DNA from: a virus
Virus record (IMG/VR): IMGVR_UViG_3300033145_003080
Location: 64,001 to 128,000 of that record
Length of the DNA stretch: 64,000 nt
Strand: one strand, 5' to 3'
The position numbers were made by a program, and so were the translations under genes. Below, piece by piece: positions 1 through 64,000 of this stretch; the first letter of the stretch is position 1, and each line of letters begins with the position of its first letter. The notes under the pieces are model-generated. The model was not told where the DNA came from and made no database searches. It saw only the letters and a list, made by a program, of their open reading frames with translations.

Positions 1-67
1 GTCCTGATATAACCTCTCAGGAGCGCTTCTGACCATGGTTGGCTATTTGACATTAACCATAGATACA

Positions 68-418
68 TTATTTACCTTGTTCTTTCTCTGGGGTTTCTTG
101 ACATTTTTCAGACGCCTCATTTTTTCTATTATCATACTCCCAGTCTTTACGAAACACTTCCCATTCACCTTGTTCATTTTTTATAATCAAATCGCAGGGG
201 CAAGCCACTTGGCCACCATGCGACTTATCAATCCATCCATGAAGATACATTGTGTGACCACACCTGGTACACAGTGTGTCAACAGGAATTCCAGGATGGC
301 GAAAATATCTGACAACCTTTCCTTCTCCAGTTTTTTCCTGAAGGCCGTCACCACCCTGCATTACTGTACAACCATCTTCAGGATGGTCGCCATTTTTAAA
401 CCATTTATGAGCTTCCAT
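68..418 (-). CDS. Phage hypothetical protein with CxxC-containing putative Zn-binding motif
   Basis: 116-aa ORF with CTRCGH...HGWID...CPCD; overlaps the stop of the upstream minus-strand gene. Confidence 0.7.
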   Translation of the reverse strand: MEAHKWFKNGDHPEDGCTVMQGGDGLQEKTGEGKVVRYFRHPGIPVDTLCTRCGHTMYLHGWIDKSHGGQVACPCDLIIKNEQGEWEVFRKDWEYDNRKNEASEKCQETPEKEQGK

Positions 419-687
419 TACGCATTTTCTCCGATCATTTCTTTTGCATGATTTAACATTTCATCTTTTTCTGCTACAATCCAATCTGGCTCGTCATCGA
501 GGATCGCCCAACCAAATTCTTCATCAATACACGTCATTACGTGAGCTTTTAATTGATTAGATCCATCTGTCTCCCTATCAATATCAATAATTATTACCGG
601 GTATAAATCTTTATTTTCTGATTGTGTGTAGCAATGGGATATTATAGAGTCTAAATGCCTTTCAGGATCATTAGTCTCAATCCACAT
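418..687 (-). CDS. Hypothetical protein
   Basis: 89-aa ORF; SD AAGGAGG upstream; operon-like packing. Confidence 0.7.
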   Translation of the reverse strand: MWIETNDPERHLDSIISHCYTQSENKDLYPVIIIDIDRETDGSNQLKAHVMTCIDEEFGWAILDDEPDWIVAEKDEMLNHAKEMIGENA

Positions 688-1032
688 TTATGCCTCCTTT
701 GTTATCACCATATTCCTTGGTACCGATCCAGTATCATTACACAGACCACACGGGCCAGGTTGACCATGTTTCCATTTCTCTTTTGTCCCATTACATTCGA
801 AACATCTTTTGCGTAAGCGTAATAAAAGCCATAAATCCCAAAAGCGCCATTCATATTGACGCTTAGATGGACGTCTATTTATAACCCAAAAGAATGTAAT
901 GCATAAATCTATAGCAAGAAACGCGGTCGTAAAACAAATGGTTCAGTAAGAATCAAGAAAATTTGAAAGTGGAGAAATTAGAAAGCCAACCTGCAAAGCG
1001 AGAACTGCGAGTAATAAGTTAAAAAAGAACAT
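688..1032 (-). pseudogene. Membrane protein with DnaJ-type Zn-finger motifs, interrupted by one in-frame TGA
   Basis: ATG at 1032 reads MFFFNLLLAVLALQVGFLISPLSNFLDSY*TICFTTAFLAIDLCITFFWV...CFECNGT...CGLCNDTG..EA*. TGA is at 945-943. The frame fills the gap between its neighbours. Confidence 0.65.
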
Positions 1033-1041
1033 AACTTTTCC

Positions 1042-1761
1042 CTAACCGCGATTAAATGTAGCAACCGCCTTTTGCGTTAAATGTGATTTGATTGTTATCC
1101 CATACCACACATGGCTTCTAATAGGAAGCATTACCCATGGCCAGGGTTGTTTAATTTCGAGAACAGGGAATTCTTTTTTGTATCCCCATTGTTCGAAAGG
1201 AACTTTTGGTACGGGATCGAATTTATTTTCAACACGTAGAAAATTTATACCTTCTGTACGAACCTTCCACCTTTCATCACCATAGCAAGGTGCACCGTAA
1301 GTGATACCCATGACATTGCTGCCCCATGGATAATCTTTTGACATATCAGAAGCAAATTCTGATAAACCTATTACTATTGCCCCTCCTCTTGAATGACCGC
1401 GAAAGTCAATAGCCTTTACATTTCTCCATGCACTGACATGCGGAACAATAATATCATTCCAAATAACCTCAGCAGGCTCATAAAAACCTTGATGCCGGCC
1501 CATTCCATCCAACTCACAATCACAATTTTCTATCCAGTCTTTGATGTCGTCTGTGCCGGCAATTGAGACAAGAACTTTAATCCCACCGCTTGCATGGTCA
1601 TAGAAAGCGATATATCCACGATCGTTGCCATAGGAAAAGAAATAGCAAGCATGGGGTTTTATACCCAAAGCCTTTCTGATCAACTTTGGTTTGTCATTGG
1701 CTTTCGTAAGAAGCCAACCGTTTTGAAGCGTTTTTTTACTTACGATAAATTTTAGCATCAT
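1042..1761 (-). CDS. Class 3 lipase / alpha-beta hydrolase
   Basis: IAGTDD..DW lid, H.GF, GHSRGG nucleophile elbow, ITYGAP, RVENKFDPVPKVP (catalytic Asp), C-terminal His. Confidence 0.85.
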   Translation of the reverse strand: MMLKFIVSKKTLQNGWLLTKANDKPKLIRKALGIKPHACYFFSYGNDRGYIAFYDHASGGIKVLVSIAGTDDIKDWIENCDCELDGMGRHQGFYEPAEVIWNDIIVPHVSAWRNVKAIDFRGHSRGGAIVIGLSEFASDMSKDYPWGSNVMGITYGAPCYGDERWKVRTEGINFLRVENKFDPVPKVPFEQWGYKKEFPVLEIKQPWPWVMLPIRSHVWYGITIKSHLTQKAVATFNRG

Positions 1762-2060
1762 TCCTCCTCAACAGATTCAGGATGAGAACATTTATCAGGA
1801 TGGTCTTGGCAAAATTCACAACCAATTTTGTGTTTTGCCGCCATATTTCTTATAAATTTTTCTAACTCTTCGGCAGTTTGAAATTTATTGCATACTATAA
1901 AAATCTGATTTGCAAGTTCAACTGCAAAATCGACATAGCGTTCATCAGTTGTTTTAACCAGGTGATGGTTCTTGGGACAGTAGGTGAGAGCCCCACATTC
2001 GAGAAGGAGCTGTTTGGCAAACCTCTCCTGATTCATAAATTTAGTAAAACATTCTAACAT
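1758..2060 (-). CDS. Hypothetical protein with Cys/His motifs (start revised to ATG 2060)
   Basis: SD AGGAGG precedes ATG 2060; the upstream in-frame extension overlaps a promoter-like motif. Confidence 0.65.
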   Translation of the reverse strand: MLECFTKFMNQERFAKQLLLECGALTYCPKNHHLVKTTDERYVDFAVELANQIFIVCNKFQTAEELEKFIRNMAAKHKIGCEFCQDHPDKCSHPESVEEE

Positions 2061-2097
2061 GCAATCCCTCCTAATAAAAATAATTACCATCATCAAA

Positions 2098-2112
2098 ATA
2101 GTTATACCACAT
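2098..2112 (-). promoter_or_regulatory. Recurrent promoter-like motif ATGTGGTATAACTAT (copy 1)
   Basis: The same 15-mer occurs at 18587-18601, and with 1 mismatch at 17877-17891. Each lies 38-51 nt upstream of an SD-led ATG. Confidence 0.7.
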
Positions 2113-2211
2113 ATTTGATGAGAATCACAATTTATTTTTTTTATTTGCATTAAATTTAGACATTGACTATCTTTCTATAAGATTTCTCATAGTTAAAAAA
2201 AAGGAGGACGG

Positions 2212-3015
2212 ATGAACGATAAAGGTGAAGGGCCGGCACGCCAGTCTCGTCAAGGAATATTTGATGATAAAAAAGATGAACAGGCGCCGGGAAAAAAAAG
2301 CATTCAAGAAGGTGGGGCAACAGAGCCTAAAAAGGATATGAAAGATGTGTTTGCTCAGCAGACTGATGAAATTAAAAATAGAACCAGTAAAGCAAAAGGT
2401 GCTGATGCAGACAATTATACCGAACATGCCGTCAATCAGGTTAACAAGGCGCTAAGTGATGCTGATCAGAACCTCGAGGATATTGTAATCGATGAGAATG
2501 ATATAAAACTCGCCGAGAGAATGATATTCGATGGGTATGCTGAAACTGAAGTGTCAATGGATAACTTCCCAGATACTAAGTTTACCATTTGTTCAACAAA
2601 TGCTGAAGAACTTGGTGTGCTTGATGAGATTATATTTGATCTCATGAAAGAAAAAGAAACTGAGGATGGAATGGTTGACATTCCTCAGAATAAAGTACAA
2701 ACCTTCCGCAATGCGATGTTCATTGCTCTTGGGTATAGAGGCCGTGATGAAGAAGATCTTTGTGGTCCTGACCGGTCACGCCATCTTATACTAATCAAAA
2801 AGGCAATCAAGAGACAGGGTGACCTTACGATGGCCGGGAATGTAGAGAAGGCCGAAGCTTTGAACAAAAGCATTAAAGAAGCGGTCACAGTCAGGGCAAG
2901 GCGTATAATGCAACTTCCGACACCGTTGATTGATTTTCTTTCAGCAGAGAAGTATAAGTTTGACAAGAAAATGTTTAAAATTATGACCACAAAGGGGGTA
3001 GTCCCAAAATCCTAG
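2212..3015 (+). CDS. Putative tail assembly chaperone (gpG-like, short form)
   Basis: 267-aa acidic protein with SD AGGAGG; ends in slippery C CCA AAA two codons before TAG. Confidence 0.6.
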   Translation: MNDKGEGPARQSRQGIFDDKKDEQAPGKKSIQEGGATEPKKDMKDVFAQQTDEIKNRTSKAKGADADNYTEHAVNQVNKALSDADQNLEDIVIDENDIKLAERMIFDGYAETEVSMDNFPDTKFTICSTNAEELGVLDEIIFDLMKEKETEDGMVDIPQNKVQTFRNAMFIALGYRGRDEEDLCGPDRSRHLILIKKAIKRQGDLTMAGNVEKAEALNKSIKEAVTVRARRIMQLPTPLIDFLSAEKYKFDKKMFKIMTTKGVVPKS

Positions 3016-3338
3016 GGACCGCTACAGGTGCTGCCAGGGCTTACTTTCTTTTTGTCGGTCGAGAGTTTAGATATGACTCCCTAGAAGAATCGATAGCGAT
3101 TTCTGTATTCGAGCGTGAAAGGGTGAGAAAATTCGTATCGCCACTTATATCTGCAGCCGGTCCCGATGATTTAAACAGGTTACAAATGAGGTTGCGGAGT
3201 GTATTGTTTCCGGAAGACAAATACGATGAACTTGCTCATGTCCGTAAAGCTAAAAAGCTATTTGAGAAGCTTAAGGGTGTTAAGCTCAGTATCAAACCTT
3301 TTCGTGATAATCAGGCCGGATGGAGGAGGGTTCAGTAA
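3003..3338 (+). other. -1 programmed frameshift site (CCCAAAA, 3003-3009) and -1 frame extension (gpGT-like, about 375 aa fusion)
   Basis: X XXY YYZ heptamer in the correct phase; the -1 frame is open from 3003 to TAA 3338. Confidence 0.7.
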
Positions 3339-3514
3339 TGCATATCAAGATAACATATGTTGATTGTGACCAATTAAAAAGCGGTATTATTTATGTGTAT
3401 GGTGACTGGAATTCAATACAAAATTGTCTTTACACTTTGCCAGGATGTACTTCGGATAATATTATCAAAATGGAAAAACAGGCAATGTGTGTAGGAAGTA
3501 ATCAAACTTATTAA
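3338..3514 (+). CDS. Small hypothetical protein
   Basis: TAATG overlap and GGAGG SD; 58 aa. Confidence 0.55.
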   Translation: MHIKITYVDCDQLKSGIIYVYGDWNSIQNCLYTLPGCTSDNIIKMEKQAMCVGSNQTY

Positions 3515-3526
3515 AAGGGTGGCTCA

Positions 3527-3997
3527 ATGCCTAATTTAAAGAATTATACTTCATCAGTATCAGCAAGGAGCTCGATATCCCATATCGAAAATAAACTTTC
3601 TGTATACGGCGCGTCGAGCATATCAAAATGGTTCGACAGCGAACATAGGACTGCAGGTTTGTGTTTTGTTTTGGTAACCAATGGTATCGCCATGACTTAT
3701 AAAGTTCCTGCCAATGTCCTTAAAGTTGAGAAACGTTTTTTAGCTAACAGGTCACGGCCGCCAAAGACCAAAGTAGACAAAGACCGAGTGCGTGATCAGG
3801 CCGAACGGACCGCATGGAAGATTATGTCAGATTGGGTTGATATCCAACTTTCATTAATCGACGTTGACCAAGTTGAGGCATCAGAGGTTTTTCTTCCATA
3901 CATTTTCGACGGTGAATCGACTTATTATGAATATCTTAAAAAGAATAAGTTTAAAGGGATTCCGCAACTTACCCACAATCCTGTAAATAAAGCTTAA
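3527..3997 (+). CDS. Phage hypothetical protein (NYT...QAERTAWKIMSDW...EVFLPY type)
   Basis: 156-aa ORF; motif pattern recalled from phage proteins of unknown function. Confidence 0.75.
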   Translation: MPNLKNYTSSVSARSSISHIENKLSVYGASSISKWFDSEHRTAGLCFVLVTNGIAMTYKVPANVLKVEKRFLANRSRPPKTKVDKDRVRDQAERTAWKIMSDWVDIQLSLIDVDQVEASEVFLPYIFDGESTYYEYLKKNKFKGIPQLTHNPVNKA

Positions 3998-4049
3998 TTG
4001 ATGTTATAGGATCGGGTAATCGGGAATAACAATATTGAGGAGATTTGTT

Positions 4050-4214
4050 ATGTGGTATGTAATTTTAAGACATCCAAAGGATAATTCCGTTATCGGTTTT
4101 ACTGAAGACGCTGACGGAAAGCCTGTGGCTCACAAGACAGACGAGTCTGCCAACGAGTCAATGGAAGACCACATGTTCGAAAAACATTATGAGCTTATAG
4201 AATTGCAGGAATAA
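4050..4214 (+). CDS. Small hypothetical protein (54 aa, absent from ORF track)
   Basis: SD GAGGAG, then MWYVILRHPKDNSVIGF...ELQE*. Confidence 0.6.
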   Translation: MWYVILRHPKDNSVIGFTEDADGKPVAHKTDESANESMEDHMFEKHYELIELQE

Positions 4215-4235
4215 TTCAAATGATTAGGAGGTGAT

Positions 4236-5024
4236 ATGAATCCATATACTGTAATTACAGTCATGCTTGGTATGAACCGGTTTCATCAGAAGGATGCTGA
4301 CCATCCTTTCGACATGACGGCTCTTGATGGTTATAATACTATTTGGATGCCGGAGATAACCAAGGAGGAAAAATATAATTCTACTCTTTTTTATGAAGCG
4401 CTCCAGGCTACTGAGATGGTCAGACGGAAGCATGGAGAAAAAGACGATTATGTTTTTATCTTCGGAAGGGGAACAATCGGCCGAACTCAGGAAGAAAGAT
4501 TGTTCGAAGCATGGCGTAGCTGTATGCAGTATTATGGTAATGATGTACGGCATATTATTGTAGCAAAAAGTTTCGGGGTTGGCGATACGCTTACTGCTCT
4601 CAAGAAATTTAAATTTTATCACAGAAAGCCCAATATTGAAGGGCTCTTTTTAATTGACGGCTTCTTACCACCATCACGAAGGAGAAAAATTGCAAAAAAG
4701 GTTGAAGGTAATTGGAAAATTAAAATTCCTAATTATGTCAACCATTATTATAATGTTATACAGCGCACGAAAGGGACTCGCGGTGCTCGGGTTATTAATC
4801 CTAATTATAATCTTGTTGTTAGGCAAAGTTATATAGATAAAACGGGTAAATATTATTCTGAGTACAAAGGGGATTATAGAAGGCTGCTTACCGCATGCCA
4901 TTTCAATATGGAAGAGATAGTCAGTGCAATTCCATGTATACGAATACAAAATGATTTTTTAACATTAAGATTCGCTATACAAAGATTAATCGAGTGCTGT
5001 TATAAAGATAGAATTAAAAAATAA
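4236..5024 (+). CDS. Putative alpha/beta-fold hydrolase
   Basis: HIIVAKSFG elbow-like motif, LFLIDG strand, late His (ACHFNM); SD AGGAGG. Confidence 0.55.
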   Translation: MNPYTVITVMLGMNRFHQKDADHPFDMTALDGYNTIWMPEITKEEKYNSTLFYEALQATEMVRRKHGEKDDYVFIFGRGTIGRTQEERLFEAWRSCMQYYGNDVRHIIVAKSFGVGDTLTALKKFKFYHRKPNIEGLFLIDGFLPPSRRRKIAKKVEGNWKIKIPNYVNHYYNVIQRTKGTRGARVINPNYNLVVRQSYIDKTGKYYSEYKGDYRRLLTACHFNMEEIVSAIPCIRIQNDFLTLRFAIQRLIECCYKDRIKK

Positions 5025-5170
5025 TGGCATTACGGGAAGATGAAAATTGTTCTAATTGTAAAGATGAGGATACGGATAATGATGAATACCCATGCAATCG
5101 ATGCAATCCAGTTATTCTCAACGAATGGAACCCAAAATTGGAGGAGGGTACTGATTTATGGGACATGTAG
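5024..5170 (+). CDS. Small protein with two CxxC motifs (48 aa)
   Basis: TAATG coupling; MALREDENCSNCK...PCNRCNP. Confidence 0.55.
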   Translation: MALREDENCSNCKDEDTDNDEYPCNRCNPVILNEWNPKLEEGTDLWDM

Positions 5171-5394
5171 TATGGAGATCAATTCTTGCAATGTCCACAT
5201 TGATAGCAGTAATCATAATAGTATTTTTCAGCGGGTGTAGTTTCTGCCCGAGATATCGCATGGTATATTGTGATTCAATTGCGAGTATCGAACGTCTGCA
5301 TCTAGGATGCGAGATAATCGAGATTAAAGAACGGCGATTCCCGCCAAAATACAGGGTAAAAGTTTATTGCCCGGAAAGGAAGAAAAAGAAGTGA
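5158..5394 (+). CDS. Putative lipoprotein
   Basis: Hydrophobic N-terminus ending FFSGC (lipobox-like); SD GGAGG. Confidence 0.55.
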   Translation: MGHVVWRSILAMSTLIAVIIIVFFSGCSFCPRYRMVYCDSIASIERLHLGCEIIEIKERRFPPKYRVKVYCPERKKKK

Positions 5395-5433
5395 AGAAAA
5401 AATTAATTACCTAATAGAAAGGGTGACAATTAA

Positions 5434-5634
5434 ATGAAGCAGGTAAAGATATCTGTAACTCTTTATTCAAACACAAGAACCGAACAGATAAAAATGTTCC
5501 TAAGCATTGTGGCGAGCGTTGTTCCTCTTTTGTTAACTACAAAACCAAAACATGTCGGTAGAGAAGGTGGCGGCATACAGGGCAAGCATCATCGTAAAGA
5601 AGAAGCATACTGGACTGTGGAAAGAGAGGCATAA
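5434..5634 (+). CDS. Hypothetical protein
   Basis: 66-aa ORF in a co-oriented run. Confidence 0.45.
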   Translation: MKQVKISVTLYSNTRTEQIKMFLSIVASVVPLLLTTKPKHVGREGGGIQGKHHRKEEAYWTVEREA

Positions 5635-5690
5635 TGTTATCAAGCAATTGTAAGTTGTCTTCGATACCCTATAGAAATTGAGGATCAATT

Positions 5691-5885
5691 ATGATTTCAG
5701 TATATAAAGTAAAAGGTAGAAAGTATTGTAGTCATTGTAATGAGCCTGCGGTAATTGAGATAATGATCGAAAATGAAAAGGTTATTCAAAATGAAGCAGG
5801 ACCATGTTTCTGTGTAAAATGCAAAACCATATTAGAAGAGTGTCTCAAGCACAAGAAAATGACAACGAGACCAAATCGCGATTAG
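5691..5885 (+). CDS. Small Zn-ribbon-like protein
   Basis: CSHC...CFCVKC. Confidence 0.55.
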   Translation: MISVYKVKGRKYCSHCNEPAVIEIMIENEKVIQNEAGPCFCVKCKTILEECLKHKKMTTRPNRD

Positions 5886-5924
5886 CCATTATGGCAATGA
5901 ATTATTTAAACCGAAGGAGTTGGA

Positions 5925-6353
5925 ATGAATGAAGAAAATGAAAATAGAGCACCTGATGAGCAGCCAGAAGAAATGCCTGATATATTAAAAAGCTTGTTTG
6001 GTAGTCTTATTAATAGTGGCAAGATGATTCCTATTCCGCTTAGTGCTCTCAATCCATCCACTCGTGAAAGTATATGCAGATCCTGTCCGCAACAGCAGAC
6101 AGAAGATATTGCGGAGCTTGACATGAACGAGATGGATGAATTGCGTTCTGTTGAAGCAGAAGAGGATCGTATCAATGTGGTAGTTGATAATTTAAAACTC
6201 GACATGGAACTTGTGAAAACTCGCAGGAGCATGTTGCATCTTAAATTGGAGAAAAAGCATAAACAGGTTGGTGACCAACGTCTCGCAATCCAAGAAGGTA
6301 AATTTGTAAGGAGGTTTTGTGGCAAACCGCCAAACGAAAACTGTGACAGGTAG
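5925..6353 (+). CDS. Hypothetical coiled-coil protein
   Basis: 142 aa; SD AAGGAG. Confidence 0.65.
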   Translation: MNEENENRAPDEQPEEMPDILKSLFGSLINSGKMIPIPLSALNPSTRESICRSCPQQQTEDIAELDMNEMDELRSVEAEEDRINVVVDNLKLDMELVKTRRSMLHLKLEKKHKQVGDQRLAIQEGKFVRRFCGKPPNENCDR

Positions 6354-6636
6354 AGACCTTCGGAATACTCTTGCGAAAGTGAGAGATGCATTTTTTGAAT
6401 CCGATGACGGTGAGCGATGTTGTGAAGGTACTGCTAAAGGGCAGTATCTTCGTAACAGGCTTGAGACGGCTTTTTTAGCTGGAGCTCGAACGCTGGAGGA
6501 AAAGGGGAAAGAGGCGATTGATATTTGTGATAAATTAACATGGCAGGTTGATATGGGCCAACTGTGTATGGCTGAAGCTATACTCGAAAAACATGCTAAA
6601 AAATGGAAAGAGGTGACAGGTAATGGGTCTAACTGA
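6319..6636 (+). CDS. Hypothetical protein
   Basis: 105-aa ORF overlapping its neighbours. Confidence 0.6.
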   Translation: MANRQTKTVTGRDLRNTLAKVRDAFFESDDGERCCEGTAKGQYLRNRLETAFLAGARTLEEKGKEAIDICDKLTWQVDMGQLCMAEAILEKHAKKWKEVTGNGSN

Positions 6637-7063
6637 ATTACACAATCTTGTAAAGCGCTGGCGAAAACGTCGGGAAAAGCTTCGTAAAAGTAGTAAGGCT
6701 TTTGCAAAAAACAAAACCAAAGCCAACGAATATCATTCCAATATTGAGTATGGAAGATTTATGGAGATAGAGAAGTGTGCATCAGAGCTGATCAGGGTAT
6801 TGAACAGAATGGTTAAGGATGGTATGGTACATAAAGGAACAGCACAGCACAGTAAGGAACAGCTGCCTAAATATGCCAACCGCTGTCTGTTGTATTGTCA
6901 ATCATACAAAGAATATTACCATGATGGGGATAAGATCACTCCATCGTATTGTATACGGTTGAAAAGAAGCATTTTGTCTGAACATAATAACCTTGTGCAT
7001 CCCGAAGACTGTCCTGTAAATAATATAAGGATACTAGCCGGTTTGAAGGAGATAAAATCATAA
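6623..7063 (+). CDS. Hypothetical protein
   Basis: 146 aa; SD GAGG; coupled to the next gene. Confidence 0.6.
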   Translation: MGLTELHNLVKRWRKRREKLRKSSKAFAKNKTKANEYHSNIEYGRFMEIEKCASELIRVLNRMVKDGMVHKGTAQHSKEQLPKYANRCLLYCQSYKEYYHDGDKITPSYCIRLKRSILSEHNNLVHPEDCPVNNIRILAGLKEIKS

Positions 7064-7500
7064 TGTCTTCCACAAAGGACAATTTAATTAAACTGGCAGC
7101 AGAAATACTCACCAGTCAAAAAAGAATATCTGTAGACCCTGATGATTGGAATATTCCAAAATCAGTTCCGCAATATTTTATGAGAATCCTTTTTCGAAGG
7201 ATAGCTGCTCTTGACAAAGCGCTTGTAGATTGGGCAGTTGAAATACGGAAGATTGCTGATGGAAAAGAGTCATTATCAATTCAGGGAATAAAAGAGTTGA
7301 TAGAATACGCTCAGAGTATTATTATACTCCCCAGGTCGGAGTTGCTGGCTCTTACCAAGTTCAATTGTGACCATGTAATATTCAGTGGCAATGAAGAGAT
7401 GCATTGTGATAAGAATGAGAATGATTTAAAACGTGGTGCTTGCTGTAATTCATGCTGGGTCCGGCGATGGGCCAAACAGAAATTAAAAATAAAGGATTAA
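7063..7500 (+). CDS. Hypothetical protein with Cys-rich C-terminus
   Basis: 145 aa; TAATG coupling. Confidence 0.6.
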   Translation: MSSTKDNLIKLAAEILTSQKRISVDPDDWNIPKSVPQYFMRILFRRIAALDKALVDWAVEIRKIADGKESLSIQGIKELIEYAQSIIILPRSELLALTKFNCDHVIFSGNEEMHCDKNENDLKRGACCNSCWVRRWAKQKLKIKD

Positions 7501-7511
7501 GGAGAATTGTA

Positions 7512-7700
7512 ATGATATACAGAATTGTAAAATGCGATATTGTTGAAGAAAAAGGTGAGCAGATAGCAGTGATAAGGGTAGAAAACGTAAACAGCCCTAA
7601 TTGGTTTGTTGAATTAAAAATATCAGCAAGTGAAGTGGTAAATCTTGTCGATCAAAAGTTTTTGGACAAAATTGCTAACAAACCACTAATACCAGCCTAA
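7512..7700 (+). CDS. Hypothetical protein (start revised to 7512)
   Basis: SD AAGGAG before ATG 7512. Confidence 0.55.
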   Translation: MIYRIVKCDIVEEKGEQIAVIRVENVNSPNWFVELKISASEVVNLVDQKFLDKIANKPLIPA

Positions 7701-7709
7701 AGGATTAAC

Positions 7710-7943
7710 ATGCCTGACAATGCTGTAAGATGCAACAAGTGCGGAGTTGTATTAATTGATCCTCGAAAGAGGAAGATACGAAGTTGTTCTCATTATCCAG
7801 TTACAATGGAAAGAGATGAGCTCGGCACATATGTAATTAAGATCGGTACAAAGAATTCTGAGAACGCCTACACTTCTATTTCTGTAGACGGTTTTAATGA
7901 TTGCTTTAGAGCGGCATTGGATTGGGGTAAGAAAAATAATTAA
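7710..7943 (+). CDS. Hypothetical protein with CxxC
   Basis: 77 aa; RCNKCG...CSHYP. Confidence 0.55.
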   Translation: MPDNAVRCNKCGVVLIDPRKRKIRSCSHYPVTMERDELGTYVIKIGTKNSENAYTSISVDGFNDCFRAALDWGKKNN

Positions 7944-7984
7944 ATGATAATAAATCTTATTAATATATGGCGAAAGGATAATGA

Positions 7985-9148
7985 TTGATGTTAAAAAGTG
8001 TATGGCTTTGGGCTACAGGATCATTGATGTCTGTATTTTTACTTATCAGATCAATGGTCCTTTATACTATACGGATACGAGGTCATCGTGCGAGCGTATT
8101 GTTTGACATGGTGAGACAAGAAGGTAGATTCTTCAAAATAAAGGAAGAATTTTGTGATGATGCTATTCCAAAAGAATTCAGGGCCATCGGATTTTTAAAG
8201 GGAATAATGTTCTATATTGATATTACAGAACGCATGCTTCAGGCAGGGTTCGCCGGTACCGACAGTATAATTAATGTCACTCTGGCCAGATGGAGAGTCA
8301 ATAAGTTTAAGAACATGATACTCACTCAGAAGATTATCAATACAGAAATCCCTATTTATATTATGCAGTCATGGGATGCTGAAAAAATTGGTGTAGTGAA
8401 AGCGCCGAAGATTTTTTATCCATCTGTGTATGGCGATGTGTACAATCAAATTGATCAATATATCCAAAATGTCATTAGTGGCCAAATGGATAAAACAGGA
8501 ACTATCCTACATGGCCCTCCCGGAAATGGCAAAAGCCTACTTGTTAAGCACTTCTCATGCAAATACAATCTTCCAATATACCTCCTATCATTAATGAGGG
8601 ATTTGGACAACCATTCTTTGATTAGAATGTTCGCTCGAGCAAAGGGGCCAGGTATTGTGTTGGTTGAAGATTTCGATACAACATATGAGGGCAGAAAATG
8701 CCTGATAGAAGAAGCAAAGTTCACGTTCGATACTTTACTTAATGTAATTGATGGTGCTTATTCAAATAATGAAAAGCTGATTTATTTCATGACGGCAAAC
8801 CACATTGATAGGATTGATTTTGCATTAAAATGCCGACCATCTCGTTTCCGAGTTGTCGTTGAGGTGCAGAATCCCAGTCAAGATGTTTGTGGTAAAATAT
8901 TGGAGAAGTATCAGAATAATGTGCATAAGACCAGTATTGTTGAGGGTGGGTATACAATGGATATTGTTATGTTTGCTAAAGAAATGCTTGACCATGGCCA
9001 CTCATTCTCTGATGTATGCAATAAGTTCATTCCTCAGTTTCAGGAAAGTAGTGAAGGGATAAGGAAAGATGCCGTTGAACAGCTTAGAAAGAAGAACGAA
9101 AAGCCTTCTGAGCCTCAAGCAGCAGTACCTGCGGTTACTGCATCATGA
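7985..9148 (+). CDS. AAA+ ATPase, BCS1-like, with N-terminal membrane anchor
   Basis: Walker A GPPGNGKS, Walker B VLVEDFD, LLNVIDG, SRH MTANHIDRIDFALKCRPSRF. Confidence 0.85.
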   Translation: MMLKSVWLWATGSLMSVFLLIRSMVLYTIRIRGHRASVLFDMVRQEGRFFKIKEEFCDDAIPKEFRAIGFLKGIMFYIDITERMLQAGFAGTDSIINVTLARWRVNKFKNMILTQKIINTEIPIYIMQSWDAEKIGVVKAPKIFYPSVYGDVYNQIDQYIQNVISGQMDKTGTILHGPPGNGKSLLVKHFSCKYNLPIYLLSLMRDLDNHSLIRMFARAKGPGIVLVEDFDTTYEGRKCLIEEAKFTFDTLLNVIDGAYSNNEKLIYFMTANHIDRIDFALKCRPSRFRVVVEVQNPSQDVCGKILEKYQNNVHKTSIVEGGYTMDIVMFAKEMLDHGHSFSDVCNKFIPQFQESSEGIRKDAVEQLRKKNEKPSEPQAAVPAVTAS

Positions 9149-9468
9149 AGGGAAAAATAAAGCAATTAAGAAAGAAGTATTTAGGTAAATTCTTTGTTCA
9201 TCATAATTCTGCCGGAAGTATTTCAATATGCCATGTGGTAAAGGTTTATTATTCTGCCGGCACATATTTTGTTCAGACAAAAGGGTTATATATGAATAAT
9301 GAATTTAATCAGAGAAAGGTTGGTACATCTGACAGCATATACCATCTTGAGGCTTTTGCTTTGAAGTTTAAAATATTGCGAGAAAGGGAGTGGGCCAACA
9401 AGATGGTTGATCAAGCTGTTGAGGATGTGAAATGTTTCTTAGACACAGAGACGGGCTATTGTCAATAA
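9145..9468 (+). CDS. Hypothetical protein, paralog A
   Basis: ATGA overlap; LRKKYLGKFF...REWANKM resembles the next ORF. Confidence 0.65.
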   Translation: MKGKIKQLRKKYLGKFFVHHNSAGSISICHVVKVYYSAGTYFVQTKGLYMNNEFNQRKVGTSDSIYHLEAFALKFKILREREWANKMVDQAVEDVKCFLDTETGYCQ

Positions 9469-9498
9469 GGAGATCAGATATGGAAAAAAGAAAGATTA

Positions 9499-9828
9499 AT
9501 GAGTTGCGCGAGAGGTTTCAACACCGTGATTGATTGTCTAAGAAGAAAGTTTGTTAACAAGTTCTTTTTTAGGAAAACGGGGTATAAAGCATATTCAGCA
9601 GCCTATGTAATAGCCATTATTTACGAGAAAAACGATTATGTGATTAAATGCATTACGATCGACGTTGATGATGAGTTTGAAGAGATCAAAATTGTAAAAA
9701 ATGTGACTATAGATATGAGTGTATTTATTGTCACCTTCAAAGAAAGAGGGAAGAAGTGGGCTGAAGGGTTTATGGAAAGCACTCTTGAGCAAATAAAGGA
9801 ATTCGGGAAAGGACAGATTGATGTTTAA
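9499..9828 (+). CDS. Hypothetical protein, paralog B (start possibly GTG 9526)
   Basis: LRRKFVNKFF...KKWAEGF. Confidence 0.6.
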   Translation: MSCARGFNTVIDCLRRKFVNKFFFRKTGYKAYSAAYVIAIIYEKNDYVIKCITIDVDDEFEEIKIVKNVTIDMSVFIVTFKERGKKWAEGFMESTLEQIKEFGKGQIDV

Positions 9829-9967
9829 TTCTATTTTAGTAAGTATAGTTGGCCTTATTTTGGTAATAACACTAGCCTGTGTCGGCTTAGTGCTTATTAA
9901 AATAAACGAGACATTGGCCAAAATAGAAATTGCAATTAATAATCACAAAGGAGGTCCGGTACTATAA
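9821..9967 (+). CDS. Small single-TM membrane protein (48 aa)
   Basis: MFNSILVSIVGLILVITLACVGLVLIKIN...; coupled on both sides. Confidence 0.55.
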   Translation: MFNSILVSIVGLILVITLACVGLVLIKINETLAKIEIAINNHKGGPVL

Positions 9968-12030
9968 TGGATTTAGGTCGTGATGTAGATTTGCATGAAT
10001 TTGCTGAATACATTAAAGACCTGTCGGGACAAATAGGATTTAAAGTCTCGGCGAGAGGATGGGCTTATTTATTGGAAACCAGACGGTTGGTAAATAAGGA
10101 CCAGTTCGACAGAGTAAACTCATTGATTAATCAGTGTAGAAAGAAAGGGCTTTTGCCCATTAATTTTGTTGCTGAAGACAGCGCAAGAATGTTTCAGGGT
10201 GTTGATGTACCAAGTAAAGTTGATGTCGTAACCGACCTTGGTGAATGGCTGAAATCAGCCAGCAATACCGCAGAGTATTATGATCTCGACTGGTGGGATG
10301 GTGAGGAGTACTACATACAAATGGTAGTGGAGAAGGTCGATTTGGTAACACTGTTTTCTCCCATATGCCGTGAATATCATATTCCCATTGCAAACTGTTT
10401 TGATGACAAAACAGAAATATTAACCGATAAAGGTTGGATTAAATTTGATGACATTGATTATACATACAATGCAGCATCAAAAGATGGAAATGGCGATCTG
10501 ATATATACACCAATATTGAATATAACAAAGCAAAAATATAATGGTGATATGTATCATATACAGAATAGGGGTACCGATCAATGTGTTACGCCAAATCACA
10601 ATTCGTATATAGCACGGCAAAGAAACAAGAAAGACTATGTAGTATTTGAATTATGTGACACAAAATCTGTTGTTCATTTACAAAATTTGAGATTTTCAAA
10701 GAAAATCAATTTTAATGGTCCTATTGTTGATAAATTTCATTTACCAATTCATAATAATTCAAATGGAAACAATACGATTAAAAAACATTTTAATATGAAT
10801 GATTGGTTAAAGTTTCTTGGTTATTATTTATCAGAAGGGAGTTGTTTAAAAAAAGATAGAAATCAATCATATATTGTTAGAATTTATCAGAAGAAATCTG
10901 TTCATCCAGGTGTGTATAATGATATTAAAAATTGTTGTAAATCTCTTGGTTATAATTTTTACGAAAATGATTGTTTTATTGAGATAAGCAATAAGCAATT
11001 GTATAACTATTTATCAATATTTGGCGATCATTGTTCAAAATTTATACCAAGGGAATTTCTTAATCTGCATAAAAAACAACTAAAGATATTATTAGATTCT
11101 CTTGTTGCTGGTGATGGGCATGTGAGGGGTAGTGATAGTATGTCGTATGCATCTACGTCTAAAGATCTTGCTGATGATGTTCAGGAGCTTGCATTAAAAG
11201 CAGGGTATTTTGCTTCGATGTCGACTAGGACAAAAGATGAGCTTAATAATAGTATTATAAATGGTAGAACTATTTCATATACTGGCAATCTGTATATAGT
11301 TAATATTTGCAAATCAAGAAATTATTTTCGTATAAATCATGGGAAAAAAGATTGGCAAAAAATTAATTATAATGGATACGTTCATTGTGTTGAGGTCGAA
11401 ACTGGTTTAGTATATGTAAGAAGGAATGGAAAACCGGTTTGGTCTGGCAACTCTAAAGGATGGAGTTCAATGTTACAGAGGGCAGAGTATGCCCGCAGGT
11501 TCGCACTTGCAGAAAGACAAGGGCTCAAATGTGTCTTACTTTACATGGGTGATCACGATCCTGATGGTTTACGGATTTCCGACTTTATCAGAAAGAATCT
11601 GGTTGATATCCAAGATGTTAAATGGTCAGATGGTCTTCCGGGGTATAAACCATACAAGTTAATAATTGAAAGGTTCGGATTGAACTTTGATTTTATCGAG
11701 CAAAACAATCTAACATGGATCGATAATTTAATTACCGGTTCAGGAAAGAATCTGGCGTCACCCAGTCACCGCAATTTCAATATGGAGTATGTTCAACAGT
11801 ATTTGAGTGAAATAGGTGAGCGCAAATGTGAAGCTAATGCTGTTGTGACAATGCCTGATTCAGCGAGGGATCTGATTAGGAAAACCATAGAGGGATATCT
11901 TGGTGAGGATGCACTTGATCGTTTTGAGGAAAGGCGTCAGGCTATCAGGGATGAACTTGATGCATATCTTGATAACTCTGGTGTTGGCGACAAGCTCGAT
12001 GGTATTATTGACGAAATAGACGAACGATAA
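9967..12030 (+). CDS. TopoVI-A/Spo11/JetD-like Toprim-domain protein, intein-containing (335 aa after splicing)
   Basis: SARGWAY (WH-like R..Y), VVEK Toprim Glu, SKGWSS, YMGDHDPDG DxD motif. Confidence 0.75.
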   Translation: MDLGRDVDLHEFAEYIKDLSGQIGFKVSARGWAYLLETRRLVNKDQFDRVNSLINQCRKKGLLPINFVAEDSARMFQGVDVPSKVDVVTDLGEWLKSASNTAEYYDLDWWDGEEYYIQMVVEKVDLVTLFSPICREYHIPIANCFDDKTEILTDKGWIKFDDIDYTYNAASKDGNGDLIYTPILNITKQKYNGDMYHIQNRGTDQCVTPNHNSYIARQRNKKDYVVFELCDTKSVVHLQNLRFSKKINFNGPIVDKFHLPIHNNSNGNNTIKKHFNMNDWLKFLGYYLSEGSCLKKDRNQSYIVRIYQKKSVHPGVYNDIKNCCKSLGYNFYENDCFIEISNKQLYNYLSIFGDHCSKFIPREFLNLHKKQLKILLDSLVAGDGHVRGSDSMSYASTSKDLADDVQELALKAGYFASMSTRTKDELNNSIINGRTISYTGNLYIVNICKSRNYFRINHGKKDWQKINYNGYVHCVEVETGLVYVRRNGKPVWSGNSKGWSSMLQRAEYARRFALAERQGLKCVLLYMGDHDPDGLRISDFIRKNLVDIQDVKWSDGLPGYKPYKLIIERFGLNFDFIEQNNLTWIDNLITGSGKNLASPSHRNFNMEYVQQYLSEIGERKCEANAVVTMPDSARDLIRKTIEGYLGEDALDRFEERRQAIRDELDAYLDNSGVGDKLDGIIDEIDER
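10396..11451 (+). mobile_element. Intein with LAGLIDADG homing endonuclease (352 aa)
   Basis: Starts CFDDKTEILT; block B TPNH; FLGYYLSEG and LLDSLVAGDG; ends VRRNGKPVWSGN followed by Ser+1. Confidence 0.92.
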
Positions 12031-12047
12031 ACTTGTGAGGAGAGATT

Positions 12048-12266
12048 GTGCTGTTTACAAAAATTATTAAATCCAATAGGATAAAGAATGGCATGGAAGC
12101 GATCCATGCCCCGATTTCAACTGCAAGGAACTACCCGGGCATCGTATATGGTGTCTGGGCGGAACCTGGCAGCCATGTAGAGTGGTACAAAACCTTTCTT
12201 CCTAATGGAAAATTTGCCATCACCGGATACAAGATACATTCCCCAATTAAAAACCTGGCTTGTTAA
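12048..12266 (+). CDS. Hypothetical protein
   Basis: SD GAGGAG; GTG start. Confidence 0.5.
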   Translation: MLFTKIIKSNRIKNGMEAIHAPISTARNYPGIVYGVWAEPGSHVEWYKTFLPNGKFAITGYKIHSPIKNLAC

Positions 12267-12282
12267 AATTTTAACTATTTTA

Positions 12283-12311
12283 TTGATTATATATAGAAGG
12301 GGTGCTATAAT
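12283..12311 (+). promoter_or_regulatory. Sigma70-type promoter with extended -10
   Basis: TTGATT, 17 nt ending TGC, then TATAAT. Confidence 0.7.
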
Positions 12312-12411
12312 TATAGCGAACGAGAAGGTTATACCGTTTCAAGTTTTTCAGGCGCATATGATTGATACCTTTGCGTGATGAACTTGACTTTGCGTTCTAA
12401 GGGAGGCGAGA

Positions 12412-12585
12412 ATGGATAAGTCAAGAATGAAAAGATTCATGAGCGATCAGGCGGAAGAAATAAAGAAATATAAACGCAAAAGGGACAAGGAGGCTGGTAA
12501 AGACCTTGGTGATGTACCGATATATGAATGGATTGAAGGTCAAGGTGCAGAGTTCAGGAGAAAGTGGATAAAGCGTAATAGTTAA
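12412..12585 (+). CDS. Small protein (57 aa; Q.EEI.KYK...AGKDLG...EWI...AEFR.KW)
   Basis: SD GGAGG; has its own promoter and terminator; absent from ORF track. Confidence 0.7.
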   Translation: MDKSRMKRFMSDQAEEIKKYKRKRDKEAGKDLGDVPIYEWIEGQGAEFRRKWIKRNS

Positions 12586-12617
12586 AAAAAAGAGGGTTGG
12601 GATTGCCTCTTTTTTTT
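12584..12617. terminator. Bidirectional intrinsic terminator
   Basis: A-run-GAGG...CCTC-T-run between convergent genes. Confidence 0.7.
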
Positions 12618-12622
12618 AGCTA

Positions 12623-12949
12623 TTACTTCTCGCTGTCAACATAAGGCAGACCTGGCTTCTCATGAAATTCATACCATATTGATGGAACTATATTGCTATC
12701 TTTATCCTTTTTAATAGCAATGGCTTTCTCCATATACAAAATAGCGTTAGGTCCCATTGCACCCCTGCACGATTGTCCATCCTCAGAGTTTCTCAGTTTA
12801 TGAATATTAACCTGAACATCGGCGTTCTCTGCGCCAAACTCATGCTCCTGAATTTCAATTCCAATTGCATACTGCTGATTGTTGGCAGTTTTGATGTTTA
12901 GAGATAGCACCCTGTCGTCTTTTTCTATTAAAACAATATCTTTATGCAT
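12623..12949 (-). CDS. Hypothetical protein
   Basis: 108 aa; SD AGGAG. Confidence 0.65.
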   Translation of the reverse strand: MHKDIVLIEKDDRVLSLNIKTANNQQYAIGIEIQEHEFGAENADVQVNIHKLRNSEDGQSCRGAMGPNAILYMEKAIAIKKDKDSNIVPSIWYEFHEKPGLPYVDSEK

Positions 12950-13063
12950 ACCGTCTCCTATATACCTACAGGTTCATATCATCATAAGCCCATTCATCTT
13001 CTGTGGGATATAGAACCACAGCAATAACGATCCCAATGATCGTTAGAATGAGTGTCAGGATCG

Positions 13064-13267
13064 CTATTCTTTTGAGCAATTGGATCCTCCTTTCTTCCAT
13101 ATATCACGAAAAATATTATGATTTTTTAAAGCAATTAATATAATGGCGTAAAAAAAGAGACATATCCCCAGATACACAAAATCGCCCTTCATCGCATGTA
13201 AAACCGCCTTAATCAGCGTCAAACAAAACCCAAAAGCAAAAAGAGCAATCGCAATTATTGGTATCAT
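13064..13267 (-). CDS. Small 2-TM membrane protein
   Basis: Two hydrophobic segments; ATGA overlap. Confidence 0.55.
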   Translation of the reverse strand: MIPIIAIALFAFGFCLTLIKAVLHAMKGDFVYLGICLFFYAIILIALKNHNIFRDIWKKGGSNCSKE

Positions 13268-13818
13268 TTAATCCTCCTTATACCCATGATACAATATCCA
13301 GGCGGCATTCCAATATCCACAAGGCCCTCAAACATGTACGTAACCCTCATCGACACAGAGCGCCCGGTGTATGTCTTATTTGTAACACGCCATTCATTCA
13401 GAACGAGTATGTCGCCAACCTGAAAATCACGATCGTTTTTCCTGAAATCAAACAGTTTTCTTTCTTCAAGAATATCTTGATAAAGTGGTATCCATGTCTT
13501 TAGCTGATGCTTTTTCGCATTAAAACGAACTTCCACTTCCTTTTCTTCTTTTTCTGTCTGAAGTTTACAACCTTCTTCCAGAACAAACGGCAGGCATGGC
13601 CAGCATGTTTTGCCAAAATGTCTACATCTAAAGCAATAGTGATCAATACTTTGCGCATTTTCGTTTTCATAATTGCGAATACGAACTTGCAACTTTTCCC
13701 ACACCTTATCAAGTGACAATCCGATTGGTTTTTCCGATTTCAGTTGTCTTATCAGCTCATCAACCATTATATCAGGATCGCTACTGTCAAAGCCGCCTAA
13801 TACGTATTTTTTATTCAT
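13264..13818 (-). CDS. DUF3850 / ASCH (PUA-like) domain protein
   Basis: HQLKTW...KLFDFRKNDRDFQVGDILVLNEW...YTGR. Confidence 0.8.
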   Translation of the reverse strand: MNKKYVLGGFDSSDPDIMVDELIRQLKSEKPIGLSLDKVWEKLQVRIRNYENENAQSIDHYCFRCRHFGKTCWPCLPFVLEEGCKLQTEKEEKEVEVRFNAKKHQLKTWIPLYQDILEERKLFDFRKNDRDFQVGDILVLNEWRVTNKTYTGRSVSMRVTYMFEGLVDIGMPPGYCIMGIRRIK

Positions 13819-13887
13819 AATTAAATTACCCTCTTTCGTTCTATAAATGAAAAAATCTTTGGCTTTTAAAAAGAATAGTACAAATAG

Positions 13888-15180
13888 TTAATTAGCATCC
13901 TGTAATAACCGAATAGGAAGCCCCCACCTTTTACCAATCCCACACTTGATAAAACCGGCCGAATTAAAAGCAAGTTCACGGCAATATGCAGATTGTGTAT
14001 TGTAGCTTGTGGAACTCCACCAATAACAAAACAATCCAAAACCATAAGATTGGCCATTCGCATCATAACAATAGCCGGTTGGTAGGCCTGAAAACCCACT
14101 CTTATTATTTTTTGACAAATCCATACCAACTGTACCAATACCGGTATCAGGCTCTTTCCAATCTATGTTAGCGGCTAATGATTTTGCTGTCTTATTACCT
14201 TCTGTCGTCCCATCCCAATTAAATCCATTGGCAATTAAGTAATTCTGCAAGGTATCCCATTCTCCATTGGTCGAAATGTGCCAACCTGTCGGGGCAAGCT
14301 TTCCAGTATTTACAGCATGCCAATTGTATAAAGCTCCGTATTTCTCTATACTATCAACATTGGTCGTATTATTATAATAACAACACCCGGGCGTAGTAAG
14401 GGTTGACCATGTAGTATCATTTGTTATTAATGGTATTGTTGAACCATCGTTATATTTCGTTGTACGTAAATTTTCTATTGTCCATGTTTGCGATCCTATT
14501 TTTATCGTATGATATACATTCCCATCTATATCTACTATCGTACCAGGGTGAGTTATCAGTTTTATTTCTATACCATTAGTGTCTAAATTTGTTATGACCA
14601 TTTGGTAATCCAAATATCCATTTTTAGTCACTTTTATAACATCGCCAGTTGGGATACGGCTATTTGACAGGCTCGATGGTATTGTGGTTGTTAAGTCGCC
14701 TGTGCTTATTATTGTACCAACTGACACATTACCAATAGAATGGTTCTTTAATACAAATTTATTATTACCGATTTTAATATGATAAAAATAAATACCAGCT
14801 CCAACATTAGGCAGCGCTATTGAATGTATTCCAGCATCAATAGTCTTTCTTATTTCAGAAACAACCTTTCCTTGAAGAGTGTAAGCAGCACCTTCTATTA
14901 ATGATTTTTTTTGAACATTTACACATAAAAAACCGTTAAGTATTCTTATAGCGCGTATGTAAGGCTGAGATTGCTTTTGGTCGATTATTTCAACAGCATC
15001 GACAAGTAAAAACTCTCCATTTGTTTCTGTTGTATCGCTTATTCCAACATTTTCTAATATTACATTAGCCCCGATTACAGGCATGCCGTTAATATTCGTT
15101 ACTGTACCACTGATATTAACAGCTTGAATGGTACATAGTGATATGAATATCAATTCTGCTAACAATATTTTAATAGTCAT
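13888..15180 (-). CDS. Secreted Fib_succ_major (FISUMP) domain protein
   Basis: Signal peptide; DIDGNVYHTIKIGSQTWTIENL, GALYNW, LAPTGWH, GFSGLP.G, YWWSST; start set at SD-led ATG 15180. Confidence 0.88.
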   Translation of the reverse strand: MTIKILLAELIFISLCTIQAVNISGTVTNINGMPVIGANVILENVGISDTTETNGEFLLVDAVEIIDQKQSQPYIRAIRILNGFLCVNVQKKSLIEGAAYTLQGKVVSEIRKTIDAGIHSIALPNVGAGIYFYHIKIGNNKFVLKNHSIGNVSVGTIISTGDLTTTIPSSLSNSRIPTGDVIKVTKNGYLDYQMVITNLDTNGIEIKLITHPGTIVDIDGNVYHTIKIGSQTWTIENLRTTKYNDGSTIPLITNDTTWSTLTTPGCCYYNNTTNVDSIEKYGALYNWHAVNTGKLAPTGWHISTNGEWDTLQNYLIANGFNWDGTTEGNKTAKSLAANIDWKEPDTGIGTVGMDLSKNNKSGFSGLPTGYCYDANGQSYGFGLFCYWWSSTSYNTQSAYCRELAFNSAGFIKCGIGKRWGLPIRLLQDAN

Positions 15181-15439
15181 AATATCCTCCTTAAATAATA
15201 AAAGCAACGGATTTTTATCAGCTGCTTACTATCCAATCTTCCTTATTCCCATGATACAATACCGCATATCTCCAAATCTTCAAAAGGCCAAATAGAATAA
15301 CCGTTTACAGGAGCTGTCGAGATTAGATCAAGATTAGTGCTTGAGGCATTCCCTTCCGCAGTTGATGCATTCATTACAATTGTAACACAGATACAACTCC
15401 TCACAAAATTTCTCCATATCACTTTCGAACCATGGCATT

Positions 15440-15802
15440 TTAAACTTTCTTTAAGTAGTTTGCATACATCGCTCTGGTTTGCCCAATGTCGTCGGCCCAG
15501 CTCCAATGATTAAGCAGTAGGTTCTGAGCTTCATTATGATCCAGCTCAATCTCATCATCACAGGACATTTCGAGCATAGCGATTGCATCATCATACGCCT
15601 GTTCATGAGATTCCGGTGCAGACAGTCGTATATGAAAACTGTCAGTTTCGTCAGCAGTGAACTCTTCAAGCATTTCTTTGATGGCTGCAATCCCTGCTTC
15701 ACGAAACTCTCCATATGCTTTTTCAAATTCCTTCAGGTGCAGGTCTCTGTTTTCTTTAACTCTTTCCAAAAGCTTATCTCTATTAACACATACCCTTTTC
15801 AT
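15440..15802 (-). CDS. Phage hypothetical protein
   Basis: 120 aa; LLERVKENR..H...PESH..YDDAIAML pattern. Confidence 0.7.
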   Translation of the reverse strand: MKRVCVNRDKLLERVKENRDLHLKEFEKAYGEFREAGIAAIKEMLEEFTADETDSFHIRLSAPESHEQAYDDAIAMLEMSCDDEIELDHNEAQNLLLNHWSWADDIGQTRAMYANYLKKV

Positions 15803-15895
15803 GAATTACCTTCTTTCTGTAATTTGTTAAATTCTTTAATTATTTTTTTGTTGTCAATAATCTTGGAGATATCATTCAGCGTTTTTTCGGCCACC

Positions 15896-16210
15896 TCAGT
15901 TACTGTTGGCCATGGCTCTTTTTTTCGAAGTAACGACGATTTTGCCATAAAACCATTGTACCATATAAGACTTTCCACAATTATGGCATTTAATTTCACG
16001 AGGCGCTTTATTAACTTCGTTGTAGAAATTGGCGTCATTATACCCAGTTAATTTTATTGATGTTTTAATTTTGCCGTTAGGAAATTTTTTATTGAAATCT
16101 TTCCACATATCACTATCATCGACACATGTGCATTCGAACTTTGCAAACAAATCGTTTCCAAGTCTGTCGATTTTTGTAATCTCTATTTTATTACTTTCAG
16201 AGCTTGGCAT
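15896..16210 (-). CDS. Hypothetical Zn-ribbon protein
   Basis: CTC...CHNCG; directly downstream of the tmRNA. Confidence 0.5.
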   Translation of the reverse strand: MPSSESNKIEITKIDRLGNDLFAKFECTCVDDSDMWKDFNKKFPNGKIKTSIKLTGYNDANFYNEVNKAPREIKCHNCGKSYMVQWFYGKIVVTSKKRAMANSN

Positions 16211-16243
16211 GGTAAAAACCTTTCTTATAATTTACTTAACAAA

Positions 16244-16644
16244 TGGTGGAGGTGAGGGGAGTCGAACCCCTGTCCACAATGCCTTCTTTTTGAACCTCTA
16301 CAATGCTTAGTCATGATTTAATCTCACTGCTATCAGCTTCCACAGACAGAATCAGACAACAGCCAGCTCCTTAATTTAACCTGCTGGTTGAAGCACCACA
16401 ACAGGCGAGGATTCTAAGGCTACCCAGTGATTCCGAATCCACTCCTCACTGAGTTTGTCATCTTTTTATTAGATGACGGCTATGTCCTGCCGGGCATTTG
16501 CATAGCAAAGTGCACCAAAAGCAAGACAGAAATCGACATTAGATTTGCCAATTAGAGTTATGACCGATATTTAACGAGGCCAACGATCATCCTCGGCATG
16601 CAGTTCAAACGTCCGTTCATCATGTCGAAAACCAATACACCCCC
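16244..16644 (-). ncRNA. ssrA: tmRNA (one-piece, 401 nt)
   Basis: 5' GGGGGTGTATTGGTTTTCGAC; 3' GGGGTTCGACTCCCCTCACCTCCACCA; acceptor stem with G3-U wobble and encoded CCA; tag ORF 16549-16469. Confidence 0.95.
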
Positions 16645-16648
16645 TTAT

Positions 16649-16846
16649 TTAAATAGATTCTTTTTCCGGCTCTTCTTTCTTTTCAAGATCAAAGTAATCA
16701 TTATTCACTGCACAGTTCTGTGCCATATCTTTTATGTTACATTCTTCATACCAAAAACAATCTGTGTGTTGACAATCCTCTGTATGTTGATAATCCTCTG
16801 TGTGTTGACAATCCATCATATACCTCCGTAACGAGGTTTTATCCAC
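16649..16846 (-). CDS. Small Cys-rich protein with 3 x (DCQHTE) repeat
   Basis: 18-nt tandem repeat at about 16760-16814. Confidence 0.55.
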   Translation of the reverse strand: MDKTSLRRYMMDCQHTEDYQHTEDCQHTDCFWYEECNIKDMAQNCAVNNDYFDLEKKEEPEKESI

Positions 16847-17036
16847 TTGGTAGATGAATCCAAATGAACTTTATCAGAATCGTGAATGTCGCTATAGCTG
16901 AATAGACGACAAAACACGTTCCGCTGGTTTTGAACGATATTACCCATACAGCCTTATTACCATCTTTTAGAACACCGAGCAATGATAATAAAAACCATAT
17001 GAAGAATAATACCCATATTATAAAAATATATTCCAT
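16839..17036 (-). CDS. Small 2-TM membrane protein
   Basis: SD GGAG, then MEYIFIIWVLFF... Confidence 0.55.
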   Translation of the reverse strand: MEYIFIIWVLFFIWFLLSLLGVLKDGNKAVWVISFKTSGTCFVVYSAIATFTILIKFIWIHLPSG

Positions 17037-17047
17037 AACATCTCCCA

Positions 17048-17200
17048 TTAGTGAAAATATTGACCGACGTTTAACCATAGGACAATTAGACCTACAATTA
17101 TTGATATGGTTATAAAAATATTATTTCTACATTTCCTTCGCTTTTTTATCTCCTGTTTTATTTTCAATATTTCTATGTGCCTTCGTGTCTCCTCCTGCAT
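17048..17200 (-). CDS. Small basic single-TM protein (50 aa)
   Basis: SD AAGGAGG; MQEETRRHIEILKIKQEIKKRRKCRNNIFITISIIVGLIVLWLNVGQYFH. Confidence 0.55.
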   Translation of the reverse strand: MQEETRRHIEILKIKQEIKKRRKCRNNIFITISIIVGLIVLWLNVGQYFH

Positions 17201-17218
17201 TTTGCCGTATCCCTCCTT

Positions 17219-17248
17219 AAAAAAGGGGTATCCAAACTACCCCTTTTT
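17219..17248. terminator. Intrinsic terminator, bidirectional
   Basis: AAAAAGGGGTA-loop-TACCCCTTTTT. Confidence 0.75.
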
Positions 17249-17274
17249 CAGTTATTTATTTCCTGTTACCATTG

Positions 17275-17628
17275 TCAGCTAGACGTTTCTGATCCTGTTC
17301 CTTTTGCACATTCTTCCGACATGTTTTTTACAATCGAAACAGTTATATTGCCCCACCCAACTGTATCAAGCCGTGAAAGCTCTTCAATCTTTTCTTCATC
17401 AGGTGTATCCTCCTGCTTCCATCCGGGTATCTCCTTTTGCAGGTTACACCGTATTGCGTCGATTATAATGTGTCTTTTTAATTCTGAAAGATAATTAGTA
17501 TCATCATCATCACAAACATTATTATAATCTTTGAGCTCAGGTTTTTTCTTTTTTTTAAGAGTAAGGGCCGTAACCCCTCCAATAAAAAGAATTCCTGAGA
17601 CTATCCATCGAGCGGTAGTTCCGTTCAT
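17275..17628 (-). CDS. Membrane-anchored hypothetical protein
   Basis: N-terminal TM then poly-Lys; SD AGGAGG. Confidence 0.65.
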   Translation of the reverse strand: MNGTTARWIVSGILFIGGVTALTLKKKKKPELKDYNNVCDDDDTNYLSELKRHIIIDAIRCNLQKEIPGWKQEDTPDEEKIEELSRLDTVGWGNITVSIVKNMSEECAKGTGSETSS

Positions 17629-17688
17629 GGCTATCCTCCTTTAGTATATAAAAATTACGCGGGGGAGTGTTACCACTCCCCTTTTGTA

Positions 17689-17826
17689 TTAATTTTCTTC
17701 TTTCTTGAGCACATGATCGGTGCTCTTTTTAATTTTTCCTGCCGCTTTTAAAACTGCAAACATGAATCCTGCACCGCTTACTGCACATAGTGCGCATGAA
17801 ACTAACACAGAAGTTAATAATGACAT
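17689..17826 (-). CDS. Small membrane protein (45 aa)
   Basis: MSLLTSVLVSCALCAVSGAGFMFAVLKAAGK...; SD AAGGAG; promoter motif upstream. Confidence 0.6.
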   Translation of the reverse strand: MSLLTSVLVSCALCAVSGAGFMFAVLKAAGKIKKSTDHVLKKEEN

Positions 17827-17876
17827 TTGGCACTCCTTCTTTTAAAATGAAAGGAATAATTATTACTACCTATATA

Positions 17877-17891
17877 ATAGTTATACCAGAT
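17877..17891 (-). promoter_or_regulatory. Recurrent promoter-like motif (copy 2, ATCTGGTATAACTAT)
   Basis: One mismatch to copies 1 and 3. Confidence 0.7.
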
Positions 17892-18020
17892 AATTGAATA
17901 TTATCACACGATATAATTTAAAATATTTTTTTAATTTATTTCAAAATATTTCTGGCGAATCCAGATTCATTAATTTCATATTCAATATATTCTGCTTTTA
18001 TTTTTTTTAATTAATATATA

Positions 18021-18050
18021 AAAAAAGCGGAGAGCGCACTCCGCTTTTCT
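18021..18050. terminator. Intrinsic terminator
   Basis: AAAAGCGGAG-loop-CTCCGCTTTT. Confidence 0.75.
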
Positions 18051-18052
18051 TG

Positions 18053-18253
18053 TTACATTGTTTGTATTTTATTATATATTGCGTCTCCTAATGTTTCCCA
18101 GCTATCGTAATCATAGTGTGCACGAGCTCTTATTAATCCCATTGTCAATCCGTCAGGGTCTTCTTTTCCTCCAGGTATCTCTTCTTTGATACCAAGTTTT
18201 AGGGCTATCTTTGCCATTTTTATACGACGTTTAATTAAATAATCAGAAACCAT
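18053..18253 (-). CDS. Hypothetical protein
   Basis: 66 aa; SD AGGAGG. Confidence 0.6.
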   Translation of the reverse strand: MVSDYLIKRRIKMAKIALKLGIKEEIPGGKEDPDGLTMGLIRARAHYDYDSWETLGDAIYNKIQTM

Positions 18254-18312
18254 ACCATCCTCCTTTTAATATACAAAAAGTACGCGGGGAGTATTTCTAT
18301 TCCCCTTTTGTA

Positions 18313-18537
18313 TTAACTTTCAGTGTGAGACGCTATCAGGTATGTTCCGAAAAGTGTAATTGCAAACCCAATTCCCATTATAACCCCAAGGCTTATTGCA
18401 AATTGTGTGGATACCATAAATCCTGTAGTGCTCAATGCAAACTTAACAAGAGACACTGCAATGACTAATGCTGATAACGCGAACAGCGCCAATCCTATGA
18501 AAAAAGTTAGATATTTAAGGAATAATTTTAGTGACAT
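18313..18537 (-). CDS. Small 2-TM membrane protein
   Basis: 74 aa; hydrophobic; SD AAGGAG. Confidence 0.65.
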   Translation of the reverse strand: MSLKLFLKYLTFFIGLALFALSALVIAVSLVKFALSTTGFMVSTQFAISLGVIMGIGFAITLFGTYLIASHTES

Positions 18538-18586
18538 TCAGAACTCCTTTTTTTTAAATTAAAGGAATAATTACATTATTCACATT

Positions 18587-18601
18587 ATAGTTATACCACA
18601 T
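18587..18601 (-). promoter_or_regulatory. Recurrent promoter-like motif (copy 3)
   Basis: Identical to 2098-2112. Confidence 0.7.
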
Positions 18602-18698
18602 AATTAATTATTATAACCATCTTACAATTGAAAAAAGAGTGTTTTAAAGTTATATTGTAATTATAACAGTAACCAATCTTTAAAATCGAGGACGATAC

Positions 18699-21600
18699 AT
18701 GCCTCCTCCTGAATTCGGTTACGGGCCTGTCAATTTTGCCCGCCCGGGTCATATTGACCCATTCGCCGCATTTGATAATCGTATCCGTTATAATGATATG
18801 ATTCGCCAACAGATGATTTCCCAATATCAACAGGGGGCTGTACAGCCCACCTCAATGACACTCGCTCAACAGAGACATATCGCTATGGACCCGCGTTTTC
18901 AATATGGTGTTCCTGGTGGGCAGGATCCCCGTCACTATCAGCGACAGGCTGAATTAAGGAGAATGGGAACAGGAACTGCAATTGCTAAAACAGCCATGGA
19001 TATAGGGAGCTGGGGACCGGCTGCGGCTATAGGTGGTGCCACCATTGGTGGTATCGGTGGAGCTGTTGCTTTCCCCATAGTGGCGACGGCTGCCGCTCTA
19101 TATATGCCGATGCGTGGTATAAATAATGCGATGGCGCGTCAAACTTTTATGCATGGTATGGCTGCTGATATCGAACAATATAGAGACCAGCTTGGGTTCA
19201 GAGGTGGATTGTCATATAATCAGGCAACCAATCTTGCCGGCAGCATGCAGAGAAATATGTATCAAGGCGGCTTCTTTAACCCTGGACAACAATCTCAAAT
19301 TCATAAGATAGCCCTGTCGAACAAGATGATATCTGCTCGAGGAGGAGGGGCGCCTGGATCTCTTCGTCAGTATGAACGGAACTTTGAAGAGTTGCGTGAG
19401 ACAACTGAGGAAGTTGTAAAGTTGCTTCAGACCACTATCGAAGGTGGTATGTCTGTAATCAAAGAACTTCAACAAACTGGTTTCGGTGGCATGCGCCAGG
19501 TGAAAAGTCAGATTCGCCAGGCAAAGGCATTCGGTGGGATTACCGGACTTGGTGCACAGAATATGATGCAGATAGGAGCTGCCGGAGCAAGAGCTGTTCA
19601 GGGTACACCGTGGGCAGCAAATGTCGGTGCTACTATGTATCAGTCCGGCGCAGCACAGGCAGCAACGATGGCTCGTATGGGGCCTGCCGGTGCATATGCA
19701 GTACAAAGAGCCGGTGGTGTTGCTGCAGCCGGTGGTGCACTTGCTAATGCTCAAATGAATGTTCTTTCTTCAGGCATGGGAACCAAAGCTGTTGCTTATG
19801 CGATGAATGCTAGTGGTACTGTTGACCAGGGCCGCATGGCCCGATTGATGGGTGGCAAGGTTGGTGCGTATGAAATGGTTGTTGGTGCTAGTGAGCGTGG
19901 CTATGCTATGGGGCCATCCGGAAGAGTTATGTTTGAGCTGAATAAAGAAGATGTTTTAAATCAGATGTCTGATATTGGCAGAACCCAAATGGTTAACCGT
20001 GTGTTTCAAGCATGGGGGCAAGGGCGGTATGGTACTAATCAGGCAAAGGCAGTAGCATTTGCAAAACTATATACCAACAACCAAAGGGACCAAAGATTAT
20101 TTGCTGAAAACTTATTACGACCGAAAGGTTTTGATGACCAGTACGCAGCAATACAGGCAACAAGAGCGTCGCTTAACCAAGTACAAATGAATAGACCTCT
20201 CGGGATAGTAGGAAGAGCGGCTACTGGGGCTATTAGTGCAACTGGTGGGTATTTCAATCGAATGGGTGAAGATATTGTTTATGGCTCTGGAAGAGCGATG
20301 GGTAGGATTGCCGGAATTGGTAGAGGGATTGGCACTGGGGTGTCTCAATTGTATGAAGATGTGTTGCAGGGTGTTGGTGTTTATGACAAGTATGGAGGAA
20401 TTAATAGGGCAAATCCAATTGATGCTGGAGCGGCTATAAGAAGTCAATATGGCATTGGAAGAAGAGAAAGTGATCTCGGCGCTCGAGGATTGGCAATGGC
20501 ATCGCCATCTGGTTTTTCAAAACTTGAAAATATCAAAAAATTAAATACTGGAATTGATTATGGTGCGCTAGTAAGTAAAGATCCAAAGACGGCTGCATAT
20601 TTGTATCAACAAATAGGCGGTGCTTTGCAGGTTGGGACTGCTGGCGATCTTTTTAAGAATGATATGGTACTCAGAGGGCTTAGTGCCACGCCAGGAAGCG
20701 CCATGTTCAATATGATGAAAGAGCAACCGATAGCATTTGCGAATTCATTCCTTGCTACAGCAAATCAATACCGAACAAGTGTTAATAAAAAATACGAGAA
20801 CCAGACAACTGAATATGAGCGTATAGGGACAAGGTTGCCTGGAGAATCTCAACGAATTCAGTTGCGGGATATGAAGAATCAGGCCTTATTTATAAAAGAA
20901 ATGACTGGTAGCTTTGCCCGTGAAATGACAATAGGCAAGATAAAAACCCAAGGAATACCAATGGGTGCCGCAGGTGACCTCGCCATTAAACAGGCGGATG
21001 TGGAATATAATAAAAAGAATTCTGATATGGCTGGCGCAAATTTGCATGAAAAATCTGTTGATCTTGCTAAGTACCAAAAGGCGAAAAGAGAAGCTATATA
21101 TTATGGTACTTTTGGATTTGAGATGGAAGAGCGAGCTGTATCAGCCGGTCAAATGCGTACGGGTGGCCCCAGAACTGAAATGGTTGAAACGGGGGCAACG
21201 CGTCGTAGAAAAAAGAAAATAGCAAATATTCTTGGACCAGGATTTGGGCTTGGAACCACGCGACAACAGGAAGAGGCGGCAGCAGAAATAGATCGTCTAA
21301 TTGCAACGATGGATAAGCCGAAACTTACTAAACTTGCCCCTTGGGTATCTGAGATAGAAGGCGCCAGGCCTGAATATTTCGGCTCACCATTGTGGGAAAA
21401 TAGAAAGATGAAAGAAAGGGAGGCCAGGGCAAAATACGTTGAGGCTGAGGCCCTTGATATCAGAACTGGTCAGGCTAATAAGTTTATGGACCATTTGAGG
21501 TACAATCTCTTAGCTCAACCTACTTCCAAACAACAGACGCAGATAAAAAATATTATTACCGGAAAGATTAGACCAACCGATCTTGGAGCGGGTATAGTTA

Positions 21601-21983
21601 GTCTTCTCGAAACGGGGGCTGGTGTTACAAAGGCGACTATAGAAGAGGAGATTGCGGCAGGTACTATTGGTACTTATTTAAGAAAAAGCGAACCTGTTAT
21701 GTCGAAGCAGGAGGTTAGTGAAATTGAGAAAGCAAGAGTACACTTTGTTAACGCTGAGGCTGCAAAAACCAGGGCTGACAATGTAGTAGATAGAACTATT
21801 ATTGGAAGAAAAGGTAAAGAAAAGATAGCAACAAAAAAGGGCCTTGAGTATTTAGTAGCAAAAGAAAAATATGAAGAGCTAACACAGGTGATGTCATACC
21901 CACAATCAACTCGAGACCCAGGATCATATACCAGTGTGCAACCTCCAATATTGAATTATTGGAATAATAAATGGACACTTTAA
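18699..21983 (+). CDS. Tape-measure-like tail protein
   Basis: 1094 aa; Gly/Ala/Gln/Met-rich helical composition with a hydrophobic segment; first gene of the tail/baseplate run. Confidence 0.6.
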   Translation: MPPPEFGYGPVNFARPGHIDPFAAFDNRIRYNDMIRQQMISQYQQGAVQPTSMTLAQQRHIAMDPRFQYGVPGGQDPRHYQRQAELRRMGTGTAIAKTAMDIGSWGPAAAIGGATIGGIGGAVAFPIVATAAALYMPMRGINNAMARQTFMHGMAADIEQYRDQLGFRGGLSYNQATNLAGSMQRNMYQGGFFNPGQQSQIHKIALSNKMISARGGGAPGSLRQYERNFEELRETTEEVVKLLQTTIEGGMSVIKELQQTGFGGMRQVKSQIRQAKAFGGITGLGAQNMMQIGAAGARAVQGTPWAANVGATMYQSGAAQAATMARMGPAGAYAVQRAGGVAAAGGALANAQMNVLSSGMGTKAVAYAMNASGTVDQGRMARLMGGKVGAYEMVVGASERGYAMGPSGRVMFELNKEDVLNQMSDIGRTQMVNRVFQAWGQGRYGTNQAKAVAFAKLYTNNQRDQRLFAENLLRPKGFDDQYAAIQATRASLNQVQMNRPLGIVGRAATGAISATGGYFNRMGEDIVYGSGRAMGRIAGIGRGIGTGVSQLYEDVLQGVGVYDKYGGINRANPIDAGAAIRSQYGIGRRESDLGARGLAMASPSGFSKLENIKKLNTGIDYGALVSKDPKTAAYLYQQIGGALQVGTAGDLFKNDMVLRGLSATPGSAMFNMMKEQPIAFANSFLATANQYRTSVNKKYENQTTEYERIGTRLPGESQRIQLRDMKNQALFIKEMTGSFAREMTIGKIKTQGIPMGAAGDLAIKQADVEYNKKNSDMAGANLHEKSVDLAKYQKAKREAIYYGTFGFEMEERAVSAGQMRTGGPRTEMVETGATRRRKKKIANILGPGFGLGTTRQQEEAAAEIDRLIATMDKPKLTKLAPWVSEIEGARPEYFGSPLWENRKMKEREARAKYVEAEALDIRTGQANKFMDHLRYNLLAQPTSKQQTQIKNIITGKIRPTDLGAGIVSLLETGAGVTKATIEEEIAAGTIGTYLRKSEPVMSKQEVSEIEKARVHFVNAEAAKTRADNVVDRTIIGRKGKEKIATKKGLEYLVAKEKYEELTQVMSYPQSTRDPGSYTSVQPPILNYWNNKWTL

Positions 21984-21995
21984 CAAGGTTGTTCT

Positions 21996-22868
21996 ATGCC
22001 ATTTCGTTTGCCAAATGAATTTTTAAGCTCACCGGATGATAATAAAATACGCCCATACACTGTTGGTACAACAGAGCATGCAGGAACCGTTGCAACAATA
22101 GTCCTTTATACAACAGCGCAGGGTTTTTTGTCGGATGATGCTCTCAAGACGAATGACTATCTTACTGATTTATCAATGAGCATTTCCGAATTAGAAGCTG
22201 GTTCAATTAGTGGAGACGAGCAGGCTCCTCCTTCAATACCAGGCGGCAAGATTGCTTTAATTTCTCTTGATGGCAAGCAGCCGAATAATTATTATGGTGT
22301 ATTTAATAATTTTTCATTGATAAATGTTCAAGAAGCTCATGGTGAAATAGTCAAGTTGCATCAAAATTTCTCAAATGGGTGGAATGCATTTTTCTTTGGA
22401 GAAAAGCCTGCGATATACAACTTTTCTGGAATGTTCCTTGATACTCGAGAATATCCATATTACCAGGAATTCATGGTTGCGTATAATAAATATCTTCGTG
22501 GCAGAAGATGTATTGAAAACAATATGCAATTAAAAATAATGTATGACGGCAAACTCGTAGATGGCTACATGCTCAATATCAGCACCAGTACAACTGGAGA
22601 TTTGGAACAGAGCAAATCATTCACATTTTCAGTTCTTGTAAGAGCATCGCGATGGATCAGGATGAATCTTATTCCAGTTTATTCTTCTCATGACAACAGA
22701 TACATAAGTGTTGATGAATTTAATAGTATGAGAAATGCTGGCAGGTTGGCTGGCGATTTCTTAAGTGGATATATCGAACATATACAAGTTGACAAGAACG
22801 ATCCAAGTGGAACTGTAACACCAACGGATATTGTTTCAGCACCATCGACTAATCTGAAAGATACTTAA
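21996..22868 (+). CDS. Putative tail tube initiator / baseplate protein
   Basis: Position after the TMP-like gene; beta-rich FFFGEKP.IYNFSG...FTFSVLV. Confidence 0.4.
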   Translation: MPFRLPNEFLSSPDDNKIRPYTVGTTEHAGTVATIVLYTTAQGFLSDDALKTNDYLTDLSMSISELEAGSISGDEQAPPSIPGGKIALISLDGKQPNNYYGVFNNFSLINVQEAHGEIVKLHQNFSNGWNAFFFGEKPAIYNFSGMFLDTREYPYYQEFMVAYNKYLRGRRCIENNMQLKIMYDGKLVDGYMLNISTSTTGDLEQSKSFTFSVLVRASRWIRMNLIPVYSSHDNRYISVDEFNSMRNAGRLAGDFLSGYIEHIQVDKNDPSGTVTPTDIVSAPSTNLKDT

Positions 22869-25822
22869 TGGCTGAAAAGAAAGGTTTTAGTTATTCATTT
22901 AAGATGTATATGGAGGGAATTGCCGTTCCTTTCAAGGGTGCTACTATTGTCTGTACTCCTAATGGTCAGGAGGCGAATATAAATGTATATTCTAATAAGC
23001 AACTTCTTGACATTAAGCCAAAAACCGCCGTACAAATATTCTATCGTGAATGGTCTACTCGAGAGAAAAGGCCTGCATGGAGATTGGCGTTTGATGGATT
23101 CTTTTCGTGCTTCTATAAAGTAGATCAAGCAACTGAAGGGCGTGGATTGGGAATGGTATGTCGTGACTTTCGAATGGATATTCGAAGGGCGCCCGCTGCA
23201 ATAGCCTGGGAAGCGGCTGATGCTTTAACCACTCGCAATTTTTATAATTCGATGGGGATATTTCAGACATTTGTCATAAAAGGAAAAACGCAAAAACAAG
23301 GTACTGATATCAGGGTATTTGACAATACAGGACTAGCACCTTTGTCCTATACTCTTGGCCTTATTGCCGGCAGCGCAGGATACAGCCGCACATCAAACAA
23401 GATGAAAGGGACGAAGAAGAGTACGAACACTATTGCTGATGAGGGGAGCTTCGATCAACAGATTGGTAAAATACAAAAAGATGAGAAAGCAAATAAGACA
23501 CAGCAGGATGGTGAAGATGCTTATTCTGCTGAGTTTGCCAGTGCAACACCATCAGATAATGGGGTGGCAAATTGCGGATTCTATCTGGATGCATTAATTA
23601 GGGGTATGTGGCTAGAAGCTGTCGGTGGTACGGCAGTAGGAACATTCCTTAATAAGCGTATACGGCTTGATAAACGTTTTCTTGTACCGGTAAATAAAGC
23701 GGGATATAACTTTTGGAGCAAACAGAGTGGAAGTGTGCATATTGGTTCTCACCTGATGGGCAATTCACGTTTCTCGAGTCTCGAGGCGGCCATAATGAGA
23801 TTGGCCGGCGCATTTTCTACTCGAGTGTATTCATGCAGCACGCCATCATTAATACCAATAGGCAACAAGGCTGATGGAAAACCGTATGATGCAGTTGAGT
23901 ATGTTATGGATTCAAAGGTAAGGAAGTTTCTCGTAGACAGGGCATCTGCCGAATTCGGTGGTAAATATATATTAAATGAATCAATGCTTTTGCCTCCACT
24001 CGAGTTTACAGCCCCACCGAATTGTAATCTTCTTTTTCCACCAATGTATGACAGGGTTGAATGGCAATATGATATTGATGCCGATGTTACTCGAGGGTAT
24101 TTTGATCAAGTCCACATGCTTTCGTCGCCAGGTGGAAACGCCCTTGCATCACCCAGCGTACAGGTTCCGAACGCTTTGTTTAATTTGATGAATAGTGATG
24201 GTGATCGGGCAAAAGATATGACAAAATCGAAAGGTACCGTTGACGGTACTGATCCGTCTAACAAGAAAGTTGCCAATGCTACAAAAGCTAATGTGACAGA
24301 GAATAAAAAGAAAAAACAAAATGCAGCCAGTAAATCAGTTAAGACAAAAGGGACAGATAGATATGGAAGAATAAAACCGCCACTTACACTTGAGGAAAGG
24401 TATAAAGGAATTAATGTCATATTTGGTAGCGTGTCTCATGAACTGGCAATGAATGATGCAATCAATGTTGTTAAGGATAGGCAGGCGAATAAGAAGGCCA
24501 GGGACAAACTTGATAGTGAGATAGCAAAACTGGAAGATGTTAGAGATAAAGCGTTAGGAGCTCTTGAAATATCACCTGAAAACACAGGGTTTGCTGCTGA
24601 AAAAGCAGATGCTGTAAGAAATAAAATTAAAGAAAAACGTGCTGCCAGAGATAAGCTTAAAGGTCATAGGGGTATAAATAATAAAACTAAAAATGCCCTA
24701 AAACATCATGCGCTTTTAAAGTTTCTGAACAGAAAGTATGCAGGGCGAGTTGTGACGGTTGATATGGCTTTTAATCCATATATCATGTGTGGTTTCCCCG
24801 GGGTAGTAATAGCTGACGACATGGGGTATGGCGAAGAGTCGATGAAGACTATTCTTGGAATGGTGCAGCAGGTAAAACATACTTTATATATTACACCACA
24901 AAGTGCAGAGGCGAATACATCTATTGTTATGAATAATGCTCGGTTCGAAGACGAGCCAACTGATATGAACGAACATGGCTCTCCGATGTACATGAAAGCA
25001 ACTGTTCCGTCAGATGCTGAGATAGACATTGATACACTCGAGTACAAAAACAACTACTTTATCCCTGAGCCGAAAGCTCCGGTCAAACGTATTCTTAATT
25101 CGGATTATTATGATTTGAATGATGAGAGCCAGCTACATAGTGAATATGTATACGCAAAAGATTTACTTAGCTTAACAGCACAGGATATTGCTAATGGAGA
25201 ACGTAATCAAATTTATATTGACGAAGGGTATGAGCCAACACGAATAGCAAAGTTCTATCGTGATGTGTTTGGCCATAAAAAGCAGCATTTTATGATAGGA
25301 AGCGCTGTTGACCCGAATAATGAAACAGAACGAATAAATTTTATGCATGACACGGTCCATGAAGCCTTACAGTATTTACGTGATTCAAAACCTGAGTTGC
25401 TTCAGAATTATGAGGATTGTCTTGATTTTATAAAAAGAAATGTTTGTTCTGCCGATGCTTTCTATCAGGGAATATTAGGTTTATCTATTAGTGATAAGGT
25501 TGCTGATGATGAGGGCAATCAAATATATGAGTATGTGAACTATCCGGCTTTGGGAGATGAGCTTGGAACTGAGATTCTTTTTAATGACCACATAATTCAC
25601 AATCGGTATTATGGTGTAACGACCACTGATTGGGATAGTGGAAATTTGGATGGTTTGAAGCAGAAAAATGGTGGTACGATGTATGAACCAGGTCAATTCA
25701 GCAGCATCCGTGAGCACATGCCGGTTACTGCCTTTATTCAAGAGCGCAGAGACGCTGTTGAGATATATGTGTCTAAAGTTCTGCAGCGGGTAAGTGGAAC
25801 ACAGTATGCACCGGTTTATTAG
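22868..25822 (+). CDS. Putative baseplate hub protein
   Basis: 984 aa; FNPYIMCGFPGVVI...GMVQQVKHTL hub-like end motif; synteny. Confidence 0.5.
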   Translation: MAEKKGFSYSFKMYMEGIAVPFKGATIVCTPNGQEANINVYSNKQLLDIKPKTAVQIFYREWSTREKRPAWRLAFDGFFSCFYKVDQATEGRGLGMVCRDFRMDIRRAPAAIAWEAADALTTRNFYNSMGIFQTFVIKGKTQKQGTDIRVFDNTGLAPLSYTLGLIAGSAGYSRTSNKMKGTKKSTNTIADEGSFDQQIGKIQKDEKANKTQQDGEDAYSAEFASATPSDNGVANCGFYLDALIRGMWLEAVGGTAVGTFLNKRIRLDKRFLVPVNKAGYNFWSKQSGSVHIGSHLMGNSRFSSLEAAIMRLAGAFSTRVYSCSTPSLIPIGNKADGKPYDAVEYVMDSKVRKFLVDRASAEFGGKYILNESMLLPPLEFTAPPNCNLLFPPMYDRVEWQYDIDADVTRGYFDQVHMLSSPGGNALASPSVQVPNALFNLMNSDGDRAKDMTKSKGTVDGTDPSNKKVANATKANVTENKKKKQNAASKSVKTKGTDRYGRIKPPLTLEERYKGINVIFGSVSHELAMNDAINVVKDRQANKKARDKLDSEIAKLEDVRDKALGALEISPENTGFAAEKADAVRNKIKEKRAARDKLKGHRGINNKTKNALKHHALLKFLNRKYAGRVVTVDMAFNPYIMCGFPGVVIADDMGYGEESMKTILGMVQQVKHTLYITPQSAEANTSIVMNNARFEDEPTDMNEHGSPMYMKATVPSDAEIDIDTLEYKNNYFIPEPKAPVKRILNSDYYDLNDESQLHSEYVYAKDLLSLTAQDIANGERNQIYIDEGYEPTRIAKFYRDVFGHKKQHFMIGSAVDPNNETERINFMHDTVHEALQYLRDSKPELLQNYEDCLDFIKRNVCSADAFYQGILGLSISDKVADDEGNQIYEYVNYPALGDELGTEILFNDHIIHNRYYGVTTTDWDSGNLDGLKQKNGGTMYEPGQFSSIREHMPVTAFIQERRDAVEIYVSKVLQRVSGTQYAPVY

Positions 25823-25830
25823 GAAATAAC

Positions 25831-26523
25831 ATGCCAACCGACCAAGAGAACATACTGCAATGGCAGAGGACGAAAGATCCGCGGTTGTTTGCTGATCTTA
25901 TTATTCGTTATCAGCCTGTGGTTAATAAGGTTGTTGGGCAATACCGCACTGTCGGCGTTTCCCCTGCCACGTTGCGTGCAGAGGCGACTACCCAACTCAT
26001 TAAATCCTTCAAGTCTTATGATCCGAAGCATGGTACCCAGCCGACTACGCACGTATGGAATAATTTGAAAAAGGTACAGCGTGTAGCATCTGAATCTCTT
26101 ATGTCAGGCCATATCCCTGAGAATAGAGCATTAAAGCGATCTACTTTTACCATTGTCAAAGATAATCTCGAGGATCGCCTCGGTCGGGAGCCGAGTACTT
26201 CTGAAATTGCTGATGAGATAGGATGGAATAAAAAAGAAGTTGCTCGTATGGAGCATGAACTTGGAGGGGAAGCAACTGCATCGAAAGCTTCTTTTGATTT
26301 TTATGGCAATGCGATAACTAAAGAACATCCTGATAAAGCGCTTGCTGATTATATGTATTATGAATTGGCTGGTCCGGACAAAGTTATTTTTGAACACACT
26401 TTTGGCTATGGTGGAAAGCGGATATTGAATAACAAAGAAATTGCGGGAAAGCTTCATAAAAATGAAATGTGGGTACATCGAGCGAAGAAGCGATTGTCGC
26501 AGAAAATTCAATCATATAGATAA
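25831..26523 (+). CDS. Phage-encoded sigma-70 family factor (FliA/WhiG-like architecture)
   Basis: Region 2 (LIIRYQPVV...SYDPKHGTQPTTH), region 3 (LGREPSTSEIADEIG), region 4 HTH (NKEIAGKL). Confidence 0.85.
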   Translation: MPTDQENILQWQRTKDPRLFADLIIRYQPVVNKVVGQYRTVGVSPATLRAEATTQLIKSFKSYDPKHGTQPTTHVWNNLKKVQRVASESLMSGHIPENRALKRSTFTIVKDNLEDRLGREPSTSEIADEIGWNKKEVARMEHELGGEATASKASFDFYGNAITKEHPDKALADYMYYELAGPDKVIFEHTFGYGGKRILNNKEIAGKLHKNEMWVHRAKKRLSQKIQSYR

Positions 26524-26532
26524 GGAGAAAAT

Positions 26533-27075
26533 ATGTTAGCGCCTGAAGTTTTAAAATCATTCAGTAACCATGTAGACATGGATAAGGTTGCGTACGGTGT
26601 GCAGAGTTATTATGCACATAAGGGTGGTGAGGTTGGGTCTTATGCGTCTCAAACCTATCCAGGGAAAGGGTTTAAGAAGAATGTTGAGATGGGAGTTGAC
26701 AGGTATGGTAGGAGTGTTTATGACAGGTGGTCACCATACAGCAAAGGGTCTTCTGATTATAATACTGCTGTAGAAAATTTAAAAGGGTCAAAGTATGGCA
26801 GGCGCTCTTTGCGGCGTGCTGGGGTTATTAAAAGAGAACCACTTTCAGGCGGATATGCAAAACCTGCCATTGCTGGTGCGGCTGTTGGTGGCACGGTTGG
26901 AGCGGTCGCTGGAGCCCACGGTGCTCTCCGTGCTGCACATCGTATATATAGAAAAACAGGCGTTCTTCCGATGCGAGCCGCAGGAAGAGTCGCTAGAAGG
27001 GTTGGTGTTGGCGGTGCCGTGCTTGGTGCTGGCATTGGACTGGCATCGAGATTTATAAGTAACAGAACTGCATAA
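26533..27075 (+). CDS. Basic protein with glycine-zipper C-terminus (cargo 1)
   Basis: N-terminal SF....DMDKVA motif; GAAVGGTVGAVAG and GGAVLGAGIG zippers. Confidence 0.7.
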   Translation: MLAPEVLKSFSNHVDMDKVAYGVQSYYAHKGGEVGSYASQTYPGKGFKKNVEMGVDRYGRSVYDRWSPYSKGSSDYNTAVENLKGSKYGRRSLRRAGVIKREPLSGGYAKPAIAGAAVGGTVGAVAGAHGALRAAHRIYRKTGVLPMRAAGRVARRVGVGGAVLGAGIGLASRFISNRTA

Positions 27076-27085
27076 AGGATATTAA

Positions 27086-27154
27086 ATGCCTCCTCCAAAA
27101 CAGGTACATCGGGCAAAGAAACGGTTGTCATAGAAGATTCAAACTTATCGATAG
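27086..27154 (+). pseudogene. Chimeric remnant: first 6 codons of the 29271 gene plus last 17 codons of the sigma gene
   Basis: Reads MPPPKQ|VHRAKKRLS*KIQTYR*; 16/18 nt match to 29271-29288 and 40/51 nt match to 26473-26523. Confidence 0.9.
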
Positions 27155-27161
27155 GGTTGAT

Positions 27162-29258
27162 ATGCATATTGCAGATATATACAACACGGCGTTTGTAGAT
27201 GAGCTTATGAAAGTGGCGAAATTTAAGGGAACGTTGTTGCCACATCAAGTTGAAGCGCTTGAGAAGTTCAACAAAGAAGACGCTATTCTTCTTTTGCATC
27301 ATTTGGGATCTGGTAAAACAATAACATCAATTGCCGGCACTGAAGATGGAGGTTCTGTTGATGTGGTTGTCCCAGCTTCTCTCAGAGAAAATTATAAAAA
27401 GGAATTGGCTAAATTTACAACACCCGGCGGTACAAAAAGAAATGTTATTTCTTATAATAAATATGTAAAAGAAGGACCGACGCCGGGAGCTAAAGCTGCT
27501 GTGTTTGATGAGCCTCAAAGGATTGGTAGGCATGGCACATTAACATCCCAAACTGTAGTTGGTTCTGCGCTATTGTACCCAAAAAGGATGCTTTTAACAG
27601 GAACTCCAGCGACAAATTATCCTTATGAACTTGCTCCTATTATAAGGACATTAACGCCTGAAGCAAAAAACATACCACTTGATCCAATTGCGTTTAAAAG
27701 TAAATTTCTCGGAGAAAAAAAGATTCGATTGTCACCACTTAAATATTTAATGGGGATGAAGCCTGGTGTTGAATTTTATCCGCGTAATGTTGAGGAGATC
27801 AAAGGCGCCATTAAGGGGAAGGTTCATTATTACAAACCTGATGAGGAGGGTTACCCAGAGCGTATTGATGAGGTTAAAAGTGTAGAAGCGTCCCCAGAAC
27901 AGGTAAAGTATTATAAATATGTTACCAAGCGAGCCAATCCGGTTGTTGCTTTAAAAGTGCGCATGAACATGCCTTTGTCTAAAAAGGAATCAAAGGAGTT
28001 AAACGCATTCATGACTGCCGCGAGACAAGTCTCAAATACAACAAAGCCATATGGTGGTAAAGAGCAATTGTCTCCAAAGTTAAAGACTGTTATTGACGAT
28101 TTTGAGGAAAGTGTTAATAAAAATAAAAAACACAAAGGTATTATATATTCTAATTATCTTGGGGCAGGTGTCGATATTATTGCTGAAGAAATGGAAAAGC
28201 GTGGCATTCCTTACACACGTTTTACTGGAAAATTAAATGATAAACAAAAAAAAGAATCTGTTGATAAATACAACAAAGGCGAAGTAAAGGCAATACTTGT
28301 AAGTGGGGCAGGGTCTGAAGGGCTTGATTTAAAAAATACTCGTTCTATACAAATAATTGAGCCACACTGGAATCAATCGAGAATAGAACAGGTTGTCGGA
28401 AGGGGTATTAGGTACAAGTCGCATGAGGGACTTCCTAAGTCTGAAAGAAAAGTTGATGTAATAAAATACCAAACAACGATTCCAAAAAAAATTATGCAAA
28501 AGATTTTTAAGAAAAAATCTGATACATCGGCAGATCAATATCTTGAAACTTTAAGTAAAGACAAACAGAGGCTTTTAGACAAATTCCTTGATATTTTTAA
28601 AGAAGAAGGAGTGCAGAAATCGGCTTTCGACATGATGTGTGAAAAAAAATACCAAGCAGTTTTTAAAGATGAGCTTGAAAAAATAGCTGCTGTTAATCCT
28701 GAAAATTATTTATATCATTATTTTTCTCCAAAAAGCATTAATAAAATGGTTAGTTCCGGCGGAATAGTGGCAACCCCAAGAAAAGCTTTTGGTGGTAAGA
28801 AAGTAACTGGTATTAGTACTACTAGAGACCCAAAGGCCACATTTTTTAAATCTCTTCCCACAAAAGGTGATGTGGGTTTCTTAAGGTTTAAATTATCAAA
28901 AGATATAATAAATAAAAATTATAAAATAAAACCTTTTGACGACATTGGGCTAAGAAGCATCGGAAAGTCTGAAGCTGAAGAATTAATTATTTTAAAAAAA
29001 ATAAAAGGCAAGCAATCAGTTGTACCTTTTTCAAAAATAAAATCAATTGAAGTTGCCGATCCTAGCGGGTTAAAAAATTATTTAAGAAGTGGCTCTATTG
29101 ATGTAAATAAAATCCCGCAGATTGATTTTTCAAAAATGGAAATATCAGGTGAAAATATGGAAAATATTATGGGGGCGCTTAAGCCGAAAGGGTCCTCAAA
29201 ACAAAGAATTAAAAATATACGAAAAATATTTAACGTTATGAAAAAATTAAAAAAATAA
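27162..29258 (+). CDS. SF2 (SNF2-like) helicase fused to a putative ADP-ribosyltransferase-like domain (cargo 2)
   Basis: HHLGSGKT, FDEPQ, LTGTP, AGSEGLDL, EPHWN..RIEQVVGRGIR..SH; C-terminal YLYH...GISTTRD...EAEE. Confidence 0.8.
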   Translation: MHIADIYNTAFVDELMKVAKFKGTLLPHQVEALEKFNKEDAILLLHHLGSGKTITSIAGTEDGGSVDVVVPASLRENYKKELAKFTTPGGTKRNVISYNKYVKEGPTPGAKAAVFDEPQRIGRHGTLTSQTVVGSALLYPKRMLLTGTPATNYPYELAPIIRTLTPEAKNIPLDPIAFKSKFLGEKKIRLSPLKYLMGMKPGVEFYPRNVEEIKGAIKGKVHYYKPDEEGYPERIDEVKSVEASPEQVKYYKYVTKRANPVVALKVRMNMPLSKKESKELNAFMTAARQVSNTTKPYGGKEQLSPKLKTVIDDFEESVNKNKKHKGIIYSNYLGAGVDIIAEEMEKRGIPYTRFTGKLNDKQKKESVDKYNKGEVKAILVSGAGSEGLDLKNTRSIQIIEPHWNQSRIEQVVGRGIRYKSHEGLPKSERKVDVIKYQTTIPKKIMQKIFKKKSDTSADQYLETLSKDKQRLLDKFLDIFKEEGVQKSAFDMMCEKKYQAVFKDELEKIAAVNPENYLYHYFSPKSINKMVSSGGIVATPRKAFGGKKVTGISTTRDPKATFFKSLPTKGDVGFLRFKLSKDIINKNYKIKPFDDIGLRSIGKSEAEELIILKKIKGKQSVVPFSKIKSIEVADPSGLKNYLRSGSIDVNKIPQIDFSKMEISGENMENIMGALKPKGSSKQRIKNIRKIFNVMKKLKK

Positions 29259-29270
29259 TAGGAAAAACCA

Positions 29271-31337
29271 ATGCCTCCCCCAAAACAAGCATGTGAAACT
29301 ATACTTAACACGCAAATGGCTGTGGTTAAGATTATTAAGCGTGTGCGTGAGATTTCTCAGAAACTTCGCACGCTACTCGAGAATAAATCTAAATTAAAAT
29401 ACGGCATTATTAATCTGCTGGATGTGATAGGGGCAGAGACGCTCACCGCTATTACTTCAGTAGCAGCATCGGCAGCAAAAGCTATACTTGGTGCAATGTC
29501 GGGTATGGCCAGCACGCTGCTCGAGTCAATTCTATCCAGCCTTCTTAAGATATTGCTTGCAAATCCAACTGCTATATTTTCTCTTGTTGCTATCCCCCAT
29601 AGCCAGGCAATTAAAGCCGTTACTGAAGAGAGGCTTTTGCTTCAACGCGCACGAAGGAATATGCGAACTATTTTATATATTATTCTTAAATGGACACAAG
29701 GGGTAAGCGGTGCCCGGTATTATAAACAGTTAAAGGCCGCTCTTCCTTATATCCAGAAAGCAATAGCATTATCAGTTGATATCATCCATGATTTGGAAGG
29801 AGAGCCGACAAAAGATAGTGAGGTAAGGAATGCCAAATTTAATGAGTCAAAATACATAGTAATGCAATGGAATCTCGAAATGGCAATTGATATAACAAAG
29901 CCTGATTCAATTGTTGATACTCGATTTCAAATTACAAAGAAAGTTGAACAAAACCGGAATAGACGGTATAGGCAACTTGCCGAAAAGATAGAGGATAATT
30001 ATAAAAAAAGACGAAAAGAGCTTGCTCGGTGGTATAGTAAACAGATATCACAAATTGACCATGAGAGCGAAAATTTATCAACCGCATTAAAGATGGAGCG
30101 GATACGACATGAATATGCATTTAAAAGAAAGATAATAGAAACTGAGCGCAAAGAAAAGCTCCATGCGGCTGAATTACAAGCGGCTTCAGAGTCTCTTGTT
30201 GACAAAAGTGCATATTTAAATGCTATTGGTGGGATTGCCGCAGAGTTTTCGAATGATATGATAAATCTCGCTGCTAATCTGGCTGAGTTTGTTGATAATG
30301 TGAAAGATGCGTATACAACATACCGGCGTAGTCAAAATTTGTGCAATGCTATTTATAGAATCAGAAATCTTATTACCAATCTGATTAATGAGATTGTTGA
30401 TATATTACGCAGAACTTCGAATGCATCAGCATCTGCGGCGATCAAATCTCTCGAGACAGCGCAGTCGATAATGGAGGTGGTGGAAGAGGATTTTATAGAT
30501 TCAACAGGAAGGTATGAAAATACCTCTGAGAAAATAAGTTCTTCTGAACTGGCCGGCGCAGTTATTTCAGGCTATGGTTTATTATCTTCAGCAGATGCGC
30601 TTCTTGACAGTACTATAACCAAAAGCCTTATCGATTTAGTAAATTCTGATGATGTACTTCAGACTGCAAACGAAGATTTTGAAGCATTTCATCAGGCTTT
30701 AACTCAGATTCCGGACTGGGATGGTCAACTAAATGTGTGGGCTGTAACCCCCACTGACAGTGCATTCAGTCCATATATACAGATGATAGCTGATTCAATA
30801 TCTGTTTTGGCAAAAGTTCCTGTACTCGCCATGTCAAACGATGAAGATGCCAGAATTGAGGTTACCAGAATATTAAAAGATATTAATAATACTTTTAGGG
30901 CTCTGTTTAATCATAATGCAATAGTAAGTAACACGCTCAATTCTTATGTGCCATATATGTCGTCTGAAGCTGGTAATTTGACGAGAATTTTGGCAAATGC
31001 AGGATTACTCGAGGAATTCGCAACTGGAATGAGTATTGCAGCAATGACTGCAGATATTGTAACATCTATAATAAAAGGTGGTCTCGATGATACTATGCCG
31101 ACATATGCCAATTGCCGTTCAGCTTATCCTGAGTTGTATGATAATGCTGACGCTGCAGAGGCTGCTGCGCTTGGTAACGCGAGCATTACTCCGGCGGAAG
31201 TAGATTTAAATTATATATCGAAAGTTGAAGATAAAGAAGTGCAGCGGCTTGGTGGTGATTCTTTTGCGAGGAACTGGGATATGAACAGTTCTCTAACAGA
31301 TGATAGTTTTGCTCGACCGGGCTCTGATGAGGGATAG
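29271..31337 (+). CDS. Large helical/coiled-coil protein, probably virion-associated
   Basis: 688 aa; lies within the tail/baseplate run. Confidence 0.6.
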   Translation: MPPPKQACETILNTQMAVVKIIKRVREISQKLRTLLENKSKLKYGIINLLDVIGAETLTAITSVAASAAKAILGAMSGMASTLLESILSSLLKILLANPTAIFSLVAIPHSQAIKAVTEERLLLQRARRNMRTILYIILKWTQGVSGARYYKQLKAALPYIQKAIALSVDIIHDLEGEPTKDSEVRNAKFNESKYIVMQWNLEMAIDITKPDSIVDTRFQITKKVEQNRNRRYRQLAEKIEDNYKKRRKELARWYSKQISQIDHESENLSTALKMERIRHEYAFKRKIIETERKEKLHAAELQAASESLVDKSAYLNAIGGIAAEFSNDMINLAANLAEFVDNVKDAYTTYRRSQNLCNAIYRIRNLITNLINEIVDILRRTSNASASAAIKSLETAQSIMEVVEEDFIDSTGRYENTSEKISSSELAGAVISGYGLLSSADALLDSTITKSLIDLVNSDDVLQTANEDFEAFHQALTQIPDWDGQLNVWAVTPTDSAFSPYIQMIADSISVLAKVPVLAMSNDEDARIEVTRILKDINNTFRALFNHNAIVSNTLNSYVPYMSSEAGNLTRILANAGLLEEFATGMSIAAMTADIVTSIIKGGLDDTMPTYANCRSAYPELYDNADAAEAAALGNASITPAEVDLNYISKVEDKEVQRLGGDSFARNWDMNSSLTDDSFARPGSDEG

Positions 31338-31385
31338 AAAGATTAATCGATAGCGTTATAATGTTTTAATTACTATTTTAATATT

Positions 31386-31630
31386 GTTACTGGCCACAAA
31401 ACATATTTGCGGTTTGAAAACGGCATTTCAATGCAAACAGTGACTAGCACAAGAGAAGTTCAAAATGAACAATATCTACGACGATAAACAGCTACAAGAA
31501 CGGAATCAGAGTGCTCCCACAGCTCTGCCCACTTCGGGGATTGCCGATCCTGATGTGTCTTTTGATACTAAGCTGAATTGTCATGTGCGAGTGGGTAATA
31601 CTGGTTATAGTACCAGGCCGAATGTCGGTA
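31386..31630 (+). ncRNA. omegaRNA (HEARO-like) scaffold of IsrB; ends approximate
   Basis: GTTACT..AGTGAC(TAG) stem, GCAC/GTGC and CCCAC/GTGGG pairings, CTGGT/ACCAG hairpin, immediately 5' of the PLMP domain. Confidence 0.65.
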
Positions 31631-32652
31631 AACATACTATATTTGTTTTAAATGTTAATGGTAAGCCATTAACCCCAACAACACCAGCAAAAGCAAGAAA
31701 GTTATTAAAAGGAGGTAAAGCAAAAAAATACTGGAGTAAGTTTAACACATTTGGTATTCAACTTGTTGATAAAACAAGAGAAGAAATACAGAAAACTGTA
31801 CTTGGATATGATCCAGGTAGTAAATTTGAAGGCGTTTCTGTGGTTTGTGGTGATGAGAATAATTTGTCTGTAAAATTAAATTTACCTAATAAAACAAATA
31901 TTGTTAATAAATTAAAAGAGCGCAGACAAATCAGAAGGAATAGAAGATATAGAAAATGTCGTAGAAGAAAAGCAAGGTTTTCAAATAGAAAAAGGAATGG
32001 TTTTATCGCCCCATCTCAATTAGTTATAGTGAATTCAAGATTAAAAATTTTAAAAGAATTTTGCAATATTTACCCAATATGCAATGTAGCTATGGAAAAT
32101 ATAAAGTTTAACCATCTAAAATATAGATGGGGTAAGAATTTTTCAACAATGGAAATTGGCAAACAAAAAATAAGAATTTTTTTCAAAAATAGAAATATTG
32201 AAATATTTGAATATGATGGTTTTAAAACATCTAAAATAAGAAAAAAATATGGATATAAAAAGACATTTATAAAAAGTGCAGATCATTTTACATCACATTG
32301 CTCTGATTCATTATCCCTTGCTATTGAGATAAGCTGTAAAAAAAGAATACATGAAGGATTGTTTCTTATAGTTGATGACACTTATCGTTGTGTAAAAAGG
32401 AAACTTCATGACAGACAACCATCAATAGGTGGGATAAGAGAAAAATATTCTCATGGAAATGTAAATGGTGTTAAAAAAAGTATAATTATTGGCGCAAAAA
32501 ACGGCAATATAGGACAATTGTGTGGCGAAACGAATGGTCGTTTTAGATATTATGATTTGGATGGTAAACGAAAAATAACAAAAACAATATCTTGGATAAA
32601 TAACCAATTTAAAACAAATACAATAAAAGAAGAACAATTTTACGCGGCATAA
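31465..32652 (+). CDS. isrB: IsrB-type OMEGA RNA-guided nickase (RRXRR family, no HNH)
   Basis: GKPLTPT (PLMP), LGYDPG (RuvC-I), RRQIRRNRR bridge helix, AMENI (RuvC-II), SHCSD (RuvC-III); no HNH insert. Confidence 0.85.
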   Translation: MNNIYDDKQLQERNQSAPTALPTSGIADPDVSFDTKLNCHVRVGNTGYSTRPNVGKHTIFVLNVNGKPLTPTTPAKARKLLKGGKAKKYWSKFNTFGIQLVDKTREEIQKTVLGYDPGSKFEGVSVVCGDENNLSVKLNLPNKTNIVNKLKERRQIRRNRRYRKCRRRKARFSNRKRNGFIAPSQLVIVNSRLKILKEFCNIYPICNVAMENIKFNHLKYRWGKNFSTMEIGKQKIRIFFKNRNIEIFEYDGFKTSKIRKKYGYKKTFIKSADHFTSHCSDSLSLAIEISCKKRIHEGLFLIVDDTYRCVKRKLHDRQPSIGGIREKYSHGNVNGVKKSIIIGAKNGNIGQLCGETNGRFRYYDLDGKRKITKTISWINNQFKTNTIKEEQFYAA

Positions 32653-32677
32653 AATAATATCAATTAAATTATCAGTT

Positions 32678-33121
32678 ATGGATATTGATTTTTTCACAGA
32701 CTTAAGAAGCCAGTTTAAAATTAGCATTGGTGATAATCCTCAAGGTGTTGAGGGAAACCGTGCGCTGTTAAACCGGTTTGAGATAACATTTTTGACAAAA
32801 ACAAAGATGTTTCTATTTGATGGTAAATTAATTACAGATGATTATGCTGGTGATGCTGAAAAATATATTAATAAACCTCAAGTGCTAAACGACCCACAGA
32901 GCATAGCAGGAGGAGTTTCGGTATCTATTGACCAGACAGTGGCGTCTATGAAAAGTGATGAGCCGCCAGGAGTTCCAAATACTGAAAAAATTGAAAGTGC
33001 AGAGCTTATTGATATAGAAATTATTGATGACATTGTTTTTGCAAAAATACAGGTACACCCTGTAGAAGTTGAACTTTATCAGGATCTTATGTTTAATTTG
33101 CCAATCATCAAAAAGGATTAG
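32678..33121 (+). CDS. gp25-like baseplate wedge subunit
   Basis: 147 aa acidic; VEG..ALL..F...FLT pattern; upstream of the baseplate-J-like gene. Confidence 0.55.
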   Translation: MDIDFFTDLRSQFKISIGDNPQGVEGNRALLNRFEITFLTKTKMFLFDGKLITDDYAGDAEKYINKPQVLNDPQSIAGGVSVSIDQTVASMKSDEPPGVPNTEKIESAELIDIEIIDDIVFAKIQVHPVEVELYQDLMFNLPIIKKD

Positions 33122-33158
33122 AAATAATCATTTAATATTTCTATATAAAATAAAAAAA

Positions 33159-34337
33159 ATGATACAGAAAAAGTCGTATAAATTTAGAATTTATCCAAAT
33201 GACACTCAAAAGATTTTGTTGAATAAAACGTTTGGTTGCGTGAGATACATGTGGAACCAAATGGTGGAATCATTTAAAAAAAAAGAAAACCATAAATCGG
33301 CAACTATTTTACGCAATGAAATTGAATGGTTAAAAGAAGTGTCTGCAGCATCAATTCAACAAAAAGAAATTGATTTTAGAGAGTTTAAAAAACAATTCTT
33401 TTCTAAAAATAGAAAAAGAAATATTGGGAAACCTTCATTTAAAAAGAAGTATCAAAAGCAGTCGTATAGACTTCCCAATCAGAAATTTGTTTTAGATCAA
33501 GGAGAATCAAAAATTAGGTTGGAGAAAATAGGTTGGATAAAAATAATATTAGATAGAAAAATACCTAAACATATATATTATTTATCGGTTACCATTTTGA
33601 AAGATAAGGTTGGTGATTATTATGCGTCTATTCTTGTTAATGAAGAAATTAAAGAACTTCCTAAAACAAATAGGGTGGTTGGTGTTGATTTAGGAATAAA
33701 AGACCTTATTACCACCTCTGATGGATTGCAGGTAAAAATGTTTGATGAAAGCGAGAGCCAAGCTAGGATTAAACGTTTATCTAAACATTTATCAAGGAAA
33801 GTGGTGGGGTCTTTGAGGTTTAATAAACTTAAAAATAAAATAGCAAAAACTCACAGAAAGATTGGTAGAAAGCGCAATTGGTTACATCACAATATTTCTT
33901 TATTTTTGATTAAAAATTATGATGAAATAATTTTAGAAGATTTGAATGTATCTGGGATGATGAAAAACCGCCAATTAGCAGGATTTATTCATAGACAAGG
34001 ATGGTCATCTTTAGTAAACCAGATCAATTATAAATCAAGATGGTATGGTAGAAAGAGCAAAAAACTTGATCGATGGTTTCCTTCTTCTAAAACATGTTGT
34101 GAATGTGGCACTGTTAAAAAAGGTTTAAAATTGTCAGAGAGAGTCTACGAGTGTGAATGTGGTAACAAAATTAACAGAGACTTTAATGCATCTCTAAATA
34201 TTAAATCCGCAGGAGTTACTACGGATCAACGGTCGTTGATGGAATGTGAGACTTTTAATCCTAAAAAGCAATCTTTAGAGTTAAAAGCAATTCCAAGTGA
34301 AATGATTAATCTAATAGAAAAGAATAAAATTCTATAA
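33159..34337 (+). mobile_element. tnpB: IS200/IS605-family TnpB RNA-guided nuclease, no TnpA adjacent
   Basis: KSYKFRIYPN HTH, GVDLGIK, ILEDLNV, PSSKTCCECG...CECG, NRDFNASLNI; start revised to ATG 33159. Confidence 0.92.
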
Positions 34338-34348
34338 AGGATGTAACT

Positions 34349-37300
34349 ATGTTTGATTTTTGGGCTTTTTTGAGAAAGAAATGGTCTGAATATTCGAAGT
34401 CTAGGGGCCAGAAGGGTACTATGATTGATGACCTTGCTGTAAAACCGGCCGGGCTGATCTTGGCTAATTTCTACAACGCCCTTGCTGGACAGAGAAGGGT
34501 TAATAACATCTCGCTTTGGAAAACAATGACCGATGAAGAGCTAAACTTTTTTGGGAATAAATTTTTTACTAAGAGGATAATGGGTGATTTCTCTATTGGA
34601 TCGGTGCGTGTTTACTTCAATGAGAAAAAAAATATCGAACTTTCTACTATAGCCCGGTTTGTCTCAAATCGAGGTTTGCAGTACCGCCCTATTCAGCCTG
34701 GAAAGATAGCAGGTAGCTCATTTAGCAGTTCAACAGATAGGATAGCACTTTATCATATCGACATACCAATTATTGCAGTGTCAAAAGGTGATGAGTACAA
34801 CACTGATGCGAATGAAATAGTCCAACTTATTAATATCGACTTTACTTATCATTCAGCAACAAATCCTGAAGATATAATTCGCGGATCAAAATATGAGACA
34901 AATGAAGAATATTTCAATCGTCTTGTTTATACTGTGAATGACCGCAGTATGATGAATAAGAAGAGTATGATGGTTCTTCTTCCCGAATTTTTTCCAGTTA
35001 TTAATGCAATGTATATAGCAGGTGCTGGTGACCGATATATGCAAAGAGATTTAATTGCCGGCGTTGACCTGTCCCTTCCTTATAAAGAAGCAACCTATCT
35101 TGGCAAGTTAAAAGGTGAGAATATAGTTAAACATATTGGTTTTTATGGTATATTCCCACCGAATGTAGGAAGCCTTCAGTCGAACAGGTACTGGGGGCCA
35201 CATTCAGCGGTATCAGAATACCGCTATCCCCTAACTATAGAACAATCATCATCTGCATTCAGCCCTGAACAGACAGATCCGCGGCTAAACGATCCTGCAT
35301 TCCTTGGGTTTCCACTTGACCAGGAGTGTGTCGATAATATGTATAAAGGTCTTTACTTTAACGATTATAAACGATTTATGGAAGTAAGAACTGAAGATCT
35401 GTTTAATATTGTTGATGAAGAGGTTGGGTTTACACCAGTGCTACCAGATGTAACATGGAAGTTTGGTGCGCATGGACTTATGCCGGGTAATGTTGGCAGG
35501 CTTGCTGACAATGTGCAGAATATAAATGTGGTTAGTTTTTATGACACTGAAATCAGACTTGCCGGTGGTGCGTATAATTCAATTTCTGTCGGCAAGGACA
35601 TTCTCAAACGTACCGGGGTAAAATTAACCGGTTCTTTTATTTGTCCCGAACCTGCTGATGAAAATTCTCCAATACTGAATAGCAATCTGCAAATTATGAT
35701 TGGTGGTATAAATGATTTAAATCTTGTTGATGGATATACTGGTGTCGGGTTTGGCATTAGAATGACTGATATATATGATGAAGGTGATATTGATGTGCCG
35801 AATGCAGTTATATATTTTGCCCATAATGAAAAGTATGGGACCGCCCAGGTTTATGCGACTGATTATGATATCAGTGACCATATTTCAGTTTCAGATATAG
35901 GAGCCCTTGCCGAAAAAGAATTTAGAATTCAGCCGAATATCGAATACGAATTTGAGTTTATTATTTATGATGATTTAAGATTATCGCTTTATTTCAACAA
36001 GACAAGTGAAAAGCAACCGTCAGATCCATATGAAAAAGAGAATGAATTTCATTTCGAATTGCCTCGTAAAGTTTTGGGAATATTTTCTGACGAAAGCAGA
36101 CAGGGTTTATTGTCAACGAGCAATATACGATATGGTACAACAATGAAGGCGACACTTGACACAGAGTCTCTCGTTTCAGAGGATATATGGCGAATAAATG
36201 ACTTAAAAGCTTTTGATATGAATCCATCGAAAGCAATGGCGTTATATGCTATAAATATGGATGATATAGAAAGCCCCATATCTGTCTTTCTTCGAGCATT
36301 TGGTTCGAGTGCTATCGATAATGCCCAGGCTGATGGCTACCAGGTGTTCTTATGGGATAAGGAGGTTCAGACAATAGCCTCTGGGTCGTCAGAGCTTACT
36401 CGAGGAGGTTGGGCTGAAGCAAACGGTATATCCAACCCAGATAGTTCAAAAAGTTCTGCCCTTGGTCTTTTAAGGCATGACATACAAAACATGGATCGGT
36501 ACCTGGTTGATAGTAAGTTCGGCAAAAACATTTTTATCATGATATTAACCACAGGTGTTTCGAAAGGGTCAATACGATATAATAGAGATATTCGAGATGA
36601 TGTCCATTCTTTTCTCCGTGTTGATTATATAAAAGCTGAGAGTATGAATATAGCATCTTATCACGCAAATAATAAAGCAGACATACACCTTGCAACCCTT
36701 AATAATTCGGAAGAGTATGAAGTCGTTACTACAACTCTCACCAAACAACCTAATGATACTTATTTTGAAATGAGTCTCGAGAATAAATGTAAAATGCCTG
36801 TGGTTGAGATGGTGTCTGTAACTATAGGTACCACTGTTAGTGACACTGAAACTCTTGCAGAAACTGAATATTCTATGATTGACTCAGACGTTTTATTGCT
36901 TAATTCCTCAAAAGAAAAGAAGCATATAACTTTGAATGAATCTGATGCTGATACAATAACAGTCGAATATAGAACGTATCCGGAAATTGAACGTATTCAG
37001 GACTTTTTTGAAAGCTCTATATATCAAAAAATTTATGGCGACTTTCTCATTAAACACAAAATGCCATGCGATCTTGATTTTACAATTTTTTATACCGGAG
37101 ATATCAACGATGATCAATTGATAACGGAAATAAGAAAATATGTTGATGATAATATTGATGGGGTGTTTTCTATACGGAATTTTATCAGCTATCTCTATAA
37201 TGAGGAGCTGGTTAACAATATCAAGGAACCTGTCGAGATATCGTATACTAAATGGAACGATGAGTGGGAGCAAGAAACGGGAACCTTTACCGATAAGCTC

Positions 37301-37357
37301 CCAATAAGGCCAATCGGTTTTTTTAGGATTGTAAGCCTAAACGTGCAGAAGTTATAA
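34349..37357 (+). CDS. Baseplate J / gp6-like wedge protein
   Basis: DDLAVKP, SIGSVRVYF, IAVSKGDEYN, TNP....G...ETNEEY..R, VGAGD-like motif. Confidence 0.7.
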   Translation: MFDFWAFLRKKWSEYSKSRGQKGTMIDDLAVKPAGLILANFYNALAGQRRVNNISLWKTMTDEELNFFGNKFFTKRIMGDFSIGSVRVYFNEKKNIELSTIARFVSNRGLQYRPIQPGKIAGSSFSSSTDRIALYHIDIPIIAVSKGDEYNTDANEIVQLINIDFTYHSATNPEDIIRGSKYETNEEYFNRLVYTVNDRSMMNKKSMMVLLPEFFPVINAMYIAGAGDRYMQRDLIAGVDLSLPYKEATYLGKLKGENIVKHIGFYGIFPPNVGSLQSNRYWGPHSAVSEYRYPLTIEQSSSAFSPEQTDPRLNDPAFLGFPLDQECVDNMYKGLYFNDYKRFMEVRTEDLFNIVDEEVGFTPVLPDVTWKFGAHGLMPGNVGRLADNVQNINVVSFYDTEIRLAGGAYNSISVGKDILKRTGVKLTGSFICPEPADENSPILNSNLQIMIGGINDLNLVDGYTGVGFGIRMTDIYDEGDIDVPNAVIYFAHNEKYGTAQVYATDYDISDHISVSDIGALAEKEFRIQPNIEYEFEFIIYDDLRLSLYFNKTSEKQPSDPYEKENEFHFELPRKVLGIFSDESRQGLLSTSNIRYGTTMKATLDTESLVSEDIWRINDLKAFDMNPSKAMALYAINMDDIESPISVFLRAFGSSAIDNAQADGYQVFLWDKEVQTIASGSSELTRGGWAEANGISNPDSSKSSALGLLRHDIQNMDRYLVDSKFGKNIFIMILTTGVSKGSIRYNRDIRDDVHSFLRVDYIKAESMNIASYHANNKADIHLATLNNSEEYEVVTTTLTKQPNDTYFEMSLENKCKMPVVEMVSVTIGTTVSDTETLAETEYSMIDSDVLLLNSSKEKKHITLNESDADTITVEYRTYPEIERIQDFFESSIYQKIYGDFLIKHKMPCDLDFTIFYTGDINDDQLITEIRKYVDDNIDGVFSIRNFISYLYNEELVNNIKEPVEISYTKWNDEWEQETGTFTDKLPIRPIGFFRIVSLNVQKL

Positions 37358-37375
37358 ATCAGCAAGGAGTTGGGT

Positions 37376-40300
37376 ATGAGTTTTATGTATAAAGATTTTG
37401 ACCTGAATGATGACGAAACGCCAAAGCCATGGGCTCCGCGTGAAACGCTGGCATTGGTTGACATTATTAATACACTAGTCGGTGATACGCTTACCGGTTT
37501 AAAAGAGGCTGGTGGACACAAACACAACAAGCTGTACAGTTCTGTCGGAGTCGCTGGGGTAGAGATTGGGGCCGCTGGCGATACTAAGATATTGAACCTT
37601 ACCGTTGCTGGAGTCGTAACAAATCTTGCAACCGGTGCTCTTGAAACTGTTCAACAAATCCCTATTGGTTATGGTGGAACGAATAGTGGTACTGCGCTGA
37701 ATAATGATCGGGTTATTGTTAGTTCGGGTGGAGCTATTGTTGAGAGCGTGCAAATAACAGTTGCAGAACTTGGGTTGCTTGATGGGATGACTTCTGTAGT
37801 TCTTGGTACTGCCAATAATGATAAATTGGTAAGTCAAGGATATGTTGATGATGCGGTCGGTGGCGGATGGTGGACCCGTGATTCCGGAAATGGCTATATA
37901 CACCCTACCAATGTAAACGATATCCTTGGAATAGGAACAGTAGAACCATTTCAAAATATCGGTACGACATCAGGAGATATCGATGCGAATAAGCTTGGTG
38001 CGCATATCAAATCGGTTAATGACCAGAGTTCTATTCTTGTAATTGAAGGCTGGCAAATTCCTGGTGGCTCCGGTGATGAAGAGGCTGCTGCGATAATACT
38101 TGCTGATAACGATGGTGATGCTGATGATAAAATGATCGCATTTCAAGTTGGTGGCGGAATAGCAAAGTTCAGCTCTCTACTTGATGATCAGGCTACAGAA
38201 GATTATTTGCAAAAAAATGTGGATGATATTCTTGTGATAGATTTGGGTACTGGGCATATTGGTATTAAAGCTCCACCAGGAGATTGGCATTCTAAGGTTC
38301 AGAATGTTATTCAGTTTGATTCCACAGTGACTGATTGTGATGCTGCAATTTATCAGATGTTTAATGAATTTGGAATGGTAAATAATATTATTTATGATGC
38401 AACTGATGATCAATGGGAATGGTTGACTACCGGTCCTTTTGCCCATAAAATCAGCATTCTTGCTTCAGGAATTAATTTGCAAGCATACCAGTCTACTCAT
38501 TCTGCGGGTGATGTTGTAGCTTGGAGTGAATCAAATTATTTCACAGTAGATACGGGGTCGAGTATTGGTACTGTGGTGAACTTCTTTCAGAAGGATTATG
38601 ATTTTAGTGTACATGCTGATGGGATCATTAATGCTTTTCATGTAGATGGTGCAACAGGAAATTGGGGATGGAGGAATATTCCTAATGCAGATTGGCAAAC
38701 TACAGGAACTACATATCATGTAATTCAATTTCCAGATTATGTTTCAGGAGAAGATATTTATACAGCAGCCCAGTACCATGTTAATACGGAATATGGATTT
38801 GTACAAAATGCTTATTATTCTGAAACTGATAGTAGATGGAATTCTACTATAGATGGGGGAGGAGGCAAATCTGTCCTCAGGCATCGTTCCCTTGCAAATT
38901 CATGGCAGTGGGAAGTAGCACTGGCACCAACGAATGCAGGTGATGAAGTTGATTGGGACAGTATAGCTAACAGAATTTATTTCTCAACTTTAAAAGGACA
39001 AGGAATAGTTTTTAATTTCAATCAGTTAGATTTTAATTTTATTATTGCGTCAATAGCCGATTTCAATTCTTTTGTAGTAGATGGAGCATCGGGTAATATA
39101 GGAATAAGAACAGTTCCTAATAGTGATTGGATTTCTAATTTCAGGGTCATTGAATTTGAAAAAAGTGGAGGAGCTTACGGAGGTGCATTATATGAGGCTG
39201 GCTCACAATTTGGTTTAGTTTCAAATGCTTTTTATAGTCAAGCTGATAGTAGATGGAATTATAAAACAACAGGTAACTATGCACTTCGGTTCGAAGAAAA
39301 AGCCTCAAGTGTTAATTTTGCAGCAATAATGGGAGGAACGGCGGGGGATGAAGTTCCTTGGGTAAACGCTAATACTTTTATAGTTGATGCTGCTTTGGGT
39401 ACTATTGCTAATTTTACATCTAAAGATCATAATTTTACTGTTCGTGCTCTTGGGATATCAAAAGCTTTTTATGTAGATGGAGCAAAAGGTAATATAGGAA
39501 TTCATTATGAACCTGGTGATTGGCATTCTGACTGGGTATCGCTCTCAATAGGAGACCCCGGAGCTAATCCTTTTAAATCTAGTTTGTACCAAAGTAAAAT
39601 AGGAATGGAATGTGGATTAGTTAATTATGCAGGAATATATGATGCAACTGATGATAGATGGGAAGCAACTGTAGATGGTACCGTTCCAGGAAAAATGATT
39701 TTAGGAGCTCAGTCATGGGGATGGTATATATCTGAAGCTACAGTAGATACTGGAGATCCTATTGTCTGGGAAGAAGTTATTAGATGTCAACAAGGATTGT
39801 TTTTAAATTATGCTAACGGCGCAACTCATGAAAGATTGTCAAATGATACAAGTGGTATGAATTTATCCTTGACTCATGTAAGACATGTAGGTGGACTTTT
39901 TAGTGGCGCAGAATTAGCAGGAGTGGCAAATGATGATATATTTACAATTTATGGAACGAGTAGGAACGATGCTGGAACTCCTGAGGTGATACATTATGGA
40001 GAATTTACATGTAAGATTAATAGCCCTACTGATGGTGCTGAATCTGGCAGTTATGCCATATCACTTTTTGATGATGGGGCATCAGAAGAACAAATGAGAC
40101 TTGAAAAAAGTGATATGTATTTATTCAATGACAGGGATGATGCTACTGGTTATGAAATTTTTATACGCAAATCAAGAGATGGAGGTGATATATCTACTGG
40201 TAATGATGATATAGGCGCCATAATATGGGAAGGAAGGCAGAGCTCATCATGGGTTGAGTTTGCTAAAATACTTGTCGCGGATGCTCCTGCATCTTCATCG

Positions 40301-40537
40301 GTTATGATTATATCACTGGATAGTGTAGATATTCTGAGTATGTCAAGTTCAACAATTAATATTCTTCAAGAAACTCATTTTGGTGCCGGTGAAGAAATTC
40401 ATATTGATGGGGGGACAGGAGATATTTTTTGCCAGCGAGACGCTATAAAGGTTGGTGAGGACGAACATAATAGTAGCGATATGTTTTTAAGGTGTGATGG
40501 AACGACTGGAAAGATTTACGGTGAAGCACCACAATAA
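37376..40537 (+). CDS. Tail fibre protein with four internal repeats of about 140 aa
   Basis: GGHKH, GYGGT, YVD fibre motifs; repeats start G[HN][IW]G...P..DW; start set at SD-led ATG 37376. Confidence 0.7.
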   Translation: MSFMYKDFDLNDDETPKPWAPRETLALVDIINTLVGDTLTGLKEAGGHKHNKLYSSVGVAGVEIGAAGDTKILNLTVAGVVTNLATGALETVQQIPIGYGGTNSGTALNNDRVIVSSGGAIVESVQITVAELGLLDGMTSVVLGTANNDKLVSQGYVDDAVGGGWWTRDSGNGYIHPTNVNDILGIGTVEPFQNIGTTSGDIDANKLGAHIKSVNDQSSILVIEGWQIPGGSGDEEAAAIILADNDGDADDKMIAFQVGGGIAKFSSLLDDQATEDYLQKNVDDILVIDLGTGHIGIKAPPGDWHSKVQNVIQFDSTVTDCDAAIYQMFNEFGMVNNIIYDATDDQWEWLTTGPFAHKISILASGINLQAYQSTHSAGDVVAWSESNYFTVDTGSSIGTVVNFFQKDYDFSVHADGIINAFHVDGATGNWGWRNIPNADWQTTGTTYHVIQFPDYVSGEDIYTAAQYHVNTEYGFVQNAYYSETDSRWNSTIDGGGGKSVLRHRSLANSWQWEVALAPTNAGDEVDWDSIANRIYFSTLKGQGIVFNFNQLDFNFIIASIADFNSFVVDGASGNIGIRTVPNSDWISNFRVIEFEKSGGAYGGALYEAGSQFGLVSNAFYSQADSRWNYKTTGNYALRFEEKASSVNFAAIMGGTAGDEVPWVNANTFIVDAALGTIANFTSKDHNFTVRALGISKAFYVDGAKGNIGIHYEPGDWHSDWVSLSIGDPGANPFKSSLYQSKIGMECGLVNYAGIYDATDDRWEATVDGTVPGKMILGAQSWGWYISEATVDTGDPIVWEEVIRCQQGLFLNYANGATHERLSNDTSGMNLSLTHVRHVGGLFSGAELAGVANDDIFTIYGTSRNDAGTPEVIHYGEFTCKINSPTDGAESGSYAISLFDDGASEEQMRLEKSDMYLFNDRDDATGYEIFIRKSRDGGDISTGNDDIGAIIWEGRQSSSWVEFAKILVADAPASSSVMIISLDSVDILSMSSSTINILQETHFGAGEEIHIDGGTGDIFCQRDAIKVGEDEHNSSDMFLRCDGTTGKIYGEAPQ

Positions 40538-40559
40538 TTTTTAATTAACAAAAAAAAGG

Positions 40560-41096
40560 GTGGCTCATATGTTAAAGAAAAATGTAAAGAAGCTCGATAT
40601 TATTGAGCTTAAAACAGCGATTAATTTCGCTATCCAGATTGACGAGAAGGAGGAATTCGATGCCGGTTTTAAATTTGCCCTTCTGATGAATGATGAGGCT
40701 CTTCAACCGATTGTTAAAAAGGTCCATGATATAGTGAGCAAAAAATCTCAGGCGCTCGTTGACGAGTATAAGGAATTGTACCAGAAATACAAACAGAGCC
40801 AATTGAAAGAAGATGGCAAAGATGGCGAGACGGAAGATTTAATCGTACGCTATAAGATTGTTTTCGGACTATTAACGTTTGCTGTTCCTGACTTTGCGAA
40901 TGCTCCTGACATGGAAGAGGAATATAACGACGCATATGCTGAGTTAGAAAAGGTTCATGAAAAAGTAATTAAAGAGCTTGACACCCTTGTTAATGAAGCA
41001 ATGAATATAAATCTCGAAGTTGTTCATGTTGATAAGGTTTCACGGCTTGTTGGTTATTCAGTAATGAAGCGCCTTAAGCTGATGCTCAAAAGCTAA
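40560..41096 (+). CDS. Helical protein, possible fibre chaperone
   Basis: Directly after the fibre gene; coiled-coil composition. Confidence 0.5.
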   Translation: MAHMLKKNVKKLDIIELKTAINFAIQIDEKEEFDAGFKFALLMNDEALQPIVKKVHDIVSKKSQALVDEYKELYQKYKQSQLKEDGKDGETEDLIVRYKIVFGLLTFAVPDFANAPDMEEEYNDAYAELEKVHEKVIKELDTLVNEAMNINLEVVHVDKVSRLVGYSVMKRLKLMLKS

Positions 41097-41121
41097 TATT
41101 TAATAAATAGAAGGGGGTTTA

Positions 41122-41640
41122 GTGCATACGACTAAAGCTGTACGGCTTTACAACGAGATTTGTGTTCTCCAGGGTATTAAAAAAACACTCTGGGAATTCA
41201 ATCATATGATGATTGAGATCAAAAAAGTCATCAGGCCTATAATAGACAACTATAGCGAAGAACTCGAAAGGCTTCAGGAAAAGATAGCAATCCTTAGAGT
41301 TGAATACTGCAAAAAAGATGACAAAGGAAAGGCGGTTATAGCACGCCGTTATAGCAGGGATGAAGATGGAGGGCTTATTATCACCGAAGAACAATATGTT
41401 GGCCTTGTCAGGGGTGAGCAGCCTGAATTTGATGCAAAGTTAAAAAGCTTGAACGAAGCAATAAAAAGTCTTGGAAACGCTGACGTTAAACACAACAACA
41501 AAGAGAAGTCAATTGAAGAAAGGCTTGCAGAAATTAAGCCAATAAAACGTAGTAAGGTACCAACAGATTGGAATGGGTTACGTGAAGAAATCTTTTGGGA
41601 CTTTATTGAAGAAAATAGAAAAAAAGAAGCCACGAAATAA
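41122..41640 (+). CDS. Helical protein, possible fibre chaperone
   Basis: EYCKKDDKGK...EF..L pattern; position. Confidence 0.5.
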   Translation: MHTTKAVRLYNEICVLQGIKKTLWEFNHMMIEIKKVIRPIIDNYSEELERLQEKIAILRVEYCKKDDKGKAVIARRYSRDEDGGLIITEEQYVGLVRGEQPEFDAKLKSLNEAIKSLGNADVKHNNKEKSIEERLAEIKPIKRSKVPTDWNGLREEIFWDFIEENRKKEATK

Positions 41641-41659
41641 TAAAATGTAGGATAAATGC

Positions 41660-42352
41660 ATGGCCCAATTCGGAAATAATTATGACTACGGCCAATCCCC
41701 TTATTACAAGGACGAAGACGGCCCGTTTACACCGGGCGATTACTATTTCGATTTTGATCGAGTAGCAATAGGCATAGGATCGGCGAGCGATCCGTGCAAT
41801 TGTGAGCAGTTCGTTAATTATTTCGATCCTGCTGACGGAACTCCGTGTAATTTAGCACCGACATTCGGTGATATATTAAACGTAAAAGGCGTAGCTAAAT
41901 TAATTAGCAGAACGCACCTCATTAATATAAACAATACCATAGAAGGATTAGTTACGATCAGACCATGGAGCTTGACTCAGCATGGTGTCTGGTTTATAGA
42001 AACTCGTGACCTTGATTCGAGTTCGATAACATTCATTAAGAATGAATCTGATAATTATATTAATAATTTGGTGGTGGAGGGTTTTGGGTTGTTACAAAAC
42101 AACCCAGGCCTTGCCACCATTAAAATGACTGATATTGCATATAGTGGAGCGGGCCCGGTTATATCTATGAAAAATTGTATGATATATTGCCGGGATGGGA
42201 ATGTAGACCTGGCGGCGAATGCCAATTGTGCTAGTAAATATTATGGCTATTCTATTTGGGCCAACGAAGTTGATTTCGGTTCGGTAACTGGAAATCTTTT
42301 ATATTTGGATGATGGTTCAATCAAAGCAAACCTTTTAATTGATGCGGCATAA
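41660..42352 (+). CDS. Beta-helix-like structural protein
   Basis: YYFD....GIGSASDP, GDILNVKG start motifs. Confidence 0.55.
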   Translation: MAQFGNNYDYGQSPYYKDEDGPFTPGDYYFDFDRVAIGIGSASDPCNCEQFVNYFDPADGTPCNLAPTFGDILNVKGVAKLISRTHLININNTIEGLVTIRPWSLTQHGVWFIETRDLDSSSITFIKNESDNYINNLVVEGFGLLQNNPGLATIKMTDIAYSGAGPVISMKNCMIYCRDGNVDLAANANCASKYYGYSIWANEVDFGSVTGNLLYLDDGSIKANLLIDAA

Positions 42353-42354
42353 TT

Positions 42355-45000
42355 GTGACAATTGTAATTAATAATCTCGAAACGAATAGGCCTGCGTCTG
42401 ATCTCGATAATGCCACTGTAGTAAACAGTACATTTGAGGCAGAGGCTCCAGATAATGTTCCGGAACCTTTTTATGCTACTGAATACAATAAATTCAATTT
42501 TGTATATGATGATTTTGGGTTTGTAAATCCAAGTCGTGGATCGTCATACCAATCAGCAAATGGGTATTCGACTGGAATAGGCGGCGCCTCAAGATATGGC
42601 GTAGGTGCTTTTTACTTTTTCATACCAGTGCCAAATCCTGTAGTAGCACCTCGCCAACCAGTCATTTTGTGTGAAGAGCCGGAGACGCCAAGGCGGGTAT
42701 TTTGGGATTACCTTTCTACATTTTGGAACTATCTTGATACTACTGACAGGGAGTCCTTTGAAGAATTCTGGCATGGATTATGCCAAGCTGGTAATGATTT
42801 GATTAAAAGGGCTCAGCGACTGTTCGAGGCGACTGCTCCAGAGAATGCAAGAACGTGTGTACTCGAAGATTATTATGATATTCTAATAGGACCATTGCAT
42901 TCAAAGCCAATAGGCCTTGATCCATCTATAAAATCACCAAATTATACCATCAAACCTATTGAAGTAAAACTTTTCGAACCAACTTACGATGTAAATAGTA
43001 ATCCGGTGTATCGTGACATGTTCCAGATTTCGGCAATTGATTATTACAGAGTTCGCAATGCTGGCCTCAACAATTACGTTGTTGTAAAGATAAAAAAAGA
43101 AGGCGTTTCAGACAGGTATTTTAAAGTACACAATCTTTTTTCTTCAGAAGAAAAAACAGATAGATCGGCATTTGCTGAAATTACTGAAGATATTAATTTC
43201 GAAGAAAACCCTGATGTGGGTAGAATAGGAATAAAGGCAAAAGATCATACTGAAGATGTGTCTGAATATGACGTTCTTGTTACAGCAGACGATGGGAGTG
43301 GAACCAGTGTAACATGGACTGCTGACAGCATTCATATCAAAGTCGACAGGACTGCGGCAGAAACTATCGACCAAATACTTGTCATAGTGAATGCGGGTCC
43401 TGCTGCATGGGCTGTTGTTACGAACAGGTCTCCAAAAGGAACAACTGATTTTCCAATTACATCAGAATCGGGCACAATGCCTGATGATGCTATTAAATTT
43501 AAAGATCTTCCAAATTATATTTACAGAGAAGAGGGTGAAGGTAGATATTATCCACCAGAAGGAAAGAAATGGGAATGGTTTGAAGGATATTCATCATCCG
43601 ATGGTGATGTTGGGGATTCTGCGCTTGGCGAGTGGGTTGATTCATTTTCGGCATTTAATTATATGATAGAGATTGAGGGGGATTTATCATATATAGATGA
43701 AAAGTCATTTACAATCTATTTTACTACTGGAAGAACATATGATGTATTAAGCCATATAGACATGCTTCCATCTCTTCAGAATTTTATTGATGAGCGGTTG
43801 GGGGTACCTTTTTATGTTGACCAGGATTATCGATTTTACAACAATACTGTAGAATTTTTTAACGATATATTTGCTAATGGGCAGGCCATCCCTGATACCT
43901 ATTTATACTGTCCGGAAGCGCATGCTATTGAACATATGCTTTTTGAAATATATGGTACAGTCGTGAATACTCCAAGATGGCAGGACTATAATTACAAAAA
44001 CATATCTGGAAAAGCCGGAATTAACTCTCTTATGAAGTCATTACAAAATTCCAGCAACAGAGAAGATTATGAAAGAGCTTTGAATGTTTATTACGGCCTG
44101 CCCGTATCTCCGGAAAGGGCTGATGTTCTTGGTCTATATGAATCATATGGATACAAAGTAATAGGCCTTGCTGGTAATGATGTTACTTTGGAATTGCCTG
44201 AAAACGAAGAGCTTCATCCATTTATTCAGTCAGGTGGAAGGTTTCTTGTTGAAGGAAAAACAGAAATAAAAATATCAATAGTTGTTGACAGGCCAAATGG
44301 AATTATAACTCTTGAAGACGCTTCGTCAATAGGTATAAATGATATACTTTATGTTAAACTCAATAATCGATTCTTTGTTAAGAATTTTTATGCTGAAAAT
44401 ATTTCAACATCCACACCGGGGTATATTGATGTATATATTCCGGAGGGGGCAGGGGCTATTCAACATGCAATCGATGTTGTGCAGACGCTTTCAGAAGGGG
44501 AGCGATATCCTGAAATACTTATATATGGAACTGAGAAGCTTGGGTGGAATTACAATGGAATATACCATGTAACCCAGGCTGATGAGGCCGGTGGGACAGT
44601 TAGGCTTACTGTTTATGAAAGAAACGATGCAGATGATACTGTTTACAATGATTTTATAGGAGAAACTACAGAGAGCGTGAGGGCTGGATTTGCCCATTTT
44701 TCATGGCCCACTCACAAATTTCTCTATTTATATCTTGCTACACAAAAGTACTTTAAAGCGTATCTTGATTCGCCAATCGATACCATTTATGACGCAGGGG
44801 ATATTTTAAATAAGTATGAAATTGTTGCGCGGAATGTATCAGTGGCAGATAAAACTATTTTCCCGGGCTGGGCACATTTTGATCATTTTAGAAGATACAA
44901 TGGAATAAATCTTGAATCTGATATTTTAGAAATTACATATATTGTTCCCGATGCGACTTTCGGTAAATATTTTCCGAGTGCGTGCGCGAGCCTCTTATAG
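42355..45000 (+). CDS. Putative baseplate wedge protein
   Basis: FWDYLSTFW...FW, LPSLQ, ALNVYYGLP patterns; synteny. Confidence 0.55.
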   Translation: MTIVINNLETNRPASDLDNATVVNSTFEAEAPDNVPEPFYATEYNKFNFVYDDFGFVNPSRGSSYQSANGYSTGIGGASRYGVGAFYFFIPVPNPVVAPRQPVILCEEPETPRRVFWDYLSTFWNYLDTTDRESFEEFWHGLCQAGNDLIKRAQRLFEATAPENARTCVLEDYYDILIGPLHSKPIGLDPSIKSPNYTIKPIEVKLFEPTYDVNSNPVYRDMFQISAIDYYRVRNAGLNNYVVVKIKKEGVSDRYFKVHNLFSSEEKTDRSAFAEITEDINFEENPDVGRIGIKAKDHTEDVSEYDVLVTADDGSGTSVTWTADSIHIKVDRTAAETIDQILVIVNAGPAAWAVVTNRSPKGTTDFPITSESGTMPDDAIKFKDLPNYIYREEGEGRYYPPEGKKWEWFEGYSSSDGDVGDSALGEWVDSFSAFNYMIEIEGDLSYIDEKSFTIYFTTGRTYDVLSHIDMLPSLQNFIDERLGVPFYVDQDYRFYNNTVEFFNDIFANGQAIPDTYLYCPEAHAIEHMLFEIYGTVVNTPRWQDYNYKNISGKAGINSLMKSLQNSSNREDYERALNVYYGLPVSPERADVLGLYESYGYKVIGLAGNDVTLELPENEELHPFIQSGGRFLVEGKTEIKISIVVDRPNGIITLEDASSIGINDILYVKLNNRFFVKNFYAENISTSTPGYIDVYIPEGAGAIQHAIDVVQTLSEGERYPEILIYGTEKLGWNYNGIYHVTQADEAGGTVRLTVYERNDADDTVYNDFIGETTESVRAGFAHFSWPTHKFLYLYLATQKYFKAYLDSPIDTIYDAGDILNKYEIVARNVSVADKTIFPGWAHFDHFRRYNGINLESDILEITYIVPDATFGKYFPSACASLL

Positions 45001-45028
45001 TATATTAAAGTTAATAAAGGATTTCAAC

Positions 45029-45430
45029 ATGCAGGTAATATTATCAGTAAGACAAGAGCAGCTTGATGTTATTAAAACGGCTATTGAGGCTGGTTCTATG
45101 GTAATAGTATTTAAAGAAGGTGCTACTGTACTTGCTGAAATGCAATTTAAAGAATTAATAGATATTGCTGGTGATGCGAAATACGTATTTAAAGCTTTTG
45201 ATGATACAACATCTTTAAAAGCGACTGTGATACAAAGCGGTAGAGTTGAAGAATTTTCAATCGATGGCGAAGAGCCACCTGGAGGCGGTCCGGTTGTTGG
45301 CATTTTAACAGGAAGTGTTGGCGCATTGAACTCCAATTCTGATATAAGATTTAACAGAAGGGATTGGAGCGAAACCGGCGTTGTTACACTAAACAATTTG
45401 ACACTTATATTATTACAAGGTCAAACGTAG
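45029..45430 (+). CDS. Virion structural protein (start revised)
   Basis: GSVG...SDIRFN...W pattern; SD AAGGA. Confidence 0.55.
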   Translation: MQVILSVRQEQLDVIKTAIEAGSMVIVFKEGATVLAEMQFKELIDIAGDAKYVFKAFDDTTSLKATVIQSGRVEEFSIDGEEPPGGGPVVGILTGSVGALNSNSDIRFNRRDWSETGVVTLNNLTLILLQGQT

Positions 45431-45440
45431 GGGTATTTAT

Positions 45441-47108
45441 ATGAATACTTTTGTTGTGAGAGACATTCTTGATAAGTCGATATCTGGTGATAAAATATTT
45501 GGTGGTGAGATAGATTGGGTTGATGGTCTTTATACTGACCATTTTGCAGTTCCTCACGATGCTGGCGCCGGCGGCACCGGATCGATAGATGGGAGTGCAT
45601 TTACAATAGGTATAACTGACAGGATAGCGTTGGTTGATTCTTCTGTTGTTTTGGGTGGAAGCATTGGCGTATGGGCCAGCGATTTTAGCGGCTATGCTGC
45701 TCAATTAATTCCAACAGCAACACAATATGGAACTTTATATCTTAATGATACAACTGGTCCAATTGTTCAATTAACAGCCAACCAATCTAATTACAGTTAT
45801 CATTTACCAAAATTGATCATTGGCGCTACAACACCCAAGCAGTCTTGGTATAAATTTGAAGTTCATGGATCGTCATATCTTAATATTTTAGATTCCATAA
45901 TGGCAAATTTTACAAATGCATACGCTGACAATTTTTACTTTCTTGACCACCTTGCGTCATGGGCCCCTATTACGTATTATACTCAATTGATAGATTATCT
46001 TGCAACAAATACTCTTGCTGGTGGCATTGGTCCGCTTCTGGTTGATTCGCTTCAGGAAGCAGCTGATAATATCACAGGCTGGCAAATGTCACAGATTGCA
46101 AACATAAATGATCTAATTACAACTAGCGATTGGTACCATCTTTCAGAGATGGATCAGCTCGTTTCCATTGGGTCTAGTGTTGTTTTTGGGACTATTGATG
46201 GTTCTGACATTACTGCGACTGGTGACATCGATGGTGGCACTGTTACAGGTGATAAGGTAATTGAGGATGGCACGGGATTAATATTAGTAAGTACAATGCA
46301 TGGTGATATACACGGTCTTCATTTAGATTGGCTTTATCCTCCCCAAACGGCAACTGCAACAAGGATAGTAGTAGAAGAAGGTACATGCTTAAATAGTTCG
46401 AAAGCTGATAGAATAACGCTGGCATCAAATATGACTAAAAGAATTGATTTGGCCTGGGCTGCTGGAACAGATAATGGCGGAATGCCGTCACCGCTTACTG
46501 TACAACCGTCAACGGATTATTGGGTATTTGTTATATGGAATGGCAGTTCGGCCGACGTCGGTTTTGATACCTCTGCAAGTGCTGCTAACTTATTATCAGA
46601 TTCGGGATATACACAATACCGAACGCTTGGAAGAGTACATACTGATACAACAAGTAAAATCGACCTGTTTGAAGATATCACTATGTATTGTTCGGCTTAC
46701 AGGTCAGTTAGATCTGGATTCAAATTGAATGTAAGTAATAGTTATGTCAGCGTCCCTTTTGATGTTTATGGCGGGGCAGAAAGACTTGGAAGAACAATAC
46801 AGTGTTGGATTTCAGACGGAACTGGTAACTCAAATTCTACTGATCTTGAATATGCGTTTTACCCTAACGCCAGACCGACTTCTTTAAACACAGATTCTCC
46901 AACGGTCGCTGCTTGTAATTTTTTAAATGGAGCGGCTTCTCCATTATTATTACCAGGTGAGATACGATTAATGGCGCTTAGCGATGTGTTTGAGTGTCTA
47001 GTTTTTGATGGTTCTAGGATTCATGATGATGGATTTGTAAATGGAGCATCACTTAAGGGCATACAGCAACCAATTGCTTTTACTTTTAATATTTTTAAAG
47101 CTACATAA
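45441..47108 (+). CDS. Tail fibre-like protein
   Basis: TKRIDLAWAAGTDNGG...DVGFDTS...GYTQYRTLG domain. Confidence 0.6.
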   Translation: MNTFVVRDILDKSISGDKIFGGEIDWVDGLYTDHFAVPHDAGAGGTGSIDGSAFTIGITDRIALVDSSVVLGGSIGVWASDFSGYAAQLIPTATQYGTLYLNDTTGPIVQLTANQSNYSYHLPKLIIGATTPKQSWYKFEVHGSSYLNILDSIMANFTNAYADNFYFLDHLASWAPITYYTQLIDYLATNTLAGGIGPLLVDSLQEAADNITGWQMSQIANINDLITTSDWYHLSEMDQLVSIGSSVVFGTIDGSDITATGDIDGGTVTGDKVIEDGTGLILVSTMHGDIHGLHLDWLYPPQTATATRIVVEEGTCLNSSKADRITLASNMTKRIDLAWAAGTDNGGMPSPLTVQPSTDYWVFVIWNGSSADVGFDTSASAANLLSDSGYTQYRTLGRVHTDTTSKIDLFEDITMYCSAYRSVRSGFKLNVSNSYVSVPFDVYGGAERLGRTIQCWISDGTGNSNSTDLEYAFYPNARPTSLNTDSPTVAACNFLNGAASPLLLPGEIRLMALSDVFECLVFDGSRIHDDGFVNGASLKGIQQPIAFTFNIFKAT

Positions 47109-47117
47109 GGAGATTTT

Positions 47118-47675
47118 ATGAAACATGCTCAAGTAATAAATCTTGATGAAGATAGCGTTATGGCCTTTATAGGTAATGACGTTATTGAAGATGGTACGCA
47201 AATACCAATACATACACTTCCGGTAACAACACTCTTGGTTGATATGAAACTGTGGGATTTAATAAGCAATGCGCCAATAGTAGTTGAAGGTCTTACAATG
47301 CTATATGATTCTGATTCTGGATATTGGCTACTTGACATTGATGATGTAGAGGGTGTTTTGGATGATCGGCATAAGTATGTCGGCACAATTTATGCAAACA
47401 CTGCTGAATCTGAGGATCTAAAATCATTTCAGATTACTGAATTTGCTGTAGATAATGAATCTCTTGATGCAATATTGATGAGAATGTCATACGAAATAGT
47501 AATAGATGGTGGCCAGGCATGGTTTTTTTGGTACGCGGATGGTCACCATGGAGACGAGGCATACAGAAGATTTGCAGCCCCAGCGTATGAAGGGGGTGTT
47601 GGAACAACTTATGCAACTGATCCGAGCCGTGTGACTCATAGGGGTGCTATAGAAGCATATTACGCTGGTCCATAA
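47118..47675 (+). CDS. Hypothetical acidic structural protein
   Basis: 185 aa; SD AAGGAG. Confidence 0.6.
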   Translation: MKHAQVINLDEDSVMAFIGNDVIEDGTQIPIHTLPVTTLLVDMKLWDLISNAPIVVEGLTMLYDSDSGYWLLDIDDVEGVLDDRHKYVGTIYANTAESEDLKSFQITEFAVDNESLDAILMRMSYEIVIDGGQAWFFWYADGHHGDEAYRRFAAPAYEGGVGTTYATDPSRVTHRGAIEAYYAGP

Positions 47676-47685
47676 TCAACTAATT

Positions 47686-48042
47686 ATGAACATAATAAAT
47701 AAAAGCATTGATGATTTTATTGATCGAAAAACGTCCAAGATTACTTTGCTGGGCAAAGAACTGAACTGCACTTTCTCAGCGATACCGGCCAAGGATAAGT
47801 TCGACAATGATATTTTCGAAGTGGATAGAGAAATAGTAAAAGCCTACTACCCAGAGTTTAAGACATTTGCTAAACAGGTATTTGGTATTGAAAAAGATAA
47901 TGGGTTTACTGATACGGAGGGCGTATTTCACCCAGGTACTGGTGAGGACATTATTCCTTATGACTCAATGTACCTTGCTGATGAAAGACTTTATACACGA
48001 GACTATATGATCAAAAATATAATGAAACAGAGGGCTGAATAA
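47686..48042 (+). CDS. Hypothetical protein
   Basis: 118 aa; TAATG-coupled to the giant gene. Confidence 0.6.
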   Translation: MNIINKSIDDFIDRKTSKITLLGKELNCTFSAIPAKDKFDNDIFEVDREIVKAYYPEFKTFAKQVFGIEKDNGFTDTEGVFHPGTGEDIIPYDSMYLADERLYTRDYMIKNIMKQRAE

Positions 48043-51000
48043 TGCCTTCAATAAGAAATTGGGATACTGCTAATCTTGTTATGTCAATTGCTCCAAATGC
48101 ATTAAAGCTCGGTGATAACCCCGTACCATTTAATAGTGGTACGTTTCCTGTTTATCAAGGTGGGAGTGCCGGAAGTAAGATAACGGGAATCTTGACAAAT
48201 ATGTTAAGTGGATATGGGTATGCGGATGGAAAGATAAAATTTGATAAAGTTGATGACCGCATTGCAGAAGATAAAAACATACCTATAACAGATGCTAGTA
48301 AATTTACTGTAGAGGTCTGGTTAGATTATATCAGTGGTGGTGGGGCAGGAACATTTTACAGTGAGGGTGATGACGGAAATAATTTTATTGAATTTTTACA
48401 TGGTGTTGGCAATGATAAAATTTGGATAAGATATTGCGTTGGGGGTACAATTAAAGAAGCAATTAGTACACAACGAATAAATGTACCAGGTTTATGGCAC
48501 ATAGCTGCCCGCAAGGACGGTGCAACACTACAACTTTTTATTAATGGCGTTGAGGTTTCTGGGTATGATGCTCAAGATACCTATAATTTAGGGAGTAAAA
48601 CTTTTTTAGGTGGTGCAAATATCGGAAGTGCCAAAAGGGGAGCGGTGGCACAAAATTTTTATGGTGGTGGGATGTACCAAGTAAATATATACGACGACGC
48701 TATTTCAGATGCTCGTATCTTAGCTAACTACAATGCAGGTAAGTGGAATGATGGAATACGTGGTGTTGACAATGAAGACGATACAATAACTCTCACAGAC
48801 CCAGCTAATTTAGTTCCACCGCCAGCTAGTGTAACTAAATTTAGTGATTCAAAATATGCAAAACTTCTTGGTGTCAGAGAACAAATGGTGGCAAATAATG
48901 ATACATTTATACCACTTTACATAAACGAACACCATATAAACGATGATAGTGGTTTCTTTACAAATGTAAAAAATGCCAATGGTTCTGATATAATACCAAC
49001 TACTATTGAAGGTATCGAAATACCAATGGAGCTTATATCGTTTAATAAAGCTGGTGAAACTATAACTGCCGTAATTCAAGTTCCCTCTGTTTTGGCATCA
49101 AGTAATTTTGTAATAGCTTTACAATATGGTGGTGACACCGCGGCAAGAACCAAAGCATCTACTTTAGTATGGTCTGATTGTTATGGTGGAAGTATTGATT
49201 ATGCCTTAGTTGCTCATGGAGAAGAAACAGAGGCCGACTTAACAGATGCGAGTGGGAATTATACTGCCACTGATGCGGACATTACTTATGCTCAAAACGG
49301 AAAAATTTTAAAGGCGCCAAAAGGAAATGGTACTAATTCTATTTCGGATTGGGGAAATGTCACAGAACTTAATTCTGTTACGAAATTTACAACAATGTTA
49401 TGGGCTACGTATGAAATAGTGAACGAGCATGTCGATTTATGGGCAAAATATATCAATGGTTCTAATCAATTACGCTTTTTTTCATTTACTGATGGAAAAA
49501 CTTACTTTGTTATAAAAAATGCAGGTACTTCCAGTTCGTATTATACAACATCATTAAATACAACCTTAAAAAATGTTGTGTGTGTATATGATGGAGACGG
49601 TGTATCGGATGCTGATAAAACCAAGGTGTATACAAACGGTCTGGCGGAAACACTGACGTTTACCGGAGAAGCACAGCCAGCATCTACACCAGATTTATCA
49701 GCGACGACTTTTGCGTTGATGAACATTCCAGTTGGCTTTCCACCCGAGCCCCTAACAGCAGCCCCTGAAGGGATTTTAGATGAGTTTCGTTTGATAGCAG
49801 GAGCTCTTTCAGCTAACCAGATTTCTTTACATTATGATAATGAATCTACTTATGAAGTAAATGGGCTTTGGGACTTTGGTCCAAAAAAGGATTTATTTGA
49901 TCAGTTTATAGAGTTAAAAGCCTCAACAATCACGTTTTCAGTTGGCACAGCTGCTGCGAGCGCCGATGAATATGTGACCAAAACTATATCGGGCGCAATG
50001 CCAACGGCTGTTATCCAAAATGGCGTGCTTACCTTTTCTGTTCCACAGATAAATCCATATATTGGCGTAGGCGATAAGGTTGAGTTAGATGATGGATCCC
50101 CGTTCTATATATATCTTAATGAAAAAATAGACACCAGACAGTGGAAGGTGCATGATGCTTTTGGGGATTTTCCGGACGATAAAACGACACCTCTGCCGGT
50201 AACTACTATTGACAAAACATTCAACGATGTTCGTGCAGCAATTAATGGTGATACGTCTGGTGCTTATGCTCTTATGGGTAATCAACACGATTTGATTTCT
50301 AAAAGAGCGATGCTTCGAATAGCATGTTATGAGATGTATGATGATATGGGTGCGAATACACTTTCTATTTCAAATTTATGGGTTGTTGACGACAAATACA
50401 GAGTGAAAATATATACACCACGAAATATTTCCATTGAATGCAATAAAAGTCAAAAACACATTAGGGGGAGGGCCGACCTTGGGGGTTATCGAGTAGCATC
50501 ATCTTCAAATGTTATTAATATGGCTGGCAGCAGGGTAATTATTGACGGGTTGGGCGTTGGGGATAATGGTTATAGCCCCGGATATGCAATCAGGATTGAC
50601 AGTAACAACGAGCGGTGTCAGGTGATTAATAATGTGGTGTTTAAATCTACTAATGGTATCGAGGTCATTGCCACAGCTCCGGAAGAATATACAATCGCCA
50701 ACAATATCGTAAGAGACTGTAGCAAAGGAATTATCCTTAACCCATCGTCAACAATAGGTGGCGCCTGTTTTGATAATGATGTCGTAAATTGCTCGATTGC
50801 CGGTATCGAATATAGCGGAAACAACCTTACTGAGATAGCCAATAATATTGTTCAGGATTGTGGAACTGATATTGAAGATAATAGCGTAGGGCTTTCTAAT
50901 GTGAGTAACTGTATTACGAGTGACGCTTCATGTGCTGGTGGGGTTAATTGCCACCCAAGCACTTCCCTTAAATTTGAAGATAAGGTGAATTATGATTACC

Positions 51001-54000
51001 GCCCTCATATAAGCGACACAGTAGCCTACACTGGTGGTGCTGGTCTTGATTTATCAACAAATTCAAAATACGGGTTTGTCAAAGACATTGATGGCGAAGA
51101 GATTGATAGTACCTGGTGCATTGGCGCTTTTCATAAAACGCCAGAAGTAACATTCAGTGTTGGTCCAGACACTGACATAAAAGTAGCAGCTAATTACTCA
51201 ATTGCTGACGCAATTATGACATTCAGCGCCGCGCAGACGCATGAACTATTAAGTGCAGGATGTGTAGTTACCGATGCTGGTACCAGTCATCTTCTTAAGC
51301 GGAAGATATCTAATACCAAATGGGAAGTAACTGATTTTGACGGAACTCCGGCTTCTGATGCTGCAGGTCCAGTTACTATAATAACCATAAAACACCATAC
51401 AACAAATCTGTATGATCTGATAACTGATTCTGCAGAAGTAACTCACATCTTTAATCGATTAGGGTCAATTAATTTAGCAGCAACTGATATAAACGTTAAA
51501 GTGGCCTGTGTGGCCGGCGTTTCATCCAGGACATCTAAAGTTGATGATTATACTTGTGATAGGCATAGGCATGTTGATATATTTGCTCCAGACCTTTCAA
51601 ACGCCGATTATCTCGAGTCAAATCAGAATCGAAAACACAATGGCAAATGGGGAGAGCTTTCTTATATTTCGAGCACAACAGATTTCCCTGCAAACCAACC
51701 TCATGAAATATACGGTGACCGGGGTGGCTACGGTATAATTTTTAATAGCGGGGCTGACTTCTGCACTGTCAAAGGGGTTCAACTCTCTTCTTCTATTGAT
51801 GGCGTTTTGATCGACGGTGCTAAAAACATTATTGTTGAAGACAACATTGTAAAGGATTGTAAAGGTAATGGAATTACGGTAACCGGTAAGGAAAAGTCGA
51901 ATGAAAACCTGATAGCAAAAAATATTATTTACCAGTGTGGTGGAAGTGGAATAGAAATTCAACATGGTGCAGCATTCGAAACTTATTATGAAGCAAAATT
52001 TGGAACTCCTGCTGATAATGGTTTTATCATAACATCAATATTCGGACATTCTCATATTTTTAAAAAATATACTGTTACTGTAACTTTCGGCGTTGAAAAT
52101 GAAATAGATTGGTATCCCGGGCGAATTGTTATTACTGTTGATCCTGGTTCAACTTTTGATGATATCCTGACAAGTGGAAATATATTTGGTACACCATGGG
52201 CCACATTGGCAGCTGATGGAACAAATCCGGTAAATTCATTATCAGAAACACGAATGGAAGACGCCGTAACCTTGCTTGAGTATCATGAAGACGGTTTAGG
52301 TATTAGCCATTATATTTATAATAATACAATATCAAAATGTCAACGCGGCATTTATATAGAAACGCTGGCTACCCAGGACTGGATGACAAATGTTGCGGTT
52401 CTTAGGAATAATGCCATTTCTGAATGTGATTTTCAGAATTATTATTCTACTCATGTGTTTCCCATTACAATACTTGCCGAAAACAATTGGTCTGATGACC
52501 AATCAATATATAACTTTTATGGATCAGGTAATAGTGATACTCTTATTTCTATATTTGTTAATCCTTTTGCAGAAGATTATCGTATATCATTATATGATTT
52601 AGAGAGAATGGAAGGTATAAATCTTGTTGCCGATGAAAATTTTCAGATAGAGCATGATAATGTTGGGATTAAATATGCAACATATCCTCGATGGGCTATT
52701 GGTGCAAATACATGGAAATTTCGGAAGAAATCTATTCATTGTTCAGTTGGGGCTGAAGGTGGAAATCTTGATGAGTTTCCAAGTGGTCGAGAAATAACTA
52801 TTGAAAATGGGATAGCTCAATTTAATGAGAACAATGATATAGGTGCTGACATTGGTATTGGTGACAGAATTCAATATGATGATGGAGGTCCTGAATATTG
52901 CTATCTTGCTGAGAAAGGTGCTCAGCACAGGTGGTGTGTGGTTGATGGGAGTGGAAATCAGATAATAAGCCTTGCCACCAAAGATGTAACAGATTTTACT
53001 CGAGTGTCAAATAGTCTTGAAGACGCCTTTAATACAGACATTACTGCCGAGTTCCCTGATATAAATAACAAAGATATTGTTTCTGATGCTGTTGATTTAT
53101 GTGTATGGTGTTGCGATGATAATGATACCATAGATGATGTCGATGAGGTTGTAATAAACGATTGGGACACAAGTCCATTTTACAGAATATATGTACAAAC
53201 GCCTTGGGATATTCGAACTCAATGCATGTCGCAGCAGAGAAATACTGGTGTGTGGGATGGGTATCGTATTAGATCGACACAGGCTCCAAATGGCTTTTCG
53301 GGGATAGTCATCAATATTGTTAATACAAATCATGTTGTAATCGAAGGTCTTTCTGTAGAGCCACACAATACGTTAGGAGTCGGCATAGGTACCAACTCCA
53401 ATAGAGATGGTATCATAATTAGTAAGAATGTGATCAAAAATGGTAACATCGGTATCGAAATTTTAGGAACTGAGGGACGCGGAAACCGGGTATATGGTAA
53501 TATTCTTTATGATCAAATACAGACTAATATCTCAACTGATGGTGGTAGTGTAATTAACAATACTGCTGTTGGCACATCTGTTAATGGTATTTTGGTGGAG
53601 AACGCTTTAGATGAAAGTGTAAACAATATTTGTCAAGACCAAACAGCGATATGTTTTGGTGGATTTGGAAAAATACGCGCTTGTGTAAGTAGTGATGGTT
53701 CTGCTGGAAGTGATGATGGCTGTATATCAAATGCAACATTAAATTTTGTTGACAAACCAGGTAAAGATTTTCATCTTCATAGAGGTGATTGGCATGCGCT
53801 TAATCGTGGTACAAAAAGAGGTTTTCTTTTCCAATTCAAACTTGACACAAGTGCATATACTGACTATTCATTTTACCGTGATATTGATAATGAGTCAATG
53901 AATAATGATGAGTGGTCTATCGGAGCGGACTCAATGATAGACCTTGAAACTATTGACTTATATTTTTCAGCCTCTCGAGACACAACTGATTTTAAACAAG

Positions 54001-57000
54001 GCGCCAGCCCATATCTTGAAATACTAAATGGCATAATGACATTTTCAGAATCTCAAGATCACCAAAAAATTGGCATTGGGGATAAAGTTGATTATGATAT
54101 TGGCAATAAAATTTGTTATTTATATCAGAAGATTTCAGATACAATGTGGGAAGTGCGTGATAAATTTGGAATTGCCCCGCTTAATACAAGTGGTCCTGTT
54201 GATTTGAATGCAATCAATAAGGCGTTCACAGTTTCTACTCATTATATTTTTGATGAAACTGATTCAGAAAGCATTCAGCAGTTTCTTGGTGACAGCAACA
54301 ATCCATTTCTCCATTTAAGATCAGCGCGATATAGGCTGCACCTTTCAATGTATAAGCATAATGTAGACCAGGAATATACCACATTAAGATATTTCGATAC
54401 TAATGAAAGCAATTATTTAAGATTATTTGCTCCAAAAGATATTAGAAATCAATGTAATGTTTCTCAGGCTCATAATGGCAGCACATATTCAGGGGCTCAA
54501 AGAATTAATATACAGGCGGATACCCATCACGCCCTCAGCATTTATGTACCTCATGTTTGGATTGATGGTATTCTTGTCAGTGGAGACAATGCTAATGACA
54601 CAGACTCGATAAGGTTGTATAATTCAAGAAATTGCAAAATAGTTAATAACATGTTAATGAGTGGTCCTAATGGTATCAAGCCGATTGATATGGGACATGA
54701 TGATTTTACCGGTGATCATTTTGAAGGTTCAATCAGAACTGATATATGGCATACGAATTTTTATAGCAATTGGGAATTAAGAAATGTTCCCGGTATTGGA
54801 TATGTAGCAATACCTGAATGGGCTCAGATTAGTGTTAAAGATAATTTAACAGATCCTGGGACTTTAAAGGTAGGTGATTTTGATTATGAACTCGGAATGG
54901 TATTGGGTTCTGATGATTCTGTTGGTCAAAAACTTCGTTTTATTTTAGAAGACGGTGGTGGAATAAAAGCAGAATGTAATTGGGAAAATGGAGTTCTCAG
55001 CTTTGGTGGATCAACGCTCAATTTCCCATGGAAATTCAATCGTGAATATAAAATGCGCCTTGTCCGAGGTGGCACGATAACTTCTGATGGTTTATACGAG
55101 GATGATGCTGGCGAAGACAGCACTACTTCTCTTTATTATCTTGATAATTTTAACGAAGGGGATGGCGAAGGCACCGAGAAATGGATTAAACATCCTGGAA
55201 CATACACCTCATGGTCAGGAAGCCATTGGATTGAAGTAGAAGGACCGAAGGCTCATGGGTTCAGCTATATTGATCTTTGGGTTGCATCTGAACCTCTTCC
55301 TGGTGGTACAAAGCTTGTTGGGAGAAACGCAAATAATATAATTGTTAACAATGTTGCTTTCGATAAAGAAGAGAATGGAATTATAACATCAAATACAGAT
55401 ATTCTTTATAATAATACTGTTGATGACTGTGTTGAGTATTGTTATCATAATGAAACAACTGATGTGTTAATTAATAATATTGGGCAAAGGGGTGGAACTA
55501 ATGATTTTTATAATGGTGATACTGCTGAATTCTGTATTGCAAGCGACACATCTCTTGTGGTTACTGGCGAAAATAGAAATATAAATAGTCTCATACTCAC
55601 ATTTGTTGATAAGATCAGCACGCCGGAAGAGCGCGATTATCATTTAGAACTTACTTCCGATGATAGTGCAATATGGTCTGCAAAAATGCTGACTGGAAAT
55701 CCTGATTATCCGTTTGATTTTGATGGTGGTGGCGTTCCACGTCTTAGAAAATGGGATCGTGGTGCATTGGAATACCAAACCAAAAGGGTTGTTTATGCTA
55801 TTGGCGATAACGGCATAGACCATCAGACAAAACCGTCAATCGGAAGTGTAACATATGTAATCGAAGAAAATGCTGGAAAAAGTTATATAACTTTTTCTAC
55901 ACCCCAAACCAATCAAAGCATGGGTATCGGCAGTCAAGTAGTAGATATTGGAAGTCCATTTTCAAATGGGTGTCTTATTATAGAGAAAATAGATGAGTCG
56001 AAATGGTTAGTTGCTGATTATATTGGTGACAACGTTTCAGATAAATCCGGTTCTGTTTATAGTATTTATAGAGTTTTTAATACATTGTGGAGCGCTTTAG
56101 ACACTTCTGGATTTATTAGTTCTATTTATTTAAATTCTTCTTCTTTTCAGGCTGTTGGGGTTCGTGTTGAATTAATTTGTTATAATGAGGGTCGTGGCAG
56201 GTCGGTTGAACAAGCGTTGAATGTGGACTATATTGGGTGTGATAAACATCATAATTTAAGAATCAAAACTCCTTCTGATACAATTACCGAATGCAATTCT
56301 TCACAAAGACATGATGGGTTGTATGATGAGGGTTATAAATTTGAGCCGGAAATATTTGAAGATAGCATTGCTTCGATGTATTTCTTTCAGACTACATATA
56401 TTGAAATAGAAGGCATTCTTCTTAATGCCGATGAGCAGTTTAAAGATGGTATCAATTTATTTGATTGTCGTGATGCATACGTCGGATACAATGTGGTAAA
56501 GGATTGTGGTGGGAATGGAATTGTACTCCAACCATCTGTTAATCCGGAAGATGTTGTATTCAACAATCTCGTATATGATTGTGTTCGTGATGGTATTGTT
56601 GTAATAGCTGAATATAGTGCATTCTTTTCGATACTAATCAGAATAAATAATAATACGGTTGTGAATTGCAGAAGAGCTTTTTATCTTGAAAAATTTGATG
56701 AAGAGTATGGTGCGGGGTTGTCAATTGAATTAAGAAACAATATTGCTCAAGATTCGAAGTATCAAGATTATGTATCAACTTATGAAAATCATTTTGGAAG
56801 ATTCGCGTTATATAATTGTATAAGCAGCGATTTATCATCATGGCTATTCCCCGGGACTGGGAATATAAAAAATCAATATGTAAGATTTATTGGTAGACCA
56901 AATAATTTTAATTTACACAAAGTTAGTGATGGCTTCGCTGTAGATAATGCACTTGATTTAAGTACTGATTGGCTCCTTCCCTTCTTCGATGACATTGGTG

Positions 57001-57632
57001 GCAGGGAAAGAGATCCGAATGAATATGACATTGGTGCTTTTGAAATGGTTGATATAATAGGTTCTGGTGATTTAATTACTGGACCTGTAGCAATTGATGG
57101 GGCTGGGTCAGAATCGATGGAATTCCCGATAATGACATTATATCTTCGTGAGACGGAAGGCGACTACCTTCCTCATGTTGATCCGAGATGGCAATTCACA
57201 GATATAGAAGGTGCTGATCCAGATTATGATATAAATGCATTCCTTGCTTTACAGTCAACTGCAGACAATGTTATTATTTATGTACAGGGTGGAAAGGTGT
57301 TTCAGGGAACTTTTGAACTTCAAGACAGAAACCCGCGAGAAGTTCTTATTAAGACTTATCCGCTTGAAGCGTATCTTGGTCCTGCTTCTCATATATATGT
57401 CGGTCCTATTGTTGATGATGCCAGTGATCAGAAATTTTTGACATACGATGGCATGAAAGTATATAGTGATGATGCTGCCGCACAAGATTATCTTATTAAT
57501 AATACCGCGGCAACTAAAGCACTTAAATTTATAAATTCCATTGTACAGGTAAATATGGACAGTGTAATTGATAATGTTACCGACGCAACAGTTGGTGTTA
57601 CTCATTCGATAATCATATATAGAAACGGATAA
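48042..57632 (+). CDS. Giant 3196-aa virion protein: LamG / DUF2341-like / LamG plus five right-handed beta-helix modules
   Basis: FTVEVW..WHIAA..LFING and GILDEFR LamG motifs; PbH1-like NN-GI repeats; recurrent FSVG...TFS..Q...IGIGD...EKI...W.V.D and W.IGA motifs. Confidence 0.8.
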   Translation: MPSIRNWDTANLVMSIAPNALKLGDNPVPFNSGTFPVYQGGSAGSKITGILTNMLSGYGYADGKIKFDKVDDRIAEDKNIPITDASKFTVEVWLDYISGGGAGTFYSEGDDGNNFIEFLHGVGNDKIWIRYCVGGTIKEAISTQRINVPGLWHIAARKDGATLQLFINGVEVSGYDAQDTYNLGSKTFLGGANIGSAKRGAVAQNFYGGGMYQVNIYDDAISDARILANYNAGKWNDGIRGVDNEDDTITLTDPANLVPPPASVTKFSDSKYAKLLGVREQMVANNDTFIPLYINEHHINDDSGFFTNVKNANGSDIIPTTIEGIEIPMELISFNKAGETITAVIQVPSVLASSNFVIALQYGGDTAARTKASTLVWSDCYGGSIDYALVAHGEETEADLTDASGNYTATDADITYAQNGKILKAPKGNGTNSISDWGNVTELNSVTKFTTMLWATYEIVNEHVDLWAKYINGSNQLRFFSFTDGKTYFVIKNAGTSSSYYTTSLNTTLKNVVCVYDGDGVSDADKTKVYTNGLAETLTFTGEAQPASTPDLSATTFALMNIPVGFPPEPLTAAPEGILDEFRLIAGALSANQISLHYDNESTYEVNGLWDFGPKKDLFDQFIELKASTITFSVGTAAASADEYVTKTISGAMPTAVIQNGVLTFSVPQINPYIGVGDKVELDDGSPFYIYLNEKIDTRQWKVHDAFGDFPDDKTTPLPVTTIDKTFNDVRAAINGDTSGAYALMGNQHDLISKRAMLRIACYEMYDDMGANTLSISNLWVVDDKYRVKIYTPRNISIECNKSQKHIRGRADLGGYRVASSSNVINMAGSRVIIDGLGVGDNGYSPGYAIRIDSNNERCQVINNVVFKSTNGIEVIATAPEEYTIANNIVRDCSKGIILNPSSTIGGACFDNDVVNCSIAGIEYSGNNLTEIANNIVQDCGTDIEDNSVGLSNVSNCITSDASCAGGVNCHPSTSLKFEDKVNYDYRPHISDTVAYTGGAGLDLSTNSKYGFVKDIDGEEIDSTWCIGAFHKTPEVTFSVGPDTDIKVAANYSIADAIMTFSAAQTHELLSAGCVVTDAGTSHLLKRKISNTKWEVTDFDGTPASDAAGPVTIITIKHHTTNLYDLITDSAEVTHIFNRLGSINLAATDINVKVACVAGVSSRTSKVDDYTCDRHRHVDIFAPDLSNADYLESNQNRKHNGKWGELSYISSTTDFPANQPHEIYGDRGGYGIIFNSGADFCTVKGVQLSSSIDGVLIDGAKNIIVEDNIVKDCKGNGITVTGKEKSNENLIAKNIIYQCGGSGIEIQHGAAFETYYEAKFGTPADNGFIITSIFGHSHIFKKYTVTVTFGVENEIDWYPGRIVITVDPGSTFDDILTSGNIFGTPWATLAADGTNPVNSLSETRMEDAVTLLEYHEDGLGISHYIYNNTISKCQRGIYIETLATQDWMTNVAVLRNNAISECDFQNYYSTHVFPITILAENNWSDDQSIYNFYGSGNSDTLISIFVNPFAEDYRISLYDLERMEGINLVADENFQIEHDNVGIKYATYPRWAIGANTWKFRKKSIHCSVGAEGGNLDEFPSGREITIENGIAQFNENNDIGADIGIGDRIQYDDGGPEYCYLAEKGAQHRWCVVDGSGNQIISLATKDVTDFTRVSNSLEDAFNTDITAEFPDINNKDIVSDAVDLCVWCCDDNDTIDDVDEVVINDWDTSPFYRIYVQTPWDIRTQCMSQQRNTGVWDGYRIRSTQAPNGFSGIVINIVNTNHVVIEGLSVEPHNTLGVGIGTNSNRDGIIISKNVIKNGNIGIEILGTEGRGNRVYGNILYDQIQTNISTDGGSVINNTAVGTSVNGILVENALDESVNNICQDQTAICFGGFGKIRACVSSDGSAGSDDGCISNATLNFVDKPGKDFHLHRGDWHALNRGTKRGFLFQFKLDTSAYTDYSFYRDIDNESMNNDEWSIGADSMIDLETIDLYFSASRDTTDFKQGASPYLEILNGIMTFSESQDHQKIGIGDKVDYDIGNKICYLYQKISDTMWEVRDKFGIAPLNTSGPVDLNAINKAFTVSTHYIFDETDSESIQQFLGDSNNPFLHLRSARYRLHLSMYKHNVDQEYTTLRYFDTNESNYLRLFAPKDIRNQCNVSQAHNGSTYSGAQRINIQADTHHALSIYVPHVWIDGILVSGDNANDTDSIRLYNSRNCKIVNNMLMSGPNGIKPIDMGHDDFTGDHFEGSIRTDIWHTNFYSNWELRNVPGIGYVAIPEWAQISVKDNLTDPGTLKVGDFDYELGMVLGSDDSVGQKLRFILEDGGGIKAECNWENGVLSFGGSTLNFPWKFNREYKMRLVRGGTITSDGLYEDDAGEDSTTSLYYLDNFNEGDGEGTEKWIKHPGTYTSWSGSHWIEVEGPKAHGFSYIDLWVASEPLPGGTKLVGRNANNIIVNNVAFDKEENGIITSNTDILYNNTVDDCVEYCYHNETTDVLINNIGQRGGTNDFYNGDTAEFCIASDTSLVVTGENRNINSLILTFVDKISTPEERDYHLELTSDDSAIWSAKMLTGNPDYPFDFDGGGVPRLRKWDRGALEYQTKRVVYAIGDNGIDHQTKPSIGSVTYVIEENAGKSYITFSTPQTNQSMGIGSQVVDIGSPFSNGCLIIEKIDESKWLVADYIGDNVSDKSGSVYSIYRVFNTLWSALDTSGFISSIYLNSSSFQAVGVRVELICYNEGRGRSVEQALNVDYIGCDKHHNLRIKTPSDTITECNSSQRHDGLYDEGYKFEPEIFEDSIASMYFFQTTYIEIEGILLNADEQFKDGINLFDCRDAYVGYNVVKDCGGNGIVLQPSVNPEDVVFNNLVYDCVRDGIVVIAEYSAFFSILIRINNNTVVNCRRAFYLEKFDEEYGAGLSIELRNNIAQDSKYQDYVSTYENHFGRFALYNCISSDLSSWLFPGTGNIKNQYVRFIGRPNNFNLHKVSDGFAVDNALDLSTDWLLPFFDDIGGRERDPNEYDIGAFEMVDIIGSGDLITGPVAIDGAGSESMEFPIMTLYLRETEGDYLPHVDPRWQFTDIEGADPDYDINAFLALQSTADNVIIYVQGGKVFQGTFELQDRNPREVLIKTYPLEAYLGPASHIYVGPIVDDASDQKFLTYDGMKVYSDDAAAQDYLINNTAATKALKFINSIVQVNMDSVIDNVTDATVGVTHSIIIYRNG

Positions 57633-57647
57633 TAAAAGGGGTATATC

Positions 57648-58166
57648 ATGCCACAAAAAATATTTAGAAAATATGGAGTCTCAACAACTATTGATTTTAC
57701 GCTATCGGATCCTACAGGAATAGATATTATTACTACCGCAGTGCATGTTTCTGGTGACACAAATATATCTATAGACGGTGCTGCAGAAAAGGTAACTGTA
57801 AATGGATTTATTAATGTTGACCAAGGGTATAGAATAACTCTTGAGGCATCAGAAATGATTGGAAAAAGTATTAGAGTTCCAACAGTTGATCAAACCGCTT
57901 CTAAAATTTGGAAAGACGAAACGTTAATTATTGAAACATATGGGCACATAGATGCGCAACATCAAATCCCTGACCTTTTAACGTTGATTGATGGTGTGAC
58001 TGTTGAGCATATCAATGAGTTGTTAATGGCAATGGTTAACGGCCAATTTGAAAAAAATGTTCCGGCGGATGGGGATATAACCTTTTTCAAACGTGACAAC
58101 ACAACACCATTAACAGTTATTCATGTTGATGAAGATGATGGTATAAGAACCAGAATTTCTCCGTAA
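57648..58166 (+). CDS. Phage virion-type protein (RKYG...DQT..K.W.D..LIIETYG)
   Basis: 172 aa; lies between two halves of a beta-helix module. Confidence 0.6.
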   Translation: MPQKIFRKYGVSTTIDFTLSDPTGIDIITTAVHVSGDTNISIDGAAEKVTVNGFINVDQGYRITLEASEMIGKSIRVPTVDQTASKIWKDETLIIETYGHIDAQHQIPDLLTLIDGVTVEHINELLMAMVNGQFEKNVPADGDITFFKRDNTTPLTVIHVDEDDGIRTRISP

Positions 58167-58182
58167 CAATAAGAGGTAATTA

Positions 58183-59085
58183 GTGGCTGATTTGCATCTT
58201 GTAAAAAACGGAAACAATGGAAATGCTATCGAGAATTCCATTGTAATTTCCTATGATAGTGGTGATTTAGATTTTGCTACTACTGATACTCCAGTAGGAG
58301 ATATGGTCTATAATCTCATGACTTATAATTATGGTGTTGGCGATTTAAGTATAACAAATCCAGTATCTAATGTTATTGCATCTTTACCAAATACCGATCC
58401 ACTATTTACTGAGGCTGAATTGACCGAACAATTGTTCAATATATCAGAAGTTATGGAAAAAACGTTTCTTCCATTGAAAGAGTCCCCTGTTTTAGATAAG
58501 GGTGACAACCAGTTTGCCACAGATATACCAGTTGATATAGTGGGGAATCGTCGTATCTATATTTCAGGAATTGTTGATATCGGGCCATATGAGCTTGAAG
58601 TTCATCAGCTTCATTTTGCATCAGAGCAGATCAAATCTGTTTTTCAGGATAAGCTTCGTATCGACCATTCAGAACATCGATTTACTCCAGTTTCTACTGA
58701 TGATATTTACGAAGATTTGTGGGATCAGTTTGTGACGAATGTTGAATATAGAGAAGAATTTGTCAGGGAAGCAAAAGTTATTATAAAAATGAAAACCATA
58801 GAATCTGAATTTAAGATATCTACTGATAAAAATGATATTCCACTGGCAGAATATGAAGCTTATTATGATAAAGGAAAAAGATCTATTGTAATATCAAAGA
58901 CCGATGATTTTTATGGCAATATGTTAAATAGTATTTTTGATGACGGAAGGTATGTGTTTTTCTTTAGTGAAATTAATAGCAAACTTTTTGTATATATAAA
59001 TCCAACCTATAATAAAGGCAAATCTGGAAAAGGAAATGTAGTTAACGAGGTTAGGGCCGGCGGTTTATCCATAATGAATAGATAA
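58183..59085 (+). CDS. Protein starting with the C-terminal part of a beta-helix module
   Basis: DPLF...SPVLDKG...DIVGNRR...VDIGPYE. Confidence 0.65.
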   Translation: MADLHLVKNGNNGNAIENSIVISYDSGDLDFATTDTPVGDMVYNLMTYNYGVGDLSITNPVSNVIASLPNTDPLFTEAELTEQLFNISEVMEKTFLPLKESPVLDKGDNQFATDIPVDIVGNRRIYISGIVDIGPYELEVHQLHFASEQIKSVFQDKLRIDHSEHRFTPVSTDDIYEDLWDQFVTNVEYREEFVREAKVIIKMKTIESEFKISTDKNDIPLAEYEAYYDKGKRSIVISKTDDFYGNMLNSIFDDGRYVFFFSEINSKLFVYINPTYNKGKSGKGNVVNEVRAGGLSIMNR

Positions 59086-59087
59086 TT

Positions 59088-62000
59088 ATGATAAGATTAA
59101 TAAATTCTCAAAGATCAACATACCACCACACTGCTATAACTGAATTTTCTGATATAAGCAGCTTGATAGTAACAGGTGTAGCAAAGGGTTATGCGTCAAA
59201 TAAATACTCGTGGGTTTCTGATTTTCTTTCGAAACATTCTGGGAATTTATCGATTAATCCCCATATTGGGCATGTTGCTTTTTATAGCGAAAGGGATATT
59301 TTTCAGCAAAGTTATGGTAATATTGAAAGGCTACATAATCATTATCCATTTCTTAGTGATTACAATTTTTCGATTTTTCCCAAGTATTACGAAGAGCTGT
59401 CAACAAAACAATATTTTAAAGTTGGCCAAAAGTTTTCTGAATATGATATTGTTCAATATGTAAATATTTCTGAACTTTACACTTTAACTTTGCGTTCGCT
59501 AGATCCAGATTATCATTGGAATAGGGTCAATTTTAATATCAAGCACGAATATTATAGAGCACCTGCTTTCTATACTTCTGGTTATAAAGTTGATATGGAA
59601 TATGAAGAGGAGCCGGGATATAAATACTTTGACAGATACATGTGGGCGCTCCCCAAATCGATTTCACCAAACAGAAGTGTATATAAAGACTATATAGTTA
59701 ATGAACACGGCTTTGACATAACACTATTACCTATGTTTGCTGATTATTTTGGTGATAGCGATATACCTGACATTATAGACCCTTATACTCAGCCAAATTT
59801 AGTTAAGAGACTTTTTGATTATAAAGTTTTAGTTGACAATCCTGAATATCATTATTTTCATAATGATACTAATAATTGGATTATAAATCATAAAAATTTA
59901 AATGCTGGGTCTAATAAGTATTATCCATATATTAATTTTGTTCAATGTTTTCTTGAAGACTGGAGTTTTATTACACCGTATTACGAATATTATTCAGCAA
60001 CTCCACCATGGCCGCCACCAACACCAGTTCCTGGTTATATACGATTCTATCCAGAAATTACACAAAATGGGGTTCTCGAACCTGGAAAAACTATTGTTGA
60101 TTGGGGCAATTCAAGAAGTGGCGGTCAGCCAATAACACGTATGGGTGTTTGTGCAATAAATCCCGGAAACCATCTTGGTCACCCTGACGACCAATCAAGA
60201 ATAGTATATAATATTTGTAAACACATGACTCAATGGGACGGAACTCGATTTGTAATTCATAAAGAAGATTTTGCAGAAAATGATGTTCTTATCGGCTTGG
60301 ATTTAGACACAGAGCGAAATAGGCGCAATTCTGCAGTTGTAATGACAGAACCATATTTCACTGTGAAGCCTATTGCTAATGGCCAAGTTGCACAAATATC
60401 TTTTGTTGATTATAAAAGAGACTCGATACAGCATGAAAGTGTGGATGGTTTCCTCACTGATCCGTCGATGTATTTAAAAATAAAAGCGCCTCTTACTTTT
60501 ATAAAGGAACTTGACCGGTATCTCGTACTTGAAGAAGTTAACACAGACATAATTGATACACTTATTATAAAAAATCCTCGAGATAATTATGGCATGTTTA
60601 ATTCTGATCCGGCGTTTCTATATGACAATTTTGGTGAAGACAATGAGACACTTTTGTATCGCCAGGAGTTTTGTCTTGACGATCTAGTTGAGGGTAGGGT
60701 TGGCACTGGCCAGCATAGAAAGTTTTATATTTCAGCTATTGGTCCTCGAGCAGATAAGTATAGTGATGATGAAATGAAAGTATCCGGTATGGGATTTGTC
60801 TGTAAAACTATTATTAACCAGGCTGGTGAAATTCAATCAGGCCATAATGAATATTTGCATATATACTGTAACAATCATTGGTTTACTAACACCCCAGCCC
60901 ATGCAACAGTAACGCCACCATTGCCAAATGTTGATATTGAAATTTTAACTGATACATCTATTGTTACTCGAATACAACAGTATGAAAAATTCAGGCCTAT
61001 GATCAAGCTGCCTGGTGTGAATGGTTATGTTAAAATATTGGGAAGGAATCCACATTTTAAGATACAGCGTGTGCACGATGGTGAATATGAAGTAATATAT
61101 AATGTCGAATTCCCTTTCTGCCCTGGTTCTGCTTATGAACGATTTGCGATGAATTATAATGATGAGCATCCATATTTACCAAGCCAGGTGTTTTATAAGG
61201 CTGATTATATAAATGCCGGTTCATGGGAAATGTCTGAGGTTGATTCTGATGAAAGATATGATTCAACAAACAATCGGCATGCTCCGTATGGTGATGATTC
61301 CTTTACTCGCCATGAACTTTTTCGACAGGTCGCAGTTTCTGATGCTTTTAATGATATTGGTGGATTTATTCATTATTATTATGATTACACATCTACATTA
61401 GAAAATATTGACAAGTCTGAATACCATAGCGAAGTCATAAAATATCCCACTCACCTAATATGGGAACAGCTCGATTGGAATTTTTTAAGTCTTATTAAAT
61501 CACAAATTGAAGAATTCAAAAGATACGGCACATATGATGTAAGTGTTACTCAGACTCGTGTTGAGTTTGATATTGAACAGTATTTGCCATATTTTACAAG
61601 CGATTTAAAGTTAATTGCACTGGCTGACAATAGGCAATGGAATTTTGATAAAGATAAATATATATCATTTATTGGAAGAGAGAATCCAGCCTATGTTTGC
61701 GAAATGGATATATCAACTTTATTTGAAGATTTTCAATCATTCCAAATAAAAAATGGTGCAATTCCTGATGTTAAAAGATGGCTTTATGGATATTTTTCAG
61801 GATTTGCCCACATGATTGCCACATCAACAGAATCAGAAACGAGAGACGAAAGAGCTACACCTGGTTTGGATACATCGTTAACCACACAAGATGCTCAATC
61901 TAATATTATTATTGAGGTATGGGATTCTGCTTCTGATATTGGAAATGATAAGCTTGGAAACTGGAGACCATTATCATTAATTTCTTCTGATACCGAAAAG

Positions 62001-62801
62001 GTCGCTGGTGAATTAATTTTGGATAAATTATTTATTTTTGATGATAGTGAAACCCCGAGTGCTCCAATAACAAACGAATTCGAAGATGTATGGTCGTTTT
62101 ATCTGGGCTACGCTGATATTGATTCTTTTCCATATTATCCTCCAGAATTTGATCCAACAATAACAACAGAGCCTTCTAAATTTGATTTGATTAATGAGCA
62201 ATCAAATTTAGTTTTATCCGACTTTTATGGTCTAAAAAATTATCATATTATATATACAAAATGGGCTGGACAAATTGATGGGGTTAGTGCTTTTAAGGTG
62301 TGGGTTCGATATGATGAAACACAAAGTGATTTGTTTGTAAAGGATTATACCCTTATTGATGTAACTAATATCCCTACTACCTGGGGCGTATTGTCAATAC
62401 ATAAACCTGAGAAATATCTAAGCAAGAATTCTAATTTTGTTTTAAAAACTAATAAACCGTCTCCGGAAAGCTTAATTGAATCAGTTACTAGATATATTGA
62501 TATTAAATCTCAGGAAGGTACCGGTGGGATTCCTGATTTCGACAGATATCTCAGTAATGAAAATAAAATCTTTTTTAGAATAAGGGTGCGTAAAAACAAT
62601 GATTATCCAGTAAATTATATAGACGAAGATACCAGTGACATACAATACCTTGGGAGTGGCATAGAAACTGGTGATGATTGGGTAAATTTTCCATGGGAAG
62701 ATAGTGGTGTATTTGATGCGGCATTCGATTGGGGTAAGATTACTACGCTTGAGCGAGTGAGAAGACTTGGTCTTACTTATTTTAAATGTGCTTCCCAGTG
62801 A
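59088..62801 (+). CDS. Large hypothetical structural protein
   Basis: 1237 aa; Tyr/Asp-rich. Confidence 0.65.
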   Translation: MIRLINSQRSTYHHTAITEFSDISSLIVTGVAKGYASNKYSWVSDFLSKHSGNLSINPHIGHVAFYSERDIFQQSYGNIERLHNHYPFLSDYNFSIFPKYYEELSTKQYFKVGQKFSEYDIVQYVNISELYTLTLRSLDPDYHWNRVNFNIKHEYYRAPAFYTSGYKVDMEYEEEPGYKYFDRYMWALPKSISPNRSVYKDYIVNEHGFDITLLPMFADYFGDSDIPDIIDPYTQPNLVKRLFDYKVLVDNPEYHYFHNDTNNWIINHKNLNAGSNKYYPYINFVQCFLEDWSFITPYYEYYSATPPWPPPTPVPGYIRFYPEITQNGVLEPGKTIVDWGNSRSGGQPITRMGVCAINPGNHLGHPDDQSRIVYNICKHMTQWDGTRFVIHKEDFAENDVLIGLDLDTERNRRNSAVVMTEPYFTVKPIANGQVAQISFVDYKRDSIQHESVDGFLTDPSMYLKIKAPLTFIKELDRYLVLEEVNTDIIDTLIIKNPRDNYGMFNSDPAFLYDNFGEDNETLLYRQEFCLDDLVEGRVGTGQHRKFYISAIGPRADKYSDDEMKVSGMGFVCKTIINQAGEIQSGHNEYLHIYCNNHWFTNTPAHATVTPPLPNVDIEILTDTSIVTRIQQYEKFRPMIKLPGVNGYVKILGRNPHFKIQRVHDGEYEVIYNVEFPFCPGSAYERFAMNYNDEHPYLPSQVFYKADYINAGSWEMSEVDSDERYDSTNNRHAPYGDDSFTRHELFRQVAVSDAFNDIGGFIHYYYDYTSTLENIDKSEYHSEVIKYPTHLIWEQLDWNFLSLIKSQIEEFKRYGTYDVSVTQTRVEFDIEQYLPYFTSDLKLIALADNRQWNFDKDKYISFIGRENPAYVCEMDISTLFEDFQSFQIKNGAIPDVKRWLYGYFSGFAHMIATSTESETRDERATPGLDTSLTTQDAQSNIIIEVWDSASDIGNDKLGNWRPLSLISSDTEKVAGELILDKLFIFDDSETPSAPITNEFEDVWSFYLGYADIDSFPYYPPEFDPTITTEPSKFDLINEQSNLVLSDFYGLKNYHIIYTKWAGQIDGVSAFKVWVRYDETQSDLFVKDYTLIDVTNIPTTWGVLSIHKPEKYLSKNSNFVLKTNKPSPESLIESVTRYIDIKSQEGTGGIPDFDRYLSNENKIFFRIRVRKNNDYPVNYIDEDTSDIQYLGSGIETGDDWVNFPWEDSGVFDAAFDWGKITTLERVRRLGLTYFKCASQ

Positions 62802-62849
62802 TTGATTGATTACAACAAATATTGTATATTGAATGTATGGGGGTTTTTG

Positions 62850-63983
62850 ATGTCTTCTAATTTACGCTCAAAACCGATTGAGGGACATGTTACTGATAGT
62901 GCCGGTAATGTTCTGAGAAATTCTCAGATAATAATAAAACAGGCGGCGCCGTCTGGCAGTATCACGATGGGCTCTGTTATGTCTGATGATGATGGATATT
63001 TCCAGTCGAAACCATTGCCGAATGGTCTTTATGACATTTATGAATCAGGCATAAGCATAGCAAGGATAGTACATACTGCTGACAGAAATTCTATCCAATG
63101 CTTTAAACCAGCCGTTGATAACTATGACATTTCATTAATAGGCAATTTTGTCAGTCTTGCTGAAGCTGATAACCCAATTCTGAATAGTTTCAAATGGTTT
63201 CTTCAAATCGAACCGGAAGAACTTGACGTCTCTGTATATGGTAGTACTTTTCCTATTTATAATATAAACATTTCAGGCATTACTGATGTTAATAATGAGT
63301 ATTATAATATGGCTCAATTCTTTAACCTCACTGTTGATTCGAGGATAACAACCACACGATTTGATATTGAATATTTTGCGCCATTAACTGCACTTTCTAA
63401 TTTTTATAAACGAATAAGGTGGGCTGGTGTCCCTGGGATTCGTTTTAATAAAGATTCAAAACTGATTGTTCCTCTCGATTACTTTTCTATTGTGGCAAGT
63501 CTACCGAAAATTACTACTAATTATTTAATTGGTGATAGCGTAAGTATTGTAGAGGGATCTGCTGAAAAACTGGTGAATTTTTATGCCACAGGATCTAATG
63601 ATTTTACAAACCACGTTAACAATATGATGATTGGTGATGTTGTGAAATTAACTGTGAAGGGTGATAATGTCGGTGGGGATCCTATTGGTCCATTTTATCA
63701 TTATGGAATCATAGTTCATGTTGATAGAGCATCACCATTAACAGTTACGTTAGAAAAATGGTTATCATCACGATTTCTTACTGATCTTGATCTTGACGAC
63801 GTTTATGACGCGTACATAGAAAAAATTGAATCGTTCGATGGTATATTTCAGGGGATATCAGATATCAATGATGAGATAAATGAAAGATTTACTTTGGTTG
63901 AAAATATAAACGCTCAAGATTATATTCCTGAGCTTTATAATTATAATAATCAGGGGCAGTTGGAAGAACCACCGGCCTCTTAG
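62850..63983 (+). CDS. Structural protein with N-terminal carboxypeptidase-regulatory-like (prealbumin-fold) domain
   Basis: IEGHVTDSAGN.L...SDDDGYF...LPNGLYDI; probable start ATG 62850. Confidence 0.6.
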   Translation: MSSNLRSKPIEGHVTDSAGNVLRNSQIIIKQAAPSGSITMGSVMSDDDGYFQSKPLPNGLYDIYESGISIARIVHTADRNSIQCFKPAVDNYDISLIGNFVSLAEADNPILNSFKWFLQIEPEELDVSVYGSTFPIYNINISGITDVNNEYYNMAQFFNLTVDSRITTTRFDIEYFAPLTALSNFYKRIRWAGVPGIRFNKDSKLIVPLDYFSIVASLPKITTNYLIGDSVSIVEGSAEKLVNFYATGSNDFTNHVNNMMIGDVVKLTVKGDNVGGDPIGPFYHYGIIVHVDRASPLTVTLEKWLSSRFLTDLDLDDVYDAYIEKIESFDGIFQGISDINDEINERFTLVENINAQDYIPELYNYNNQGQLEEPPAS

Positions 63984-64000
63984 TCTTTTAAGGAGGGTTG

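Follow-up and report, generated by a model that had tools for sequence, protein, structure and literature searches.

A probable recombination scar in a hypervariable cargo slot of a large environmental phage

How does the beginning of one phage gene come to stand fused to the end of another, between two intact genes? A 69-nt spacer of this make-up (27086-27154) separates two consecutive cargo genes in a 64,000-nt window (positions 64,001 to 128,000 of IMG/VR record IMGVR_UViG_3300033145_003080), which is the whole stretch of DNA analyzed here and to which all coordinates refer. The original prediction was that two alternative alleles had been stacked between a sigma-like gene and the MPPPKQ gene, either by an out-of-register crossover or by a cassette-like insertion. 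We therefore analyzed the genes of the locus, the composition of the spacer and the corresponding positions in related phages.

Genes of the locus and composition of the spacer

The features described here all lie on the + strand. The locus begins with X984 (22868-25822), a conserved virion-module gene of 984 aa that forms the left flank of a first slot (slot 1); it has orthologues in all relatives (45-81% amino acid identity) and gave no match in Pfam and PHROG searches. The sigma-like factor gene (25831-26523; 230 aa) separates slots 1 and 2 as a conserved anchor. It matches Pfam Sigma70_r3 (26.4 bits, with a cut-off of 25.3) and PHROG 351 (sigma factor, E 3.7e-6) and has 198 homologue clusters at E<1e-20. 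Slot 1 is empty in this genome, with 8 nt between X984 and the sigma-like gene. Slot 2, which holds the spacer, is closed by the MPPPKQ gene (29271-31337; 688 aa), a conserved right flank with orthologues in all relatives (33-77% amino acid identity) whose product is probably a tail or baseplate component. Downstream of it are a gp25-like gene (147 aa) and then a Baseplate_J-like gene. Genes for two RNA-guided nucleases, IsrB-like and TnpB, are insertions unique to this genome and lie 2.2 and 3.8 kb downstream. A blastn search of the locus against 50,697 GenBank phages returned no match.

Slot 2 holds two cargo genes. Cargo 1, ORF180 (26533-27075), begins with a leader of type A (MLAPEVLKSFSNHVD), continues in a small globular part and ends in a C-terminus that is rich in Gly and Ala and resembles a glycine zipper. 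Pfam and PHROG searches gave no match to ORF180, and a word-index search of 5.8 billion proteins returned only ORF180 itself. Its sole homologue, revealed by tblastn on the relatives' loci, is a gene upstream of sigma in relative L013 (44% identity over 106 aa). Cargo 2 (27162-29258; 698 aa) opens with a leader of type B (27162-27218), followed by an SNF2-type helicase core (27217-28618; Pfam SNF2-rel_dom and Helicase_C, PHROG 62), a second leader B (~28644-28691) and an ART-like domain that extends to 29258. The ribosome-binding site (RBS) of its own ATG is weak. Homology of cargo 2 to the helicases of L003 and L013 is confined to 27217-28618 (i.e., between its two leaders), and its C-terminal domain is also found as a stand-alone tagged gene, P0122. 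ART folds were judged by the catalytic pattern H/R ... S-T-T/S ... E; in this domain, L-Y-H and I-S-T-T are invariant in six homologues and are followed by a near-invariant acidic E-E-L-I. The top Foldseek matches of its structural model (pLDDT 68) were all ART-fold proteins (Tpt1, DarT and cholera A1) at weak scores (E 0.009-0.05, TM 0.33-0.42).

The first 18 nt of the spacer (27086-27103; ATGCCTCCTCCAAAACAG) copy the first 18 nt of the MPPPKQ gene (29271-29288), with 16/18 identical and both mismatches at third codon positions. The remaining 51 nt (27104-27154) are an ungapped copy of the last 51 nt of the sigma-like gene (26473-26523; 40/51). This copy translates as VHRAKKRLS*KIQTYR*, versus VHRAKKRLSQKIQSYR* at the true sigma end. 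Counted by codon, the copy carries eight synonymous changes (TAA>TAG included), one S>T change (2 nt) and one CAG>TAG change; counted by codon position, three differences fall at positions 1-2 and eight at position 3. The composition first described for the scar is thus confirmed in every detail. The next best match to the 51-mer elsewhere in the genome (whole 149 kb, both strands) was 28/51, and 30 shuffles gave maxima of 27-31/51. For the 18-mer, the best non-self match is the 16/18 one, directly adjoining the 51-mer copy; derivation of the 18-mer from the sigma start was ruled out (10/18, versus 16/18 to the MPPPKQ start). An independent repeat search ranked 26472-26525 versus 27103-27156 (80% identity) as the top direct repeat.

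Homology to the MPPPKQ start reaches back over the ribosome-binding region, from ~27072, and the spacer together with this RBS comes to ~83 nt (27072-27154). Upstream of the displaced start, the region reads TAAAGGATATTAAATG, versus AAGGAAAAATATTAATG or AAAGGAATAATTAATG in relatives. Its AAGGA..TTAATG matches the MPPPKQ upstream regions of L001, L007 and L013, and the displaced 18 nt themselves are 17/18 identical to the start in L001. Read as alleles, the displaced RBS and first six MPPPKQ codons (27072-27103) are the right end of allele 1, and the displaced last 17 sigma codons, now with a premature TAG (27104-27154), are the left end of allele 2; the functional sigma 3' end (26473-26523) is the other copy of the repeat.

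The two fragments meet with a microhomology of 0-2 nt (G) at 27102-27104, and there is no extended homology at the crossover point. Because the G at 27103 can be assigned to either parent, the junction is placed between 27102 and 27104. The join is in frame and thereby creates a mini-ORF of 15 codons (27086-27133; MPPPKQVHRAKKRLS*), which we read from the sequence and which is conserved in no relative. The mini-ORF is probably non-functional; its original end may have been the former sigma stop, which precedes the helicase start by 7 nt. Promoter and terminator signals in the spacer did not rise above background.

A polymorphic slot and its leader tags

We tabulated the content of the sigma/MPPPKQ junction in 15 distinct related phage loci. 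This slot was empty in five, held only remnants in one, and contained 1 to ~12 genes in the rest. The expectation that the gap between the two genes is a variable slot was therefore borne out, but the proposed pattern of a different single cargo gene in each relative was not. Slot 2 is empty in L009, L016, L021 and L022, in three of which the sigma stop TAA overlaps the MPPPKQ ATG (TAATG), and in L012 it is a 41-nt gap. L001 holds the remnants, L005 one gene, and L003 and L013 the helicase plus a gene of 133-136 aa. Larger alleles occur in L011/L017 (three to five genes), L018 (four), L020 (five), L008/L015 (eight or nine), L023 (two, plus 11 on the other strand) and the P0123 contig (~12). 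The helicase is carried by L003, L007 and L013, where it always stands behind another gene; its use as a query for close loci in IMG/VR yielded none that could be confirmed. Two further variable slots lie upstream of sigma (slot 1) and after the gp25-like gene. The tail/baseplate module of these phages, which form a large uncultivated family of 150-210 kb, thus has three hypervariable positions, and the slot that carries the spacer is one of them. Slot cargo includes the SNF2 helicase fused to the ART-like domain, LigD/ligase and Acb2/Tad1, and most cargo bodies matched no Pfam family.

Most cargo modules open with one of two conserved tags, leader A (MITPEVLKSFGN..; consensus M-I-T-P-E-V-L-K-S-F-G-N-x-I-E-K) or leader B (IYQAAFxDELEKIA; consensus I-Y-Q-A-A-F-x-D-E-L-E-K-I-A). 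We found 38 copies of leader B and 11 of leader A on unrelated bodies, all on the + strand and all inside slots, and the E and K of the core were invariant in 30/30 copies. A genome-wide role for the leaders was ruled out, as HMM and regular-expression searches find them in slots only; the genome studied here has only three tagged modules in its whole sequence. The slot genes for Acb2/Tad1, an AAA_33 kinase and LigD-ligase have no tag. 

At the DNA level, tags of unrelated genes are 83-93% identical over 30-57 nt. L003 and L013 are near-identical to the end of leader A and then unrelated up to exactly the sigma ATG, while a block of homology between L015 and L017 begins at leader B and stops ~50 nt into the next tagged gene. 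In such clean swaps, the arms are the N-terminal tag of the cargo and the next conserved sequence (a tag or the start of the flanking gene). These comparisons indicate that routine slot exchange goes through homologous recombination at the conserved leaders. The suggestion that the ends of the flanking genes serve as homology arms holds in that a flanking gene start can be one arm; the other arm is a tag, however, and the scar itself is a non-homologous join.

Origin of the spacer

The adjacency of an MPPPKQ start and a sigma end is found in this genome only. It is absent from 15/15 relatives, and a search of IMG/VR with the junction pattern (MPPPKQVHRA back-translated) found no other contig. 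The spacer is thus not a shared ancestral one. We conclude that the spacer is probably the junction of a single, non-homologous, in-frame recombination between two related phages that carried different slot alleles. One parent (D) would have had the order sigma - ORF180 - MPPPKQ, and the other (R) the order sigma - helicase/ART - MPPPKQ. A crossover or template switch would have departed from D after the sixth codon of its MPPPKQ gene and resumed on R within the sigma gene, 17 codons from its end, giving sigma - ORF180 - (MPPPKQ start | sigma end') - helicase - MPPPKQ. Exit and entry at these points explain why the recombinant keeps both cargos. The simplest origin is an out-of-register, illegitimate crossover by which two alleles became stacked. 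We infer that the partners were two co-infecting phages and that the event was fairly recent, because the sequence has acquired only ~2 disabling changes since. The in-frame mini-ORF may have helped the recombinant to survive, as ribosomes would have kept arriving just upstream of the helicase start.

Where the second sigma end evolved bears directly on this model. The copy matches the window's own sigma end at 40/51 and 13 other sigma ends at 24-37/51, and it is therefore not closer to the sigma gene of another phage, as had been anticipated; as no sampled relative's sigma end is nearer than its own, no donor is identified. At the same time, true sigma-end orthologues in the close clade match one another at 27-40/51, and the copy has thus diverged as much as orthologues of different phages have from each other. 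In simulations, two or fewer non-synonymous codons arose in 0/5000 runs if all 11 hits were neutral, and with P 0.01 if the dead copy of an in-situ duplicate took the expected 78% of hits; if hits were split equally between both copies, the excess of silent changes was not significant (P 0.19). Because its divergence is codon-patterned, we argue that the copy evolved mostly inside the working sigma gene of another phage. The proposal that the second sigma end evolved in a related phage thus stands as far as the codon pattern goes, and is weakened by the lack of a donor and by the fact that the closest match is the window's own sigma gene. A candidate second copy in L008 (MCTSRAEKKLSKQYR) was rejected (tblastn E ~2, no nucleotide match of at least 35/51).

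The parental arrangements (sigma-ORF180-MPPPKQ, or sigma directly followed by the helicase) were found in no sampled relative. All leader-A genes other than ORF180, its homologue in L013 among them, are located upstream of sigma, and parent D therefore presupposes that ORF180 had been relocated earlier. The genes flanking the junction on both sides share L012 as their nearest relative; no change of ancestry across the junction is therefore visible, in a comparison made uninformative by close relatives that are all about equidistant.

A tandem duplication in situ would yield the same junction geometry. In this scenario, the segment from 51 nt before the sigma stop to MPPPKQ codon 6, with one cargo inside, was doubled, one of the cargo copies was subsequently exchanged for another gene, and the sigma-end copy, being non-coding, drifted. 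An old in-situ copy is expected to be nearest to its own sigma gene, as observed (40/51), and the simulation with equally split hits (P 0.19) is compatible with it. However, this history needs at least two events, the duplication and then a complete replacement of one cargo. Moreover, a dead copy would be unlikely to diverge by 22% with no indel and with only two non-synonymous codons among the 10 that changed (P 0.01 for a neutral copy with 78% of the hits, 0/5000 if all were neutral), and the copies differ as much as different phages do. We consider such a duplication unlikely. A misjoin of contigs from two co-occurring strains at 27103/27104 could likewise place two alleles in a row, as the viral contig derives from a metagenome, such samples contain co-occurring related strains, and several relatives come from the same studies. 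Yet graph assemblers join at shared words of at least 21 nt. The two sides of this join have no more than 1-2 nt in common, and exact matches between the paralogous copies extend to only ~8 nt. Nor would an assembly chimera be expected to fuse a gene start to a gene end in frame, or to leave the genome collinear with relatives on both sides, which makes this explanation very unlikely.

Cassette integration, the second origin originally proposed, would give a product identical to that observed if a circle excised from one phage (sigma end'-helicase-MPPPKQ start) had integrated into another by recombination inside the MPPPKQ start. Two steps would be needed, formation of the circle and then integration through only ~30 nt of homology; searches revealed neither an integrase nor attC-like inverted repeats, and no other such case was found. 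In a variant of this scenario, double-strand breaks made by IsrB or TnpB promoted the event; both insertions are nearby and restricted to this genome, but nothing ties these nucleases to the junction site. In either form, we regard integration as highly improbable. The spacer might instead be a selected functional element (i.e., an upstream mini-ORF or RNA signal controlling helicase expression), as its in-frame start codon is served by a good ribosome-binding site, and its original stop lies close to a helicase ATG with a poor RBS of its own. Its presence in one genome only, the premature stop already within it and a background-level promoter/terminator signal leave this with almost no credibility. 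A single crossover between two alleles thus remains our preferred origin for the spacer.

The scar and the slots among known systems

The scar is of a known kind. At genes 67/68 of mycobacteriophage Island3, an inserted gene stands next to ~50 bp duplicated from a 3' gene end; relatives lack the insertion, and the authors were undecided between intra- and intermolecular recombination (PMC3029335). In both phages, the extra gene adjoins a ~50-bp duplicate of the upstream gene's 3' end and is missing from relatives. In contrast to Island3, a gene start and a gene end stand back to back here, the join itself is without homology, and other exchanges at the locus proceed by homologous recombination at conserved tags. 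Because both gene ends were kept, both parental alleles can be reconstructed. Mosaic joints in phage genomes seldom retain enough of the two parents to reveal how they arose; this one lets both alleles, and a non-homologous, in-frame join, be read directly. Stacked, displaced alternatives that keep a piece of the conserved upstream gene are also seen in the orphan modules of Rhs/CDI loci, where the retained piece can serve as homology for later recombination (PMC3967940). Here, the retained piece is instead the 3' end of a separate neighbor gene, outside the delivered protein, and 51 nt at 78% identity make a poor recombination substrate. The cargo genes are single and consecutive, without paired small immunity-like partners; set against Rhs/CDI toxins, their functions are helicase, ART-like, ligase and Acb2/Tad1, and theirs is a phage locus, not one for bacterial competition.

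The locus, by contrast, is a new polymorphic locus that resembles that of the T4 internal proteins. T-even internal proteins are diverse and share only a capsid-targeting sequence, according to a statement in PMC3012670 that cites Repoila et al. 1994. In the same way, the slots encode diverse accessory and counter-defence proteins with only a short N-terminal peptide in common, their content varies between related phages, and an ADP-ribosyltransferase-like enzyme is among the cargo. T4 Alt is a packaged ART. The tag differs from that of the T-even phages in sequence, is longer (~17 aa) and is also found where modules are fused. In addition, the slots are not near head genes but in the tail/baseplate module, next to a sigma-like gene. 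The leaders are most likely a peptide signal that addresses diverse accessory and counter-defence proteins to a common destination, acting either at the N-terminus or between fused modules. By analogy with the T4 capsid-targeting sequence, our favored guess for this destination is the virion, into which the proteins would be loaded to be delivered together with the DNA. A search for Peptidase_S77/S78 (prohead protease, gp21 type) in the 80%-complete genome gave no match and was uninformative, as the S77 control was silent too. Payload regions of eCIS likewise have variable genes beside contractile-tail/baseplate genes and an N-terminal signal (PMC11495950); the present system is a replicating phage, however, no Pvc15-like AAA ATPase came to light in its locus, and loading into its tail is pure conjecture.

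A broader model, which we put forward only tentatively, is that a new amphipathic tag (leader B and its leader-A variant) brings an arsenal of proteins into the particle, from which they are delivered together with the DNA, the tag also acting as DNA-level homology arm and polyprotein separator. Such an arsenal would comprise an SNF2 helicase, an ART-like enzyme, a LigD phosphoesterase/ligase, an HExxH protease and glycine-zipper proteins; it would be kept by a widespread family of uncultivated 150-210 kb phages and shuffled by recombination, and the scar would record allele stacking as one way in which such arsenals grow. The locus offers a natural setting in which to ask whether proteins reach the particle of a giant phage by means of a short peptide tag. 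The occurrence of at least one known counter-defence family (Acb2/Tad1) in the slots also makes it a handy place to look for new counter-defence or host-takeover proteins.

These hypervariable slots were previously undescribed in this large environmental phage family, and conserved leaders bound their modules as recombination arms. In this they differ from integron cassettes. There is no integrase in or beside the slots and no recurrent inverted repeat at cassette ends, and the module boundaries are coding leaders rather than attC-type repeats.

Sequence and origin of the spacer between the two cargo genes

The surrounding gene content places the locus in a tail/baseplate module; the phage is a large one, with a 149-kb IMG/VR virus record that is about 80% complete. 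A conserved 984-aa gene (22868-25822) and the gene for a sigma-like factor (sigma; 25831-26523; Sigma70_r3, PHROG 351) are followed by ORF180 (26533-27075), a spacer (27076-27161), a 698-aa SNF2-type helicase ORF (27162-29258) and the 688-aa MPPPKQ gene (29271-31337). Within the spacer, the ORF180 stop is followed by a ribosome-binding site and then by ATGCCTCCTCCAAAACAG (27086-27103), which matches the start of the MPPPKQ gene at 29271 at 16/18 positions; this match extends over the ribosome-binding region, from about 27072. Directly abutting this piece, with no gap and in the same frame, 51 nt (27104-27154) match the last 51 nt of sigma (26473-26523) at 40/51 positions. This pair was top-ranked by a repeat finder, while the second-best match to the 51-mer in the whole 149-kb genome was 28/51 and 30 shuffles gave 27-31/51. 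The copy has no indel and stays in frame; of its 10 changed codons, 8 are synonymous (TAA>TAG among them), and the other two are an S>T and a Q>stop change. Direct comparison thus confirmed both fragments and the codon pattern described in the original prediction.

A second copy of the sigma end or of the MPPPKQ start was absent in relatives (best non-self matches, 24-28/51 and 16-21/30), and a search of IMG/VR with the back-translated junction returned no match. The copy does not lie nearer to the sigma 3' end of any other sampled phage: it is closest to the window's own (40/51, versus 24-37/51 for 13 other sigma ends), and no donor was found. True orthologous sigma ends in the close clade match one another at 27-40/51, so the distance between the copy and its neighbor is of the size seen between sigma genes from different phages. 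The differences fall mostly at codon position 3 (8, versus 3 at positions 1-2), and in simulations of 11 hits, two or fewer non-synonymous codons were never obtained under pure neutral drift (0/5000). An old in-situ duplication would give this result with a probability of 0.19 if both copies shared the hits equally, but of only 0.01 if the dead copy took its expected share, making this origin less likely. The codon-patterned divergence and the simulations together suggest that most changes accrued inside a working sigma gene, i.e., in another phage; after leaving that gene, the copy need only have acquired about two changes (Q>stop and S>T). An assembly chimera at the join is unlikely because the sequences on either side have no assembler-sized word in common.

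Most simply, the join would stem from a single non-homologous crossover, or a template switch, that involved two co-infecting relatives. One parent (D) would have carried sigma-ORF180-MPPPKQ and been left after MPPPKQ codon 6, while the other (R) would have carried sigma-helicase-MPPPKQ and been entered 17 codons ahead of the sigma stop. The G at 27103 is compatible with both parents, so microhomology at the join is at most 1-2 nt. The join is in frame, and the resulting mini-ORF would once have terminated at the former sigma stop, 7 nt upstream of the helicase start, which may have preserved translational coupling. This scar type is already known: at genes 67/68 of mycobacteriophage Island3, about 50 bp of the upstream gene's 3' end is likewise repeated beside an inserted gene (PMC3029335). 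The proposal of a polymorphic slot with two alleles stacked by an out-of-register crossover is right in outline. It has to be amended in the number of genes per allele and in the routine homology arms (leaders as well as gene ends), and no donor was identified for it.

Cargo slots in related phages

Protein searches with MPPPKQ and sigma recovered 15 distinct related loci on contigs of up to 208 kb, in which the 984-aa gene is followed in turn by sigma, MPPPKQ and the gp25-like and Baseplate_J-like genes. Slot 2, between sigma and MPPPKQ, is polymorphic among them, as predicted for a variable slot. It is empty in four loci (L009, L016, L021 and L022), three of which have a TAATG overlap of the sigma TAA and the MPPPKQ ATG, and is a 41-nt gap in L012. 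Elsewhere it holds remnants only (L001), one gene (L005), a 133-136-aa gene plus the helicase (L003, L013), 3-5 genes (L011/L017), four (L018), five (L020), 8-9 (L008/L015), two plus 11 on the other strand (L023) or about 12 (the P0123 contig). Relatives thus do not all carry the same two genes and spacer, and the expectation of one cargo gene per relative gives way to a range of 0 to about 12. The 984-aa gene/sigma gap (slot 1) is as variable, being empty in the window and holding up to 9 genes in L018. The gp25-like/Baseplate_J-like gap is a third variable position, with a TnpB gene in the window and genes bearing a conserved leader (leader B) at L018:13535-14175 and L021:8634-9005.

Conserved leaders and the modules that carry them

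Most cargo genes start with one of two conserved leaders, every copy of which lies on the + strand within the slots. Leader A (M-I-T-P-E-V-L-K-S-F-G-N-x-I-E-K; 11 copies) is confined to slot 1 in relatives and is carried by ORF180, while leader B (hydrophobic-x-x-I-Y/K-Q/E-A-A-F-x-D-E-L-E-K-I-A; 38 copies) occurs in the helicase ORF at the N-terminus and at about residue 497; these three are the only tagged modules in the window's whole genome. Leaders of unrelated genes are 83-93% identical across 30-57 nt, and in three comparisons the breakpoints coincide exactly with leaders. L003 and L013 stay near-identical through the end of a leader A and are unrelated thereafter, precisely up to the sigma ATG. 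The L015/L017 homology block runs from a leader B to about 50 nt inside the next tagged gene, and the window's helicase core resembles L003/L013 only between its two tags (27217-28618), after which the C-terminal modules differ. These breakpoints indicate that the routine arms are a leader plus the next conserved sequence. Gene ends serve as arms in part, as at the L003/L013 sigma ATG, but not alone, and the scar is an exception to leader-armed exchange, a non-homologous join. In L001 decayed leaders are all that is left, leader A as a 17-codon stub and leader B as a 56-aa ORF plus a 26-aa stub (L001:8838-9058, 9832-9912), which suggests that cargo bodies get deleted while leaders persist.

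The module at the C-terminus of the 698-aa helicase ORF is elsewhere a stand-alone tagged gene (P0122) and the middle of a three-module protein (P0123; LigD_N - tag - domain - tag - HExxH domain). Its L-Y-H and I-S-T-T motifs are invariant, and its model (pLDDT 68) gave weak Foldseek top matches, all to ART folds (Tpt1, DarT, cholera A1). This ART-like module also has a short stretch in common with P0124, a protein of 3206 aa. Polyprotein-like, tag-separated fusions comprise the window's helicase-tag-ART-like ORF, P0123 and a LigD_N-tag ORF at L018:8687-9394. Further slot genes encode a LigD phosphoesterase, an ATP-dependent ligase, an HExxH protein and many glycine-zipper proteins. A 254-aa leader-A protein with an H-E-L-G-H (HExxH) zinc-protease-like motif and no Pfam assignment lies at L003:8564-9328 and L013:6703-7467. 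Slot 2 of L023 (9185-9400, 8713-9168) encodes an untagged Acb2/Tad1-hairpin protein (48 bits), from a known family of anti-CBASS/anti-Thoeris sponges, and an untagged AAA_33/Zeta-toxin-like kinase; the eleven small opposite-strand genes come after these two. This cargo marks the slots as accessory, partly counter-defense, islands.

Tags sit at N-termini as well as inside fused ORFs, between modules, which suggests that they are a peptide signal readable in either place; our favored guess is a virion-loading or processing signal. Two parallels exist: the T4 capsid-targeting sequence sits on diverse internal proteins (PMC3012670), as these leaders do on diverse cargo, and contractile injection systems have N-terminal loading signals on their payloads (PMC11495950), much as this cargo has N-terminal leaders. 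With its three slots and tagged cargo, the locus of these phages represents a new form of the T4 internal-protein theme.

Nuclease genes and other features of the window

Downstream of MPPPKQ, the window encodes an RRXRR (IsrB-like; IsrB/IscB-type) nuclease (31465-32652), the 147-aa gp25-like protein (32678-33121), TnpB (33069-34337; OrfB_IS605, Cas12f1-like_TNB) and the Baseplate_J-like protein (34349-37357), such that the gp25-like gene is flanked by the two nuclease genes. Both are missing from this locus in 15/15 relatives, where MPPPKQ, gp25-like and Baseplate_J-like genes are contiguous without nuclease genes (L018 and L021 have tagged genes after gp25-like); L020 carries a TnpB at another position. 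A 687-aa ORF (9967-12030) has a mid-protein LAGLIDADG_3 domain (residues 376-433) that may represent an intein or a homing-endonuclease insertion. In the structural region, 48042-57632 is one 3196-aa ORF. Finally, the Fib_succ_major and CarboxypepD_reg domains of a 439-aa protein (13888-15207, - strand) are a possible hint of a host of the Fibrobacterota/Bacteroidota type or of a role in receptor binding.
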